A stretch of 61,698 nt of DNA from Candidatus Omnitrophota bacterium (GTDB lineage: Bacteria > Omnitrophota > Gorgyraeia > Gygaellales > Profunditerraquicolaceae). Positions 1-61,698 of this stretch are shown here, one piece after another. The translations under genes and the position numbers were made by a program. The notes under the pieces were generated by a model. The model saw only the letters and a program-made list of their open reading frames with translations, was not told where the DNA came from and ran no database searches. Location of the stretch: contig JBAZUE010000001.1 in the NCBI GenBank assembly GCA_041661605.1, forward strand, positions 66,786-128,483, in the 5' to 3' direction. Position 1 is the stretch's first letter. Every line of letters begins with the position of its first letter.

Positions 1-546
1 AACATAATCATTACGGGTGCGACAGGCTTGTTTGTTTTTCTGCTGCTTTGGCTATTTTTGTATTTTCCCAGCAGCAAAGAGATTACCAGCCTTAAGCATG
101 AGCTTGCTTTAACGCAGCAGCAGATCCGGGACATCGAGATTATTTTAGCCGGTTCCAAAGGCAGGGATGAGGCGATACATCTGCTTAAACAAAGGCAGCA
201 ATACTTAAACAGCAGATTCCCTCAGAAGGAGGAGGCAAGCTTAAGGATTATAAGCGAGGTAGCGCGTAAAATTAATATAGATGTCGTATCTTTGCAGCCG
301 GGTTTACGCTCCGAATTTCTGGATGAGTCCGGCAAACAGGTTTTGATCGACGGCAAGACGGTTTGCTATCTGCCGATAACAATAGAGGTGGTTTGTTTTT
401 ATAAAGATCTGGTAAGTTACCTGACAGAGTTAAAAAACGCTTTGCCGGCGTTTGTCAGCGTGACCAGTTTAAATGTTAACAAGGATAACCGGTTTCCCGG
501 AAAGGTCCGGGCAAACGCGGGGTTTAACTTGTATCTGTTAATTTAA
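1..546 (+). CDS. PilO/GspM-like type IV pilus/T2SS inner-membrane assembly protein (5' end outside window)
   Basis: Frame is open from base 1. N-terminal TM helix, coiled coil, then a ferredoxin-like region (YLPITIEVVCFYKDLVSYL) typical of PilO. Lies upstream of PilP-like and secretin genes. Confidence 0.7.
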   Translation, partial: NIIITGATGLFVFLLLWLFLYFPSSKEITSLKHELALTQQQIRDIEIILAGSKGRDEAIHLLKQRQQYLNSRFPQKEEASLRIISEVARKINIDVVSLQPGLRSEFLDESGKQVLIDGKTVCYLPITIEVVCFYKDLVSYLTELKNALPAFVSVTSLNVNKDNRFPGKVRANAGFNLYLLI

Positions 547-550
547 GAAA

Positions 551-985
551 ATGCGCCGGAAAGATTTAATTGAGTTAGGGCTAACAGGGGTTTTATTGCT
601 GGTGTTGATTTTTGCGTTTGTCAATGCGGCCGGTAAGAAGCGCCTCCGCAGAGATGCGCCTAAAGCAGTTGATTTAACAGGCGCTGCAGCTGTGGATATA
701 ACAGACAGCGGGAGTTTATATAATGTGCTTGAAAAAGAAACGGAATCCATAGAGTTAAAGAGGGATCCTTTTACCTCTGCTCCCATAATAAGCCAGAAGA
801 ATATGCAATCCGGTTTTTGTTTAACCGGCATACTCTGGGATAAGCTTAAGCCGCTGGCGATTATCGACGCAGAGGTAGTTAAGGAAGGGGACCGTGTTGG
901 CAATAAGGTAGTTACGGATATAAAACGGGACAGGGTAATCTTAAGCGATGGGCAGGAATTCTTTGAAATTAAACTTGAACCTTAA
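551..985 (+). CDS. PilP/GspC-like pilus assembly protein
   Basis: N-terminal TM, RDPF motif, then LTGILWDKLKPLAIID...VKEGD...I beta domain, a PilP/GspC-like pattern. Operon context agrees. Confidence 0.65.
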   Translation: MRRKDLIELGLTGVLLLVLIFAFVNAAGKKRLRRDAPKAVDLTGAAAVDITDSGSLYNVLEKETESIELKRDPFTSAPIISQKNMQSGFCLTGILWDKLKPLAIIDAEVVKEGDRVGNKVVTDIKRDRVILSDGQEFFEIKLEP

Positions 986-1055
986 AAACGGAGCGGACAG
1001 TTAATGGATAGAAAAGGAATTGCTAATTAACCCCTTTGTGCTAAAATCAAAGAAT

Positions 1056-1469
1056 ATGATTAATAATAAAGCCAGAAGTTTTGTAACAATCATGATTGTC
1101 ATAGGCTTAAGCGCGTTATTGCTGCGCACGGTCATACAGAAATTTATTATCTATAATATTGAACGCAATCAATCATTGGCGCAGGTTAACCTCAAACTTT
1201 TATATACGGCTTTAGAAAATTACGCTAAAGATAATAAAGGGGTGTATCCTGAAAACATAAGCCAGCTTACTAAAGGCAACCCGGTTTACCTGGAGAAAGA
1301 CTATCTCGGCGTTTCTTCGGTGAGGGGCTATGAATATGATTGCCAGCGCCTTGAGCCTAAGGGGTATAACTGTTCGGCAGCTCCGGTAAACTGTAATCTT
1401 ACCGGGAAGAAAGTTTATGTCATATCTACCGGAGGCCTGATTATCTCCGAGGATTGCGATAAGAAATAA
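1056..1469 (+). CDS. Type IV pilin/pseudopilin-like protein, atypical N-terminus (ORF track start 1020)
   Basis: KARS-FVTIMIVIGLSALLL hydrophobic helix, LENYAKDNKGVYP segment, C-terminal cysteines. Sits between PilP-like and secretin genes. Confidence 0.6.
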   Translation: MINNKARSFVTIMIVIGLSALLLRTVIQKFIIYNIERNQSLAQVNLKLLYTALENYAKDNKGVYPENISQLTKGNPVYLEKDYLGVSSVRGYEYDCQRLEPKGYNCSAAPVNCNLTGKKVYVISTGGLIISEDCDKK

Positions 1470-1479
1470 CAGGGAAGGC

Positions 1480-3204
1480 TTGAGAGTGAAAAAAATATTT
1501 TTAATTTGCGTGCTATTTCTTTCTTTTTACGCTTACGCTGCCGCGCAAGCCCAGCAGGCAGCCTTAGTCGCATCCCCGGTTATTGCTGCTGAGCCGCCTG
1601 ATGAGCCGCCTGCGGAAGGAAACAACGCAGCTGTCCAGTCCCAGGGGAATGTTACCCTGGATTTTAAAGAGGCGGATATCGCCAATGTGCTTAAGATTAT
1701 CTCCTATAAGTCGGGGGTCAATATAGTTACCACGCCTGATGTTTCCGGCAATGTTTCAGTCCGGCTAAGCGATGTACCCTGGGAGATTGCCCTGGATGTT
1801 ATTTTAAAGACTTATGGTTTCGGGTATCAGAAGCAGGGAAATGTTATTTTGGTTACCAGGATTGAAAATGTGGCTAAGATTGCCGCTGATGAGCCGTTGC
1901 GGACGGATATCATTACTTTAAAGTTCTTGGATGCCCAGGATGCCCAGAAGATTATTATCCCGCTGCTTTCTCCGCGCGGGAAAATTTCCGTTCTTTACAG
2001 CCGCGGCCAGAAAGGCTGGCAGTTTGGGACTTTTAAGATTGGAAGGGAGTCGGCTGCTGCCAATGCTGCTGCCTTAAAAGACGGGATGGGCTCGACTAAG
2101 CCGGAAACAGTTTCTTATGAGAAGAATGATAAAGGCGAAACCGTAATGAAGAAGGCGGATTTTGACTCGTCGATAAAATCAAAAATGCTGGTAATTACCG
2201 ATACGGCCAGTTCCCTGGATTCAATTCGTAATATTATTTTACCTAAGATTGATATTAAGCCCAAACAGGTTTTAATCGAGACAAGGATTATTGAGGTCAG
2301 CCGGGATAAGCTCAGGGATATCGGCCTGGATTGGGGCTTGGGATCCAAAGACGCGGCAACAACTAATGCCATAACAACGCAGGGGACAAAAACTGCCATC
2401 GGGGGACATTCGGGAACCATTGCCACTTCCAGTAATCCGTTAGTGCCGTCTTTATTTGACCCGGCAACTTCGACAATTTTAGGATACCAGCCTTATAACG
2501 CCGGAGGCGAGTTTATATTTCAAAAGTTAACCGGCACTAAGTTTGAGGTAGTTATCCATGCGTTAGAGGATGACGCTAATACCAATACGCTCTCTGCTCC
2601 GAGTATCCTTACTCTGGATAATCAAGAGGCATCCATGCTGGTGGGTTTTCATACCCCCATACTTCAATCTACGGTTACTGCCGGGGATAACAGCGGCCTT
2701 GGGTCAACTATCACCCAGACATTAGATTATTATCAGGAGATAGGTATCCGTTTAAATGTCGTCCCTCAGGTAAGTGAAGAGGGATATATTAATATGATTA
2801 TTCATCCCAGCGTTACATCTTCCAGCTCCAATGTTACGGCTACTTCTACCGCCAGCGGCGAGACCACTGAAACAGAATATCCTATTATTGATGTGCGCGA
2901 AGCACAGACCCAGGTCCTGCTTAAAGACCAGGAGACTATTGTGATCGGGGGCCTGCTTAAAGATGTTAAGTCCAAAGAGTTTATAGGCATACCTTTTTTA
3001 AAAGATCTTCCTTGGATAGGAAAGATGTTTGGCCGTGAAACAACAAGCACACAGAAGATTGATCTCTTAATTTTTATAAAAGCCAAGATAATCAAGGAAA
3101 GCGAATATACTCCTGAAGAGCTGGCCAAATTAGAGGCCAGGCTGGAACGCAGCCCCGTGGTTGTTAAGGCAAAATTATCGGACAGGAAAAAAGATAAAAA
3201 ATAA
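1480..3204 (+). CDS. Secretin (PilQ/GspD family)
   Basis: Signal peptide, N0 domain VTLDFKEADIANVL, PKQVLIETRIIEV, APSILTLDNQEA and GIPFLKDLPWIGKMFG secretin motifs. Confidence 0.95.
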   Translation: MRVKKIFLICVLFLSFYAYAAAQAQQAALVASPVIAAEPPDEPPAEGNNAAVQSQGNVTLDFKEADIANVLKIISYKSGVNIVTTPDVSGNVSVRLSDVPWEIALDVILKTYGFGYQKQGNVILVTRIENVAKIAADEPLRTDIITLKFLDAQDAQKIIIPLLSPRGKISVLYSRGQKGWQFGTFKIGRESAAANAAALKDGMGSTKPETVSYEKNDKGETVMKKADFDSSIKSKMLVITDTASSLDSIRNIILPKIDIKPKQVLIETRIIEVSRDKLRDIGLDWGLGSKDAATTNAITTQGTKTAIGGHSGTIATSSNPLVPSLFDPATSTILGYQPYNAGGEFIFQKLTGTKFEVVIHALEDDANTNTLSAPSILTLDNQEASMLVGFHTPILQSTVTAGDNSGLGSTITQTLDYYQEIGIRLNVVPQVSEEGYINMIIHPSVTSSSSNVTATSTASGETTETEYPIIDVREAQTQVLLKDQETIVIGGLLKDVKSKEFIGIPFLKDLPWIGKMFGRETTSTQKIDLLIFIKAKIIKESEYTPEELAKLEARLERSPVVVKAKLSDRKKDKK

Positions 3205-3241
3205 CAGGGACGTTTCTTGAGCCAATCGGAGAACTGTCCCC
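3204..3241 (+). repeat. GGGAC hairpin repeat, solo copy (family 2)
   Basis: acagggacgtttcttgagccaatcggagaactgtcccc is the exact reverse complement of 16899-16936 (38/38) and folds as an imperfect hairpin. Confidence 0.85.
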
Positions 3242-3259
3242 TAAGGCTATCTACTGAGC

Positions 3260-3565
3260 ATGTATAAAGTTAATTTTATATTTTCTAAGAAAGGGCTGAT
3301 GCGTTATATTTCGCATTTAGACCTGATGCGCCTATTTATGCGCGCTATGCGCCGGGCAGAGCTGCCTCTAAAGATGACAGAGGGGTTCAGCCCGCATCCT
3401 AAATTAAGCTTAAAAAGAGCCTTAAAATTAGGGTTGGAAAGCGAACACGAAGAAGCTTCCATAGTTTTAAAGTTTCCGGTTGAGCCGGCAGATTTTAAGA
3501 ATAGGCTGCAAAAACAATTACCAGAAGGGATACAAGTAAAAGATGTCCAAGGAAATTTTAATTAA
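3260..3565 (+). CDS. DUF2344 / TIGR03936 radical SAM-associated protein
   Basis: FSKKGLMRYISHLDLMRLFMRAMRRAELP...GFSPHPKLS signature. This family is commonly next to Rne/Rng. Confidence 0.85.
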   Translation: MYKVNFIFSKKGLMRYISHLDLMRLFMRAMRRAELPLKMTEGFSPHPKLSLKRALKLGLESEHEEASIVLKFPVEPADFKNRLQKQLPEGIQVKDVQGNFN

Positions 3566-4985
3566 TGCTGAAGCCCAGGAAAAACGGGTAGCAATAGTCC
3601 AGGACGGCCTGCTCCTTGAGTTTCATATCGAGCGTCCGCAGGATCGCACTATCGTCGGTAATATTTACAAGGGGAGGATCGAGGCGGTAATGCCTTCAAT
3701 CGGGGCCGCCTTTGTGGATATCGGCCTGCCTAAGAATGGTTTCTTGTATTTGTCCGAGATCGAATCTGCCTATGAATCCGTGGAGAGCCCGCAGCAGACT
3801 CCGATTAAAGAGGTAAAAAAGGGCCAGGAGATCCTGGTGCAGGTAGTTAAAGAATCTTTCGGCACCAAAGGCCCGAGGCTTTCCACGCAGATTGGTTTAG
3901 CCGGCAGGTACTTAGTGATTATGCCGATGGATAAACAGGGCGGCATCTCAAGGCGTATCGAAGATGAAACCGAGAGGCGGCGTTTACGCGATATTTTCAG
4001 GGGGCTTAAATTCCCCACACCGGTAGGTTTTATTGTGCGTACCGCAGCCAGCGGGCGTTCCGCGCAGGAGTTGACCCGTGACGCGCAGTTTCTTTATAAA
4101 TTATGGCAGCGCTTGGAAAAGACCGCTCAAGGGAAGAAGGCTCCGGCACTGGTTTACGAAGAGTACGATCTGGCGCTGCGGGCAATACGCGATTCTTTTA
4201 CCGAGGATGTTACCAAGTTGATTGTTGACTCTAAGCCGGAATTCTACCGCATCCAGCATTTCATGCGCACTTTCCTGAGTTATTTATGCAAAAGGGTTGA
4301 GCTTTACAGGGGGGATGATCTTTTTGGCGCAAAAGACGTGGAGAAGCAGATCAACCGTATTTTTGAAAGCCATGTTTATATGAAATCCAAAGCTTACTTG
4401 ATTATTGAGCCGACCGAGGGTTTAGTGGTAATTGATGTAAACAGCGGCGGTTTTAAGAAAAAGGTAAACCAGGAGGAGATGGCTTTTAAGGTCAACGCGG
4501 AAGCAGCGGTTGAGATTGCCCGCCAGCTGGTGCTGCGTGATTTAGGCGGAATAATCGTGATTGATTTTATTGATATGGAGCGCGAAGGCCACCGCCGGGA
4601 GCTGCTCAATATCTTAAAAAATGCCCTTTCAAGCGACAAGGCAAAATATGACATAGAGGGGATCTCCAAGTTCGGGATAGTGGAGATGACCCGTGAACGT
4701 ATCCATAAAACCGTGCAGATGCTGTCTTTCCACCCCTGCCCATATTGCAAGGGAAAAGGCAAGCTGCGCTCACCGCAAACCCTGGGAATTTTTGCTTTAA
4801 AAGAACTTAAGCGCTATCTCAAGGGCAAAACCTTAAAACAGGCTTCGGTTACTTTGGCACCGCCTGTGATCGATGAAATTTTAAAAGATAAGGAGGCCCT
4901 GCGCGCGATTGAGCACAAATACAGGATCAAGGTTAATTTAATCTCTAACCCTGCCGCGCACTTAGAAGACATCAAGATATCCTAA
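3543..4985 (+). CDS. rng: Ribonuclease E/G family (Rne/Rng)
   Basis: GNIYKGRI S1 domain, AAFVDIG, VIDVNSG and GGIIVIDFIDM catalytic motifs, CPYCKGKG Zn-link. Confidence 0.92.
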   Translation: MSKEILINAEAQEKRVAIVQDGLLLEFHIERPQDRTIVGNIYKGRIEAVMPSIGAAFVDIGLPKNGFLYLSEIESAYESVESPQQTPIKEVKKGQEILVQVVKESFGTKGPRLSTQIGLAGRYLVIMPMDKQGGISRRIEDETERRRLRDIFRGLKFPTPVGFIVRTAASGRSAQELTRDAQFLYKLWQRLEKTAQGKKAPALVYEEYDLALRAIRDSFTEDVTKLIVDSKPEFYRIQHFMRTFLSYLCKRVELYRGDDLFGAKDVEKQINRIFESHVYMKSKAYLIIEPTEGLVVIDVNSGGFKKKVNQEEMAFKVNAEAAVEIARQLVLRDLGGIIVIDFIDMEREGHRRELLNILKNALSSDKAKYDIEGISKFGIVEMTRERIHKTVQMLSFHPCPYCKGKGKLRSPQTLGIFALKELKRYLKGKTLKQASVTLAPPVIDEILKDKEALRAIEHKYRIKVNLISNPAAHLEDIKIS

Positions 4986-5013
4986 AATATCAAGGCACGT
5001 CTTCAGATATGCC

Positions 5014-5042
5014 TTGACCCCTATTTATAGTAGATATATAAT
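5014..5042 (+). promoter_or_regulatory. sigma70-type promoter for rplU operon
   Basis: TTGACC (5014-19), 17-bp spacer, TATAAT (5037-42). TAAGGAGG RBS lies before rplU. Confidence 0.7.
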
Positions 5043-5090
5043 ATATGCTTCGAAATTACCTGTATTTAATCACCTTAAGGAGGATGACAA

Positions 5091-5408
5091 ATGTATGCAA
5101 TAGTTGAAGTTGGAGCAAAACAGTATAATGTGAAAAGAGATGATGTTATTGAAGTGGATAAGCAGCTGGTTGATAAAGGCAAGGATATTATTTTAGATAA
5201 GGTTTTATTGGTATGTAATGATAAAACTGTGGAGATCGGCCAGCCTTATGTTAAAGGCGCTAAAGTTGAGGCAGTGGTTTTGGGGGCAACTAAGGGAGAA
5301 AAAACCACGGCTTATAAATACCGCCGTAGAAAAAATTCGCATTGGGAAAAAGGTCATCGTGCCCAGCTTACCGAGCTTAAGATCAAGTCTATTGATTTAA
5401 GTCGGTAA
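5091..5408 (+). CDS. rplU: 50S ribosomal protein L21
   Basis: MYAIVEVGAKQYNV...GQPYVKGAKVEAVV...KYRRRKN...KGHRAQLTELKI. Confidence 0.97.
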   Translation: MYAIVEVGAKQYNVKRDDVIEVDKQLVDKGKDIILDKVLLVCNDKTVEIGQPYVKGAKVEAVVLGATKGEKTTAYKYRRRKNSHWEKGHRAQLTELKIKSIDLSR

Positions 5409-6361
5409 TGTTCATTGATAGCGCTAAAATAATTGTCCGGGCTGGCAGCGGGGGCAGGGGTTGTAAAAGCCTCTACCGCGATAAGTATCAGCGTCAAGGT
5501 AAGCCTGATGGCGGAGACGGCGGCAAGGGCGCCGATATAATTTTTCGCGCTGACCATAACCTGCTTACGCTTTTGGATTTTCAGCATCACCGGCATTTCT
5601 TCGGTTCGCACGGCGGCCACGGCAGCGGAAATCATAAAAAAGGCAGGGCCGCAGAGGATGTGATTGTGCGCGTGCCGATGGGCACGATTATCCAGGACGC
5701 AACAACCGGTTCTGTTTTGCGTGATTTAAGCCAAGACGGCCAAGAGGTTGTTATTGCCAGGGGCGGAAAAGGCGGTGTGGGTAATGGCCACCGTAAAGAA
5801 CCTACCCCGGGGGAGCCGGGCGAGGAAAGAACAGTTATCCTGGACTTAAAGCTCCTGGCTGATGTGGGGGTAGTAGGTTTCCCTAACGCGGGAAAATCCA
5901 CATTGATAACGGCAATCTCAAATGCCCGGCCGAAGATAGCGGCTTATCCGTTTACGACAATGGGGCCGGTTTTAGGTGTGGTTGATGCAACACATAAGAA
6001 ATTTGTTATTGCTGATCTGCCTGGTTTAATTGAGGGCGCTTCAGAGGGACGCGGGCTGGGAGATAAATTTTTAAAGCATCTTGAACGTACCAGCGTATTA
6101 ATTCACCTGGTGGATATGGCGGGCTTTGAGGGCAGGGACCCGGTCGATGATTACAGAAAGATTAACCTGGAATTAAAGAATTACAGCAAAGATATTTATA
6201 AGAAACCTCAGGTTATCTGCGCCAATAAAATGGATATTGCCGGTTCTGATGAGAATTTAAAAAGGTTCAAGAGGTTGATCAAAAAACCGGTTTATCCGAT
6301 TTCGGCGCTTGAGAAGACGGATTTGGGGGAGTTAATTGATGCAGTCGCCAAGAAATTATAA
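5408..6361 (+). CDS. obgE: GTPase ObgE/CgtA
   Basis: Gly-rich Obg fold (PDGGDGGKG), GFPNAGKST, YPFTT, DLPG and NKMD G-motifs. Confidence 0.95.
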   Translation: MFIDSAKIIVRAGSGGRGCKSLYRDKYQRQGKPDGGDGGKGADIIFRADHNLLTLLDFQHHRHFFGSHGGHGSGNHKKGRAAEDVIVRVPMGTIIQDATTGSVLRDLSQDGQEVVIARGGKGGVGNGHRKEPTPGEPGEERTVILDLKLLADVGVVGFPNAGKSTLITAISNARPKIAAYPFTTMGPVLGVVDATHKKFVIADLPGLIEGASEGRGLGDKFLKHLERTSVLIHLVDMAGFEGRDPVDDYRKINLELKNYSKDIYKKPQVICANKMDIAGSDENLKRFKRLIKKPVYPISALEKTDLGELIDAVAKKL

Positions 6362-7106
6362 AAGGGTTGTAATTAAGATTGGCTCAAGCCTGTTTGCAAC
6401 AGAAGAGTACAAATTGGATACAGGTTTAGTCAATAGTATTGCTAAGCAGATTACTGACTTGATGAAGCAGGGCAAAGAGGTAGTGGTTGTTTCTTCGGGG
6501 GCGATTGCTTTAGGCATGTCAATTTTAAAACTTGCTAACCGGCCTAAGGAGCTCCAGCATCTTCAGGCTGCCGCGGCCATTGGACAGCATGAGCTGATGC
6601 ATGTTTATAAGTTAGCGCTTAAGAAATATAAATTAAATTGTGCGCAATTACTGCTTACCTGGGATGATTTTCTCGGGATTCGTTACGCAAACGCCAAGCA
6701 TACCTTGGATACTTTGCTGAAATTAAAATGCGTGCCGATTATAAATGAGAATGATACAGTTGCCACTGAAGAAATTAAGTTTGGTGATAATGACCGTTTA
6801 TCAGCTTTAGTTTCTATATTAGTGGAGGCGGATCTTTTAATTATCCTTTCCGACGTGGAAGGCTTATTGGATAAAAACAAAAAGGTTATGCGCAGGGTGG
6901 ATAAAATTACCGGTGAAATAAAATCTTTGGCCTGCCCGACTAACAAAAAGACATGCGTCGGAGGGATGGCGACTAAAATAGAGGCAGCGCGCATTGCGGT
7001 TGAGGGAAAAGTTCCTTGCGTAATTGCTAATGGCCGAAAGCAGAGAATTATCAGCCAGCTGGCAAATAATCCTTTTTGCCAGGGCACCATATTTTTACCT
7101 AAATGA
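6336..7106 (+). CDS. proB: Glutamate 5-kinase (no PUA domain)
   Basis: VVIKIGSS, VSSGAIALG, PIINENDTV, FGDNDRLSA and GGMATK motifs. Confidence 0.95.
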   Translation: MMQSPRNYKRVVIKIGSSLFATEEYKLDTGLVNSIAKQITDLMKQGKEVVVVSSGAIALGMSILKLANRPKELQHLQAAAAIGQHELMHVYKLALKKYKLNCAQLLLTWDDFLGIRYANAKHTLDTLLKLKCVPIINENDTVATEEIKFGDNDRLSALVSILVEADLLIILSDVEGLLDKNKKVMRRVDKITGEIKSLACPTNKKTCVGGMATKIEAARIAVEGKVPCVIANGRKQRIISQLANNPFCQGTIFLPK

Positions 7107-8359
7107 AGGAAAATCTTAAAAAAGAAATAGAAAATATCGCAAAGGGGGCTTTAGATGCCTCCCGGGTGTTAGCTAACTTGCCTTCGGCTGCCAAGAACGC
7201 GGTGCTCAAGGATATGGCTGCTGCTTTATTAAAAAATAAGGCAGATATTTTAAAAGCTAACCGGAAGGATATCGCCGCCTCCCGCACCAAGCCTAAGGCT
7301 TTTATTGACCGGCTTGCTTTGGATGAAGCAAGGATTAAGCAGATGGCAGAGGGATTGCTTAATGTCGCCAAGCTTAAAGATCCGGTGGGTGAGCTTATAC
7401 GCGGCTGGGATGCTGCCAACGGGCTGCACATTCAGAAGGTGCGTTCGCCTATCGGGGTGATTGCCATAATTTATGAATCCCGGCCTAACGTTACCGCCGA
7501 CTGCGCCGGTCTTTGCCTTAAATCGGGCAACAGCGTAATCTTGCGCGGCGGAAGCGAGTCAATAAATTCTAACCTGGCGATTTATAAAGCGCTGAATTCA
7601 GCGATAGAAAAACACGGCTTACCTTCCGGTATGATTAATTTGATTAAGACAACTGACCGCAAGGCGGTAGATGTTTTGTTAAAGCTGAATAATTATATTG
7701 ATTTGGTTATCCCCCGCGGCGGAGAGGAGCTGATCAAGAAAGTAGTCAGGTCTTCGCGCATACCGGTAATCAAGCATTATAAGGGCATCTGTCATGTTTA
7801 TGTAGATGAATGGGCGGATTTGAATATGGCGGAGAAGATTTGTTTTAACGCCAAGTGCCAGCGTCCGGGAGTTTGCAATGCCATGGAGAGCATGCTGGTG
7901 CATCGCGAGGCGGCTGTAAGGTTTTTGCCCGGGATGCTTAATAAATTCAGGGCAGCAGGCGTTGAGATCCGCGGTTGCCCTCTAACCTGCAAGATCGCTA
8001 AGTGGGCAAGGCGGGCGACTGAAAAAGATTACCGCACTGAATATCTGGATTTAATCCTTTCGGTAAAGGTAGTCGAAGATACGGATGAGGCAATTGCTCA
8101 TATAAATAATTATGGCTCGCATCATTCGGACAGTATTGTTACGGAAAATTATGATGAGGCATTGAAATTCTTAAAGCAGGTGGATTCGGCCTGTGTTTAT
8201 TTAAACGCTTCAACCCGTTTTACCGACGGAAACCAGTTTGGCATGGGGGCGGAGATCGGTATCTCCACGGATAAGCTGCATGCCCGCGGGCCTATGGCGC
8301 TTGAAGAGTTGACTACCTATAAATATATGGTCTTAGGCTGCGGCCAGGTCAGGCAATGA
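7103..8359 (+). CDS. proA: Gamma-glutamyl phosphate reductase
   Basis: PIGVIAIIYESRPNVT, CNAME and GAEIGISTDKLHARGPM motifs. Confidence 0.96.
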   Translation: MKENLKKEIENIAKGALDASRVLANLPSAAKNAVLKDMAAALLKNKADILKANRKDIAASRTKPKAFIDRLALDEARIKQMAEGLLNVAKLKDPVGELIRGWDAANGLHIQKVRSPIGVIAIIYESRPNVTADCAGLCLKSGNSVILRGGSESINSNLAIYKALNSAIEKHGLPSGMINLIKTTDRKAVDVLLKLNNYIDLVIPRGGEELIKKVVRSSRIPVIKHYKGICHVYVDEWADLNMAEKICFNAKCQRPGVCNAMESMLVHREAAVRFLPGMLNKFRAAGVEIRGCPLTCKIAKWARRATEKDYRTEYLDLILSVKVVEDTDEAIAHINNYGSHHSDSIVTENYDEALKFLKQVDSACVYLNASTRFTDGNQFGMGAEIGISTDKLHARGPMALEELTTYKYMVLGCGQVRQ

Positions 8360-8934
8360 AGATTGGCATCTTGGGCGGGACCTTTAATCCGGTGCATATA
8401 GGCCATTTGATCCTGGCGGAAGAGGCAAGGGAGAAATTAGGGTTGGATAAGATTATTTTTATTCCGACATCCTTGCCGCCGCATAAAGATAATGTCAATA
8501 TCGCTCCGGCGGATAAAAGGATTAAGATGTTAAGCCTGGCTATCAAGGGTAATAATAATTTTGCGGTTTCAGATGTCGAGATTAGACGTAAGGGCCGGTC
8601 TTATACAATTGACACATTAAAGGAATTAAAAAGCAAATACAGCCATGACGAGCTTTATTTTATTATCGGCTCGGACCTGCTTAAATATTTAAATGAGTGG
8701 AAGGATTTAAACGAAATAATCAAGATGGTTAAATTCGTGGCGGCAACGCGGCCGGGTTTTCCGTTGGAGCAGATTCCGCATTATATCAAGACTCTGGCTA
8801 TCAGGGCAGTGGATGTTTCGGGTTTTGAGGTGAGAGAGTGCGTGAAGGAGAATAAATCGTTCCGTTATTTGGTTCCGGAGGCGGTTTTTGATTATATAAA
8901 CAAGAATAAATTATATTGTAGACAGTCTACGTAA
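8356..8934 (+). CDS. nadD: Nicotinate-nucleotide adenylyltransferase
   Basis: GILGGTFNPVHIGH, PPHK, SYTIDT and FIIGSD motifs. The last residues (CRQST*) are encoded by a 51-bp repeat. Confidence 0.95.
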   Translation: MKIGILGGTFNPVHIGHLILAEEAREKLGLDKIIFIPTSLPPHKDNVNIAPADKRIKMLSLAIKGNNNFAVSDVEIRRKGRSYTIDTLKELKSKYSHDELYFIIGSDLLKYLNEWKDLNEIIKMVKFVAATRPGFPLEQIPHYIKTLAIRAVDVSGFEVRECVKENKSFRYLVPEAVFDYINKNKLYCRQST

Positions 8935-8968
8935 CTGTTTGATAATAAATGTGTTATGAAACAAATAT
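8918..8968 (+). repeat. 51-bp bipartite repeat R1 (family 1)
   Basis: gtagacagtctacgtaac-N17-gttatgaaacaaatat. Confidence 0.85.
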
Positions 8969-9023
8969 TTATAAGAAAAATAATGTATTAAAATGAAGAA
9001 TTATTTTATTTTCTTAAACCAAA

Positions 9024-9074
9024 ATATTTCTTATATAATTGATTGTCTCGCAATAGGTTATATAGACTGTCTAC
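9024..9074 (-). repeat. 51-bp bipartite repeat R2, inverted relative to R1
   Basis: + strand reads atatttcttatataat-N17-gttatatagactgtctac. Confidence 0.8.
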
Positions 9075-9081
9075 TATTCTT

Positions 9082-9714
9082 ATGATAAAGGTTGCTCCGT
9101 CAATATTATCGGCTGATTTCAGTAATCTTGGCGCTGAACTTAAGAAAGTCCAGCGTGCGGGAGCGGATTTAATCCATGTTGATATAATGGACGGTCATTT
9201 TGTGCCGAACATTACAATCGGCCCGGTAGTGGTAAAGCATATTCGTAAGACGACCAAGCTTCCGCTGGATGTGCATTTAATGATTGAGAACCCGGCTAAG
9301 TACATAGGCGCTTTTGTTGAGGCAGGAAGCGATATGATTACCGTGCACATTGAGGTTGTCAGCCTTAAAGAATTGGCGGCTATCGCTAAAATACTTAAGA
9401 GACGAGGGGTAAAACTTGGGGTATCTTTAAATCCGGCTACCCCTTTGGCTAAAATCAAAAAAGCCTTAGCGCTGGTTGATTTTGTTCTGGTAATGTCGGT
9501 TAACCCGGGTTTTGGCGGCCAGGCTTTTATTCCGTCGGCGTTAACCAAGATACGGCAGTTGCGCGCAATCTTTAAGAAGGATATCGCCGTAGACGGAGGG
9601 ATTAATAATATTACCGGCAGGCAGGTAAAAGAGGCAGGGGCAAACGTCCTGGCAGCCGGTTCATATATTTTTGGGGCTAAGAATACAAAAAAAGCAATTA
9701 ACAGTTTAAGATAA
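9082..9714 (+). CDS. rpe: Ribulose-phosphate 3-epimerase
   Basis: MIKVAPSILSADF, HVDIMDGHFVPNIT, DVHLM, MSVNPGFGGQ and VDGG motifs. Start moved to ATG 9082. Confidence 0.95.
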   Translation: MIKVAPSILSADFSNLGAELKKVQRAGADLIHVDIMDGHFVPNITIGPVVVKHIRKTTKLPLDVHLMIENPAKYIGAFVEAGSDMITVHIEVVSLKELAAIAKILKRRGVKLGVSLNPATPLAKIKKALALVDFVLVMSVNPGFGGQAFIPSALTKIRQLRAIFKKDIAVDGGINNITGRQVKEAGANVLAAGSYIFGAKNTKKAINSLR

Positions 9715-9729
9715 GACAGGAGAGCTTAG

Positions 9730-11118
9730 ATGAGTAATACGGTTTCACAAATTAAATTCGGCACCGACGGTTGGAGGGCGATTATCGCCGACACATACAC
9801 TTTGGAGAACGTAAGGATTTTGGCCCAGGCAGTAGCGGATTATTTAGGAGCCGGCAAGAAAGTCGCTGTTGGATATGATACGCGTTTTATGTCCGGTAAA
9901 TTCGCAGAAGCCGCCGCAATAGTATTAAAGAACAACGGCATGGAGGTAACTCTTTCTGACCGGCCGACACCTACCCCGGCATTAAGTTTTATCGTAAAGA
10001 GCCATAAGCTGGATTTGGGAATTATGATTACCGCATCCCACAACCCCGCGGAATATAACGGGTTTAAGATTAAGAATTCCGCAGGCGGAGGAGCAAGCCA
10101 GGAGATAACCCGGACGGTTGAGGGCTTGCTTGGCAAGACTCCGGTAAAAGACGCGGCGTTGGCCGAACCGATTAAGTGTGTCGACATAACCAAAGATTAC
10201 ATAAAGTTTATCCGCCATTATATCGATTTAAAAAAGATCAAAAATAAGAAATTTAAAGTCCTGGTTGATTCTATGTATGGTTCGGGAGACAGCTTTATCG
10301 CCCAGGTACTTAAAGGCACAAAAATAAAACTGGAATTTATGCGTAATACGATTAACCCTTCTTTTGGCGGAGGCAGGCCTGAGCCGGTGGAGGAGAACTT
10401 AGAAGAGTTGAAAGCACGCGTAAAAAATGAAAAGTTTGATTTGGGTATTGCCTTGGATGGCGATGCCGACAGGATCGCCGCGGTTGCCCCCGGAGGAGTA
10501 TTTATTCACCCGCAGAAGATCTTAGGTCTGCTGGCTTTGCATTTAAACCAGGACAGGCATTGGAGCGGCGGCCTGGTTAAGACAATCTGCGGAACGACGA
10601 TGATGGACAATATAGCAAAATTTTTAGGGATCAAGCTTTATGAAACTCCCGTAGGCTTTAAATATATCTCAAACCTCATGGAGACCGAAGATATTGTTGC
10701 CGGCGGGGAAGAGGCAGGCGGCATGGGGGTAAAGGGTTATATCCCGGAGCGCGACGGAACCATGGCCGGGCTCCTGTTGATTGAGATGATGGCTTACCGC
10801 AGCAAGGACATGCTAAAGATTTTAAATGAGACTGAAAAAGCATTCGGCAAATATTATTATGTGCGCCAGGATTTGCATTTGGCCAAGCGGGTTGAGCCAA
10901 AGAAAGAAAATTTACCTTCCGAGTTATTAGGCAAGAAGGTTGTGGAGGTCAAGGATTACGACGGTGTAAAACTTATCTGCGAAGACCAGAGCTGGCTGAT
11001 GTTCCGCGGTTCGGGGACTGAGCCGATTATGCGCACTTACGCTGAGGCAAAGAGCCTGACTCAGGCAAAGAAACTGCTTGCGTTGGGTAAAGGTATAATT
11101 TTAAAAGACGGGGTATAA
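9730..11118 (+). CDS. Phosphoglucomutase/phosphomannomutase family
   Basis: FGTDGWR, TASHNP (phospho-Ser), DGDADR metal loop, GEEAGG and RGSGTEP motifs. Confidence 0.92.
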   Translation: MSNTVSQIKFGTDGWRAIIADTYTLENVRILAQAVADYLGAGKKVAVGYDTRFMSGKFAEAAAIVLKNNGMEVTLSDRPTPTPALSFIVKSHKLDLGIMITASHNPAEYNGFKIKNSAGGGASQEITRTVEGLLGKTPVKDAALAEPIKCVDITKDYIKFIRHYIDLKKIKNKKFKVLVDSMYGSGDSFIAQVLKGTKIKLEFMRNTINPSFGGGRPEPVEENLEELKARVKNEKFDLGIALDGDADRIAAVAPGGVFIHPQKILGLLALHLNQDRHWSGGLVKTICGTTMMDNIAKFLGIKLYETPVGFKYISNLMETEDIVAGGEEAGGMGVKGYIPERDGTMAGLLLIEMMAYRSKDMLKILNETEKAFGKYYYVRQDLHLAKRVEPKKENLPSELLGKKVVEVKDYDGVKLICEDQSWLMFRGSGTEPIMRTYAEAKSLTQAKKLLALGKGIILKDGV

Positions 11119-11266
11119 GATGTTCTGCTACGAGAAAATTCACGTGGAAAGGGGGAGGCCTTATCAGGAAACTTCGGATCTGATAATGGCTAATATTAAA
11201 CAATTATCGAATAATTAATTATACAAAACAAATCAAATATTATCTTAAAGAAAGGAAGTTAGCGAA

Positions 11267-12811
11267 ATGTCAAGCACAACAAGAGAAGAATTGGAGCAGT
11301 TATATAACCAAAGTATTAAAGTTTTGAAAGAAGGCCAAGTTGTTACCGGCAAGGTTGTAGGGATCAAGAGTAAAGAAGTTTTAGTGGATGTGGGTTTTAA
11401 ATCCGAAGGGATTGTGCCGATTACGGAGTTTTCCTCCGGAGATTTAGAGATTGGCAAGGAGATGGAGTTTTTGCTTGAGACCATGGAAAATGACGCCGGG
11501 GTAATGACATTATCCCGCGAAAAAGCCATGCGCATGCAAGGCTGGGATAAGATCGTGAAATTATCCAATGAAGGCACCCTGGTTGAAGGCAAGCCGGTTA
11601 AGAAAGTAAAGGGTGGATTCCTGGTTGACATTATGGGAATAGAGGGGTTTTTACCCAGCTCGCTTTCTTCCTTTCGTAACATCCCGGACAAGGATATCTT
11701 ATACAAGATATTCAAGTTTAAGATTGTTAAGGTAAATAACTTGCGCCGCAGTATTATTGTCAGCCGCCGCGAGGCAGTACAGGCAGACAGGGATGTGGCT
11801 AAGGGCAAGATTTGGGGAGAGTTAAAGATTGGCAATATCCATCCCGGGTTAGTCAAGGCGATTACCGACTTCGGAGCCTTTATTGATTTAGGCGGAGTGG
11901 ACGGCCTGTTGCATATCACGGATATGTCTTGGTCAAAGATCAGCCATCCGAGTGAGATTGTGGCTATTGGAGATAAAATTGAGGTTATGATTTTGAACAT
12001 GGACCAGGCCTCAGGCAAGGTTTCTTTGGGGCTTAAACAGAGGCTCGCTGACCCATGGCAGGATATCGGTGATAAATTCACCGTCGGCGCAAAGGTAAAA
12101 GGCAAGGTGGTCAATATATTGCCTTACGGAGTTTTTGTGGAACTGGAAAAGGGAATTGAAGGCTTAATCCATGTTTCCGAAATCTCCTGGACCAAGCGCG
12201 TGAATAACCCCGGCGAGATGTTTGCCGTAGGCGACATGCTGGAAACTCAGATCTTGAGCGTGGAAAAAGAATCCCGCAGGATATCCTTGAGTTTAAAACA
12301 ATTGGAGCAGAACCCCTGGACTGAAGCTGAGGGTAAGTATCCGGTAGGCTCAAAGGTCTCCGGCAAAGTGCGCGGTTTCACTGATTACGGCGCGTTTGTG
12401 GAATTGGATTCTAACCTTGAAGGGATGATCCATGTATCTGATCTCTCCTGGACCAAAAGAATCGGCCACCCGCAGGATGTGTTGAAGAAGGGGCAGAAGG
12501 TTGATGTCGCTATCCTTTCCGTCGATGCATCTAACCGCAGGATTGCTTTAGGATTAAAACAGCTGCAGGATAATCCCTGGGTAAAGATTGCCGAGAAGTA
12601 TCCTCTGGATACAGTATTGGAAGCTGAAGTGTCCAGCCTGACGGAGTTTGGCGTGTTTGCCAAGATCGATGATGAACTGGAGGGGTTGATTTATTCCAGT
12701 GAAATTGAAAAGGAAACAGTGGCTAATTTAAAGCCTGGAGATAAAATAAAGGTAAAAGTAATCAAGGTGGATGTGGAGCAGGCGAAAATCGGCCTGACTG
12801 CCCGTTTATAA
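11267..12811 (+). CDS. rpsA: 30S ribosomal protein S1
   Basis: Tandem S1 repeats ([45 protein letters not shown]). Confidence 0.95.
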
Positions 12812-13974
12812 TGGATATAAGCAAACAAATAGAGATAATTAAAAGGGGCGCTGCGGAGATAATCTCTGAAGATGAGCTGCGCAAGAAGCTTGAGCAGAGC
12901 ATTAAAGCCGGGCGCCCCTTAAAAATCAAGGCTGGTTTTGACCCCACTGCCCCTGACCTGCATTTGGGCCACACAGTCTTATTGAGAAAACTGCGCCAGT
13001 TTCAGGATCTCGGCCATGAGGTTTATTTCTTAATCGGCGATTTTACCGGTCAAATTGGCGATCCGAGCGGCAGGTCAGAGACCCGCAAGCAGCTTTCAAA
13101 AGCAGAGGTTGCCAAGAATGCAGAGACCTATAAAAAGCAGGTAGCCAAGATTCTTGATACCTCAAAATTAAAGATAGTTTTTAACAGTAAATGGTTTGAA
13201 AAAATGTCAGTTGTAGAGTTGCTGCGTCTTACGACCCATTTATCAGTTTCTCAAATGCTTGCCCGTGATGATTTTAAAAAAAGATACACTGGAGGAGAGA
13301 ATATCTCAATTTTAGAGTTTATGTATCCTCTCATGCAGGGTTATGATTCAGTAGTTCTTGAGGCTGATGTTGAGCTGGGAGGGACTGATCAGATATTCAA
13401 TCTGTTAGTTGGCCGGGAATTCCAGAAAGATTTTAATCAGGCGCAGCAGGTGGTGTTGACCATGCCGTTATTAGAAGGCACTGATGGCGTACAGAAGATG
13501 AGCAAGTCTTATGGCAACTATATCGGTATAAATGAGCCGGCAAAAGATATGTTCGGTAAGATTATGTCGATTTCCGACGAGTTGATGCTTAAATATTATG
13601 AATTGCTCACTGATGAAGATTTAGGCTCCGTTAGGAACATGCACCCTAAGCAGGCAAAGGTAAACCTGGCCAAGATTATTATTACCCAATACCATTCGGC
13701 TCAAGCCGCGGAAAAAGAGGCAGAAGAGTTCAGCCGTGTTTTTTCCCAGAAAGAGATTCCTCAGGATATGCCGGTTTTTAAAACTGACGGGAAAAAGACC
13801 ATTCTGGCTATCCTTATTGAAAGCAGGTTGGCTGCCAGCGGCAATGAAGTCCGCAGGCTGATCAAACAGGGGGCAGTCAGTTTTAATAATATAAAAGTTG
13901 AAAAGGATGATTTTATCCCGAGTGAACCAGGCATCCTCAAGGCCGGTTCCCGCCGATTCCTTAAAGTCTTGTAG
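12811..13974 (+). CDS. tyrS: Tyrosine--tRNA ligase
   Basis: [26 protein letters not shown] and KMSKS motifs, C-terminal S4-like domain. The TAG stop lies in repeat R3. Confidence 0.97.
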
Positions 13975-14021
13975 ACAGTCTACGTAACCCCATATTCCAC
14001 AATCACATCTGTAAGAAATAT
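13971..14021 (+). repeat. 51-bp bipartite repeat R3
   Basis: gtagacagtctacgtaac-N17-catctgtaagaaatat. Confidence 0.85.
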
Positions 14022-14094
14022 TTCCCTTTCCTAAAATAATTATTGTTAGATTTTTTCACCTTTTGCGTCAATTGTAGCAGAAGGAGAGAAAACC

Positions 14095-14778
14095 ATGCCA
14101 TCATATGCACGCAAGCATCAATTGCAACAGTCCTTAGTATATCATGCATTTAGTAGAAGCAGCGGGCGCAAGGTGATTTTTCAAGAAGTAAAGGATTTTG
14201 ATCGTTTTAAATCATTGCTTTACGATTACGGCAATAGGTTTAATTCAAAGATATATCATTGGGCTATTATGCCGAATCATTACCATTTAGTGGTTGAATT
14301 CGAATGCCCTGAACTAATTTCGAAATTTATGGCAGGGTTACATCGGGCGTATAGCCATTATTACCATAAACAATATAACACGGTTGGTTTCTTATGGCAG
14401 GGTAGATTTAAATTACAGCCGATACAGAAAGATTTGTATCTGAAGAATTGCGGCAGGTATGTGGAGAGGAACCCGGTGCGTGCCGGGATAGTCAGGCAGC
14501 CCTGGGAATATGAGTATAGCAGTGCGCGATTTTATTGTTTAGGCCGCGAGGACGGGATAACGCAAGTGAGTCCTGATTATGAAGATTTTGGAAAAGAGAT
14601 TGTTTGCAGGCAAGCTGCTTATAAAAACTTTTTGAGTATTTTTGATAATAAAGAAGAGAATTATTTTGCGAATATAGAGATTCCGCGCGGCGACCGGGAC
14701 TTTCTTCGGAGGCTGGTAAAGAGCGGCGCGCATTATTTACCTAGAAGGCGGGGCAGGAAAGCCGCATTTGTTTCATAA
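14095..14778 (+). CDS. REP-associated tyrosine transposase (RAYT, Y1_Tnp HUH family)
   Basis: YHAFSRS...IF, MPNHYH (HUH motif), LWQGRF, and RYVERNPVRAG with the catalytic Tyr. Confidence 0.9.
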   Translation: MPSYARKHQLQQSLVYHAFSRSSGRKVIFQEVKDFDRFKSLLYDYGNRFNSKIYHWAIMPNHYHLVVEFECPELISKFMAGLHRAYSHYYHKQYNTVGFLWQGRFKLQPIQKDLYLKNCGRYVERNPVRAGIVRQPWEYEYSSARFYCLGREDGITQVSPDYEDFGKEIVCRQAAYKNFLSIFDNKEENYFANIEIPRGDRDFLRRLVKSGAHYLPRRRGRKAAFVS

Positions 14779-14814
14779 AGGTATATCTTTGATGGAATTA
14801 CGTACACTGTCTAC
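14764..14814 (-). repeat. 51-bp bipartite repeat R4
   Basis: gcatttgtttcataaa-N17-attacgtacactgtctac. Contains the RAYT TAA stop codon. Confidence 0.8.
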
Positions 14815-14859
14815 AATTTAGCTTTATTTCCCAAGGATTTCAGGTTATAATTATTAATT

Positions 14860-15132
14860 ATGTTTTGGACGCTGATTGGCGCAATGGCCGCCACCCTGAC
14901 CATGTTTTCATTTATCCCCCAGATAGCCAGGTGTTTAAGGACTAAATCTGTCAGGGATGTAAGCCCGGTTACTTTATTCCAGCTTTCTACCGGTGTTTTG
15001 CTCTGGATGGTTTACGGAATTTACCGCCAAGACCCCATAATCATTTTTGCCAATGCAATCACTTTAATAAGCTTGTCTATGTTGATTATTTTGTATTTTA
15101 AGTACAGCCAAAAACAAGGGGTGGATAGATGA
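14860..15132 (+). CDS. SemiSWEET / PQ-loop sugar transporter
   Basis: 90 aa, three TM helices, FIPQ motif, KSVRDVS, LWMVYG and ANAIT patterns. Confidence 0.88.
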
Positions 15133-15995
15133 AAGGGATTATTCTCGCAGGTGGAAAGGCCACGCGGCTTTATCCTATAACTAAAGGCGTCTGCAAACAG
15201 CTCTTGCCGATTTATGACAAGCCGATGGTTTATTATCCTTTGTCAGTTTTGATGCTTGCCGGAATAAAAGATATCCTGGTGATTTCAACTCCCAAAGATA
15301 CCCCGAGGTTCAAAGATCTGCTTGGCGACGGGGCCGGCTTAGGGATCAAACTTGATTACGCCACCCAAGCCGAACCAAAAGGAATTGCCCAAAGCTTTAT
15401 CATCGCCGAGGAGTTTATCGGCAAAGACAGCGTCTGCCTTATCTTAGGCGATAATATTTTCTACGGTTATAATTTAAGTGAGCTCCTGAAGAAGTCAGCC
15501 AGGATTAAAAACGGCGCGGTAATCTTCGGTTATTATGTTAAGGACCCCCAGCGTTATGGCGTGCTTGAGTTTGACAAAAAATGCAAGGTGGCCTCAATTG
15601 AAGAGAAACCTAAAAAACCCAAGTCTAACTGGGTAGCCGCGGGTTTATACTTTTATGATAATAAAGTAGTCAAAATCGCCAAAAATATCAAACCGTCGGG
15701 AAGGGGAGAGCTTGAGATTACCTCGGTAAATAATGAATACATTAAAAGAGGCAAGCTCAAGGCGGAATTCCTCAGCCGGGGCCATGCCTGGCTTGATACC
15801 GGTACTTATGAATCGTTGATTGATGCTTCTATTTTCATCAAAACAATAGAAGACAGGCAGGGGCTAAAGATCGGCTGCATTGAAGAGGTGGCGTATCGTA
15901 TGGGCTATATTGATAAAACACAACTGTTAAAGCTTGCCAGCCAGACACCGACCAGCTATGGGGAATACTTAAAGGATTTGCTTAAGAATGAATAA
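15129..15995 (+). CDS. rfbA: Glucose-1-phosphate thymidylyltransferase
   Basis: [32 protein letters not shown] and WLDTGT motifs. Confidence 0.96.
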
Positions 15996-16809
15996 GAACA
16001 TTTTGATTTTAGGAAAAGGCTTTATCGGCCAGAGGTTGCAAAAAGAGTTTGATTGCGCGATTGACGGCTCAATGATAAATTGCTTTAGCGACGCTGAGGA
16101 ACTGATCAAGAAATACGCCCCTAAAACAATCATTAATTGTATCGGCATTACCGGCAGGCATAACGTGGATGATTGCGAGTTGGAAAAGGACGCAACTTTG
16201 CTGGCAAATAGTTTTGTCCCGGTAATTTTGGCTGAAGCCTGCCTGCGCGGTAAGATCAAGCTTATACATATAAGCAGCGGGTGTATTTTTAATTACGATT
16301 ATAAGAAAAGCAATCCGATAAAAGAAAACAGCCGGGATTATTTTTTTAAGTTATTTTACAGCCGCAGCAAAATTTACGCCGAAACAGCTCTTGAGGCGCT
16401 TAGCCGGGATTACAATATACTTATTGTCAGGATTCGCATACCCTTACTTAATGCCAAACATCCTAAAAATGTGTTAGATAAGCTTATAAAATACAAGAAG
16501 GTAATTGATATCGCCAATTCCGTAACTTATATTCCTGATTTTCTCCGCGCAATCAAGCATTTGATAAAGATTGACGGCCGGGGGGTGTATAATGTGGTAA
16601 ATAAGGGTGGCCTGTGCTATCCTGAACTTATGAAGGTTTACCAAAAATACGTTCCGGATTTTAAATTCAAGGTGATTCCTCTAAAGAACTTAGGCCTGGT
16701 CAGGACTAACCTGATTTTATCTACAAGCAAGCTTGAAAAATCCGGTTTTAAGGTTAGAAGCATTAATTCAGTCTTAGAAGAATGCGTAAAAGAATACCTA
16801 AAATCTTAG
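15988..16809 (+). CDS. NDP-4-keto-6-deoxyglucose 3,5-epimerase/4-reductase-like (RmlD/NRS-ER type extended SDR)
   Basis: [30 protein letters not shown] and YSRSK (YxxxK) motifs. Confidence 0.7.
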
Positions 16810-17831
16810 TTACCGGCGGGGCCGGGTTCATCGGCAGCGCCTTCGTAAGATTGCTTATGAGGGACGTTTCTGAGCCCAAAGCAAGAACTGTCCCCTATGG
16901 GGACAGTTCTCCGATTGGCTCAAGAAACGTCCCTGTGGTTGTTGATAAGCTTACCTATGCCGGTGACCTGAAGCGGCTTGATGAGGTAGAAGGCAAGTTT
17001 AAATTTTATAAAATCGATATCTGTAATAAAAATAGGATAGGAGATATTTTTGCCAAAGAGAAACCGGATACCGTAGTCCATTTTGCCGCCGAAAGCCATG
17101 TTGACCGCAGTATCAATGACGCCACGCCGTTTGTTGAAACAAACATCAAGGGAACGCAGGTACTTCTTGACGCCAGCCGTGAATATAATATAAAGAAATT
17201 CATTTTTATCTCAACCGACGAGGTTTATGGGGAGATTGCCAACGGTAAGTTCAACGAAGATTCTCCGATTAAACCTAACAGCCCTTATGCGGCATCCAAG
17301 GCAGCAGCAGACCTCCTGGTGCAGGCCTATATCAGGACAAATAAATTCCCCGCGATAATTATCCGGCCGTCAAATAATTACGGGCCGTGGCAATATCCGG
17401 AGAAACTTATCCCGCTTGCCATATTGAGAATATTGGGAGAGGGAAAGGTCCCGGTTTATGGTAAAGGTTTAAATGTGCGTGAATGGTTGTATGTTGACGA
17501 TTGCGTGCGGGCTATTATGATGATTATGCACAAGGGAAAGATTGGCCAGATTTATAATTTGGGCAGCTCGTGCGAAAGCAGGAATATCGATACAGTAAAA
17601 TTATTGCTCAAAACTCTTGGAGCCGGACAGGACAGATTTGAGTTTGTCAAGGACCGCCTGGGCCACGATATAAGATACAGCCTCAATTCCAGAAAAGTTA
17701 CCAGGGAACTTGGCTGGAAACCGGGCATTAAGCTGTCACAGGGACTTAAACTCACGGTTGACTGGTCGCTTAAGCATCAAGCCTGGCTTAAGAGTAAATT
17801 AGCGGATATTAATAAGTTGTATAAGAAATAA
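16782..17831 (+). CDS. rfbB: dTDP-glucose 4,6-dehydratase with a 25-aa palindrome-encoded insertion
   Basis: GGAGFIGS, DKLTYAG, HFAAESHVDRSI, STDEVYG, YAASKA and NNYGPWQYPEKLIP motifs. Confidence 0.93.
   Translation: MRKRIPKILVTGGAGFIGSAFVRLLMRDVSEPKARTVPYGDSSPIGSRNVPVVVDKLTYAGDLKRLDEVEGKFKFYKIDICNKNRIGDIFAKEKPDTVVHFAAESHVDRSINDATPFVETNIKGTQVLLDASREYNIKKFIFISTDEVYGEIANGKFNEDSPIKPNSPYAASKAAADLLVQAYIRTNKFPAIIIRPSNNYGPWQYPEKLIPLAILRILGEGKVPVYGKGLNVREWLYVDDCVRAIMMIMHKGKIGQIYNLGSSCESRNIDTVKLLLKTLGAGQDRFEFVKDRLGHDIRYSLNSRKVTRELGWKPGIKLSQGLKLTVDWSLKHQAWLKSKLADINKLYKK
16860..16934. repeat. 75-bp palindromic doublet of the GGGAC hairpin (family 2), in frame inside rfbB
   Basis: Two 36-bp arms (16860-95 and 16899-934) inverted around tat. 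The right arm is the reverse complement of 3206-3241. Confidence 0.85.
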
Positions 17832-17843
17832 AAGAGGGGCAAT

Positions 17844-18902
17844 ATGGCCATTGTTGTAGTTACAGGTTCATGCGGTTTAATCGGTTCTGAAACCGTAAGT
17901 TTCTTTGCCGGAAAAGGTTTTGATGTCGTCGGTATCGACAACAATATGCGCAAGAGATTTTTTGGCGCTGACGGCTCAATCCTCTGGAATAAGAAACGCC
18001 TGCAAAAGTTGTATAAAAATTACCAGCACCACTCCATAGATATCCGCCAGCAGGATAAAATAAATTCAATTTTCAGGAAATTCAGCAAAGATATCGTTTT
18101 AATCGTGCACGCCGCGGCCCAGCCATCCCATGATTGGGCAGCAAAAGACCCGGCGGTTGATTTTGGCGTTAATGCCCAGGGCACACTGGTTATGCTTGAG
18201 GCCTTGCGCAAATTTTCTCCCGGGGCGGCATTCATTTTTACCTCAACGAATAAAGTTTACGGGGATACTCCTAACCGGCTGCCTCTAATTGAAAAAGAGA
18301 AGCGCTTCGAACTACCCGCAGATCACAAATATTTTAAAGGCATTGATGAAACAATGAGCATTGACAATTGCCTGCATTCAGTTTTTGGCGCCTCAAAGTT
18401 GGCTGCGGATATTATGACACAGGAGTACGGGAAATATTTTCATCTTAAGACAGGGGTCTTTAGGGGCGGCTGCCTTACCGGACCGGCGCATTCCGGAGCC
18501 GAGCTGCACGGATTTTTGTCCTATCTGGTTAAGTGCGCTGTGACAAAACGCAAATATAAAATTTACGGCTATAAAGGCAAACAGGTCAGGGACAATATAC
18601 ATTCTTTTGATTTGGTCAACGCGTTCTATTATTATTTCCAGAATCCCCGCTATGGCGAGGTTTATAATATGGGGGGAGGCAGGTTTGGCAATGTTTCGGT
18701 GCTTGAGGCGATTGAGATGTGCGAAAAGTTGACCGGCGAGAAGTTTGATTATGAATATATCGATACTAACCGCATCGGAGATCATATCTGGTGGATCAGC
18801 GATGTCTCTAAATTTAAATCGCATTATCCTGATTGGCAGTATAAGTTTGGCATAGAGGATACAATCAAGCAGATCTACGATAATTATAGACAGTGTATGT
18901 AA
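17844..18902 (+). CDS. CDP-paratose 2-epimerase (RfbE/TyvE)-like NAD-dependent epimerase
   Basis: [38 protein letters not shown] and GYKGKQVRD motifs. The stop lies in repeat R5. Confidence 0.8.
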
Positions 18903-18936
18903 TTCTTTTAAATCTAAATAGTTAGAAAACAAATAT
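18886..18936 (+). repeat. 51-bp bipartite repeat R5
   Basis: atagacagtgtatgtaat-N17-gttagaaaacaaatat. Confidence 0.8.
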
Positions 18937-18949
18937 TACCGAACAATCC

Positions 18950-18994
18950 CGCTCCTATTTTTTTGTAGTAGGCAAAATAGGGGCGTTCTTTTTT
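18950..18994 (+). terminator. Probable intrinsic terminator
   Basis: cgctcctatttt/aaaataggggcg 12-bp stem (one G-U pair), 12-nt loop, then ttcttttttg. Confidence 0.55.
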
Positions 18995-19187
18995 GTTAGA
19001 TTTCCCCCTTTTTGAGTCTATTAATGGTAGAAAGGGGGTTAAAATGAATGATGTAGAGATTTCTGCAGAAGTTAAAGAAGAAACTTTGAGGTTGCAAAAT
19101 GCAACCTCAAAGAGAGGTGGTAGACGGTATACTCCTTATGTTTTTACCGAACAAGGCGTAGTTATACTTTCTCTCGATTCAACCTGA
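18993..19187 (+). pseudogene. ORF6N-domain remnant
   Basis: LRLQNATSKRGGRRYTPYVFTEQGV matches the C-terminal ORF6N motif and the intact paralog at 20506. The N-terminal half is missing. Confidence 0.75.
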
Positions 19188-19203
19188 ATTAACCATCGTT
19201 TAA

Positions 19204-19254
19204 ATATTTCTTTTGTAACCTTCTATCTCTGATGGAATTACGTAGACTGTCTAC
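19204..19254 (-). repeat. 51-bp bipartite repeat R6
   Basis: atatttcttttgtaac-N17-attacgtagactgtctac, the closest copy to consensus. Confidence 0.9.
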
Positions 19255-19261
19255 ATAAATG

Positions 19262-19290
19262 TTGACATGGGCCAGGGATGAAAGTAAGAT
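19262..19290 (+). promoter_or_regulatory. sigma70-type promoter
   Basis: TTGACA (19262-67), 17-bp spacer, TAAGAT (19285-90). Confidence 0.65.
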
Positions 19291-19322
19291 AAATAAGAAA
19301 GTTTATTACCTATGGTGAGAAT

Positions 19323-20360
19323 ATGAAATATAGTAATGTTTTGATTACCGGAGGGGCGGGGTTTATCGGCAGCAACCTGGCGGTATATTTTAAACGAAAA
19401 TATCCGCAGCTTAAAATCTTCGCTTTGGATAATCTTATCCGCAGAGGGAGTGAATTTAATTTACCGCGGCTTAAGGAAAACGGTATTAAGTTTATCCGGG
19501 GAGATGTCAGGTACCCCAAAGATCTGGATTTAAAATTTGATATAGATTTGATATTAGAGTGTTCTGCCGAGCCGTCGGTACTAGCAGGTTATCAGAATCC
19601 ATCTTATATTATTGATACGAATTTAATGGGTACTGTTAACTGTCTTGAGTTGTGCCGTAAGCGTAAAGCAGGGATGATTTTTCTTTCGACAAGCAGGGTT
19701 TATCCCTATGAGCAGATAAACGCGATCAGCCGGCGGGAAACAAAGAGCAGGTTTGAGTGGCTGGGTTTTGGCGGTATTGATACGGATTTTTCTTTGACCG
19801 GAGCAAAGACTTTGTATGGCACGACTAAGTTAGCCTCGGAGTTCATCCTGCAGGAATATGTCGACGCATACGGGATCAAGGCGGTTGTGAACCGCTGCGG
19901 AGTGATTGCCGGGCCATGGCAGTTCGGTAAGGTTGATCAGGGGGTATTTACTTACTGGATGCTGGCGCATTATTTTAAGAGACCGCTTAAATATATCGGT
20001 TTTGGCGGCAAGGGCAAGCAGGTACGCGACCTTTTGCATATTGATGACCTTTGCCGGTTAATCGATATACAGGTAAACAAGCTTGGTAAATTAAGCGGCA
20101 ATACTTATAATGTCGGCGGCGCAAGAGAGGTAAGCCTTTCTTTGGTGGAGACCACCGCGCTTTGCCAGGAGATTACCGGTAATAAGATTAAAGTTGGCCG
20201 GGATTTGCGCCAGCGCCCGGGAGATATTGCGGTGTATCTTACGGATAATAGTAAAGTTACCCGGGAACTAAAATGGAAGCCGCAGAAGCAAGCTCCGGTG
20301 ATCCTGAAGGATATCTTTGATTGGATCAGGAGTAATGAAGCAAAGTTAAGAAAACTCTAA
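19323..20360 (+). CDS. Second RfbE-like NAD-dependent epimerase/dehydratase
   Basis: GGAGFIGS, SAEPSV, STSRVY, YGTTK, RCGVIAGPWQ and GKQVRD motifs. Confidence 0.8.
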   Translation: MKYSNVLITGGAGFIGSNLAVYFKRKYPQLKIFALDNLIRRGSEFNLPRLKENGIKFIRGDVRYPKDLDLKFDIDLILECSAEPSVLAGYQNPSYIIDTNLMGTVNCLELCRKRKAGMIFLSTSRVYPYEQINAISRRETKSRFEWLGFGGIDTDFSLTGAKTLYGTTKLASEFILQEYVDAYGIKAVVNRCGVIAGPWQFGKVDQGVFTYWMLAHYFKRPLKYIGFGGKGKQVRDLLHIDDLCRLIDIQVNKLGKLSGNTYNVGGAREVSLSLVETTALCQEITGNKIKVGRDLRQRPGDIAVYLTDNSKVTRELKWKPQKQAPVILKDIFDWIRSNEAKLRKL

Positions 20361-20402
20361 AGAATAGATCCGGCCCATAGAGTTGCGCCCTCCCTTCGCG
20401 TC

Positions 20403-20453
20403 GTATTTCTTTCCTAACTACTTATCCTTAATACAATTACGTAGACTGTCTAT
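20403..20453 (-). repeat. 51-bp bipartite repeat R7
   Basis: gtatttctttcctaac-tacttatccttaataca-attacgtagactgtctat, 48/51 identical to R8. Confidence 0.9.
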
Positions 20454-20505
20454 ACTCTAGTTAGATTTTATCTCTTGCTCCGTCTATTGGTGCAAGGAGG
20501 TTTAA

Positions 20506-21018
20506 ATGAATAAAAAAGAGATTGCGGTTGAGGTAGTGGCAACGAAGATTTTACTGGTGAGAGGCAGGAAAGTGATGTTGGATAAAGATTTAGCATTACT
20601 ATATGGAGTATCGACTATGAGATTGAATGAGCAGGTAAAAAGAAATAAAGAGAGGTTCCCTGAAGATTTTATGTTTCAACTTACAAAAGAAGAAGCTTCT
20701 AACTTGATATCGCATTTTGCGATATCAAGTTGGGGTGGTAATCGTAAATTACCGTATGTTTTTACGGAACAAGGAGTGGCTATGTTATCTAGTGTGCTGA
20801 ATTCAAAACGAGCAATCCAGGTCAATATAGCTATTATGCGTGCATTCGTGAAATTGCGGGAATTGTTATTAACACATAAGGAGCTAGCAGAAAAACTCGA
20901 GGAGTTAGAGCGTAAATATCAATTACACGAAACAGACATTCAGGCGATATTCGAAGTGATCAAAAAATTGCTTGAGCCTCCACCTGAACCACCAAAACCA
21001 CGATTTGGGTTGAATTAA
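20506..21018 (+). CDS. ORF6N domain DNA-binding protein (phage antirepressor-like)
   Basis: RGRKVMLDKDLALLYGV, LNEQVKRNKERFPEDFMFQLT, LPYVFTEQGVAMLSSVLNSKRAIQVNIAIMRAF. AAGGAGG RBS upstream. Confidence 0.92.
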   Translation: MNKKEIAVEVVATKILLVRGRKVMLDKDLALLYGVSTMRLNEQVKRNKERFPEDFMFQLTKEEASNLISHFAISSWGGNRKLPYVFTEQGVAMLSSVLNSKRAIQVNIAIMRAFVKLRELLLTHKELAEKLEELERKYQLHETDIQAIFEVIKKLLEPPPEPPKPRFGLN

Positions 21019-21028
21019 GAGACCTGCT

Positions 21029-21079
21029 GTATTTCTTTCGTAACTACTTATCCTTAATGCAATTACGTAGACTGTCTAC
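21029..21079 (-). repeat. 51-bp bipartite repeat R8
   Basis: gtatttctttcgtaac-tacttatccttaatgca-attacgtagactgtctac. Confidence 0.9.
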
Positions 21080-21090
21080 TATACTAATTA

Positions 21091-21119
21091 TTGACATAAA
21101 TATGGGATGTAGGTAGAAT
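21091..21119 (+). promoter_or_regulatory. sigma70-type promoter
   Basis: TTGACA (21091-96), 17-bp spacer, TAGAAT (21114-19). Confidence 0.7.
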
Positions 21120-21143
21120 ATAAATGTAATCAGATTTTAAAAT

Positions 21144-21929
21144 ATGCCTATCAAATTCTCGCTTGGCTGTTTTAAAGATCCAATAGACTCCCGCGATATC
21201 CCCATGGGGCTAGTTTTACCCATAATCCCAATCCCCGTAAGTTTTGACTTCACCAAATTAATGAGCCCGGTTAGAAATCAAGGAAACGAAGGGACTTGTG
21301 TTGCTTTTGCTTCGGTTGTTGGTGTTAAGGAATTTCAGGATAAAAAAGAATATCGTAAACTCATCAAGCTTTCCCCGCGTTTTCTTTATAATCTGTGCAA
21401 GAAATTTGACGGCGCTCCATTTGAAGAAGGCACTTATCCGCGTATCGCGATGAAGGTGTTATTAAATCACGGTGTTTGCCATGAATCTTTATGGCCGTAT
21501 GCTCCGCATCAAAAAAGCCTTCCCTTAAAAGGCGCAGATAAAGACGCGAAGAAGTTTAAGATCAAGGCCTATGCCCGGCTTAACTCGCAGCTTGAAATGA
21601 AACGCAGCCTCGTCGTAAATGGTCCTTTTCTTGCCGGAGTAAATGTATATAAATCCTGGTTTAATAAAAGTGTAGAGAAAAACGGTTTTGTCCCTATGCC
21701 CAAACGCAATGAAAAACTGATGGGAGGGCATGCCATTTGCATTGTTGGCTATGATGATAAGTTCAAAGTTTTTAAGTTTAAGAATTCCTGGGGCGCAAAA
21801 TGGGCGGATAGGGGTTATGGGTATCTGCCATATGAATATATCAAGAAATATTGCAGCGATGCCTGGAGCGCCACGGATTTAATTGAAAACCCGAAAGCCT
21901 TGGTCAAATCAATGCAGGCTTCAATGTAG
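21144..21929 (+). CDS. Papain-like C1 family cysteine peptidase
   Basis: VRNQGNEGTCVAF (oxyanion Gln and catalytic Cys), LSPRFLY, GGHAICIVGY (His), KNSWG (Asn) and WADRGYGYLPY. Confidence 0.9.
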   Translation: MPIKFSLGCFKDPIDSRDIPMGLVLPIIPIPVSFDFTKLMSPVRNQGNEGTCVAFASVVGVKEFQDKKEYRKLIKLSPRFLYNLCKKFDGAPFEEGTYPRIAMKVLLNHGVCHESLWPYAPHQKSLPLKGADKDAKKFKIKAYARLNSQLEMKRSLVVNGPFLAGVNVYKSWFNKSVEKNGFVPMPKRNEKLMGGHAICIVGYDDKFKVFKFKNSWGAKWADRGYGYLPYEYIKKYCSDAWSATDLIENPKALVKSMQASM

Positions 21930-21938
21930 GAGGTGGAT

Positions 21939-22103
21939 ATGGATAATGAAGGCGGATTCTTGGTTAAGTTTGACGGAAAAAAGTCTCTTCGCTGCTACAA
22001 GATAGAATTTGACTATGACGAATGGCAATATATCGTTAACGGGACAGAAAAGAAAGAACTGCCTCCTTGTGTAAAAAATATAACTATTAAAGTAGAGGGG
22101 TAA
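21939..22103 (+). CDS. Unannotated 54-aa hypothetical protein
   Basis: AGGAGG RBS overlapping the peptidase stop. ATG 21939 to TAA 22103 encodes MDNEGGFLVKFDGKKSLRCYKIEFDYDEWQYIVNGTEKKELPPCVKNITIKVEG, below the ORF-track cutoff. Confidence 0.65.
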   Translation: MDNEGGFLVKFDGKKSLRCYKIEFDYDEWQYIVNGTEKKELPPCVKNITIKVEG

Positions 22104-22130
22104 TAATCTGCGCAGGTGGTGGAACATTAA

Positions 22131-22181
22131 GTATTTCTTTTGTAAGTATATATTGTTTATGAGGTTACATAGACTGTCTAT
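22131..22181 (-). repeat. 51-bp bipartite repeat R9
   Basis: gtatttcttttgtaag-N17-gttacatagactgtctat. Confidence 0.85.
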
Positions 22182-22190
22182 GAATATGAC

Positions 22191-22248
22191 TTGACAAAGT
22201 GTAGTTTATCGTGCATACTTGTTTCTGTAGATATATAAAATTATATAT
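22191..22248 (+). promoter_or_regulatory. abiE promoter and candidate autoregulatory inverted repeat
   Basis: TTGACA (22191-96), 17-bp spacer, CATACT (22214-19). Perfect inverted repeat atatataa-aa-ttatatat at 22231-48. Confidence 0.55.
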
Positions 22249-22256
22249 ATAAAGAA

Positions 22257-22898
22257 ATGAAGCTTACAGAATTTGTTAAAAAATACAGCAAGGAACAGGT
22301 TATTGATTCTTCAACCTTTTCTTTGCTTGGCGAGGATCCGCAGAATATCCGCTGCCAGGTACAATATTGGCGCAGGCAGGGGCACCTTATTCTGCTTAAG
22401 CGCGGAGTTTACGTCTTAAGCAATGACCTTAGAAAACAGCCGTTATCTATGGGGTTTATTTCAAACTTTTTATTTTCGCCATCATATATCAGCCTTGAGT
22501 ATGCCTTGAGTTATTATGATTTAATCCCGGAGGCAGCAATGGTTTATACTTCTGTTTCAACTAAGAAAACAACAAAATTTAATACTCCTTTGGGAGTTTT
22601 TGAATACCGTTCAATCAAGGAAGAACTTTTTTTTGGGTTTACTAAAGCAACGGATGAAGGGCAGAATTATTTTATTGCTTATCCCGAGAAAGCGATCCTG
22701 GATTTTTTCTATTTTCATCAAGATATGGATGGAAGCGAGAGCGAATTTGAATCCTATAGGTTTCAAAACCTGGAAAGCCTGAATTTAAAGCGTTTTAATG
22801 AATTTAGAGGTAAATATAATAAGAAAACTAATGATATTGCTCGGTCATTCGCCGGTTTTATTAAATCAGGCAAGATGAGGTATAAAACACTTAGATGA
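22257..22898 (+). CDS. abiEi: Type IV TA antitoxin AbiEi-like
   Basis: N-terminal wHTH (LILLKRGVY), SYISLEYALSYYDLIPE and IAYPEKAILD. Overlaps the downstream nucleotidyltransferase gene. Confidence 0.82.
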   Translation: MKLTEFVKKYSKEQVIDSSTFSLLGEDPQNIRCQVQYWRRQGHLILLKRGVYVLSNDLRKQPLSMGFISNFLFSPSYISLEYALSYYDLIPEAAMVYTSVSTKKTTKFNTPLGVFEYRSIKEELFFGFTKATDEGQNYFIAYPEKAILDFFYFHQDMDGSESEFESYRFQNLESLNLKRFNEFRGKYNKKTNDIARSFAGFIKSGKMRYKTLR

Positions 22899-23701
22899 GA
22901 GATTACATTAAATCAGTTGTTGATCCTAATTTGACGCGAAATCAAAACCTTAACCGAATCAGGGAATATTTGCAGACATATTTCCTTAATATTATCTATA
23001 AAAATAAATTTTATCAAAATCTTGTTTTTACGGGCGGGACCGCTTTACGGTTTATTTACAAGATCAGGCGGTTTTCCGAGGATCTTGATTTCAGTTTGTC
23101 AGCCAAGGCCAGGAATTATAATTTTACCGATATGGTGGAGAATATCTTACAGGAGTTTAAGTTAGCCGGATACGATCTGGAGATTAAATATGATGAAAGC
23201 CGCGCCGTGCACAGCGCTTTATTGAAATTCTCAGGTATTCTTTTTGAAACCGGCTTGAGCCCTTTGAAAGGGCAGAAAATTGCCATTAAGGCGGAGGTTG
23301 ATTCCAACCCGCCTTTGGGTGGAATTGAAACCAGCAGTGTGTATAATTCAAATTTTATGTTTTATATGCTGCACTATGATTTAGCTTCTTTATTTGCCGG
23401 TAAAGTGCACGCGCTTTTATGCCGTGAGTACACTAAGGGCAGGGATTGGTATGATTTGTTATGGTATCTGACAAAATTTAAAGACTTAGAGCCGAATTTT
23501 ATTATGCTCAATAACGCTTTTGCTCAGACATCCCGGAAGCCGGTTAAGCTTACCGTTGATAACTGGAAAGCAGAAATCAAGAAAACCGTGGAAACTTTAG
23601 ACTGGGCAAAGGTCAGAAATGATGTCAGTTGGTTACTTGAGGATAGCAGTGAGCTTGGCTTGCTTGAGTCAAAAACTTTCGTCAATTTGCTTAAAGAATA
23701 A
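22895..23701 (+). CDS. abiEii: Type IV TA toxin AbiEii nucleotidyltransferase
   Basis: FTGGTAL, RFSEDLDF, KVHALL and KGRDWYD motifs. Confidence 0.9.
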   Translation: MRDYIKSVVDPNLTRNQNLNRIREYLQTYFLNIIYKNKFYQNLVFTGGTALRFIYKIRRFSEDLDFSLSAKARNYNFTDMVENILQEFKLAGYDLEIKYDESRAVHSALLKFSGILFETGLSPLKGQKIAIKAEVDSNPPLGGIETSSVYNSNFMFYMLHYDLASLFAGKVHALLCREYTKGRDWYDLLWYLTKFKDLEPNFIMLNNAFAQTSRKPVKLTVDNWKAEIKKTVETLDWAKVRNDVSWLLEDSSELGLLESKTFVNLLKE

Positions 23702-23722
23702 TTCACAAATCAGAAATACGTA

Positions 23723-23773
23723 ATATTTCTTTCGCAACCGCTTAATTTTGATAGGATTACGTACACTGTCTAT
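23723..23773 (-). repeat. 51-bp bipartite repeat R10
   Basis: atatttctttcgcaac-N17-attacgtacactgtctat. Confidence 0.85.
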
Positions 23774-23779
23774 TGAGAT

Positions 23780-24553
23780 ATGATTAAGCCAAAGGATACC
23801 CTGCGTAAACGTTTTATCGCCGCTGAATCCGACTATCTCGTTATTGAAACCATTCAAACATTGTCATCGCGAGGCTGCCAAGGGCAGCCGAAGCAATCTC
23901 GTCTCCGTATCCTCAAGCTTAAAGGCACCTGGCACGCCAATGATTATAATGAACTTTGCTTTGAAGTTACCTTGCGCAAAGGCCCGCCTGAAACCTATAC
24001 CTTTAAAGGAAGCTGGAAGTTAAACAACAACCAGCAGATTGAATATACAACTGAAGATGGCCGCGATACTTTAACTTTTAAAGGTTGTTGGGATATATCT
24101 TCGGCTAATCGCCTTGTTTATATACTTGAAGGCAGCTCAACCTCGCGCTTTGAATTCAAAGTCCAGCTTGAATCACCAGTAGTCTATCCTAAAAAAGGAG
24201 AGATCCGCTATCGTATCGGCATAGGAATCCGCCAAAGCCACCTGACCGCACCTGGCCAGTTACTTATTCTCTACGGAGAATGGAGGTTTGGCCGCAATTT
24301 AGGGCTTACCTTTCAGATGTATTATGGCCAGGGGGTGGTTAGGGCAATAGAGTTTGGGGCAGAGGTTACCTTTGGCCGCAATAAGGCTATTTTCGCGCTC
24401 AAAAATGAGTTTGGTAAGTCTTTAGGTATAACTCTCACCATGACGCATAAATTCTTAGAACATTTTGACGCTGAAGCCTTTATCAAACTGAAATCCCGTC
24501 ACAATGAACATAGCGAACAGGCAATAGAAGTCGGAATCACCATTCCGTTTTAG
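23780..24553 (+). CDS. Hypothetical beta-rich protein with GxW repeats
   Basis: 257 aa with four [LF]xGxW units and a C-terminal Phe. A decayed paralog lies at 29584-30311. Confidence 0.7.
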   Translation: MIKPKDTLRKRFIAAESDYLVIETIQTLSSRGCQGQPKQSRLRILKLKGTWHANDYNELCFEVTLRKGPPETYTFKGSWKLNNNQQIEYTTEDGRDTLTFKGCWDISSANRLVYILEGSSTSRFEFKVQLESPVVYPKKGEIRYRIGIGIRQSHLTAPGQLLILYGEWRFGRNLGLTFQMYYGQGVVRAIEFGAEVTFGRNKAIFALKNEFGKSLGITLTMTHKFLEHFDAEAFIKLKSRHNEHSEQAIEVGITIPF

Positions 24554-24574
24554 AATTAAACAAAACTTGCTCAA

Positions 24575-24625
24575 GTGTTTCTTTTGTAACCACCTAGTAT
24601 TAATGAGATTACGTGCGCTGTCTAT
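24575..24625 (-). repeat. 51-bp bipartite repeat R11
   Basis: gtgtttcttttgtaac-N17-attacgtgcgctgtctat. Confidence 0.8.
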
Positions 24626-24725
24626 GATTTTATGATTTTTACAATTTTAGGATTTGTGGTATTATAGAGATTAATTGGAAGTAGATTGAGAATTGTAGAG
24701 ATTGGTAAACAATTAGTCGAACTAA

Positions 24726-26354
24726 GTGGAAAATTTAATTAAAAATAATCAGTATAACATAGGTCATATCTGTACAAGGTTGCAGTGCGAAATTGGCAAT
24801 GCAGATAAGATTTCGATGCGTTGGATAACTCCGGATATGCAGCATGTCGATTATAGCTTTAATGATCTTGAAGACCAATCAAACAAATGTGCAAATGTTT
24901 TGCAATCACTAAGTCTCTCCAAGGGCGATATTATGTTTACCCTTCTTCCTAAAATACCTGAGCAGTTCTTTGTCTTATTGGGCGCGCTAAAATTACAGCT
25001 TATCGTCAGTCCATTATTTGCCAATTTCGGAGAAGAAGCCATACTTGATCGGATGGGTGATGCATGCGCTAAGGTATTGGTCACTAAAAAGAGCTTTTTA
25101 AGAAAGATCGAAAAGATAAAAAACCATTTGTTTCACTTAAAGTACGTAATCGTTGTTGATAGCGAAAGTGATTTGCCGTCTGACGTTTTAAGTTACCCGG
25201 CATTGATAAAAAATGCGAAAAGTGTTTTTGAAACTCCGCTAACCGGTAAAGATACACCGTCTCTTTTACATTATACTTCAGGCTCGACAGGAAAACCGAA
25301 AGGCGTTCTACATGTCCATGGTGGCATAATTACCATTAATCAGACAACAAAAGAAATACTGGGTCTCAAAGAAAACGATAAATATTGGTGTACTGCTGAT
25401 CAAGGATGGGTTACGGGAACGTCATATGGCATGATAGGGCCGTGGAGCCTGGGAATTACCCAGATCCATTTTAGCGGTCAATACAGTCCGGGAATATGGT
25501 TTACGATATTAGAAAAAGAGAAGATAAATGTCTGGTATACGGCGCCTACAGCGCTCAGAATGCTAATGAAAGAGGACTCCGCACTCTTCAAGAAATTTAA
25601 TCTGAAGGAGCTGCGACACATCTGTAGCGTCGGCGAGCCGCTGAATCCTGAAGTCATAAACTGGTCGCGCAAAATATTGGCTAAAGAGACCTACGATACG
25701 TGGTTTATGACTGAAACCGGAGCGATCATGATCGCTAACCGTCTCGGTATTGATGTAAAGCCTGGCTCCATGGGAAAGCCGATCGAAGGCATGGAAGTGG
25801 CTATTCTTACTGATAAAGGGGAGCTGGCTCAGAGTAATCAGCGCGGTATTTTATGTTTAAAAGCAGGATGGGAATCTATGTTCGTTACCTATCTTAATAA
25901 CGAGGAAGCTTATAAACAAAAGTTCAAGGATGGCTACTATTATTCCGGGGATGTTGCTTTTATGGATAAGGAAGGATATTATTGGTTTGCTGGGCGGAAG
26001 GACGATGTTATTAACACTGCCGGCCATCTTGTAGGGCCTTTTGAGGTTGAGAGCGCGTTACTTGAAATCGAAGAGGTAGAGGAGGTGGCTGTGATCGGCG
26101 CATCCGATGAAATACTATACGAAAAGATAGTGGCATTTATCAAGCTAAAATCAGGTAATATTTATAATAAAGAGCTGGAGCTTAAGATTCAGGTACACAT
26201 CGCTAACAAGGTGTCAACAATAGCTGTTCCGCAGGATATTGTGGTTGTAGAGGGCATCCCAAAGACCAGGAGCGGCAAGATTATGAGAAGGGTGCTGAAG
26301 GCGCAGTATCTGGGCCAGGATGCAGGCGACCTTTCAACTATGGAGGAATTCTAG
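24726..26354 (+). CDS. AcsA-like acetate/acyl--CoA (or carrier protein) ligase, AMP-binding family
   Basis: YTSGSTGKPKG, WCTADQGW, SVGEPLNP, DTWFMTETG and TRSGKIMRR motifs. Confidence 0.85.
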   Translation: MENLIKNNQYNIGHICTRLQCEIGNADKISMRWITPDMQHVDYSFNDLEDQSNKCANVLQSLSLSKGDIMFTLLPKIPEQFFVLLGALKLQLIVSPLFANFGEEAILDRMGDACAKVLVTKKSFLRKIEKIKNHLFHLKYVIVVDSESDLPSDVLSYPALIKNAKSVFETPLTGKDTPSLLHYTSGSTGKPKGVLHVHGGIITINQTTKEILGLKENDKYWCTADQGWVTGTSYGMIGPWSLGITQIHFSGQYSPGIWFTILEKEKINVWYTAPTALRMLMKEDSALFKKFNLKELRHICSVGEPLNPEVINWSRKILAKETYDTWFMTETGAIMIANRLGIDVKPGSMGKPIEGMEVAILTDKGELAQSNQRGILCLKAGWESMFVTYLNNEEAYKQKFKDGYYYSGDVAFMDKEGYYWFAGRKDDVINTAGHLVGPFEVESALLEIEEVEEVAVIGASDEILYEKIVAFIKLKSGNIYNKELELKIQVHIANKVSTIAVPQDIVVVEGIPKTRSGKIMRRVLKAQYLGQDAGDLSTMEEF

Positions 26355-26356
26355 TA

Positions 26357-26593
26357 ATGGACGTCAGGGATAAAATGAACGGGATATTCCGGGAAGTTTT
26401 CAATGACGATACCATACAAATAAAGCCCGAAACGACAGCTAATGACATTGAAGGCTGGGATTCGTTTTCGCATGTTACTCTTATTACAGCTATTGAAATA
26501 AGGTTTAATATAAAGTTTAGCATAAAGGAGTTTATGTCTTTTAAGAGCGTAGGGGATTTAATTAGGTGCATTGAGCGAAAAGTAGTAGTTTAA
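26357..26593 (+). CDS. Acyl carrier protein
   Basis: 78 aa, acidic, with the IEGWDSFSHV phosphopantetheine-Ser motif. Confidence 0.88.
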   Translation: MDVRDKMNGIFREVFNDDTIQIKPETTANDIEGWDSFSHVTLITAIEIRFNIKFSIKEFMSFKSVGDLIRCIERKVVV

Positions 26594-26623
26594 TTATCTT
26601 AATAAAGAAAGTAGAAGCCCGCC

Positions 26624-28066
26624 ATGCTATTTAAATTTATACAATTTTTAGTATTTTTTGCAGCCGTCTATATCCCATATCTTTTCCTCAATCATAAATG
26701 GCAGAATAGGCTGCTTCTTGTAGCAAGCTGCATATTTTACGCTGCCTGGGACTGGAGATTTATATTTCTGATATTCGTTTCGATAACTATTGATTACTTC
26801 TGCGGATTAAGGATCGATAAGTCGGACAACGACAAAGTAAGGAAGTATTTTTTATTATTAAGCATATTTGTAAATCTCTCTATCCTTGGTTTTTTCAAGT
26901 ATTTTAACTTCTTCATAGCTAATTTTTCCCGGCTTATAAATCATCTCGGGTTTTCCATACATCCGCAGATGCTTAATATACTACTGCCTTTGGGCATTTC
27001 TTTCTATACGTTTAAGACCATAAGCTATACCATTGATGTCTATACGGAGAAGATCAAGCCTACCAGAAGCTACCGGGATTACGCGCTCTTTGTAAGTTTC
27101 TTTCCGCTTATTCTGGCGGGGCCCATCATGAGGGCAGGGGATCTTCTTCGCCAAATAGCATCTCCGCGCAAGGTGCAGCTCGAAGGGTTCTACAAGGAGG
27201 GCTGCTATCTTATATTTTGGGGGGGATTCCAAAAATTTTTTGTTGCGGATAATTTAGCTATAATAGCTAATAAGTTATTTAATCCATCACCGCCATATAA
27301 CGGTATCATGGTTCTTTTGGCAGCCTATGCTTTTGCATTTCAAATATATTGCGACTTTGCCGGGTATTCTAATATAGCCAGAGGCTTGGGTAAATGCATG
27401 GGCTTTGATATTATGGTCAATTTTAACTTACCCTATTTTGCCACAAATCCCCAAGATTTTTGGAACAGGTGGCATATTTCCCTGTCAAATTGGCTACGCG
27501 AGTACCTTTACAATCCTATCTCTTTTAGCCTGAGACGGTGGGGTGTCTGGGGGGTAAGCATTGCTTTGATGGCCACGTTCCTTCTTTGCGGGCTTTGGCA
27601 TGGCGCATACTGGAATTATATTATATGGGGAGGGTACTGGGGGATACTGCTTATATCATATGCACTACTCAGGCCTTTGCTTGCAAAGATTCCTAATCCC
27701 AAAAAAGCCATATTTCAAAAGGTATGGTTTTTTATAAGAGTCATATTTTTCTTTCATGTCATATGCTTTGGATGGGTCATCTTCAAGGCGGAGGGGAATG
27801 CAACTAAAGCTTTCAGTATGCTGCAAAGTTTATTTTGTAATTTCCATTGGGGCAGAGGAGTTGACATAAAATATAGTGCTATGGGCATGATTTCATTTTT
27901 ATGGTTGTTAGGGATCGTCGAGATAGTGCAATATTGGAAGAATGATCCAATGGTAGTTTATAAATCCAACAGTATATTAAAGGTGTGTTTTTGTATTCTA
28001 TGCCTTTATTTGCTATTATCGTGCGGAGTTGCTAGTGAGGGAAGTTTTATTTACTTTCAATTTTAA
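26624..28066 (+). CDS. MBOAT O-acyltransferase (AlgI/DltB type)
   Basis: LPLGISFYTF, YCDFAGYS, FWNRWHISLSNWLREY and GLWHGA (catalytic His). Confidence 0.93.
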   Translation: MLFKFIQFLVFFAAVYIPYLFLNHKWQNRLLLVASCIFYAAWDWRFIFLIFVSITIDYFCGLRIDKSDNDKVRKYFLLLSIFVNLSILGFFKYFNFFIANFSRLINHLGFSIHPQMLNILLPLGISFYTFKTISYTIDVYTEKIKPTRSYRDYALFVSFFPLILAGPIMRAGDLLRQIASPRKVQLEGFYKEGCYLIFWGGFQKFFVADNLAIIANKLFNPSPPYNGIMVLLAAYAFAFQIYCDFAGYSNIARGLGKCMGFDIMVNFNLPYFATNPQDFWNRWHISLSNWLREYLYNPISFSLRRWGVWGVSIALMATFLLCGLWHGAYWNYIIWGGYWGILLISYALLRPLLAKIPNPKKAIFQKVWFFIRVIFFFHVICFGWVIFKAEGNATKAFSMLQSLFCNFHWGRGVDIKYSAMGMISFLWLLGIVEIVQYWKNDPMVVYKSNSILKVCFCILCLYLLLSCGVASEGSFIYFQF

Positions 28067-28171
28067 GAAACTTCCCAAGGCTGCAACAATAGATATTTAT
28101 AAATACTATTAAGTGAGGATGGGTTATGGTTTTTATTGATAATGTTCTTCAGGATTTAAGGTATTTGGGGT

Positions 28172-29158
28172 TTGAGAATGCTTAAAGCTTCGTTTAAGAT
28201 TTTGGTTTTTTATATTATACTTCCCCTGATGGTCGTTGAGTTGTTGCTCCGATTGTTTAATCCCATCTACTTTTGTAGTACTGTATTTCAATTCCGCTAT
28301 GATAAAGACGTTGGAGTAACTACAAGACCTAATTTAAATAAAAGCATTTTGACTGATCATGTAATTGAAGCCCTTACCAATGACATAGGCTCAAGGAATT
28401 ATTTAAACAAAGCAGAGTTGAACAGTTATAAAAAACTTATTTTTTGCGTTGGTGATTCTTATACCGAGGGAATAGGCGGACTCACGGATCAAAGTTATAC
28501 TTTTTATTTGGATTTGCTATTAAATAATAAGAGTGGAATATACGAGAAAAATTTTGCCGTTGTTAATCTTGGATTAGGAGGATATGGTTCTATACAATCA
28601 GAACTTACGGTTTTGCAGTATGTAAGAATATTTGGGAGGGTACCAGACGCAATCATTTATTTTGTCGCTAACAACGACTGTGGCGATGATGCGTCTTATG
28701 AGCTTGGTTTTTTTCATAGGTTTGTTGTATTGGGTAGTCCCTATTACAATCGCATAACTATAATGATAAACGAACTTTTAGAAAATACTCAAGTTTGGCG
28801 AAGGTTCAAATTGCTGATTAGTCCAACAGTACATAAAAACTTTTCCCCGGCAGAAAGTGATGAGATATGCTCGCCAGAGAATTTGAGTGGTTTGAAAGCT
28901 TTGATAAAATTCGCAAGAGACAACAATATCAAGTTAATAATCTCTCATACTGGTTATACCGGAGTTGGGTATGATTTATTTAAGAGTTTTGCAAAAGAAA
29001 ATAAGATTCCATTTGCAGATTATAAGCCTGATGTAATAAGCATAAGTACAGCCAACCCAAGGCTGCCTGTATTTAACAGTCATTCAGGAGGGCATTATCG
29101 TTCTTGGGTATACTATATTGTTGCAGGTAAGTTTGCTGAGTTTTTTAAAGATAATTAA
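28172..29158 (+). CDS. SGNH/GDSL-fold acyltransferase/esterase
   Basis: N-terminal TM, VGDSYTEG (block I), NLGLGGYG (II), ANND (III) and GGHY (His). Confidence 0.75.
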   Translation: MRMLKASFKILVFYIILPLMVVELLLRLFNPIYFCSTVFQFRYDKDVGVTTRPNLNKSILTDHVIEALTNDIGSRNYLNKAELNSYKKLIFCVGDSYTEGIGGLTDQSYTFYLDLLLNNKSGIYEKNFAVVNLGLGGYGSIQSELTVLQYVRIFGRVPDAIIYFVANNDCGDDASYELGFFHRFVVLGSPYYNRITIMINELLENTQVWRRFKLLISPTVHKNFSPAESDEICSPENLSGLKALIKFARDNNIKLIISHTGYTGVGYDLFKSFAKENKIPFADYKPDVISISTANPRLPVFNSHSGGHYRSWVYYIVAGKFAEFFKDN

Positions 29159-29309
29159 CAAAATCAAAATATAATATTATTTCGTTAAGATTTTCCCATT
29201 CAAAAAGAGAAACAAGGGAGGGACTTAATCGTTCAGTCCTTTTTGTCTTGTGCCAAAAATGTGCCTATCTTATACAGAAACACTCGTTAACAAACCGTAA
29301 TAAAACTAA

Positions 29310-29360
29310 ACAACCGGACTGTATAACTCATTGATAATATAAATGTTTGTATAGAATGTT
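29310..29360 (+). repeat. Possible highly degenerate 51-bp repeat (R12)
   Basis: acaaccggactgtataac-tcattgataatataaat-gtttgtatagaatgtt, about 29/51 identical to R1 by eye with the same box geometry. Confidence 0.35.
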
Positions 29361-29407
29361 CTTTTAACGACGAGAGTTAGGGAAATACGCTTGACAGAAT
29401 TCTTGCA

Positions 29408-29530
29408 TATTGGCGAGAACTTAAGGAGCGGTTGTAAAACGAGGATAGAGAAGTCGTGACATTTTGTCACGGGTTGAAACTGAAGGCTTCTGATAGAAGA
29501 TTGCGTGAAGCCGATTGTGCCACCTTATGA
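29408..29530 (+). pseudogene. Bro-N/phage antirepressor-like remnant
   Basis: Translates YWRELKERL*NEDREVVTFCHGLKLKASDRRLREADCATL*, resembling the YWxxLKxRL...V.FCHGLKL.A.DG..R..D.A motif of Bro-N-like proteins. Internal stop, no start. Confidence 0.6.
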
Positions 29531-29534
29531 TTTA

Positions 29535-29585
29535 GAATTTGTTTTGTGACTAGCTGACAATTATGAAATTATGTATACTGTCTAT
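29535..29585 (-). repeat. 51-bp bipartite repeat R13
   Basis: gaatttgttttgtgac-N17-attatgtatactgtctat. Confidence 0.75.
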
Positions 29586-30311
29586 GATTGTTCGTAAGCG
29601 GCTTATCACCGCGGAATCTGATTCTCTGGTTATCGAAACCATTCAAACTTGGGATAAGCCTGCAATCTCGCCTGCGCATCCTTAACCTTAAGGGTATCTG
29701 GCGCGCTAATGATCAAATGAACTTTTTTTGATGTTGCCCTGCGCAAGGGTCCGCCTCAAACTTACACCTTTAAGGGAAGCTGGAAGCTTAATAATAATCA
29801 GCAGATTGAATATACTTCTGAAGATGGCCGCGATAAATTAACTTTTCAGGGCTATTGTAACATTTCTTCGGCTAACTGCCTGGTTTATATGCTGGAAAGC
29901 AGTTTAACCTCGCGTTTTGAATTCAAAGTCCAGCTTGAATCGTCTGTTTTACGCCCGAGAAAGGGAGAGATCCGTTATCGCATCGGAGTGGGAATACGCC
30001 AAAGCCGCTTGACCGCCCCCGGCAATCTGCTTATTCTATATGGTGAATGGAAGTTTGGCCGGGATTTAGGGCTGATCTTCCGGATGGATTACGGGCAGGG
30101 CAGGGTAAAGTCACTGGAATTTGGGGCGCAGGTGGATTTTAACAGGAATAAAGTAATTTTTGCGCTGAAAAATGAGTTTGGAAAGCCCCTGGGTATTACT
30201 CTTACTGTGACGCATAAATTTTTGAAAGCCGTTGACACAGAAGCCTTTATAAGGCTAAAATCCTACCGGAAAACCCGGGCAGTTGAAGCCGGGTTTAGCC
30301 TTCCTTTTTAA
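29584..30311 (+). pseudogene. Frameshifted paralog of the 23780-24553 GxW-repeat protein
   Basis: MIVRKRLITAESDSLVIETIQT, then frameshifts near 29650 and 29715-29730. QSRLRILNLKGIW and ALRKGPPQTYTFKGSWKLNNNQQIEY continue in shifted frames into ORF 29889-30311. Confidence 0.85.
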
Positions 30312-30322
30312 GCAGAAACATA

Positions 30323-30351
30323 TTGATTTCCCAGCCATTTAGCGATATAAT
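30323..30351 (+). promoter_or_regulatory. sigma70-type promoter heading the large glycan locus
   Basis: TTGATT (30323-28), 17-bp spacer, TATAAT (30346-51). Confidence 0.6.
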
Positions 30352-30477
30352 CAAACTTCTATGATTTGAGCAATAATCAGGTTATTGTCTCTGTTTTAAC
30401 CAAGCTATTTCTTATTCTTGTTTTTAGGGATTACAAGCTGCAATTGTTTATTTAAGAGCATAAATGGGGTGAAGAAG

Positions 30478-31452
30478 ATGAAATTTACGATTGGTTTTGA
30501 GCGGGAAGATACCAAAAAACTTCATCAATACTGGGATGAAATAATTCAGACGCAAGCCTGGTCGGAAGGCAAATTCACGAAGCTATTTGAGGAGAAATGG
30601 GCCCAACATTCTGGTATTCGCTCGGTTGCTTTCTCAAGTTGGGGCGGGGCTGCTTTGGCCGCATTGGAATTTTTTAATGTCAGGGATAAAGTAGTCTTAT
30701 GCCCTTCCAATACTTTTATGGCAACTCCCTTGAGTGTTATTAAAGCCGGGGCTAAGGTAGAATTTGTTGATTGTAACAAGGATGACCTTTGCCTATCTCT
30801 GGATGACCTGAAACTGAAAGCTGCCAAGTTTAAACCGGTTGCGCTTTGGGTAGTCCATATCGGAGGGCATATCGCATTTCAGATCAAGGAAATAGCCGAT
30901 TTTTGCAGGAAAAATAATATTATCCTGTTGGAAGACTGTGCTCATGCTCATGGTGCTTCCTGGGATGGGAAAAAAGCAGGCAGTTGGGGAGACGCCGGAG
31001 TATATTCATTTTACGCGACTAAAACTGTGACTACAGGAGAGGGGGGAATGCTTGTCAGCAGGCATCCTGAGTTGATCGATTTCGCGGCCAAATACAGAAA
31101 TTACGGAAAGTTCGATTATAAAGTCCAGGGATTAAATTACAGGATGAGCGAGTTTACCGCGGCCATAGGCTGTGTGCAGACAGAGCGGCTGCCTGATATA
31201 GTAGCTTGGAAAAACGAGTATGCCCGTAAAAATCTTGATTTGGTATTTAATAAGAGAGTAATATTCCCGGATGGTATGGTATCGGGTTATTACAAGTACA
31301 TAGTTTTTGAACCGGTCGATAAGTCTACTGGAAAAGTCTATGATAAGCCTTGTCATGTAATTATGCAGAAAGATTGCGTTTTGCCTAATACAGATTGGAT
31401 TGCTGATAATCATTGGTGTGTGCCGCTGTACTACAAAGGAGAGGAGTTTTAA
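30478..31452 (+). CDS. DegT/DnrJ/EryC1/StrS aminotransferase (short form)
   Basis: EDCAHAHG and YSFYATKTVTTGEGGM (PLP Lys), NYRMSE. Start moved to ATG 30478. Confidence 0.85.
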   Translation: MKFTIGFEREDTKKLHQYWDEIIQTQAWSEGKFTKLFEEKWAQHSGIRSVAFSSWGGAALAALEFFNVRDKVVLCPSNTFMATPLSVIKAGAKVEFVDCNKDDLCLSLDDLKLKAAKFKPVALWVVHIGGHIAFQIKEIADFCRKNNIILLEDCAHAHGASWDGKKAGSWGDAGVYSFYATKTVTTGEGGMLVSRHPELIDFAAKYRNYGKFDYKVQGLNYRMSEFTAAIGCVQTERLPDIVAWKNEYARKNLDLVFNKRVIFPDGMVSGYYKYIVFEPVDKSTGKVYDKPCHVIMQKDCVLPNTDWIADNHWCVPLYYKGEEF

Positions 31453-31455
31453 AAA

Positions 31456-32385
31456 ATGAGAGTTTTGGTCACGGGTGGTTCCGGATTTATCGGTTCGCAT
31501 GTAGTCGACAATTTAATTAATAAAGGTTTTGAAGTGCGTATTTACGACGGAGTTGCTCCTACTTTCAGAAAAGATTTGGAGTATTATCAGGGCAGCATAT
31601 TGGACGCTACCGCATTAGGTTTTGCGATGCATGATATTGACGCTGTATTCCATCTGGCTGCCGTAGCTGATGTCAAGGAGGTATATGCTAATCCTCACTA
31701 TGCGGAGTCTATTAATGTGCGCGGGACGATCAATGTATTGGAAGCCGCCAGAAACGCGCAAATCAAGAGGGTTGTATATGGAAGCACGACGTGGGTTTAT
31801 AGTGAAGCGGCATCTGATTCGGTAGATGAGAAAACTCCTTTGCATGCGCCTACTCATTTTTATACAGCCACTAAATTATCGGGGGAATATTATTGCCAGT
31901 CTTATAGCAAATTATACGGAATGGAAGCCTCGATTTTACGTTACGGTATACCATACGGCCCCCGGGCCCGGGATGGCGCGGTAATACCGATTTTTGTCAA
32001 GAAAGCTTTAAACGGCGAGCCGATTACTATTGCCGGTGACGGTTCTCAATTCCGGAAATTCGTATATGTTGAAGATTTAGCGGAAGGCAATGTTTTAGCG
32101 TTAAAAGATGTCGCGAAAAACAAGATTTTTAATCTTGACGGGAAAGAAAAAATAACCGTAAAGCAGATCGCCGAGACTATAAAAAAGATAATTGGTAATG
32201 TAAAGATCGAATATATCCCGGCCAGGGGAGGGGATTTTGCCGGTAAAGAAGTATCCAGCGCCGCGGCAAAGAAGGACCTGGGGTGGGAGCCGAAAGTAAG
32301 CTTTGAAGAGGGGGTAAACCGGTATATTGATTGGTACAAAAAGCGCGAAGAGAAGCGTAAGAATGCGCAAGTGCTCAACTTCTAA
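31456..32385 (+). CDS. NAD-dependent epimerase/dehydratase
   Basis: GGSGFIGS, HLAAVA, YTATK, RYGIPYGP and GDGSQFR motifs. Confidence 0.88.
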   Translation: MRVLVTGGSGFIGSHVVDNLINKGFEVRIYDGVAPTFRKDLEYYQGSILDATALGFAMHDIDAVFHLAAVADVKEVYANPHYAESINVRGTINVLEAARNAQIKRVVYGSTTWVYSEAASDSVDEKTPLHAPTHFYTATKLSGEYYCQSYSKLYGMEASILRYGIPYGPRARDGAVIPIFVKKALNGEPITIAGDGSQFRKFVYVEDLAEGNVLALKDVAKNKIFNLDGKEKITVKQIAETIKKIIGNVKIEYIPARGGDFAGKEVSSAAAKKDLGWEPKVSFEEGVNRYIDWYKKREEKRKNAQVLNF

Positions 32386-32401
32386 GAAAGCAGGTTGGCA
32401 A

Positions 32402-33076
32402 ATGAAAGAAAATAAAGTCTTGGTTATTGCCGCTCATATGGATGATGAAGTCTTAGGCTGCGCGGGCACGATATTAAAACATAAAAAATGCAAAGATAAG
32501 GTAGCGGTAGCGTTTATCGCAAACCGGATCTACGGTCATTCTTTTGATGAAGCAAAATACCAGCGTGAAAAAAAACATTGCCTGAAAGCAAAAGCGGTTT
32601 TAGGTTATGATACCGCTGTTTTTATGAATAAAGACGATGAACGGCTTGATTCATGCATTCAAGATATTATTTTACCGCTGGAAAAAATAGTAAATAGTTT
32701 TAAGCCGGATATTGTTTATGTCCCTTTCCGGGGCGATAATAACCAGGACCACCGGGCGGTGTTTGATGCCTGCCGGGTGGTATTGCGCCCTGTTTCAACC
32801 GGCTATATTAAATATATCTTTATGTATGAAGTACCTTCATCTACCGATCAGTCTCCTCCATTAAGCGAATCCGCATTTGTCCCCAATCATTATGTCGATA
32901 TCGACGCTCACATAAACTCGAAAATCAGGGCTTTTGCCTGTTACAAAACCGAAACAAGGCGGTATCCCCATCCCCGTTCCGGAAATTCAATAAAAATACT
33001 ATCCCAAAAAAGAGGGATTGAGTCCGGTTTTAAACATGCGGAAGCGTTTATGACCTTACGCACAAAGTGGTTTTAA
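32402..33076 (+). CDS. PIG-L/LmbE family N-deacetylase
   Basis: AAHMDDEVLG, NQDHR, YPHPRS and AEAF motifs. Confidence 0.85.
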   Translation: MKENKVLVIAAHMDDEVLGCAGTILKHKKCKDKVAVAFIANRIYGHSFDEAKYQREKKHCLKAKAVLGYDTAVFMNKDDERLDSCIQDIILPLEKIVNSFKPDIVYVPFRGDNNQDHRAVFDACRVVLRPVSTGYIKYIFMYEVPSSTDQSPPLSESAFVPNHYVDIDAHINSKIRAFACYKTETRRYPHPRSGNSIKILSQKRGIESGFKHAEAFMTLRTKWF

Positions 33077-33080
33077 ACAA

Positions 33081-33773
33081 ATGATCATTGCCATACAGCA
33101 GCCAGAACATCTGCCCTGGGTGGGTTTCTTTAACAAAATGACGCTGGTGGATGAGTTTATTTATCTGGATAATGTCCAGTTCAAAAAAAGGTATTTTGAG
33201 AATAGAAATAAAATCCGTACCGCAAAGGGCTGGGAGTGGTGCTGTGTTCCGGTAATGACGAAAGGGAGCTTTTCACAGGAAATAAAAGATGTGCAGATTG
33301 ATTACATCCAGAATTGGCAGCGCAAATACTTGAATAAGCTCAAAAGCCATTACGGTAAAACTAAATATTTCGCTGAGGTCTTTGCTGGCATCGAGGGAGA
33401 AATCAATAAGAATCATCCGGCATTACTAGGGCTCAATATCGGCCTGATTACCTGGGTAAGAAACTATTTAGGCATCACCACTAAAACCGCGTTGGCTTCG
33501 CAGATCTGCTCAGGTAAGGGGAGCGATTTAATCCTCGGGATCTGCCTTAAACGCAAAGCCGATACCTACTTTTCAGGTCCTGATGGCCGTAATTATCTTA
33601 AATCAGGGGAATTCGATAAAGCTAAAATAGCTCTGCGCTATCACGATTTTACGCATCCGGTTTATAAGCAAAAATATGAATCTTTTATTTCACATATGTC
33701 GATAGTGGATTTACTTTTTAATTACGGTAAAGATGCCTGCGGTATAGTCAGGGAGCTAAAAAATGACGGGTAA
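33081..33773 (+). CDS. WbqC family protein
   Basis: IQQPEHLPWVGFFNK, DNVQFKKRYFENRN, SGPDGRNYL and MSIVDLLFN motifs. Confidence 0.9.
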   Translation: MIIAIQQPEHLPWVGFFNKMTLVDEFIYLDNVQFKKRYFENRNKIRTAKGWEWCCVPVMTKGSFSQEIKDVQIDYIQNWQRKYLNKLKSHYGKTKYFAEVFAGIEGEINKNHPALLGLNIGLITWVRNYLGITTKTALASQICSGKGSDLILGICLKRKADTYFSGPDGRNYLKSGEFDKAKIALRYHDFTHPVYKQKYESFISHMSIVDLLFNYGKDACGIVRELKNDG

Positions 33774-34641
33774 AGTGATTATTATCGCGGAAGTCGGGGA
33801 ATGCTGGAATGGGGACCGAAAGCAGGCGCAAAAGTTAATTCAAGTTGCCGCTAGCGCCGGATGCGATTATGTCAAATTCCAAACATTGGATACTGATACT
33901 GTGAAGGATAATGACCCGGAGAAAGAATGGTTCCTTAAGGTCGCCCTGACCGAAGAAATGATCGATTTCATCATCAAATTCTCAAAGAAGAATTCCATTA
34001 AACCGCTGTTTACCCCGGCTAATTTAAAGAAAGCTATGATGTTAAAAGATGGTTTTAAGCTTTCAGAGGTAAAAATAGCCAGTTCAGTGGCGCATGATAG
34101 CCAGACAGTGCGGTACGCGGCTAAAAATTTTAAACGTGTTTTTCTTTCTACCGGATTAAGTTCCCTTGAAGAGATCAAGAATATGGTCCGGTTTTTTGAT
34201 AAAAATAAAAGAACCCAGCTTTATTTATTGCATTGTATCTCAGAATATCCTACCGGGCCGTTGCTCAAAAAACGCGGGCTTCTGCCATTAGCGCCAGAGG
34301 ATGTACATTTGAATATGATGCTGATGCTAAAGGAGTTGTTTCCGCAATACGGAATCGGCTATTCTGATCATACGGTAAGTATCCTGCCATCCATATGCGC
34401 AGTGGCTGCTGGTGCCAAAGTCATAGAAAAACATATAACATTAGACAGGAATAAGCCGGCCAAGCTGTTTAAAAACAAAACCGGCTATTTGGGTACCGAC
34501 CATGTGCTTTCCTTAGAACCTTCGGAGTTAAGGAATATGGTTGGGCAGATCAGGCAGGTTGAAAAAATCCTGGGGCCAGAGAAATGGGAAAGAACCTCCG
34601 GCGAGAAAATGCTTAAAAAATTTCTGATCGGAAGATTTTAG
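33763..34641 (+). CDS. NeuB-family nonulosonate synthase lacking the C-terminal AFP/SAF domain
   Basis: IIAEVG, VKFQT, KIASS, LHCISEYPT, GYSDHT, IEKHITLD and DHVLSLEP. Ends shortly after the TIM barrel. Confidence 0.85.
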   Translation: MTGKVIIIAEVGECWNGDRKQAQKLIQVAASAGCDYVKFQTLDTDTVKDNDPEKEWFLKVALTEEMIDFIIKFSKKNSIKPLFTPANLKKAMMLKDGFKLSEVKIASSVAHDSQTVRYAAKNFKRVFLSTGLSSLEEIKNMVRFFDKNKRTQLYLLHCISEYPTGPLLKKRGLLPLAPEDVHLNMMLMLKELFPQYGIGYSDHTVSILPSICAVAAGAKVIEKHITLDRNKPAKLFKNKTGYLGTDHVLSLEPSELRNMVGQIRQVEKILGPEKWERTSGEKMLKKFLIGRF

Positions 34642-35664
34642 ATGAAGAGATGCTATTTTAGGGTGGACGGTGGCAATATCTATAGCGTGGCTATGGGGCA
34701 TGTTTATCGCTGCTTGAAACTGGCTGAATTTCTAAAGAAAAAAAGAAATGTATCCCCTGTATTCATAATGAAAGATTACAGGGAAGGCGTAAAGAAAGTA
34801 AAGGATCACTCTTTTGAAGTTTTTTTATTGGATAAAAATTGTTCTTCTGCTGATGATTGCAATGAAACCGCCAAAATTTCTCAAGGCGGCTATTTAGTAG
34901 TTGATGTGCGCCATTACACTGCGGCTCAGATCGCTTTGCTGAAAGAATCATGCAATTTTATAGTTGTGTTTGATGATCTGGGCGCAAAAGTCGGGGCGCC
35001 GGATGTTTTGATTAATCCCGCGGTTTCTCAGATGCATCGCAGATACCCCGGGAGAATAGGCGGCACTAAATATTTATTGGGCCCTCGGTTTTTCCTGCTT
35101 GACGGTAAAATAAGCCGAACTACCGCAAGCAGAGAAGTAAAAAACATTTTAGTGAGCTTAGGAGGGGCGGATCCGGCAGGCTATACAAAAGAGCTGGCGG
35201 AAAAGATTGGGCGTATTTCTGAAGAATATAATGTGACTTTTGTGCTTGGCCCGGCATTTAAAAATCCGGCGGGTTTTAGAAAAACGCTCAGGAATTTAAA
35301 TTTCAAAGCCAGGGTATTATTTAATGTGAAAAATCTTGGTGCGCTGATGGCGAAGGCGGACTTAGCTATGGTAAGCGGCGGGGATACTTGTTTAGAGTTG
35401 GCTTTTACGGGTACTTCAGGAATAATCATTCCAACGATCAGCTATGAGTTGGGAACCGCTAAATACCTGCAGCAGAAAAAGGTATTTTTAAATTTGGGCG
35501 ACATAAAGGAAAAAAGCGCAAGCGAAGTTGAGGGCGCGGTAATTAAATTTATCAAAAACTATAAAAAAAGAAGGTTATTTTCTGAAAACGGGAAAAAGGT
35601 AGTTGATGCCAATGGGTTTAACAGGGTTACGGAGGCGATTTTTCCGGCTTCAGGCAGAAATTAG
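34642..35664 (+). CDS. PseG/SpsG-like nucleotide-sugar hydrolase (GT-B fold)
   Basis: FRVDGG...AMGHVYRC, LLGPRF, VSLGGADP and ADLAMVSGG. Confidence 0.8.
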   Translation: MKRCYFRVDGGNIYSVAMGHVYRCLKLAEFLKKKRNVSPVFIMKDYREGVKKVKDHSFEVFLLDKNCSSADDCNETAKISQGGYLVVDVRHYTAAQIALLKESCNFIVVFDDLGAKVGAPDVLINPAVSQMHRRYPGRIGGTKYLLGPRFFLLDGKISRTTASREVKNILVSLGGADPAGYTKELAEKIGRISEEYNVTFVLGPAFKNPAGFRKTLRNLNFKARVLFNVKNLGALMAKADLAMVSGGDTCLELAFTGTSGIIIPTISYELGTAKYLQQKKVFLNLGDIKEKSASEVEGAVIKFIKNYKKRRLFSENGKKVVDANGFNRVTEAIFPASGRN

Positions 35665-35677
35665 CATTAGGTGAATT

Positions 35678-36676
35678 ATGGGAAGAGCTCCTACGCAAGA
35701 ATTCAATAAAGAGTTAAACGAAAATTATCAGGAAGGCACTCTTACCTGTCTTAAGTCGCCGGTAATCAAGAAAAGAATAAATCCGGAATTTCCGCTGGTG
35801 CTTAATATCGAGCCTACCAATGATTGTAACCTGCGCTGTTATTATTGCCCGAGATTAAAAAGTAAAAAGCCGGTAGGTTACATCAGCCTTAAATTAGCTA
35901 AGAAAATAATCGATGAAGCGGCTGATTATCCAAAGCTGATCATGCTTAATTTCCATAAAGACGGTGAACCGTTGCTTCATCCTAAGATAGGCGCGATGAT
36001 TAAATACGCCCATAAGAAAAAAATCGCAGAAGTGATCCATATGAATACTAACGCGGCCTGCCTTGATGATAAAATGATCAAAAAACTGCTGGATTCCGGA
36101 ATAGATGATATTACTTTCAGTATTGACGCTTACCGGCAGGATACTTTTAAAAAAACTAAAGGCCGGGATCTTCTGCCGTTGGTAGTTAGCAACTTGAAAA
36201 GATTTATTGAGCTGCGCGATAAAGGCAGATACCGTAAGCCATTCTTGAGGGCTAAGATAATCGAATTTGATGATACTGCTGATGAGGTGAATGACTTTTA
36301 TAATTTTTGGGACGGATTGGCGGATGAAGTCCAGGTTACCGGTATCCATAGCTGGAGCGGAGCGATAAAAAACCTGCGGGTAACAGACCCGGTTTCCAAA
36401 AAGAGATTTCCCTGCATATTACTGTGGTATGCCTTGGTGATAAACTGGACCGGCGATGTATCGATCTGTTCTGTTGATTGGAATACCAGTTCTCTGGTCG
36501 GCAATGTAAATACAACGGCCATAAATCAAATCTGGAAAGGCGATATCCTGCGGCAGGCACGCAGAGATGAACTTTGCGGCCGCCATGATGCTTTTGATGT
36601 CTGCAAAAAGTGCATTAATTGGGTGGGCGGGGAAGATTTAACCGGTTACCTTAAAACCAGGACGGAGTTCTTATGA
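35678..36676 (+). CDS. Radical SAM/SPASM domain protein
   Basis: CNLRCYYC, GEPLLHP, and C-terminal PCILLW...CSVDW...CKKC. Confidence 0.88.
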   Translation: MGRAPTQEFNKELNENYQEGTLTCLKSPVIKKRINPEFPLVLNIEPTNDCNLRCYYCPRLKSKKPVGYISLKLAKKIIDEAADYPKLIMLNFHKDGEPLLHPKIGAMIKYAHKKKIAEVIHMNTNAACLDDKMIKKLLDSGIDDITFSIDAYRQDTFKKTKGRDLLPLVVSNLKRFIELRDKGRYRKPFLRAKIIEFDDTADEVNDFYNFWDGLADEVQVTGIHSWSGAIKNLRVTDPVSKKRFPCILLWYALVINWTGDVSICSVDWNTSSLVGNVNTTAINQIWKGDILRQARRDELCGRHDAFDVCKKCINWVGGEDLTGYLKTRTEFL

Positions 36677-37959
36677 AAAAAATACAAATAAAAAATTCTC
36701 TTCTCAAGTGGAATAAAGCACAGAAAATTATTCCCTGCGGAACCATGACGATGAGCAAGAGCCCTAAATATTATGTAATGGGGGCAAGCCCGATATATTT
36801 AAAAAAAGGCAAAGGCAGCCATGTCTGGGATGTGGACGGTAATGAATACATAGATTATATCCTGGCTTTAGGCCCTGTGGTTTTGGGATACTGCTATCCC
36901 GCGGTTGACCGGGCGGTGATCAAGCAGCTCAAAGACGGCATAACTTTTAGCTTGATGCATCCTTGTGAAATAGAACTGGCGGAAAAATTGCGCCGCTTGA
37001 TACCTTCGGCGGAATCAGTGCGTTTTTTAAAAACCGGTTCCGAAGCTGCTTCTGCGGCAATAAGGATAGCCAGGGGTTATACTAACCGTTCGATAGTCGC
37101 TGCTTGCGGATACCATGGTTGGCATGATTGGTACATCGGCACTACGGTCAGAAATTTAGGTGTTCCAAAAGAGGTCCAGAGCTTAACAAAGACCTTTAAG
37201 TATAACGATATTGATAGTTTAAAAAAATTGTTTAAGAAATATCCCAACAAGATAGCGGCGGTCATTATGGAGCCGGTTGGGATAGAGGCTCCTCGGAATT
37301 CTTTTTTGCAGCAAGTCAGGAATATAACGCATAAATACGGGGCTGTTTTAATTTTTGATGAGATAATAACCGGATTTCGTTTGAATTTGGGAGGAGCGCA
37401 GGCTTATTTCAATGTAACACCTGATCTTTCCTGTTTTGGTAAGGCCATCGCTAATGGTTTTCCTCTTGCTGCCGTTGTAGGCAGAAAGAAGATTATGAAT
37501 ACTCTTGAGAAAGCTTTTGTTTCTTCCACGTTTGGAGGGGAAGCAGTTTCGATAAAAGCGGCTTTAGCGACTTTAGATGAAATTGAAAAGAAGGATGTGT
37601 GCGGGTATATTTTAAAAAAAGGGGAAGAATTAAAAAGGTCATTTAACAATATCGCCAAAGAACTTAATTTAGATGTGGAAATGGTTGGTCTGCCGCATAA
37701 AACAGCGTGCATATTCAGGGACAGGGAGGGCAAACCTTCTCAATTGTTAAAAAGCCTGTTTCTTCAGGAAGTTATGGCGCAGGGAGTTATTATCGGAAAT
37801 GGGCAATTTATATCTTATTCGCATACTCAGGCTGACTTGGAGAAGACCGTTTCTGCCTGCCGTAATGCTTTAAAGACCTTAAAGTTCGCGCAGGAGAAGA
37901 ATAAGGTTGCGCAGTTATTGCGGGGAAAAGTAAGCGAAGAAGTTTTCAGAAAACCATGA
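36673..37959 (+). CDS. Class III PLP aminotransferase (GSA-aminomutase-like)
   Basis: DVDGNEYIDY, KTGSEA, YHGWHD, FDEIITGFR and FGKAIANG. Confidence 0.88.
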   Translation: MKKIQIKNSLLKWNKAQKIIPCGTMTMSKSPKYYVMGASPIYLKKGKGSHVWDVDGNEYIDYILALGPVVLGYCYPAVDRAVIKQLKDGITFSLMHPCEIELAEKLRRLIPSAESVRFLKTGSEAASAAIRIARGYTNRSIVAACGYHGWHDWYIGTTVRNLGVPKEVQSLTKTFKYNDIDSLKKLFKKYPNKIAAVIMEPVGIEAPRNSFLQQVRNITHKYGAVLIFDEIITGFRLNLGGAQAYFNVTPDLSCFGKAIANGFPLAAVVGRKKIMNTLEKAFVSSTFGGEAVSIKAALATLDEIEKKDVCGYILKKGEELKRSFNNIAKELNLDVEMVGLPHKTACIFRDREGKPSQLLKSLFLQEVMAQGVIIGNGQFISYSHTQADLEKTVSACRNALKTLKFAQEKNKVAQLLRGKVSEEVFRKP

Positions 37960-38732
37960 AAAATAGAATGCTATGCGTTATCCAGGCTAGGACTGGATCT
38001 ACCAGGTTCCCTGAGAAAGTGCTGAAAAAAATAAACGGCGTATCGATGTTGTCGCTGGTAATAAGAAGGGTTGCCTTGTCGCGTTCCTTCGGTAAACCTA
38101 GGATCGTGGTAGCTACTACTAGTAAAGCAGAGGATAAAAGAGTCATCGAGATTGCCAAGGCCGAAGGTGTCGGAGTATTTGCCGGAGAAGAGAAAGATGT
38201 GCTAGAGCGTTATTACCAGGCTGCCAAAAAATATTCGGCGGATATTATATTAAGAATAACATCCGATTGTCCGCTGATAGATCATGAAATAATCGATAAA
38301 GTAACGCAAACGTTTATAAAAACCAAAGGGTTGGATTATTGCAGCAACCGCCTCCAGCCTTCTTATCCGGAAGGGCTGGATACCGAGATATTCCGTTTTT
38401 GCGCTTTGGAGCAAGCCAAGACGCAAACAACCGACCCGTATGACAGGGAGCATGTCACCCCGTATCTTTACCGCAGCGGTAAGTTTAAAACAAAAAATGT
38501 CTTTTTCAAGGAGGACCTTTCTTATCTGCATTTATCGGTTGATGAACAAGCTGATTTTGAATTTGTTAAGGAGGTTTATAGGAAATTACGGGATAAAGAG
38601 TGCGATTTTGTATTAAAAGATATCCTGAACATTTTTATGGAGGATCCTGATATACTTAAGATCAATCAGAGCCAAAAAGCGCGGACAAAATTTAATCAAC
38701 GCGCCTTAAACTATAAGAGGAAAAATAAATGA
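37956..38732 (+). CDS. SpsF-like cytidylyltransferase
   Basis: IQARTGSTRFPEKVL, DVLERY, RITSDCP, REHVTPY and SVDEQAD. Confidence 0.88.
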   Translation: MKNRMLCVIQARTGSTRFPEKVLKKINGVSMLSLVIRRVALSRSFGKPRIVVATTSKAEDKRVIEIAKAEGVGVFAGEEKDVLERYYQAAKKYSADIILRITSDCPLIDHEIIDKVTQTFIKTKGLDYCSNRLQPSYPEGLDTEIFRFCALEQAKTQTTDPYDREHVTPYLYRSGKFKTKNVFFKEDLSYLHLSVDEQADFEFVKEVYRKLRDKECDFVLKDILNIFMEDPDILKINQSQKARTKFNQRALNYKRKNK

Positions 38733-39766
38733 ATAATAAATCGGTGATCGAAAACGATAAAAATAGCAGCCAGTTAAACTTAAAGATAAATCACCATCAG
38801 TTTTCCCTGGATACCCCTGAACGCGAAAGGCTTTGGGAAACCCGCAGAAAATTTTTCGCGGATTATTGTATCAACAGATGGCAGTGGTTTAATTATCCCA
38901 AATGGTTTTATGTAGCGGATTTCCCTCTGCATGTTGATTTTGAAGCAAGTTTCAGGTGTAATTTAAAATGCCCGATGTGTTTTAGGCCGCATATCGCCAG
39001 GAAAGACTGGGCGGATATGCCTTTTGATACCTATAAAAAAGGGATCGATGAATGCGCCAAAAACGGGCTTTATTCAATAAGATTGAACTGGAGAGGGGAA
39101 CCTACCCTTAATCCGAATTTACCCAAGATGGTAAAATACGCCAAAGACCAGGGGGTCAAGGAAGTGTCTTTTATTACCAACGGATGGTTGATCAAAGATG
39201 AGCTGGCGGATGCTTTGGTAGAATCGGGCCTGGATTATATAACTTTTTCGATTGACGCTTTATATAAAAAATATGAAGAGCTGCGTTATCCGATAAAGTT
39301 TGATGAAATAACTAAGATCATAGAGGATCTTTACCGCTTAAAGAATTCTAAAGGCGGCGGATACCCTTTGATCAAAGTTCAGGCGATCTGGTCTTATATG
39401 AAAGATAATTCCGAGGAGTTCTATAAATATTTCGCGCCGATCACCGACCTGGTCTGTTTTGACCCGGAAGCCGACTATTCTATGAGGAATGTCCCGCAGG
39501 ACCCTAATTTTCTTTGCCAATATCCCTGGCAGAGAATTACCGTAACACATACCGGTGAAGTGCCGCTTTGTATCTCCGACTGGGATATCTGCACCAATAT
39601 CGGGGATTTACGGAAACAAACGATTAAAGAAATCTGGCATGGAAAAGCGATGAATGATTTCCGTAAAATGCAATTGGAGCATCAACGGTTAAAAATAGAA
39701 TGCTGCAGGATGTGCCACCGGCCGGAGGTCCCCCAAATAGGAAATAAAATAGCGGGTAAACAGTAA
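38729..39766 (+). CDS. Radical SAM/SPASM domain protein
   Basis: CNLKCPMC, RGEPTL and CQYPW...PLCISDW...CRMC. Confidence 0.88.
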   Translation: MNNKSVIENDKNSSQLNLKINHHQFSLDTPERERLWETRRKFFADYCINRWQWFNYPKWFYVADFPLHVDFEASFRCNLKCPMCFRPHIARKDWADMPFDTYKKGIDECAKNGLYSIRLNWRGEPTLNPNLPKMVKYAKDQGVKEVSFITNGWLIKDELADALVESGLDYITFSIDALYKKYEELRYPIKFDEITKIIEDLYRLKNSKGGGYPLIKVQAIWSYMKDNSEEFYKYFAPITDLVCFDPEADYSMRNVPQDPNFLCQYPWQRITVTHTGEVPLCISDWDICTNIGDLRKQTIKEIWHGKAMNDFRKMQLEHQRLKIECCRMCHRPEVPQIGNKIAGKQ

Positions 39767-39785
39767 CCAAAGGAGAACTTACGTA

Positions 39786-40817
39786 ATGGCTATGTTAAAT
39801 GTTTTACAATTTGATAACGAAAATTTGAAACGCAGGTTGCTTTTTACTTACCGCAGGGGGAAGGGGAGATTCTTAAAATATTTTTTGAACCGGTTCCAAT
39901 GGAACTATTTCGCTAAATATCATATTTTATCTTCCAAGCCGCCCCATATTGATATTGAACCGACATCGATCTGTAATATGAGCTGCCCGATGTGTTTTAC
40001 GAATTTTACCGATGTGAACCGCAACGGTTTTATGGATTTATCACTTTATAAAAAGATCATTGATGACGCCGCGGAATTAGGTATTTTTTCAGTACGCCTA
40101 AGCCACCGCGGTGAGCCGTTATTGCATAAAAATTACCTGGAAATGGTAAGCTACGCCAAGAAAAAGGGGATACCGGAGGTCAGCACGCTGACCAATGGGC
40201 TCTTGCTGGACAAAGAGATGATCCAGGGGTTATTTGATGCCGGCCTGGACTGGCTCAATATCTCGATTGACGGAGTCGGCAGTGCCTATGAAAGTATACG
40301 CCGTCCGGCCAAATTCGCGGATATTGAAGAAAAGGTAAAATTCGCGCATGCCTTAAGAACTCAGCGCAAGATGGTCCGGCCGATAATATGGGTCCAGTCG
40401 ATTTGGTCGGCAGTGGAAAAAAATCCGGCAGAGTATATCAATAAATTCAGCCCTTACGTTGATAAGATCGCTTTTCATGTTGATAACGACTATGCCAATA
40501 AGTTCGAAAAAGAGCCGTCCTGGGTTTGCCACCGGCTATGGCACAGAATGATGATCTTATGGGATGGAAGAGTGCCGCTGTGCAATTCTGATTTTGAATG
40601 CAAAAATCAGATTGGGGATATGCGCAGGCAAACGATCAAAGAAGTTTGGCTGGGTGAGGAAATGCAAAAAGCGCGGGAGCTTAATTTAAAGAAACAAAGG
40701 CTAAAGCTTATCCCTTGCGACGATATCTGTAACTGGGGAAACAAAAGAGTATGGAAAACCGTAGTTATTGACGGCAAAGAACAAAGGATATTGTCCCAGG
40801 TCTTAAAAGATAAATGA
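39786..40817 (+). CDS. Radical SAM/SPASM domain protein
   Basis: CNMSCPMC, RGEPLLH and CHRLW...PLCNSDF...CDDIC. Paralog of the preceding gene. Confidence 0.88.
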   Translation: MAMLNVLQFDNENLKRRLLFTYRRGKGRFLKYFLNRFQWNYFAKYHILSSKPPHIDIEPTSICNMSCPMCFTNFTDVNRNGFMDLSLYKKIIDDAAELGIFSVRLSHRGEPLLHKNYLEMVSYAKKKGIPEVSTLTNGLLLDKEMIQGLFDAGLDWLNISIDGVGSAYESIRRPAKFADIEEKVKFAHALRTQRKMVRPIIWVQSIWSAVEKNPAEYINKFSPYVDKIAFHVDNDYANKFEKEPSWVCHRLWHRMMILWDGRVPLCNSDFECKNQIGDMRRQTIKEVWLGEEMQKARELNLKKQRLKLIPCDDICNWGNKRVWKTVVIDGKEQRILSQVLKDK

Positions 40818-41674
40818 AGTTAAAAACTACTTTTATTGGAAATGAGTCGCCTTTTTTAATCACGGTCATGAGCAATTCCGATTTACACCTGATCGTATGC
40901 GCGCCTCTGGATAAAAAAAGCAAAGCATCTTTCGGCGGAGCATGGGATTTCGCAAAAAACAACAGGATCAAAACCGTTACCCCGGATAAATACCTGAAGC
41001 ACCCGGTTCCTACCGATCTTATTATTGTTTCCGGTTATCATAAATTAATACCCCGCCGGATCATTTTGATGCCCCGGATAGGCATGATAAACATCCATCA
41101 GTCGCTATTGCCGGCTTACCGCGGCAGGCATCCTTTAAATTGGGCGATTATAAACGGCCTGAAATATACCGGCGTTACCATTCATCATGTAAGCGAGAGA
41201 TTTGACGCGGGAAATATTATCCTCCAGAAAAAAGTCAGGATCGGCAAAGATGATGAAATAATGGATTTGTATGCTAAAACGTTAAAGCCGGCAAAACAGT
41301 TATTAGCAAAGATATTCCGGATTACTAACAAACGATCATTTAAGGGGAGGGCGCAGAATAAACGTTTAGCTTCTTATTTCCCTGCCCGGAAGCCGTCGGA
41401 TGGAAAAATAAACTGGAAAGACCCGGCTGTTAATATCAGAAATTTGGCCAGGGCTTTAACCGGCCCTTATCCGGGGGCTTATTTTTATTTAAAAGGGAAA
41501 AGAATTATACTGGAAAAAGCGGAGCTGGTTAAGAAATACCCGTATAAAATCAATGCGGGGGAATTCATTAACGTTAACGGAAGCATTATCGCCGGGACTG
41601 GAAAAGGGGCTTTAAAGATAATAAAGATCAGGGGTAAAGCAATAAAATCCCTTGCCCGGCTTATTAAAAAATGA
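40814..41674 (+). CDS. N10-formyl-THF-dependent formyltransferase (sugar N-formyltransferase-like)
   Basis: INIHQSLLPAYRG, GVTIH, DAGNII, and a C-terminal Fmt-like domain (DGKINW, PYPGA). Confidence 0.8.
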   Translation: MKLKTTFIGNESPFLITVMSNSDLHLIVCAPLDKKSKASFGGAWDFAKNNRIKTVTPDKYLKHPVPTDLIIVSGYHKLIPRRIILMPRIGMINIHQSLLPAYRGRHPLNWAIINGLKYTGVTIHHVSERFDAGNIILQKKVRIGKDDEIMDLYAKTLKPAKQLLAKIFRITNKRSFKGRAQNKRLASYFPARKPSDGKINWKDPAVNIRNLARALTGPYPGAYFYLKGKRIILEKAELVKKYPYKINAGEFINVNGSIIAGTGKGALKIIKIRGKAIKSLARLIKK

Positions 41675-43005
41675 ATCTTTTATTAGCTAATCTACATTGG
41701 AATTACGGCGTTGATCTAAGCCTCAAAAAAATGGGGCATCTTGATTTTTGTACTGGCTTGGCAATAATTGCCGGAGAAATACGGGAAAAAAGGAACGATA
41801 CGCTGTTTGTCTTGGATAATTATGTCCGCGATATATCTGAAGAAGAAATTGATAAATTTATTGAAAAACACCGCATTGATTGTATTCTTCTTTCCATGTA
41901 TTTGGGGAACTTCCAATATAAGTACCTTAAGCGGTTTATCCTGCATGTTATTAAAATTTTTCCGCATATCAAGATAATCATCGGGGGCCCCATGGCTTCT
42001 ACCATACCCGATGTGTTATTGGGTAATATTGTTGCTTCTGATAAACAGATCATTTGCGTAGTGGGGGAAGGTGAATATACCATTATTGATTTATTAAATT
42101 GTATTTCCGCTGAAGGCAGGTTTGCTGATATAAAAGGAATTGTTTATAAAGAAGGCTTAATTATTCATACCGCAGCAAGAGAGCGCATTAAGAATCTTGA
42201 TATCCGGACTAAGCCGGCTTATGAGTTGTTTGATATGGAAAAATATCTTGATTATATTAAAGCTAAAAACCGTTGTTGGGAAATGATCACTAGTAGAGGT
42301 TGTTATGGAAGCTGCACTTTTTGCAAACTTGTTTTTGGACAGGATATTACCATGAGGTCGGCTGCTTCCATAGTTTCCGAGATGGAGGAGTTTTACAAAA
42401 CCTTTGGGATCAACAGGTTTAATTTTGTAGATGATAATTTTTTGAACTCTGAAAATAGGGTGTGGGATTTCTATAATGCGTTAAAGAAAAGCAAAATACA
42501 GTTTAAATGGCGGTTTCAGGGCAGGGCGGACAGATTACATCCGGATTTAGCGAAGGCCTTGATGGATGTTGGTTTATTTGATGTCATGTTGGGGATAGAA
42601 TCCGGTTCACCGGAGATCCTGAAAGAAATGAATAAAAATCTTGATTTGGAAGTGGCAAAAAATTATATTCAAAGATATCCATCAGGACTCGATACACACG
42701 GTACTTTTGTTGTTGGGATGCCCGGTGAATCAGAAAAAACAATTAAACAAACAGAAGAATTCATAAAAGAGTCAGGGCTTAAATACATCACTGCCGGGAT
42801 ATTAACTATTTTCCCTGGAACACATATCTATAGGTACGCAATGAACAAAGGATATATTCCTAACGAGGATATTTATTGCGAAAATTTAGGCCCGATTTAT
42901 GTAAAATCTTATATTAACCTCACTAAATACACGGACGATCAATTATTGCAATGGCGGAAATTGCTTATTTTCTCCGGGAAGGTAGTTGACCATTGGTCTG
43001 TTTAG
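41671..43005 (+). CDS. B12-binding radical SAM protein
   Basis: IIIGGP and GEGEYT cobalamin domain, SRGCYGSCTFC, FVDDNF and GIESGS. Confidence 0.88.
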   Translation: MNLLLANLHWNYGVDLSLKKMGHLDFCTGLAIIAGEIREKRNDTLFVLDNYVRDISEEEIDKFIEKHRIDCILLSMYLGNFQYKYLKRFILHVIKIFPHIKIIIGGPMASTIPDVLLGNIVASDKQIICVVGEGEYTIIDLLNCISAEGRFADIKGIVYKEGLIIHTAARERIKNLDIRTKPAYELFDMEKYLDYIKAKNRCWEMITSRGCYGSCTFCKLVFGQDITMRSAASIVSEMEEFYKTFGINRFNFVDDNFLNSENRVWDFYNALKKSKIQFKWRFQGRADRLHPDLAKALMDVGLFDVMLGIESGSPEILKEMNKNLDLEVAKNYIQRYPSGLDTHGTFVVGMPGESEKTIKQTEEFIKESGLKYITAGILTIFPGTHIYRYAMNKGYIPNEDIYCENLGPIYVKSYINLTKYTDDQLLQWRKLLIFSGKVVDHWSV

Positions 43006-43026
43006 GTATAAAGGAATTTTAAAACT

Positions 43027-44595
43027 ATGAAACCATCGGAAATCATTAACATAATTACATCAATAGAGGATAATTTCCCGGTCGATACCTGGGTAGTCAA
43101 AGGTATCCATGTTTGGCCGTTATTACGCATTGAGCTTAAATCAAAGATCTTTGAGGCGTACCATTTACCTGTATCGCGGAATGTATCTAAAAATTCCGGT
43201 TTTCTTAAGATAAAAAAACTTTTGTTTTTGTGCAAAAACGCGGCTAAATATGGCTGGAATTACCTTTTGGATTACTCGCACAATGACAAGGTAAACCGCC
43301 GCTGTGAAGCTGTTTTTTTATCTTACTCCTTGCACCGTTCATTACTTAATGGGAAATGGTATGATCGTTGTTGTGATCCTCTTATAAGCGCCATGGAGGA
43401 ATTAGGAAAAAAATGTTTTCTTTTTGAGGTAGAAGAAGGATCCCCTGATTATGATTACCGGATTCCCCGCTTTAAGCCTTCTGTTTATATCAAAGGCTAT
43501 ATTGATTATGTCAAAATAAAACAATTTTTTTTAAGGGGTAAATCCCAGTCTAAAGAAGTTAATCTTAAGGGGTTTGCCGAATTTATCGGTTATTTAAAAG
43601 AAAAACAAATAAAGATCAAATACCCGCAGATAAATAATCTTATCTTCCGCGTGTCAGTAATATTAGAGTTGGCAGAGTATTTTATAAAAGCCTTCGGTAT
43701 TCTTAAGCCTCAAGTGGCATTTGTCGCTGATTACTATTCAACCATCGAAAGGTTTGCCTATATTTTGGCTTGCCGAAAAATGGAAATCCCTTGTATTGAT
43801 ATCCAGCATGGGGCTGGATGTGAAGATTATAGTGTTGCCTATGCGCGATGGAAAAAAGTTCCCAAAGAGGGATACGAATTATTGCCAACTATTTTTTGGT
43901 GCTGGGGTAAGAGGGAGGCGGAAGTTATTAGGCAATGGAATAGTAATGTCTCTGATTTCCATTATCCTTTTGTCGGAGGTAATCCTTGGCTTGATCTCTG
44001 GAATAACAAAAGCGGGGAACCCACTAAATCATACAATGAGAAGATTGCAAAGCTAAAGAATAGGATAAATAAGCCGTATTTTATATTATTTACTCTTGAT
44101 TTGTTTTTTGGTATTCCTGATTGGTTCGCTAAAGTAATACAATTATCTTCGGATGAATTCTATTGGTGGATCAGGATACATCCAGCCCAGGTAAGCCAAA
44201 GAAAAAGAATTGAAGATGAACTTAAAAAATATAATCTGACTAACATTGAGCTTGATTATGCTACCAGCCTGCCGCTTCCCGCTTTATTGCAGCATTGCGA
44301 TATTCATGTAACCGGAGTATCCAGCAGTAGTATAGAAGCTTTGTATTTTGGGGTTCCTACTATTGTCACCCATAAGGATGCGCAAGAAACTTATTCTGAG
44401 CTTATTGCTGCGGGGAAAATCTCGCAGGCTTATACTACTGAAGATTTGATGAAGATGATCAGGTCTTTAGCCGTGAATAAAGGGAAAAATACTAAAGATA
44501 GCGATACGGAATTATCGGATTCAACTGCTATAGGCAAGACGCGGGAATTTTTTCAACAAATAAATAAAATTCTTAATAATGGAGGTCAATTTTAA
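43027..44595 (+). CDS. Putative GT-B glycosyltransferase (sialyl/Kdo-transferase-like)
   Basis: IDIQHG, CWG, GNPW, RIHP (HP motif) and SSSSIEALYFGVP. Family assignment is inference. Confidence 0.45.
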   Translation: MKPSEIINIITSIEDNFPVDTWVVKGIHVWPLLRIELKSKIFEAYHLPVSRNVSKNSGFLKIKKLLFLCKNAAKYGWNYLLDYSHNDKVNRRCEAVFLSYSLHRSLLNGKWYDRCCDPLISAMEELGKKCFLFEVEEGSPDYDYRIPRFKPSVYIKGYIDYVKIKQFFLRGKSQSKEVNLKGFAEFIGYLKEKQIKIKYPQINNLIFRVSVILELAEYFIKAFGILKPQVAFVADYYSTIERFAYILACRKMEIPCIDIQHGAGCEDYSVAYARWKKVPKEGYELLPTIFWCWGKREAEVIRQWNSNVSDFHYPFVGGNPWLDLWNNKSGEPTKSYNEKIAKLKNRINKPYFILFTLDLFFGIPDWFAKVIQLSSDEFYWWIRIHPAQVSQRKRIEDELKKYNLTNIELDYATSLPLPALLQHCDIHVTGVSSSSIEALYFGVPTIVTHKDAQETYSELIAAGKISQAYTTEDLMKMIRSLAVNKGKNTKDSDTELSDSTAIGKTREFFQQINKILNNGGQF

Positions 44596-45983
44596 TGAAA
44601 GTTCTGGTTATTAATACTTCGCTTAGGCCTTTTTCGCCGGTGAAGCTTTTTCCTATCGGTTTAGGTTATGTTATGACAGCGATGAAGAGGGTGGGTTTTG
44701 ATTTTGATCTATTGGATATTGACGCTTACCGGTATTCCGACGCTCAGGTAGAAAAGCTGATCAGGAAAAAGGAATACGATGTTATTTGTATGGGGTGTAT
44801 CGTAACAGGCTACAGGATCATTAAATCGTTGGCTGCTTTAATTAAGCTTATTCATCCTAAGTCCAAGATTATTGTCGGCAATTCTGTGGCTACCTCGATC
44901 GTGGATATATTATTAAGTAAGACCGAGACTGATATCGCAGTGATGGGGGAAGGGGATGAGACTATTGTTGAACTGCTAAAAACTATATCTGAAAATGGCA
45001 GGTTGGAGGATGTGCGCGGGATCTGTTTTAAAAAAGACGGTAAAATAATTAAAAATAGCTTGCGGCAAGCGATTAAGGATATTTCGGTACTGCCCAGTAT
45101 TGACCTTTCGATATTCGATATTGAAATATATATTGAAGCGTCCAAATATACGGTGAATGAGCCGCTTCCTGTGCCCCGTGAACAGATCAGGTCTTTACAG
45201 GTCAATACTTCCCGCGGCTGTATCGCAAGCTGCAGTTTTTGCTACCAGGTTTTTAAAGGGTATCCGTATCGTTTTAGGAATGCTGATTCTGTTATTAATG
45301 AGATCAAGAAGCTCATCGAAACCTATGCTATTAATTATATCGTGTTTTCAGATGAACTGACGTTTTTTTCCAAAAAACAACTTTCGGAGTTCCTGGACAA
45401 GATCCTTGCGTCAGGTTTGTCGTTTTATTGGGCAGCCAGTTGCCGGGGTAATCTTTTTACCAATGAAGAAGATATTGAAATAATAAAAAGAATGAAGAAA
45501 TCAGGCTGTGTGAGCATGTCGTATTCCCTAGAATCAGCCGACCCTGATATTTTAAAGATGATGAAAAAGCACGTGGGAAGTGAGCAGTTTTCAAGACAGA
45601 CAAAAATGTTTGCCGCGGCAGGGTTACCCACCGTAACCAGCCTGGTTTTAGGCTACCCTCAGGAAACTCCGGAGACTATCAGGAAAACCATTGATTGCTG
45701 TATTGAGAACAAGCTTTATCCTTCGGTAGGATACCTCCTGCCTCAGCCTGGTTCTGAAATGTACGATTACGCGCTGGAGCACGGAATAATCAAGGACCAG
45801 GAGGAATATTTACTTAAGATGGGGGACAGGCAGGATCTCCTGGTTAATTTTACCAAAATGAGCAATGAGGAGTTCCAATCCCAGGTTTTGACCCAGCTTA
45901 AGCGTTGCAATGAATCACTGCAGATAGGTTTGGATGAGAAGAATCTGATTAAAACTCTTTTCTTAAGGTCAAAGAAAAAATGA
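44595..45983 (+). CDS. B12-binding radical SAM protein
   Basis: PIGLGY, IIVGN, GEGDET, SRGCIASCSFC and LESAD. Confidence 0.88.
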   Translation: MKVLVINTSLRPFSPVKLFPIGLGYVMTAMKRVGFDFDLLDIDAYRYSDAQVEKLIRKKEYDVICMGCIVTGYRIIKSLAALIKLIHPKSKIIVGNSVATSIVDILLSKTETDIAVMGEGDETIVELLKTISENGRLEDVRGICFKKDGKIIKNSLRQAIKDISVLPSIDLSIFDIEIYIEASKYTVNEPLPVPREQIRSLQVNTSRGCIASCSFCYQVFKGYPYRFRNADSVINEIKKLIETYAINYIVFSDELTFFSKKQLSEFLDKILASGLSFYWAASCRGNLFTNEEDIEIIKRMKKSGCVSMSYSLESADPDILKMMKKHVGSEQFSRQTKMFAAAGLPTVTSLVLGYPQETPETIRKTIDCCIENKLYPSVGYLLPQPGSEMYDYALEHGIIKDQEEYLLKMGDRQDLLVNFTKMSNEEFQSQVLTQLKRCNESLQIGLDEKNLIKTLFLRSKKK

Positions 45984-47341
45984 AGCAAATTTTTAGGATA
46001 GCAATGAATTTCAGGCTGTTTAAAAAGAGAATAATAGAACGCCTTTATTTTTCCGCGCTAATAAGGAATTCGAGTATTTATTTAGGTTCGAATCTTATTA
46101 ACTCTGTTATCCCGTTTCTTTTATTGCCTGTTCTTACGCGTTATCTTTCTCCTTCAGATTACGCCATTGTCGCCATGTTCCAGATATTAAGCAGCTTATT
46201 ATTTCCTGTTATTAGCTTGTCTGTACAGGGTGCTGTTACAATAAAATATTTTGATAAAGATAGAATTATTCTCCCCAGGTATATCGGTAATTGCTTGTTT
46301 ATTATATGTTTCAATACGTTAATAATGGGATTTTTGTTTTATTGTTTCGGTTCGTTTATAAGCGGTATCAGCTTATTTCCGCTGACTTGGTTATGGTCGC
46401 CTTTGTTATTTGCTTTTGCCCAGACTTTGGTCATGCTTGTCTTGACTTTATGGATCGTACAATCAAAAGCCATATCGCATACTTTATTTCAAATCCTAAT
46501 GAGTTTCTTAAACGTCATGTTTACTATATTTTTTGTGGTGGCTTTGAAGAAAAATTGGGAAGGCCGCATCGAGGCCCAGCTGATAACTACCGTTATTTTC
46601 GCTTTTCTCAGCCTTATTTATTTGTGTAAAAAGCGCTTAGTAGATTTTACATTCAATTTCGGATACATTAAAAACGCTTTGCGGTATGGCGTGCCTTTAA
46701 TACCCCACGAGATCGGCGGCTTATTAATGATGTATATTGACCGTTTTTTGCTGATGAACATGAAGGGGGCAGCAGATACCGGTGTTTATACGGTTGCCTT
46801 TCAGATTGCCAGCATATTCGGGATTATGGTACATTCTTTTCATAAAGCGTATGTACCCTGGTTGTTTGAGAAAATTAAAACTAATGATTTTCTGGTTAAA
46901 TTAAAGATAGTCAAGTTAACGTATCTTTATTTCGTTGTTGTTTTGATTATGGCGGTAGCGTATTCTTTAATTGCTTCCTGGGCATTGAAATTTATCGTCG
47001 GAAAAAATTTTACGGGAGCCGGCATATACATTATCTGGTTTACAATAGGTTCGGCTTTTATCGGCATGTACTATATGGTAAGCACTTATCTGCTCTTTGC
47101 TGAAAAAACGTACGTGTTGGGGCTGGCGACTTTTTTTATTACCGTGTTAAATTCTATCCTGACCTTTTTTCTTATTAAAGTTAACGGGGTGCTCGGAGCC
47201 GCTCAAAGCGCGTTGATAACGAACCTGTTTTATTTTGCCCTGGTGTGGTTTTTGAGCTCAAAATTTTATAAAATGCCTTGGAGCCTGAAGAATAAACAAA
47301 AAGCATTTCTACAGAATGCCGTTAGGAGCGTTAATGAATAA
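45980..47341 (+). CDS. Wzx-type flippase / oligosaccharide exporter
   Basis: Many TM helices, LLLPVLTRYLSPSDYA, YGVPLIPH, YIDRFLL and GVYTVA. Confidence 0.85.
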   Translation: MKQIFRIAMNFRLFKKRIIERLYFSALIRNSSIYLGSNLINSVIPFLLLPVLTRYLSPSDYAIVAMFQILSSLLFPVISLSVQGAVTIKYFDKDRIILPRYIGNCLFIICFNTLIMGFLFYCFGSFISGISLFPLTWLWSPLLFAFAQTLVMLVLTLWIVQSKAISHTLFQILMSFLNVMFTIFFVVALKKNWEGRIEAQLITTVIFAFLSLIYLCKKRLVDFTFNFGYIKNALRYGVPLIPHEIGGLLMMYIDRFLLMNMKGAADTGVYTVAFQIASIFGIMVHSFHKAYVPWLFEKIKTNDFLVKLKIVKLTYLYFVVVLIMAVAYSLIASWALKFIVGKNFTGAGIYIIWFTIGSAFIGMYYMVSTYLLFAEKTYVLGLATFFITVLNSILTFFLIKVNGVLGAAQSALITNLFYFALVWFLSSKFYKMPWSLKNKQKAFLQNAVRSVNE

Positions 47342-48254
47342 TCAAAGCGAATGTGAATTTTGCGGTGGTAAAAAAGCAACTGTAATTAATACTTATAAAC
47401 ATTATTGGGTCTATTGTACAAATTGCGGTAATATCGTCCGGCGCCGAAAAAAGACATATTTGCTGGAGTTTATCCCGAAGAGTATTTTTTTAAAGCTGCC
47501 GAAAGGGAAAACTTTATTTTCAATGTTAAATAGAAACAAAGATAAGGATGCTTTTTACGATTATTATCTTGGGGATAATCAGGGGCAAGGTATAGTAAGG
47601 AGGACTAAATGGGAAGGGGAGCTGGAGAGCTTAACCAAAGAATTGTCAAGATTTGATATTTCTCTGCAAAATAAAAGGGTGTTGGATATTAGCGGCGGCC
47701 CTGGATTTTTGGTCCAAGATTTAAAAAACATATGCAAGGAGGCGGTGGTTACAGAATACAGCCAGGTTGCAGTTGATAGAATGAAAGACCTGCTCAAGGT
47801 GAATGCTGTAAAGTTTGATTATGATACAGACAAGATAGGAAAAGTTGTAAATGGTAAATTTGATATTGTGCTGATCAGGGCTTCAATTAACTTTTGCCTT
47901 GATATCAGAAAGATGCTGGTTTCACTTAAAAACATTCTGCATCAGGATAGTATTGTCTATGTGTCGTTTACGCCGCCGACATTAGGGGCTTGTTTAAGAT
48001 GGCAGTTTGACGATTATACATATCATATATTGTATAATCCGGAAACATTGGCGCGTTTATTCGCCGAAGAGGGCTTAGTCGCGTTCGCCAAGTATGAAAT
48101 GGCCAGATACCACTATCTTAGGGGGCGGCATCTTCGTTTCTTGCCGCTGATGATTCCATATCAAATCATTAATAGCGCAAAAAACTGCAACAGAGAGCTT
48201 ATGCAGAAATGCCTGGTTATGATTTTTAGAAAGAATCCCAGCGCAGCTTGGTAG
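47334..48254 (+). CDS. Class I SAM methyltransferase with N-terminal Cys4 knuckle
   Basis: CEFC...CTNC, VLDISGGPG and FDIVL. Start ATG 47334. Confidence 0.7.
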   Translation: MNNQSECEFCGGKKATVINTYKHYWVYCTNCGNIVRRRKKTYLLEFIPKSIFLKLPKGKTLFSMLNRNKDKDAFYDYYLGDNQGQGIVRRTKWEGELESLTKELSRFDISLQNKRVLDISGGPGFLVQDLKNICKEAVVTEYSQVAVDRMKDLLKVNAVKFDYDTDKIGKVVNGKFDIVLIRASINFCLDIRKMLVSLKNILHQDSIVYVSFTPPTLGACLRWQFDDYTYHILYNPETLARLFAEEGLVAFAKYEMARYHYLRGRHLRFLPLMIPYQIINSAKNCNRELMQKCLVMIFRKNPSAAW

Positions 48255-48313
48255 AATTTCAAAAGCATCATATTTCTTGACTTTTTCTGACTACTTGGTA
48301 GAGTATATGTTCA

Positions 48314-48673
48314 ATGAATGAACAACCCCTAAAAGAAGAAACTTTCTTGATTTTCAAGGAGTTAGAGGCCAGCCCAAATGCTACCCAAAGGGATATTTCC
48401 AGCCGTCTGAACATCTCCTTAGGTAAAACTAACTATCTCCTGCGCGAACTCATCCTAAAAGGCTTTATCAAAGCTAAAAATTTCACTGACAATCCCGGAA
48501 AGCTAAGAAAAATCCGTTATTTACTGACCGAAAAAGGTTTAGAAGAGAGATTCAGGCTTCTTAAGCATTTTTTGGAGGTAAAAGAGGCAGAATACAATAA
48601 ATTGAAGCAGGAATGGGAGCGCTTGCTTAATAATAAAGCAGTTGAGAAAGCCAAAGAGGAAATATGCAAGTAG
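48314..48673 (+). CDS. MarR-family EPS-associated transcriptional regulator
   Basis: TQRDISSRLNISLGKTNYLLRELILKGFIK...RYLLTEKG. Confidence 0.85.
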   Translation: MNEQPLKEETFLIFKELEASPNATQRDISSRLNISLGKTNYLLRELILKGFIKAKNFTDNPGKLRKIRYLLTEKGLEERFRLLKHFLEVKEAEYNKLKQEWERLLNNKAVEKAKEEICK

Positions 48674-49350
48674 TAATTTTAGCAGGCGGTAAGGGAATGC
48701 GGCTTAGGCCGATCACGAAGCTAGTGCCAAAGCCTATGGTGCCTATTTTAGGTAAGCCTTTTTTACAATATCAGCTGGAATTTGCCAGATCTTTAGGCCT
48801 AAAGCGGTTTTTGTTTTTAACCGGCTACCTGGGTGATCAGATAAAAAAATATTTTGGGGATGGCAAAAAATTCGGGGTAAAGATTGATTATTCCCGCGAA
48901 AAAAAGCTTTTGGGAACCGCTGGCGCATTAAGGAATGCAGCGCCTAAATTAGACAAAGAGTTCTTGCTTTTAAACGGCGATACTTTTTTACCTATTGATT
49001 ATAACAAGTTGATAAAATATTTTAAACAATGCGGCAGGGTTGGCATGGTTAGTGTTTATGATAATGCAAAAAAGATTGTTGCGAATAATATCGCGGTTGA
49101 TAAGTCTGGCCTGGTCATTAAATATGATAAAGAAGATCATAAAGGAATGGTTTGTGTCGATTCCGGAGCAGTGGTATTTAAAAAAGAGGTCCTAAGTCTT
49201 GTCCCCGCCGGAGAGTTTTGTTCATTAGAAAATGATGTTTTTGGTAAATTGATTGAAAAAAAAGAGCTAATGGTTTTTACTAATAGCCAAAGATTTTACG
49301 ATATGGGTAGTTTTCAGGGGTTAAAAGTTTTAAAAGATAAATTAAAATGA
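48664..49350 (+). CDS. Sugar-phosphate nucleotidyltransferase (HddC-like)
   Basis: ILAGGKGMRL, PKPMVPI, LGTAGAL, NGDT and YDMG. Confidence 0.8.
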   Translation: MQVVILAGGKGMRLRPITKLVPKPMVPILGKPFLQYQLEFARSLGLKRFLFLTGYLGDQIKKYFGDGKKFGVKIDYSREKKLLGTAGALRNAAPKLDKEFLLLNGDTFLPIDYNKLIKYFKQCGRVGMVSVYDNAKKIVANNIAVDKSGLVIKYDKEDHKGMVCVDSGAVVFKKEVLSLVPAGEFCSLENDVFGKLIEKKELMVFTNSQRFYDMGSFQGLKVLKDKLK

Positions 49351-49405
49351 TTAACATTGAAATTATTTAACCACAAAATTATGTGCAGGGCTAGAAAGGA
49401 TTAAA

Positions 49406-50374
49406 ATGTCAACTCAAACGCCTTTTATTGCTCTTATTGGGCTGGGGAATTGGGGGGAGAATCTTTTGCGTAACTTTTATGAATTAGGTGTTTTGCATAC
49501 AGCTTATGATATCAACAAGGCTGTTATGGAAAACAGGAAGCAGAAGTATTCTGATTTAAGATACGCCCAATCAATAGATGAAATCCTTTCTTCATCTAAA
49601 ATTACGGCAGTGGCGATTGCCGCCTCGGCCGCGGCGCATTATGATTTAGCCAAACGCGCGATATTGGCAGGTAAAGATGTGTTTGTGGAGAAGCCGCTTG
49701 CGCTTACGGTCAAACAGGGCCGGGAAATTGTGGCTTTAGCTAAATCTCACAAACGCGTGTTGATGGTGGGGCATATTTTACAATACCATCCGGCGGTGCT
49801 AAAACTTAAAGAAATGATTAAGGCAGGCCAGTTGGGTAAGATCCATTATATCTATTCTAACCGTCTTAATATCGGCAAGCTGCGGGTAGAAGAAAACATC
49901 CTTTGGAGTTTTGCTCCGCATGATATCTCAGCGATTCTGATGCTTTTGGCAGAGGAGCCGGTGCGGGTGCATGCTTTCGGAGCTGATTATGTTAATAAAG
50001 GTATTAATGATGTTACGCTGACAGAGTTGGAATTTTCTGATGGGGTAAAAGGCCATGTTTTTGTTTCCTGGCTGCATCCGTTCAAGGAGCAAAAGCTGGT
50101 TGTAGTCGGATCCAAAGGCATGGCTGTTTTTGATGATGTGAGCAAGGAGAAACTTCTTTTCTATCCTCATACCATTGAGTGGAAAGAGGGTAATATTCCC
50201 GTGGCTCAGAAAGCGCATTATCAGGTCATTCCGGTTGAGGCCGGGGAACCGCTTAAATTTGAATTGCAGCATTTTGTGGAGTGTGTGGCTTCACGCGCTA
50301 AGCCCCGTACTGACGGAGAAGAGGGTTTGCGTGTTTTAAAGATCCTGGAGAGCGCGGAAAAAAATCTGCGATAG
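49406..50374 (+). CDS. Gfo/Idh/MocA oxidoreductase (WbpB/WlbA-like)
   Basis: [23 protein letters not shown] and WSFAPHD. Confidence 0.85.
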
Positions 50375-50387
50375 GGAGGTATTTGCT

Positions 50388-50975
50388 ATGGAAAACACAA
50401 AACCGGTTAATTATTTTAAGCATGAAAGTGCTTTTGTGGATGACGGGGCCTTGATTGGGGAGGGTTCAAAGATCTGGCATTTTTCCCATGTGCTTAAGAA
50501 TACAAGAATAGGAAAAAATTGCATTCTTGGCCAGAATGTGATGGTGGGCCCGGATGTGACTGTTGGTGATAAATGCAAGATCCAGAATAATGTTTCTATT
50601 TATAAAGGGGTGATCCTGGAGGATGAGGTTTTTTGCGGGCCATCATGTGTGTTTACTAATGTTTATAATCCGCGCGCGTTTATTGAACGTAAAGATGAGT
50701 TCCGGCCTACTTTGGTCAAACATGGCGCAACCATCGGGGCGAACGCGACAATCGTCTGCGGAGTTACTATCGGCCGCTATGCTTTAATTGGAGCAGGCGC
50801 GGTGGTAAAAAAAGATGTGCCGGATTATGGTATCGTAGTTGGTGTGCCGGCGGTATTAAAAGGTTGGGCCTGCCGTTGCGGGGTAACGCTTCCTAAAACC
50901 AAAAAGCCTGTTTTAACCTGTCCGTCATGTAAGTCAGGGTATAGAGTATCAAAAAATATTCTCAGCGCTATTTAA
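50388..50975 (+). CDS. Hexapeptide-repeat N-acetyltransferase (WbpD/WlbB-like)
   Basis: [28 protein letters not shown] and GANATIVCG. Confidence 0.9.
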
Positions 50976-50987
50976 GAAAGGGAATCA

Positions 50988-52124
50988 ATGCCAATTCCGA
51001 TGTTAGATCTTAAAACCGAGTATCTTTACATGAAAGATGATATTGATGCCGTGTTATTCCGGTGCCTTGACCATCAGCGCTGGATCTTGGGTCCGGAGGT
51101 TAATGAGTTTGAGAAAAAAATCGCCTCTTATTTAAATGTGCCTGATTGTATCGGCTGCTCTTCAGGAACCGAGGCTTTAGTCCTGGCTCTTAGGGCGTTG
51201 GCTATCAAACTTACGGGAAAAGAATATTTTGAACGTAAACATCTAATCCTGACAACGCCATTTACTTTTATCGCTACAGGGGATGCGATTTTACGTTCGG
51301 GGGCTACGCCTATTTTTGTAGATATCGATTCCAATACTTATAACGTTGATATTTCTCAGCTTAAAGCCTGCGTAGAAAAGATTCCTGATATTATCGGCAT
51401 AATCCCGGTGCATCTTTACGGCAGGCCATGCGCGATGGATGAAATTATGGATTTGGCGGCCGCTAAGAAACTTTTTGTCGTGGAGGATGTGGCTCAAGCT
51501 TTCGGAGCTTCGGATAAAGGCAGGAAACTTGGAGCAATCGGTGATTTTGGTTGTTTTTCTTTTTTTCCGTCTAAAAATCTGGGCGGGTTTGGTGACGCGG
51601 GAATGGTCGCTGCCAAAGATAATCAGTTGGCTGAACTTGTGCGGATGCTGACTAAGCATGGCGGAAAGGATAAGAATAACGCTGATCATATCGGTTATAA
51701 TAGCCGCTTGGATACATTGCAGGCGGCCATTTTAACTGCCAAATTTAAATATGTTGATGAGTTTAATGCCCGGCGCCGCAAGATCGCGTTGCTTTATAAT
51801 GAAGGGTTAAAGGGGGCCGCAGGCATTAAAACTCCTGAAATTATCGATGGCCATGTGGTGCATCAGTATACTATTTGCGCGCCGTGCCGCGATCAAATGC
51901 AGTCTGAGCTTAAGAAATCCGGCATTCAAAGCATGATTTATTATCAGCATCCTTTGCATACTATGAAGGTGTTTAAGGATAATAACGCGCGGATTTTTGG
52001 TTCGCTGGCAAACGCGGAAAGCGCCGCGCTCCAGGTCTTGAGCCTTCCGATAGATCCTTTAATGAATAAGGCGGCGATAGATGAAGTAGTTGGGGTGATT
52101 AAGAAACAGGTAACTAAGGGTTGA
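50988..52124 (+). CDS. DegT-family aminotransferase (WbpE/WlbC-like)
   Basis: VHLYG, EDVAQAFG, SFFPSKNLGGFGDAG and NSRLDTLQAA. Confidence 0.88.
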   Translation: MPIPMLDLKTEYLYMKDDIDAVLFRCLDHQRWILGPEVNEFEKKIASYLNVPDCIGCSSGTEALVLALRALAIKLTGKEYFERKHLILTTPFTFIATGDAILRSGATPIFVDIDSNTYNVDISQLKACVEKIPDIIGIIPVHLYGRPCAMDEIMDLAAAKKLFVVEDVAQAFGASDKGRKLGAIGDFGCFSFFPSKNLGGFGDAGMVAAKDNQLAELVRMLTKHGGKDKNNADHIGYNSRLDTLQAAILTAKFKYVDEFNARRRKIALLYNEGLKGAAGIKTPEIIDGHVVHQYTICAPCRDQMQSELKKSGIQSMIYYQHPLHTMKVFKDNNARIFGSLANAESAALQVLSLPIDPLMNKAAIDEVVGVIKKQVTKG

Positions 52125-52125
52125 T

Positions 52126-52746
52126 ATGATCGCAATCGTTGATTATGGAATGGGTAATTTGGGTTCGATCCATAATATGCTGCAACGGCTGGGGATTGTT
52201 GGTATCTCGACTAAAGATCCGGATCAGATTAGGGATGCTGAAAAAATTATTTTGCCCGGAGTGGGTTCCTTTGATCAGGCGATGAAGAACCTTAATGATT
52301 TGAATTTAACGGGAATTCTTAATGAAAAAGTACAAAAATTAAAAACCCCGGTTTTGGGAATATGCCTGGGGATGCAGCTAATGACTAAAGACAGCCAGGA
52401 AGGTTCTTTGCCTGGCCTGGGATGGATAAATGCCAACACTATGAGATTTAATTTTTTGTCTTTAGGTCCGGTTTTAAAAATCCCGCATATGGGTTGGAAT
52501 ACGCTGAAAATAAAAAAGAATGTTGCGCTTTTAGCGGATTTACCGTTAAATCCGCGGTTTTATTTTGTGCACTCATATCATGTAGTTTGCAATGATCCGC
52601 TTGATATCGCCGCAACGACAGATTACGGGTATGATTTTATTTCGGTTCTGCAGCATGATAATATTTACGCGGTGCAATTTCATCCGGAAAAAAGCCATCA
52701 GTTTGGAATGCAGGTTTTAAAAAATTTCGCACAACGCCCATGTTAA
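52126..52746 (+). CDS. hisH: HisH-like glutaminase subunit (glycan amidotransferase partner)
   Basis: DYGMGN, LPGVG, GICLGMQ, PHMGWN and QFHPEKS. Confidence 0.85.
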   Translation: MIAIVDYGMGNLGSIHNMLQRLGIVGISTKDPDQIRDAEKIILPGVGSFDQAMKNLNDLNLTGILNEKVQKLKTPVLGICLGMQLMTKDSQEGSLPGLGWINANTMRFNFLSLGPVLKIPHMGWNTLKIKKNVALLADLPLNPRFYFVHSYHVVCNDPLDIAATTDYGYDFISVLQHDNIYAVQFHPEKSHQFGMQVLKNFAQRPC

Positions 52747-53516
52747 TTCCAAGGATAATCCCATGCCTGCTGCTTCAGGGCGCAGGATTGGTAAAAACTA
52801 TAAAATTCAAGAATGAGAAATATATCGGTGATCCGGTGAACGCGATAAAAATATTTAATGAAAAAGGCGCCGATGAGCTGATTTTTCTAGATATTATGGC
52901 AAGTATAGAAAATCGCAAGCCGGATTTTGCTTTAATCTCCCAGGTAGCCGCGGAGTGTTTTATGCCGGTATGCTATGGCGGTGGGATAAAAGAGATAGAT
53001 GATGCCAAAAGAATTTTTAACTCCGGCATAGAAAAGATATCTTTGGGGTCGGGGGCGATAGAGAAACCGGAATTTATTAGAGAGCTCGTTAGGATCTTCG
53101 GGAGTCAAAGTATTGTCGCCTGCCTTGACGTAAAGAAGAATTTGCTTGGTAATTATGAAGTTGTGATACATAGAGCTCGAAAGAAAACAGGATTAGAGCC
53201 GTGGGCCGCGGCGAAAAAGATGCAGGATATGGGGGTGGGCGAGCTTTTAATTAATTCAGTTGATCGGGACGGAACTATGTCAGGATATGATCTCGGTTTA
53301 ATGCAAAAAATAACGAAAAACATCAGTATTCCGGTAATTGCCTGCGGCGGAGCCGGGAACCTGAAGCATATAGCCGAAGTAATTAATGAGGGAGGGGCTT
53401 CTTCAGGCGCAGCCGGCAGCTTGTTTGTTTTTCATAGCAAGCGTCGCGGCGTGCTCATTAATTATCCTGATAGGGAGCAGATCGATAGTTTGTTTAAAAG
53501 GATGGAACATGCCTAA
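52740..53516 (+). CDS. hisF: HisF-like cyclase subunit (AglZ/HisF2 type)
   Basis: PRIIPCLL, YIGDPVNA, ADELIFLDI, DRDGTMSGYD and ACGGAG. Confidence 0.85.
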   Translation: MLIPRIIPCLLLQGAGLVKTIKFKNEKYIGDPVNAIKIFNEKGADELIFLDIMASIENRKPDFALISQVAAECFMPVCYGGGIKEIDDAKRIFNSGIEKISLGSGAIEKPEFIRELVRIFGSQSIVACLDVKKNLLGNYEVVIHRARKKTGLEPWAAAKKMQDMGVGELLINSVDRDGTMSGYDLGLMQKITKNISIPVIACGGAGNLKHIAEVINEGGASSGAAGSLFVFHSKRRGVLINYPDREQIDSLFKRMEHA

Positions 53517-54624
53517 AGATAATTACACTATTTGTACGCGCTGTGTAATGGACAATAGCGATAAAAGCATTAATTTTAACGAAAACGGCGTATGTAATTA
53601 TTGCCGGGAATTCGAACAAAAGAAATCATTATATGTCCTCAGTGAGGCGGAATCTAACCGCAGGCTCCAGCGTTTGGTTAGTAATATTAAAGTCGCAAGC
53701 AAAGGCAGTGAATATGATTCTGTAATTGGTCTAAGCGGAGGAGTTGATAGTTCCTATGTGGCGTATTTAGCGTATAAACTCGGCCTAAAGCCGTTGGCTA
53801 TCCATTTTGACAACGGGTGGGATTCCGAAGTTGCCGTAGCCAATATTAAAAAGATTGTCGATAAATGTGGCTTTGACCTGGAAACTTATGTCATCGACTG
53901 GCCTGAATTCCGCGATTTACAGCGCTCATTCATTAAAGCTTCGGTGGTCGATATTGAAATGTTGACTGATCAGGCGATCTGCGCTGCGATGTTCCATTTT
54001 GCCAAAAAATACAAGATCAGATATATTCTTAGCGGATCCAATTACGCGACTGAGCATGGGATGCCGCAAGTTTGGACATGGCACAAGCTGGACGTGGGAA
54101 ATATTAAAGATATCCACCGCCGGTTCGGCGAATTAAAGCTTAGAACATTCCCTTTTATGGGTTTTTTTGAATTTGCGCTCCGGCGCAGAATAGGCAGGCG
54201 CATTGAGTATATTGAGTTGCTGGATAATGTTAATTACAAAAAAAATGAAGCAATTGATATTTTAAAGCATGAGTTTGATTGGAAATATTATGGCGGTAAG
54301 CATTATGAGTCGGTGTTTACTAAGTTTTACCAGGGTTATATCCTGCCGCATAAATTCGGGATAGATAAGCGCAGGGCGCATTGGTCGTCTCTGGTGCGTA
54401 ACCAGGAGATAACCCGGGAAGATGCGCTCAAGGAATTGGTTAAGCCGTTTTATGAGGTATCTGAGTTAAAAGTAGACAGGGAATATGTGTTGAAAAAACT
54501 CGGTTTTAGCGATCAGGAATTTGATTTGATTATGAAAGCACCGGAGGTGGGGCACCAGGCGTATTATTCCAGCTGGTGGATTTTTGAATTTTTCTCTAAA
54601 GTTTACAAAGATTTCCGGAAATAA
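53509..54624 (+). CDS. N-acetyl sugar amidotransferase (WbuX/WbpG/PseA-like)
   Basis: CTRCVMD, CNYC, SGGVDSS (PP-loop), HFDNGW and YGGKHYES. Start ATG 53509. Confidence 0.88.
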   Translation: MPKDNYTICTRCVMDNSDKSINFNENGVCNYCREFEQKKSLYVLSEAESNRRLQRLVSNIKVASKGSEYDSVIGLSGGVDSSYVAYLAYKLGLKPLAIHFDNGWDSEVAVANIKKIVDKCGFDLETYVIDWPEFRDLQRSFIKASVVDIEMLTDQAICAAMFHFAKKYKIRYILSGSNYATEHGMPQVWTWHKLDVGNIKDIHRRFGELKLRTFPFMGFFEFALRRRIGRRIEYIELLDNVNYKKNEAIDILKHEFDWKYYGGKHYESVFTKFYQGYILPHKFGIDKRRAHWSSLVRNQEITREDALKELVKPFYEVSELKVDREYVLKKLGFSDQEFDLIMKAPEVGHQAYYSSWWIFEFFSKVYKDFRK

Positions 54625-54639
54625 TTAGCTAAAGGGAGC

Positions 54640-56070
54640 ATGCCTGAAATGTCTGTATTATTAATCCGTCCTCAGACCCCGGATACCAGCCGCACCGGAC
54701 TGGTATCAGTTCAGTATCCGATCAATATCGGGTATCTGGTGTCATATTTAAAAAAGAACTCTATAAATTGCCTGGTAAGGGATTATGAGGTTGAGAATTT
54801 TTCCGAGCCCGAGTTTATTGAATATATCCGCAAGACTAAACCGACGCTGGCAGGTTTTTCTTGTATGACGCCCCATATTTTACATGCCGCCCGGATGGCC
54901 AGTATTATAAAATCGAATTTTCCTGATATTAAAACGGTGGCCGGAGGAGTGCATCCTTCTGCTATCCCGGAACAGACTTTAAGAGAATTCTCTCAATTTG
55001 ATATGGTGATTGCCGGTGAGGGAGAGCGGACATTGGCGCAGCTTTATAATAAAATTACGTCATCCGGAAGCTTAAACGATGTAGAGGGGCTGGTTTTTAG
55101 AAACAATAACGGAATTATTATTAATCCCAAGAGGCCTTTAATTGAAGACTTGGATGAAGTTCCTTTTCCCGACCGAAATGTTGTAAACTTTGATTACTAT
55201 AAACGCAGCCATGTCAGCAAAGGGTTTAGCCGCAGCGTGATTAAAATCGCAGAAATGATTTCTGCTCGGGGATGTCCCTATAATTGTATTTTTTGTGCCA
55301 GTAAAGTAGTGCATTCCAATAAAGTGCGTTTCCGCAGCCATGCCAATATCATTGCTGAAATAGAGGAACTGGTTGATAAATACAAAATAGAGCACCTTTC
55401 TTTTTTAGATGATACTTTTACTATCAAACAGGATATTCTCGAGCCCGTCTGTAATTTTATTAAAGAAAAGAAACTGACTTTTGATTGTTTTACCAGAGTT
55501 AATGATATTGATGAGGAAAAGATACGCCTAATGGTAAAAAGCGGGTGTAAGAAAATCAGCTTTGGGATTGAGTCCGGTAGCCCCAAAGTTCTTAAACTGC
55601 TTAAGAAAGGCATCACTTTACCGCAAATCAAGGAAGCATTCCGGTTGTGCAGAAAATCCGGTTTATCTAAGCTTGAAGGGACTTTTATGGTGGGCAGTCA
55701 TCCTGATGAAACCTTGGAAGATATTGAAATGACTAAGAAATTGATCTTTCAATTGCAGCCAGACATTATGGGGGTATTTGTTACGATCCCTTTCCCGGGC
55801 ACAGAATTCAACCGGATTTTAAAAGAACGTAAATTCTTATTAAACGAAAACTGGGAAGAATTTAGCCTGCTATTCGGGAAACCTTCCTGGAAATCCGGTG
55901 AGGTTTCTTCGGAGGATCTTAAGAAAATAGTAGAGAATATTATCTATAAGTATTATTCGAATCCGCTTCTTTTAGTAATGAATTTGATGAAAATTAGAAG
56001 CTGGAAAGAGTTAAAGTATTGGTTTTCCCTAGGCGTTTCTTTTATAAAGGCCAGAAAAGTCTTGAGATAA
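54640..56070 (+). CDS. B12-binding radical SAM protein
   Basis: PINIGYL, GGVHPS, GEGERT, ARGCPYNCIFC, FLDDTF and GIESGS. Confidence 0.9.
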   Translation: MPEMSVLLIRPQTPDTSRTGLVSVQYPINIGYLVSYLKKNSINCLVRDYEVENFSEPEFIEYIRKTKPTLAGFSCMTPHILHAARMASIIKSNFPDIKTVAGGVHPSAIPEQTLREFSQFDMVIAGEGERTLAQLYNKITSSGSLNDVEGLVFRNNNGIIINPKRPLIEDLDEVPFPDRNVVNFDYYKRSHVSKGFSRSVIKIAEMISARGCPYNCIFCASKVVHSNKVRFRSHANIIAEIEELVDKYKIEHLSFLDDTFTIKQDILEPVCNFIKEKKLTFDCFTRVNDIDEEKIRLMVKSGCKKISFGIESGSPKVLKLLKKGITLPQIKEAFRLCRKSGLSKLEGTFMVGSHPDETLEDIEMTKKLIFQLQPDIMGVFVTIPFPGTEFNRILKERKFLLNENWEEFSLLFGKPSWKSGEVSSEDLKKIVENIIYKYYSNPLLLVMNLMKIRSWKELKYWFSLGVSFIKARKVLR

Positions 56071-56085
56071 AAGGTATATAATTCT

Positions 56086-56113
56086 TTGAATTTCCAATGG
56101 TTTATGATAAAAT
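56086..56113 (+). promoter_or_regulatory. Possible extended -10 promoter
   Basis: TTGAAT (56086-91), 16-bp spacer, TG-a-TAAAAT (TAAAAT at 56108-13). AAGGAG upstream of 56152. Confidence 0.4.
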
Positions 56114-56151
56114 ATTTCACTCATGATTGCAATAAAAAGGAGAGATAGGAT

Positions 56152-57165
56152 ATGGGTAAAAGGGTATTGATTACCGGTATTACCGGTATGGTTGGTTCGC
56201 ATTTAGCTGATTTCTTGCTGGAGAATACCGGGTGGGATATTTACGGTATGTGCCGGTGGCGCAGCCCTTTAGATAATGTCCAACACCTGATTCCGCGGGC
56301 TAACAGTAAAGATCGGTTGTATTTTATTTATGGCGATCTGTGCGATTATATTTCATTGCAGAATGCTGTTGCGGAAAGCCGCCCGGATTACGTATTTCAT
56401 CTGGCAGCGCAAAGCTATCCGCTTACCAGCTTTGGTTCTCCTTTGCAAACCCTGGATACTAATATACTGGGTACTGAAAGGTTGTTGGAGGCATTAAGAA
56501 AATGCCCGGATATTAATCCGGTTATTCATGTCTGTTCTTCTTCGGAGGTTTTTGGCAGGGTTCCAAAAGAGAAACTGCCGATCAACGAAGAATGTTCTTT
56601 TCACCCGGCATCGCCTTACGCGATTTCAAAAACCGGCACGGATTTAGTCGGACGGTTCCATGCCGAAGCATACGGCCAAAAGATTATTGTTACACGGATG
56701 TTTACGCATACCGGCCCCCGCCGCGGAGATGTTTTTGCTGAATCTACTTTCGCCAAACAAATCGCTATGATCGAACAGAATATGATCCCGGCGGTAGTCA
56801 AAACCGGTAATTTAGATTCTTTGCGTACCTGGGCGGATGTGCGGGACGCGGTAAGGGCGTATTATGTGTTGGTTACGGTCAACCCGATACCGGGAGAATA
56901 TTATAATATCGGCGGCACCTATACTTGTACTGTCAGGGAGATGCTGGATTACCTACTTTCTATTTCTACAGTTAAACACATTAAAGTGGAGGCGGAAAAA
57001 AGCAGGATGCGGCCTTTAGACGCCGATTTACAAGTCCCTGACATCAAGAAATTCAAAGACCATACCGGATGGGAGCCGCAAATACCTTTTGCCAAAACCA
57101 TGCAGGACCTGTTGGATTATTGGAGAGACAGGGTAAAATCAGGGAAGCAATTTTTAACCCGTTAA
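56152..57165 (+). CDS. GDP-mannose 4,6-dehydratase-like
   Basis: ITGITGMVGSHL, HLAAQS, SSSEVFG, SPYAISK, RMFTHTGPRR and GNLDSLRTW. Confidence 0.8.
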   Translation: MGKRVLITGITGMVGSHLADFLLENTGWDIYGMCRWRSPLDNVQHLIPRANSKDRLYFIYGDLCDYISLQNAVAESRPDYVFHLAAQSYPLTSFGSPLQTLDTNILGTERLLEALRKCPDINPVIHVCSSSEVFGRVPKEKLPINEECSFHPASPYAISKTGTDLVGRFHAEAYGQKIIVTRMFTHTGPRRGDVFAESTFAKQIAMIEQNMIPAVVKTGNLDSLRTWADVRDAVRAYYVLVTVNPIPGEYYNIGGTYTCTVREMLDYLLSISTVKHIKVEAEKSRMRPLDADLQVPDIKKFKDHTGWEPQIPFAKTMQDLLDYWRDRVKSGKQFLTR

Positions 57166-57167
57166 AA

Positions 57168-57764
57168 ATGAAATCGATTATTGATGATCCCAGACTAAAT
57201 TCAGCGCAATGCACTTCTTTGGTGCCGGTTGAGAAGGTGCATGAGAACCCGTGGTTTTACGTTTTTAACCGCGGAGGCTATTTTACTATTGAGAATAAGC
57301 ATCCCCAGGTCCTTATTCTGCCCATTGTCGATAATAATTCTGTAGTTATAGTCAGGGTCAAACGACCGGTCATTGTCGATAATACCTTGGAGTTACCGGC
57401 CGGGGGCGCAAAGGCCGGTGAATCTCCAGAGCAGGCGGCGCAGCGGGAGCTATCGGAAGAAACCGGGATTTATATTGCCGATTTAAGAAGATTTCAGCTT
57501 CAGCTTCCACTGGTTTTAATGCCCCGGATCCCGGACTTGGCCCGTATTTATTTAATCCATCTTACTCAAAAAGAGTTCGACGCCAGGAGTAAGCATGATG
57601 ATGAGATTTTGTCGGTTGAGTGTTTTTCGTTCCGGGAAGCTTTAAAAAAGATTGAAAATAATGAAATATACCTTGGATATCAAATTGCCATATTGATGCG
57701 TTTTCTTTTACAAAACCATCAAGTGGCATTAACAGGCATAAAAAAGGAAAAACTAAATGCGTAA
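57168..57764 (+). CDS. NUDIX hydrolase
   Basis: Nudix box GGAKAGESPEQAAQRELSEETG. Start ATG 57168. Confidence 0.85.
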   Translation: MKSIIDDPRLNSAQCTSLVPVEKVHENPWFYVFNRGGYFTIENKHPQVLILPIVDNNSVVIVRVKRPVIVDNTLELPAGGAKAGESPEQAAQRELSEETGIYIADLRRFQLQLPLVLMPRIPDLARIYLIHLTQKEFDARSKHDDEILSVECFSFREALKKIENNEIYLGYQIAILMRFLLQNHQVALTGIKKEKLNA

Positions 57765-58716
57765 AGATTTAAGTATTGAGTTGTACCGGAAGATGTATTT
57801 GATCCGTTCTTGTGAAGAGAATATCCGTAAAGTTTATTGCGAAGACGAAATGAAAACCCCCATGCATATGTCGATGGGAGCCGAAGCCATAAATGCCGGA
57901 GTGTGCCAGGCTTTAAATAAGGATGACCAGGTTTTTGGTACTTACCGGTCTCACGCTCTTTATCTGGCTAAGACCGGTAATATTTATAATTTTTTCGCTG
58001 AAATGTACGGCAAGAACACGGCTTTATTAAAAGGCAAAGGCGGTTCAATGCATCTTTGCGACCCGCAAAAAGGGTTTATGGGTACTTCGGCGATTGTTGC
58101 CAGTTCCATCTCCGTGGCAGTCGGGGCGGCATTTGCCAATAAGGTTAAAGGCAATGGAAAAGTGGTCGCGGTATTTTTCGGAGACGGAGCAACTGATGAA
58201 GGGACATTTTGGGAGAGTATTAATGTTGCCGCGCTCATGAAAATTCCAGTTATTTTTATATGTGAAGATAACGGTTTAGCCGTGCATACCAGCGCCAAAC
58301 AGCGCAAAGGCTACAAGGACATTACTAAAGTAATCGGTAAATTTAATTGCAGTGTTTTTAAGGATGATACTACTAAAGTAGAACAGATCTATGATCTGGC
58401 CGCTAAGGCGATTAAATCCGCCCGCTCGACAAACGTACCTTGTTTTATTCAGCTTAAGTATTACCGGTATTTAGAGCATGTCGGTATAAATGAGGATTTC
58501 GATTCCGGATACCGCTCCCGGAATGAGTTCGCTGACTGGTATAAAAAAGATCCTATAATATTACAAAGGGCAAGGTTAAAAACTATCGGGGTCAGTGAAA
58601 AAGCTATTCAGGAGGCTGAAAAAGAAATAGACCGTAAAATAGTCGTTGTTATGAAGAAGGTCAAGTATGAGCCGTTTGCGCAAGTGCAAGAGCTTTATGA
58701 AGAGGTGCTTGAATGA
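57757..58716 (+). CDS. TPP-dependent dehydrogenase E1 alpha-like
   Basis: GAEA, YRSHA, GKGGSMH, FGDGATDEG...EDN (TPP motif) and RYLEH. Confidence 0.88.
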   Translation: MRKDLSIELYRKMYLIRSCEENIRKVYCEDEMKTPMHMSMGAEAINAGVCQALNKDDQVFGTYRSHALYLAKTGNIYNFFAEMYGKNTALLKGKGGSMHLCDPQKGFMGTSAIVASSISVAVGAAFANKVKGNGKVVAVFFGDGATDEGTFWESINVAALMKIPVIFICEDNGLAVHTSAKQRKGYKDITKVIGKFNCSVFKDDTTKVEQIYDLAAKAIKSARSTNVPCFIQLKYYRYLEHVGINEDFDSGYRSRNEFADWYKKDPIILQRARLKTIGVSEKAIQEAEKEIDRKIVVVMKKVKYEPFAQVQELYEEVLE

Positions 58717-59753
58717 GAAAACTTACTTATTGTGACGCTTTAAGAGAGGCAATGGTTCAGGAAATGGAAAGGGACAAGTCTGTTTTTGTTTACGGGATAG
58801 GCGTTCCTGACCACAAAGCTATTTTCGGTACTACTGCTGGTATACAAGAGCGTTTCGGGGCGCAAAGGTGTTTTGATACTCCGTTGGCTGAGGACACTAT
58901 GAGTGGGTTTGGTTTAGGTGCGGCGTTAAATGGTTTACGCCCGATAAATATCCATATTCGTGTGGATTTTTTATTACTGGCGATGAATCAGATAGCTAAT
59001 ATGATTTCTTGTTGTCGGTATTCTTCCCGGGGGATGCTTAAGGCCCCTATGGTCATTAGGGCGGTTATCGGACGCGGCTGGGGACAAGGTTTTCAGCATA
59101 GTAAAAGTATGCATTCAGTTTTCGCGCATATCCCCGGTTTAAAAGTGGTTTTACCTACTACTCCCCGGGATGCCAAAGGCTTGCTTACCGCGGCGATCCG
59201 CGATGATAATCCGGTTTTAATGATCGAGCACCGCTGGTTGTATTGGCAGGAAGGAGAGGTACCGCAGGCGCCTTTTGTTGAGCCCCTCGGTAAATCCAAT
59301 GTTATTAGGAATGGTAAAGATATAACTATTGTCGCTCTTTCCTGGATGAACGTGGAGGCTTTAAAAGCTGCTGAGATTTTGCAAAGGAGAGGTATAAGTG
59401 TAGAGATTGTTGACCCCCGGACAATCTCTCCTTTGGATGATGAGCCTATCGTTAGGTCTGTGAAGAAAACCGGCAGGTGCATTATTGCTGATTATGATTG
59501 GATACATTCCGGCTTTAGCGCTGAGATCGCCACTAAGATTTATGAAAAATGCCTTGGTAAATTAAAGCAGCCCATAGAAAGAATCGGTTTTGCTCCAACT
59601 CCCTGCCCGACAGTAAGGCATTTAGAGAATGAATTTTATCCCAACGCTATTAATATTATCAGGATGGTGGAGAAAATGTTGCATCTTAGCCCTACTGATC
59701 TGTCAGGCGAAGAATTTTACAGCCACGAAAAAAGATTTAAGGGACCGTTTTAG
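58713..59753 (+). CDS. TPP-dependent dehydrogenase E1 beta / transketolase C-terminal-like
   Basis: DTPLAE, GLRPI, PMVIR, GFQHS, PGLKVVLP and VDPRTISPLD. Confidence 0.88.
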   Translation: MRKLTYCDALREAMVQEMERDKSVFVYGIGVPDHKAIFGTTAGIQERFGAQRCFDTPLAEDTMSGFGLGAALNGLRPINIHIRVDFLLLAMNQIANMISCCRYSSRGMLKAPMVIRAVIGRGWGQGFQHSKSMHSVFAHIPGLKVVLPTTPRDAKGLLTAAIRDDNPVLMIEHRWLYWQEGEVPQAPFVEPLGKSNVIRNGKDITIVALSWMNVEALKAAEILQRRGISVEIVDPRTISPLDDEPIVRSVKKTGRCIIADYDWIHSGFSAEIATKIYEKCLGKLKQPIERIGFAPTPCPTVRHLENEFYPNAINIIRMVEKMLHLSPTDLSGEEFYSHEKRFKGPF

Positions 59754-59769
59754 TCAAAGGAGTCAAGTA

Positions 59770-60696
59770 ATGCCCAGGGCAACTTTTAAAGATTTTGCGC
59801 GCTCATTCGGCACCACGGTGAAGGATATTCCCGCGGAGTGCAAAAAACTGATTAAAGAAAAGGATTTTAGTTATGTGGTGCCGCAGGGTAAAGAGCGGGA
59901 TAATATTCTTTTGGGGATATTAAAGAAGATCGAATCTGATAAACAGATAATCGGCGCTAAAGAACGTCAGGATATCTGGCATAACGGCTGGGCGGAAAAT
60001 CTCAATAACTTTATTGAAAGCGGATATCGCCTGGATGCTTTGGTACCCAGGTTTATCAGGCCTAATCAGGCAATCCGTTTTAATCAAAATTATATCAGGC
60101 CGGCAAATCCGAATTTCGAATTGGACTATCTTTCGGTTTTTAGATTGTGGCTTTTTAATAAATACTTTTCCAAGATCGGATCCGTATATGAATTTGGCTG
60201 CGGCACGGGATTTAATCTGGTGGCATTGGCAAAAGCTTATCCGGATAAACTTCTTTATGGTTTGGATTTTGTGCAGTCATCATGCGATCTGGTTAATAAG
60301 ATCGCACAGGCACATAAGTTGAAATTGCACGGCCGGATATTTGATATGATCCATCCGGATAAAAATTTTAAATTAGCCAAGAACAGCGCGGTATTGACTT
60401 TTGGGTCGATTGAGCAATTAGCGAGTAAATTTGAGCCTTTCCTACAGTATCTTATAAAGCAGCATCCGGAAACCTGCGTTCACGTGGAACCTGCGATCGA
60501 ATTGTATGATGAGGATAATTTTGTGGATTACCTGGCGATAAAATTCCAGGGAAAGCGCGGCTATACGCATAATTTTCTGCCTCGCTTAAGAGAGTTGGAT
60601 AAAAAAGGAAAGATTAAATTACTAAAAGTAAAAAGGTTATTTTTCGGAAGTTTATATATGGAAGGCTATAATTTAATCGTCTGGAGGCCGGTATGA
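59770..60696 (+). CDS. Class I SAM methyltransferase-like
   Basis: VYEFGCGTGFN motif I. Start ATG 59770. Confidence 0.7.
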   Translation: MPRATFKDFARSFGTTVKDIPAECKKLIKEKDFSYVVPQGKERDNILLGILKKIESDKQIIGAKERQDIWHNGWAENLNNFIESGYRLDALVPRFIRPNQAIRFNQNYIRPANPNFELDYLSVFRLWLFNKYFSKIGSVYEFGCGTGFNLVALAKAYPDKLLYGLDFVQSSCDLVNKIAQAHKLKLHGRIFDMIHPDKNFKLAKNSAVLTFGSIEQLASKFEPFLQYLIKQHPETCVHVEPAIELYDEDNFVDYLAIKFQGKRGYTHNFLPRLRELDKKGKIKLLKVKRLFFGSLYMEGYNLIVWRPV

Positions 60697-61475
60697 ATTT
60701 AGGTATAAAGGATAAATACGCGTTAGTTACCGGAGGTTCTCATGGTATCGGTAAAGCAATCGCGCTGGCTTTAGCGGATGAAGGATGTAATGTCGCGATA
60801 TGTTCGCGGAAGCTTCCGGGCCTTACGGAAGTAAAAACGCAGTTAAAAACTAAAGGCGTTGACTGTTTGGCGATCCAGTCGGATGTTACGGTTAAAAAAG
60901 ATGTTGAGAGGGTGTTCAATCAAGTTATTAAAAAATGGGGTTCGTTACATATTTTGGTAAACAATGTTGGCGGCGGAGGAAGATGGGGCCAGGAGGATGT
61001 TGTTGGTACCGATGAAAAAGTATGGCAGGAAGTCTATGATAAAAATGTGACCAGTTCTGTCCGGTTTATCCGCCTGGCCATTCCGTATATGCGCAAACAG
61101 AAGTGGGGCAGGATTGTTAATATTACTTCTTTATATGGCAGGGAAGCCGGCGGCAGGCCGTGGTTTAATATCGCTAAAGTCGCCCAGACTGCTTTGATTA
61201 AAAACCTTTCGTTAAAGAAAGAGCTTGTTAGAGCCGGGATAACTTTTAATAGTGTTGCTCCGGGAGCGATTATGATCCCTGATACCGGCTGGGAAGCTGA
61301 ACAAAAGAAGAATCCCGCGAAATTTAAGGCCATGCTTGATGAAGAATTCCCTTTAGGCAGGTTAGGCAAACCGGAAGAGGTAGCAGATTTAGTGGTATTT
61401 ATTTGTTCGCAAAAGGCAAGTTTAATTAACGGGGCAGCGATCCCTGTAGACGGGTCAGAAGGGAGAAGTTTTTAG
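60693..61475 (+). CDS. SDR oxidoreductase (FabG-like)
   Basis: TGGSHGIG, LVNNVGG, NSVAPG and PLGRLGKPEEVA. The catalytic YxxxK appears as FNIAK. Confidence 0.85.
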   Translation: MNLGIKDKYALVTGGSHGIGKAIALALADEGCNVAICSRKLPGLTEVKTQLKTKGVDCLAIQSDVTVKKDVERVFNQVIKKWGSLHILVNNVGGGGRWGQEDVVGTDEKVWQEVYDKNVTSSVRFIRLAIPYMRKQKWGRIVNITSLYGREAGGRPWFNIAKVAQTALIKNLSLKKELVRAGITFNSVAPGAIMIPDTGWEAEQKKNPAKFKAMLDEEFPLGRLGKPEEVADLVVFICSQKASLINGAAIPVDGSEGRSF

Positions 61476-61478
61476 CCA

Positions 61479-61698
61479 ATGATTAAAGATAATATCTTAA
61501 AAAGTTTTAATAAGAGAAATATAGTTATTACCGGAGGCACCGGCCTGATCGGCAGGCAGATAGTGGATATTCTTTGCGCAACCGGAGCATACGTCAAAAT
61601 AATTTCTTTGGATAATATCAAGGTCAATGCTAAGGCAGAGCATGTTTTGGGAGATCTGACGGATTTTGATTTTTGCAAACAGGCAACCAAAGGGACGG
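61479..61698 (+). CDS. NAD-dependent epimerase/dehydratase (truncated by window end)
   Basis: MIKDNILKSFNKRNIVITGGTGLIGRQIV...GDLTD. Confidence 0.75.
   Translation, partial: MIKDNILKSFNKRNIVITGGTGLIGRQIVDILCATGAYVKIISLDNIKVNAKAEHVLGDLTDFDFCKQATKGT

Follow-up and report, generated by a model that had tools for sequence, protein, structure and literature searches.

What do cobalamin-dependent radical SAM enzymes do in a surface-glycan locus? Sialic-acid-like sugars govern the recognition of a microbe by phages, by immune systems and by the cells around it, and only part of their chemical diversity has been explained. To our knowledge, cobalamin-dependent radical SAM enzymes tailor antibiotics, cofactors and lipids, and surface glycans are not among their known targets. 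A sequence-only reading of a 61,698-nucleotide stretch of a Candidatus Omnitrophota contig (the window) described three divergent genes of this kind, interleaved with a flippase, a putative transferase and sugar-pathway genes, and held that class B enzymes are without an established role in the textbook O-antigen pathways. These observations were borne out. The three genes, named rsB1, rsB2 and rsB3 here, start at 41671, 44595 and 54640 on the + strand, exactly as read, their Pfam domains are confirmed, and the encoded proteins share 26-30% pairwise identity; the flippase, the transferase and Pfam-annotated sugar genes lie among them. In the literature searched, we found no description that links class B radical SAM enzymes with surface-glycan or nonulosonic-acid (NulO) pathways, and the words sugar, glycan and polysaccharide never occur in a 2026 review of the class (PMC12931638). 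The features of the window are as follows.

30418..35664, +: core of a nonulosonic-acid (NulO, sialic-acid-like) pathway (Pfam)
30418, +: DegT aminotransferase, NulO core (Pfam)
31456, +: SDR dehydratase/epimerase, NulO core (Pfam)
32327, +: PIG-L deacetylase, NulO core (Pfam)
33081, +: WbqC, NulO core (Pfam)
33763, +: short NeuB synthase, NulO core (PF03102, 179 bits)
34642, +: PseG-like hydrolase, NulO core (Pfam; NCBIfam PseG model, 126 bits)
35678..41674, +: tailoring block between the NulO core and rsB1 (Pfam, NCBIfam)
35678, 38729 and 39786, +: three radical SAM/SPASM genes, tailoring block (Pfam/NCBIfam)
36673, +: class III aminotransferase, tailoring block (Pfam/NCBIfam)
37956, +: CMP-sugar cytidylyltransferase, tailoring block (PF02348, 109 bits)
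40814, +: formyltransferase (Fmt), tailoring block (Pfam/NCBIfam)
41671-43005, +: rsB1, class B radical SAM, 444 aa (Pfam B12-binding and Radical_SAM)
43027-44595, +: putative NulO glycosyltransferase, 522 aa, between rsB1 and rsB2 (weak NCBIfam matches: BFO_1060 glycosyltransferase, surf_polysacc)
44595-45983, +: rsB2, class B radical SAM, 462 aa (Pfam B12-binding and Radical_SAM)
45980-47341, +: Wzx-type flippase (Pfam Polysacc_synt)
47316-48254, +: class I SAM methyltransferase (Pfam Methyltransf_23/11)
48314, +: MarR-like wHTH (Pfam)
48664, +: sugar-1-P nucleotidyltransferase (Pfam)
49406, +: UDP-GlcNAc 3-dehydrogenase-like GFO (Pfam)
50388, +: N-acetyltransferase (Pfam)
50988, +: DegT (Pfam)
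52126, +: HisH-like member of an acetamidino-forming trio (Pfam)
52740, +: AglZ/HisF2 of the trio (NCBIfam HisF2, 366.6 bits, cut-off 310)
53386, +: WbuX of the trio, with the block ending at 54624 (NCBIfam, 286.3 bits, cut-off 203.2)
54640-56070, +: rsB3, class B radical SAM, 476 aa (Pfam B12-binding and Radical_SAM)
56152..61475, +: module travelling with rsB3 (Pfam, NCBIfam)
56152, +: NDP-hexose 4,6-dehydratase, rsB3 module (Pfam/NCBIfam)
57069, +: NUDIX, rsB3 module (Pfam/NCBIfam)
57757, +: TPP-dependent E1 alpha, rsB3 module (Pfam/NCBIfam)
58713, +: TPP-dependent E1 beta, rsB3 module (Pfam/NCBIfam)
59629, +: methyltransferase, rsB3 module (Pfam/NCBIfam)
60693, +: SDR, rsB3 module (Pfam/NCBIfam)

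The locus is that of a NulO pathway, as one operon encodes a NeuB-family synthase, a CMP-sugar cytidylyltransferase and the hexose-modifying enzymes DegT, SDR, PIG-L and WbqC. Start and stop codons overlap between Fmt and rsB1 (4 bases), the 522-aa transferase and rsB2 (1 base), and rsB2 and Wzx (4 bases), indicating a single operon. The three radical SAM/SPASM genes upstream of rsB1, which the sequence-only reading had passed over, belong to the same operon. The core proteins score below the NCBIfam equivalog cut-offs for NeuB (184, cut-off 399.65), PseI (146, cut-off 340), PseC (141, cut-off 423.5), LegB (147, cut-off 475) and PseG (126, cut-off 153.55), and the core DegT is below the cut-offs of both PseC and LegC, suggesting a pathway that is divergent and non-canonical with respect to Pse, Leg and Neu5Ac. 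The 522-aa protein is without any Pfam match, and homologues with 26-36% identity are found within NulO loci (L005, L006 and L033).

All three rsB proteins exceed the Pfam cut-offs for Radical_SAM (PF04055; 58.5, 72.5 and 88.6 bits for rsB1, rsB2 and rsB3, cut-off 29.5) and for B12-binding (PF02310; 36.1, 56.4 and 75.5 bits, cut-off 32.1, rsB1 being marginal). The CxxxCxxC motif is intact in each (CYGSCTFC at residue 211 of rsB1; residue 209 of rsB2; residue 212 of rsB3). Domains and motif place them among the class B radical SAM enzymes, with predicted cobalamin use, although domain similarity by itself is no proof of cobalamin binding, as AprD4 illustrates. The AlphaFold model of rsB2, the one protein modelled (pLDDT 92.8), has the class B fold, with a Rossmann domain, a partial TIM barrel and a C-terminal domain. 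Foldseek matches this model to TsrM (E-value 3e-23), QCMT (5e-21), CysS (6e-21) and TokK (2e-18), as well as to OxsB, and the profile matches of all three families to these five enzymes take in the N-terminal cobalamin domain. None of the three reaches the cut-off of a curated NCBIfam radical SAM family, housekeeping families included; the models matched, each far below its cut-off, are HpnJ, BchE, PhpK/SD1168, QCMT, BzaD, HpnR, KedN5, the TsrM type and the ladderane radical SAM. In the tree, the rsB1 family is a clade with 100% support and forms with the rsB2 family two sister clades; rsB3 belongs to a looser family of weak monophyly.

The relatives of these enzymes are found with glycan genes in other genomes. 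For rsB1, they lie in NulO-related loci in all seven places examined, among them a flagellin glycosylation island and a locus of a methanogen. A string of genes recurs (PIG-L, WbqC, ..., SPASM, CMP-transferase, SPASM, B12-rSAM, an optional methyltransferase, NeuB) in the archaeon Methanocalculus, in one Omnitrophota contig and in two further contigs, and the gene order of the tailoring block precedes rsB1 homologues in L005, L006, L160 and L161. Looser contexts adjoin motAB or, in another case, fliD and a Maf-type gene. The rsB1 family is small and specific to NulO cassettes. The rsB2 family is large and strongly conserved (60-67% identity across phyla). The comparison covered 31 species-representative genome loci and at least 10 phyla; NeuB is encoded within 10 kb of the rsB2 relative in 20 and is its immediate neighbour in 8, a linkage with P < 1e-18 even if a 5% background is assumed; a CMP-transferase is nearby in 13 of the 31. 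The surface-glycan reading of the locus thus holds as to glycan linkage and gives way as to O-antigen generality, since rsB1 and rsB2 are tied to NulO biosynthesis specifically.

The sugar context also stands for rsB3, with a different companion, an NDP-hexose dehydratase and TPP E1 alpha-beta module. Relatives of rsB3 are flanked mainly by glycosyltransferases and NDP-sugar dehydratases or epimerases: the 126 genes at most two genes away in 39 loci include 25 GT2 glycosyltransferases, 11 SDR sugar enzymes, 11 radical SAMs and 11 methyltransferases. In a near relative (L072), rsB3 is conserved (95%), as is the dehydratase/E1 block that follows it; the proteins of the module are 82-98% identical, and other genes stand in place of those upstream of 49392. 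By its gene content, the module at 56152..61475 probably encodes a branched or C-modified deoxy-sugar pathway.

Nine genes of the 1.27-Mb genome encode the PF02310 domain, and each is an ORF whose size fits a class B radical SAM (445-512 aa). Eight of the nine lie within 78.5 kb (P at most about 3e-6), in a glycan super-locus of ~120 kb that makes up about one-tenth of the genome. Five of these copies lie past the end of the window, within 60 kb downstream, and were not part of the sequence-only reading. The ninth, on contig C2, has surroundings without obvious glycan genes. Among 300 genomes of the phylum, orthologues were detected in one (rsB1) and five (rsB2), and in none of 11 congeneric genomes; the best matches (56-67% identity) belong to other phyla. 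Their absence from genomes of the same genus indicates exchanged accessory genes rather than housekeeping ones. The genome also has a cobalamin riboswitch (92 bits) ahead of genes for a BtuFCD-like importer and CobC/U/T/S/Q salvage genes.

Relatives occur beside similar sugar genes across many bacterial phyla and in some archaea. This distribution suggests that surface sugars are decorated by a radical step not yet described, most likely the addition of a carbon. That rsB1, rsB2 and rsB3 serve surface-sugar biosynthesis is very probable. To the whole explanation, in which they tailor surface sugars by C-methylation of the substrates proposed below, we assign a probability of about 0.58; the products would be, as the sequence-only reading suggested, C-methylated or otherwise unusual sugars. 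NeuB would condense a modified hexose with PEP in the non-canonical NulO pathway, the cytidylyltransferase would form the CMP-sugar, and the substituents of the sugar would be remodelled by the PIG-L deacetylase, the formyltransferase, WbqC, the SPASM radical SAMs and the aminotransferase. The enzymes rsB1 and rsB2 would then act on a carbon that is not activated, either in the NulO sugar itself or in one of its N-acyl groups, probably at the CMP-activated stage; NulO tailoring at this stage has been seen directly by mass spectrometry (bioRxiv 10.64898/2026.04.20.719630). A similar role on an NDP-6-deoxyhexose is proposed for rsB3, inside its dehydratase and TPP E1 alpha-beta module; given that its neighbours are mostly glycosyltransferases, its substrate may instead be a glycan that is lipid-linked or already assembled. 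In each case the [4Fe-4S] cluster would cleave SAM to a 5'-deoxyadenosyl radical that takes a hydrogen atom from the carbon, and methylcobalamin, derived from imported corrinoid and re-methylated by a second SAM, would methylate the carbon radical. The products would pass to the dedicated transferase, be flipped by Wzx and end in LPS or another surface glycan. We infer the substrate, the stage, the position attacked, the methyl transfer and the use of cobalamin in this scheme, and gene neighbourhood cannot discriminate the sugar, the stage or the atom modified. The class B enzymes known to act on sugars, GenK, GenD1/GntE, Fms7 and MoeK5, catalyze C-methylation (PMC12931638).

The same sugars could be the target of a different chemistry, such as AprD4-like 1,2-diol dehydration, HpnJ- or OxsB-like ring contraction or rearrangement, BchE-like anaerobic oxidation or epimerisation, with cobalamin optional. 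We consider this somewhat unlikely. The aminoglycoside-sugar enzyme AprD4 is the top PDB sequence match of all three families (E-values from 1e-13 to 7e-30) and ranks near the top of the fold search with rsB2 (TM 0.75), and it falls within class B similarity networks yet binds no cobalamin (PMC12931638). However, the likeness is limited to the radical SAM core (residues ~160-400; ~154-404 in the family-model matches), the N-terminal domains align with true cobalamin enzymes and lie above the Pfam B12-binding cut-off, and scores to the AprD4-family model NF033070 are 89, 57 and 88 bits for rsB1, rsB2 and rsB3 (cut-off 500). The best-scoring NCBIfam models are likewise non-methylases of class B, a group that comprises BchE, HpnJ and OxsB: HpnJ for rsB1 (148) and rsB2 (146, cut-off 578) and BchE for rsB3 (184, cut-off 481). 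The operons also encode ordinary SAM methyltransferases already. Against this, the majority of class B enzymes characterised so far methylate their substrates (PMC12931638), and the genome retains riboswitch-controlled corrinoid import and salvage along with its nine PF02310 ORFs, all of class B size.

Methylation of phosphorus by PhpK/SD1168-like enzymes, which would yield methylphosphinate or phosphonate decorations of the glycan, is highly improbable. With 116-139 bits, the Sden_1168 and PhpK models rank among the better NCBIfam matches, but these scores are far under the cut-offs (575-600). The annotated genes at 30418-61475 include no PEP mutase or other gene of a phosphonate pathway, and the conserved partners are NeuB, the CMP-transferase and sugar dehydratases. 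Just as improbable is a glycan-unrelated role, as housekeeping, lipid- or peptide-modifying enzymes merely located here: despite weak likeness to ladderane-lipid, RiPP C-methylase and MiaB/RimO models and a ninth copy outside any obvious glycan context, no curated family cut-off is reached, translational coupling joins the genes to glycan genes, the NulO/glycan linkage is conserved across phyla, archaea included, and congeners have no orthologues.

Cobalamin-dependent C-methylation of surface sugars would have a specific consequence if rsB1 and rsB2 acted on the carbon skeleton. In Magnetospirillum gryphiswaldense, higher-carbon (C10 and larger) ulosonic acids were detected by mass spectrometry as a CMP-linked series with one-CH2 spacing and a C10 backbone marker, for which no biosynthetic route was proposed (PMC8157484; bioRxiv 10.64898/2026.04.20.719630). 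As a tentative and rather doubtful extension, rsB1 and rsB2 might lengthen the skeleton of a CMP-NulO by radical C-methylation, once or repeatedly, to give ulosonic acids of ten or more carbons. The origin of the ten-carbon compounds becomes directly testable with the rsB families as candidates, and clonable genes include those of the cultured carriers Pelosinus, Propionispira arboris DSM 2179 and Methanocalculus sp. MC3. New here are three uncharacterised families that recur as conserved components of surface-sugar pathways in organisms ranging from methanogens to Firmicutes. If the proposal is true, B12 radical chemistry is a widespread, oxygen-independent means of diversifying surface sugars and a motive for small-genome anaerobes to retain corrinoid salvage; for this probably host-dependent bacterium, the analysis suggests the class B enzymes of the glycan super-locus as a reason for keeping corrinoid import and salvage.

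Compared with known systems, the rsB families share architecture and fold with QCMT/MgmA (9CCB), CysS (9N1B), TokK (7KDX) and TsrM (6WTF) (TM 0.63-0.74, identity 15-18%), and the profile matches extend over the cobalamin domain as well as the radical SAM core. The substrates of these enzymes are a protein glutamine, carrier-bound small molecules and tryptophan, and the three proteins score 85-116 bits to the QCMT model TIGR04014 (cut-off 360). AprD4 (6FD2), the 1,2-diol dehydratase of apramycin, is near in size (457 aa), has an amino-sugar substrate and a TM of 0.75; in contrast to the prediction for the rsB enzymes, it does not bind cobalamin (PMC12931638). The sole characterised class B enzymes that C-methylate carbohydrates, GenK, GenD1/GntE, Fms7 and MoeK5 (PMC12931638), combine a B12-binding domain with a radical SAM core in the same way, and their targets are unactivated carbons of sugars. 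Compared by description, they belong to actinomycete antibiotic clusters, whereas the rsB families belong to surface-glycan/NulO loci of many phyla.

Fom3 acts on a CMP-activated intermediate (Fom1 cytidylyltransferase domain), a parallel to rsB1 and rsB2, which are conserved alongside a CMP-sugar cytidylyltransferase and presumably act at the CMP stage; the substrate of Fom3 is a phosphonate, in contrast to the nine-carbon keto-sugar acid expected for rsB1 and rsB2. It is the class B radical SAM C-methylase of fosfomycin biosynthesis (PMC12931638).

Finally, the locus has NeuB, DegT, SDR, PseG-like, CMP-transferase and WbqC components in common with the canonical Pse and Leg clusters (PseB/C/H/G/I/F; LegB/C/H/G/I/F, Campylobacter ptm). 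It differs from them in five extra radical SAM genes (three SPASM-type and two B12-type) and a class III aminotransferase, which we know from no canonical Pse/Leg cluster. Its deacetylase and formyltransferase pair is also found in the NulO cluster of Kuenenia (bioRxiv 10.64898/2026.04.20.719630).

The sequence-only reading placed three divergent B12-binding (class B) radical SAM genes at 41671, 44595 and 54640, and genes of this kind, named rsB1, rsB2 and rsB3 here, lie exactly at these coordinates. The CxxxCxxC motif, which holds the SAM-cleaving iron-sulfur cluster, is intact in all three, and the B12-binding match of rsB1 is marginal (36.1 bits against a Pfam gathering score of 32.1). Pairwise identity among the three proteins is only 26-30%, in agreement with their description as divergent. 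The observation is real but understated, as three genes of another radical SAM type (SPASM) and five downstream class B copies are present besides.

Radical SAM genes of the locus, in window coordinates unless prefixed C1 (the source contig)
41671-43005, + strand, rsB1, 444 aa, Pfam B12-binding then Radical_SAM domain, both above the gathering score
44595-45983, + strand, rsB2, 462 aa, same two domains in the same order, both above the gathering score
54640-56070, + strand, rsB3, 476 aa, same two domains in the same order, both above the gathering score
35678, 38729 and 39786, + strand, three radical SAM/SPASM genes in the same operon as rsB1 and rsB2
C1:140339, 159186, 163252, 181402 and 186686, five further B12-binding radical SAM genes beyond the window's end

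Every open reading frame in the region lies on the + strand, with little space between genes. Start and stop codons overlap between the formyltransferase and rsB1, a transferase and rsB2, and rsB2 and Wzx, and these five genes are therefore in one operon, which also includes a class III aminotransferase and a CMP-sugar cytidylyltransferase. Around rsB1 and rsB2 are genes of a nonulosonic acid (NulO, sialic-acid-like sugar) pathway: a DegT aminotransferase, an SDR dehydratase, a PIG-L deacetylase, WbqC, a short NeuB synthase and a PseG-like hydrolase. Surface-glycan tailoring, as proposed from the sequence, was the right direction; the generic O-antigen setting gives way to a NulO pathway, and a C-methylated product would be the more probable outcome. 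The DegT, SDR, NeuB and PseG-like proteins all score below the NCBIfam cut-offs of the canonical Pse/Leg/Neu enzymes, which makes a non-canonical NulO the probable product.

The DegT gene that opens the NulO cassette (30418-31452, a 344-aa ORF) matches its Pfam profile over positions 4-248 of 360 only, so that it is either damaged or divergent in the C-terminal third of its product. At 35678-40817, the SPASM genes share the operon with the class III aminotransferase, which is glutamate-1-semialdehyde-aminomutase-like, and with the CMP-transferase, and relatives likewise have a SPASM gene paired with an aminotransferase gene. This pair is reminiscent of a BtrN-type oxidation of an alcohol and subsequent transamination, which, if so, would place an extra amino group on the sugar.

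The rsB1 family is a small group with a clear boundary: below it, bit scores fall from ~295 to ~206, and in the tree its clade has 100% support. Its contexts are NulO-related in all seven readable loci. In the archaeon Methanocalculus sp. MC3 (56% identity), as in an Omnitrophota-type contig and two more contigs, the string PIG-L/WbqC/carbamoyltransferase/SPASM/(aminotransferase)/CMP-transferase/SPASM/B12-rSAM/(methyltransferase)/NeuB has the gene order of the window. More distant members (42-43% identity) occur in three places: a NulO cluster adjoining motA/motB, a Desulfobacterales genome (GCA_001799395.1, L071:5583-11320), and a NulO locus of Omnitrophota where another class B gene is present. 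Since the Desulfobacterales member comes immediately after a 1465-aa Maf/TPR/GT41-type flagellin glycosyltransferase next to fliD, the family sits in flagellin glycosylation islands of flagellated bacteria. Another unusual tailoring set occurs in the NulO locus of Omnitrophota GCA_030649895.1 (L162:10980-15040), where two class B radical SAMs, a DUF692 (MbnB/TglH/ChrH) iron enzyme and a member of the BKACE family lie between WbqC and NeuB.

The rsB2 family is large and unusually conserved, with 60-67% identity between phyla. When each species was represented by a single genome, relatives were found at 31 loci. The hosts include Syntrophaceae, Geobacteraceae, Desulfuromonadaceae, Oligoflexia and one Pelagibacteraceae genome; the Firmicutes are Pelosinus, Propionispira arboris DSM 2179, Selenomonadales and Syntrophomonas, and the others are Bacteroidetes, Chloroflexota, Planctomycetota, Nitrospirae, Omnitrophota and one Thermoplasmata archaeon. 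NeuB lies within 10 kb of the rsB2 relative in 20 of the 31 loci and is the immediate neighbour in eight, a linkage with P < 1e-18 even at a generous 5% background; several of the loci lacking NeuB are short contigs. Also nearby are the CMP-transferase (13 loci), PIG-L (11), the class III aminotransferase (8) and WbqC (7). Neighbours were identified by tblastn, using proteins of the window as queries, rather than by Pfam, and divergent NeuB and CMP-transferase genes are probably undercounted. In the SAR11-type genome (Pelagibacteraceae bacterium AG-414-E02, L032:10001-11473), a 40%-identical relative adjoins DegT and epimerase genes, with NeuB ~9 kb off. If SAR11 is B12-independent, the presence of this gene is odd.

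Relatives of rsB3 (at least 38% identity) are also found in glycan loci, without a fixed partner. In a metagenome scan with 10-kb flanks (39 loci), 126 genes lie within two genes of an rsB3 relative, the commonest being GT2 glycosyltransferases (25), SDR epimerases/dehydratases (11), other radical SAMs (11, of which four carry a B12 domain) and class I methyltransferases (11). Individual loci have the order nucleotidyltransferase/epimerase/rsB3-like/dehydratase, and one Patescibacteria locus has three class B genes. Linkage to glycan loci in other genomes, which the sequence-only reading had staked its proposal on, is therefore found for all three enzymes.

A metagenomic contig of a near relative (L072) matches the window from the GFO oxidoreductase to the SDR gene (window 49392-61695), with 79-88% nucleotide identity. 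At a mosaic breakpoint at ~49392, the upstream NulO cassette, Wzx and methyltransferase are all replaced, the counterparts being a different class B radical SAM (33% identical to rsB2), a Wzx (35%) and a methyltransferase (38%). Within the shared part, rsB3 is 95% identical, as conserved as most of the genes downstream (dehydratase 98%, NUDIX 92%, E1 alpha 94%, E1 beta 98%), whereas the acetamidino and aminosugar genes upstream of it are lower (80-88%). On this basis we infer that rsB3 belongs to the dehydratase/TPP E1 alpha-beta module. That stretch (56152-61475) encodes an NDP-hexose 4,6-dehydratase, a NUDIX protein, a TPP E1 alpha/beta pair (PDH-like, with no E2/E3), a methyltransferase and an SDR, and resembles branched-chain sugar pathways of the AviB1/AviB2 or YerE type. 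Two related glycan loci, L002 and L071, also contain split transketolase-like pairs. On the other side of rsB3 (52126-54624), HisH-like, AglZ/HisF2 and WbuX genes, the latter two above curated cut-offs, indicate acetamidino modification of an N-acetyl sugar. From these contexts, the three genes appear to represent three families of cobalamin-type radical SAM tailoring enzymes, two of them specific to NulO and one linked to deoxyhexose.

The window (C1:66786-128483) is part of a source genome of 1.27 Mb (85% complete), and the glycan locus extends at least 76 kb past its end. This 3' region (C1:128484-204483, L154-L157) has 74 co-directional ORFs, including 10 GT2, 10 SDR sugar enzymes, three GT1/GT4, three Wzy_C, two GT9 heptosyltransferases, two DegT and two nucleotidyltransferases. 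The three enzymes are one part of a ~120-kb glycan super-locus, about one tenth of the genome. Nine genes with a B12-binding domain, all of class B radical SAM size, are found in the genome, eight of them between 108.5 kb and 187.1 kb of C1 (chance of such a concentration about 3e-6 or less); beyond these nine, no other PF02310-domain protein (e.g., of MetH size) was found. The cluster motif is present in all nine copies. Their mutual identity is 22-31% and the six copies other than rsB1-rsB3 are isolated long branches in the tree, which excludes recent duplication within the genome and suggests nine old lineages. The ninth copy, on the second contig (C2:160-3313, L159), is outside the glycan locus. 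It adjoins a class I methyltransferase and a nucleotidyltransferase-like domain fused to APS kinase, and, given the latter, may be linked to sulfation.

Class B radical SAMs as such are widespread in the phylum, with matches at E ≤1e-60, often several in tandem, in 87 of 301 genomes. At the orthologue level (E ≤1e-90), rsB1 is detected in one and rsB2 in five of 300 other genomes of the phylum, and the best overall matches (56-67% identical) are from other phyla and archaea. The enzyme families are accessory, mobile and horizontally exchanged. A housekeeping role was rejected, since none reaches a curated family cut-off and orthologues of rsB1 and rsB2 at the same threshold are found in none of the 11 same-genus genomes. 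All three enzymes very probably serve surface-sugar biosynthesis, and a function unrelated to glycans, set against the NulO and glycan contexts of their relatives, is highly improbable.

The reaction that we favour is C-methylation of an unactivated carbon (probability roughly 0.55-0.6). The rsB2 predicted model (pLDDT 92.8, pTM 0.90) has a class B architecture, and Foldseek ranked the B12 methylases TsrM, QCMT/MgmA, CysS and TokK together with OxsB and the radical SAM sugar diol-dehydratase AprD4, at 15-18% identity; this confirms the class, with TsrM, AprD4, QCMT and CysS scoring alike and a methylase not separable from a dehydratase. A different radical reaction on the same sugars is the less probable alternative; AprD4 is the top PDB match by sequence profile for all three families, followed by QCMT (9CCB), OxsB, CysS and TokK. 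However, the likeness to AprD4 is limited to the radical SAM core, and the N-terminal domains align with cobalamin enzymes; AprD4 itself does not bind cobalamin, while QCMT is a true B12 C-methylase (PMC12931638, a 2026 review). C-methylation is favoured because of these two features, the predominance of methylases in the class, and the corrinoid supply. Immediately downstream of a strong cobalamin riboswitch (92 bits; C1:284286-294400, L158) are genes for a BtuFCD-like importer (periplasmic binding protein, FecCD permease, ABC ATPase) and, after these, for a CobC-type phosphatase, CobU, CobT, CobS and CobQ, indicating that the bacterium imports and completes corrinoids. Ahead of a TonB-dependent receptor gene there is a second, weaker riboswitch-like match. 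P-methylation was set aside, with no phosphonate genes among the annotated genes at 30418-61475.

The only characterised sugar-modifying class B enzymes listed in the 2026 class review (PMC12931638) are GenK, GenD1/GntE, Fms7 and MoeK5 (aminoglycoside and moenomycin C-methylases), besides HpnJ and OxsB, and the words sugar, glycan and polysaccharide are absent from it. Variable polysaccharide cassettes are noted in a genome survey of Omnitrophota, which does not mention these enzymes. Radical SAM enzymes linked to nonulosonic acids or flagellin glycosylation were not found in open-access papers and preprints; subscription journals may differ. Within that literature, the three families are so far undescribed in a surface-sugar tailoring role.

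Mass spectrometry of Magnetospirillum gryphiswaldense has given evidence of higher-carbon ulosonic acids, possibly with a C10 skeleton (Kleikamp et al. 2020, PMC8157484). The SugarBase preprint (10.64898/2026.04.20.719630) describes CMP-activated forms at m/z 679.198, 693.214 and 707.230, with one-CH2 spacing and a C10 backbone marker. [quoted passage not shown] Given these C10 CMP-ulosonic acids and the CMP-stage tailoring in Kuenenia, the rsB1 and rsB2 families would be obvious candidates for the carbon extension to C10 ulosonic acids, and the window has a deacetylase and formyltransferase pair like that of the Kuenenia NulO cluster.
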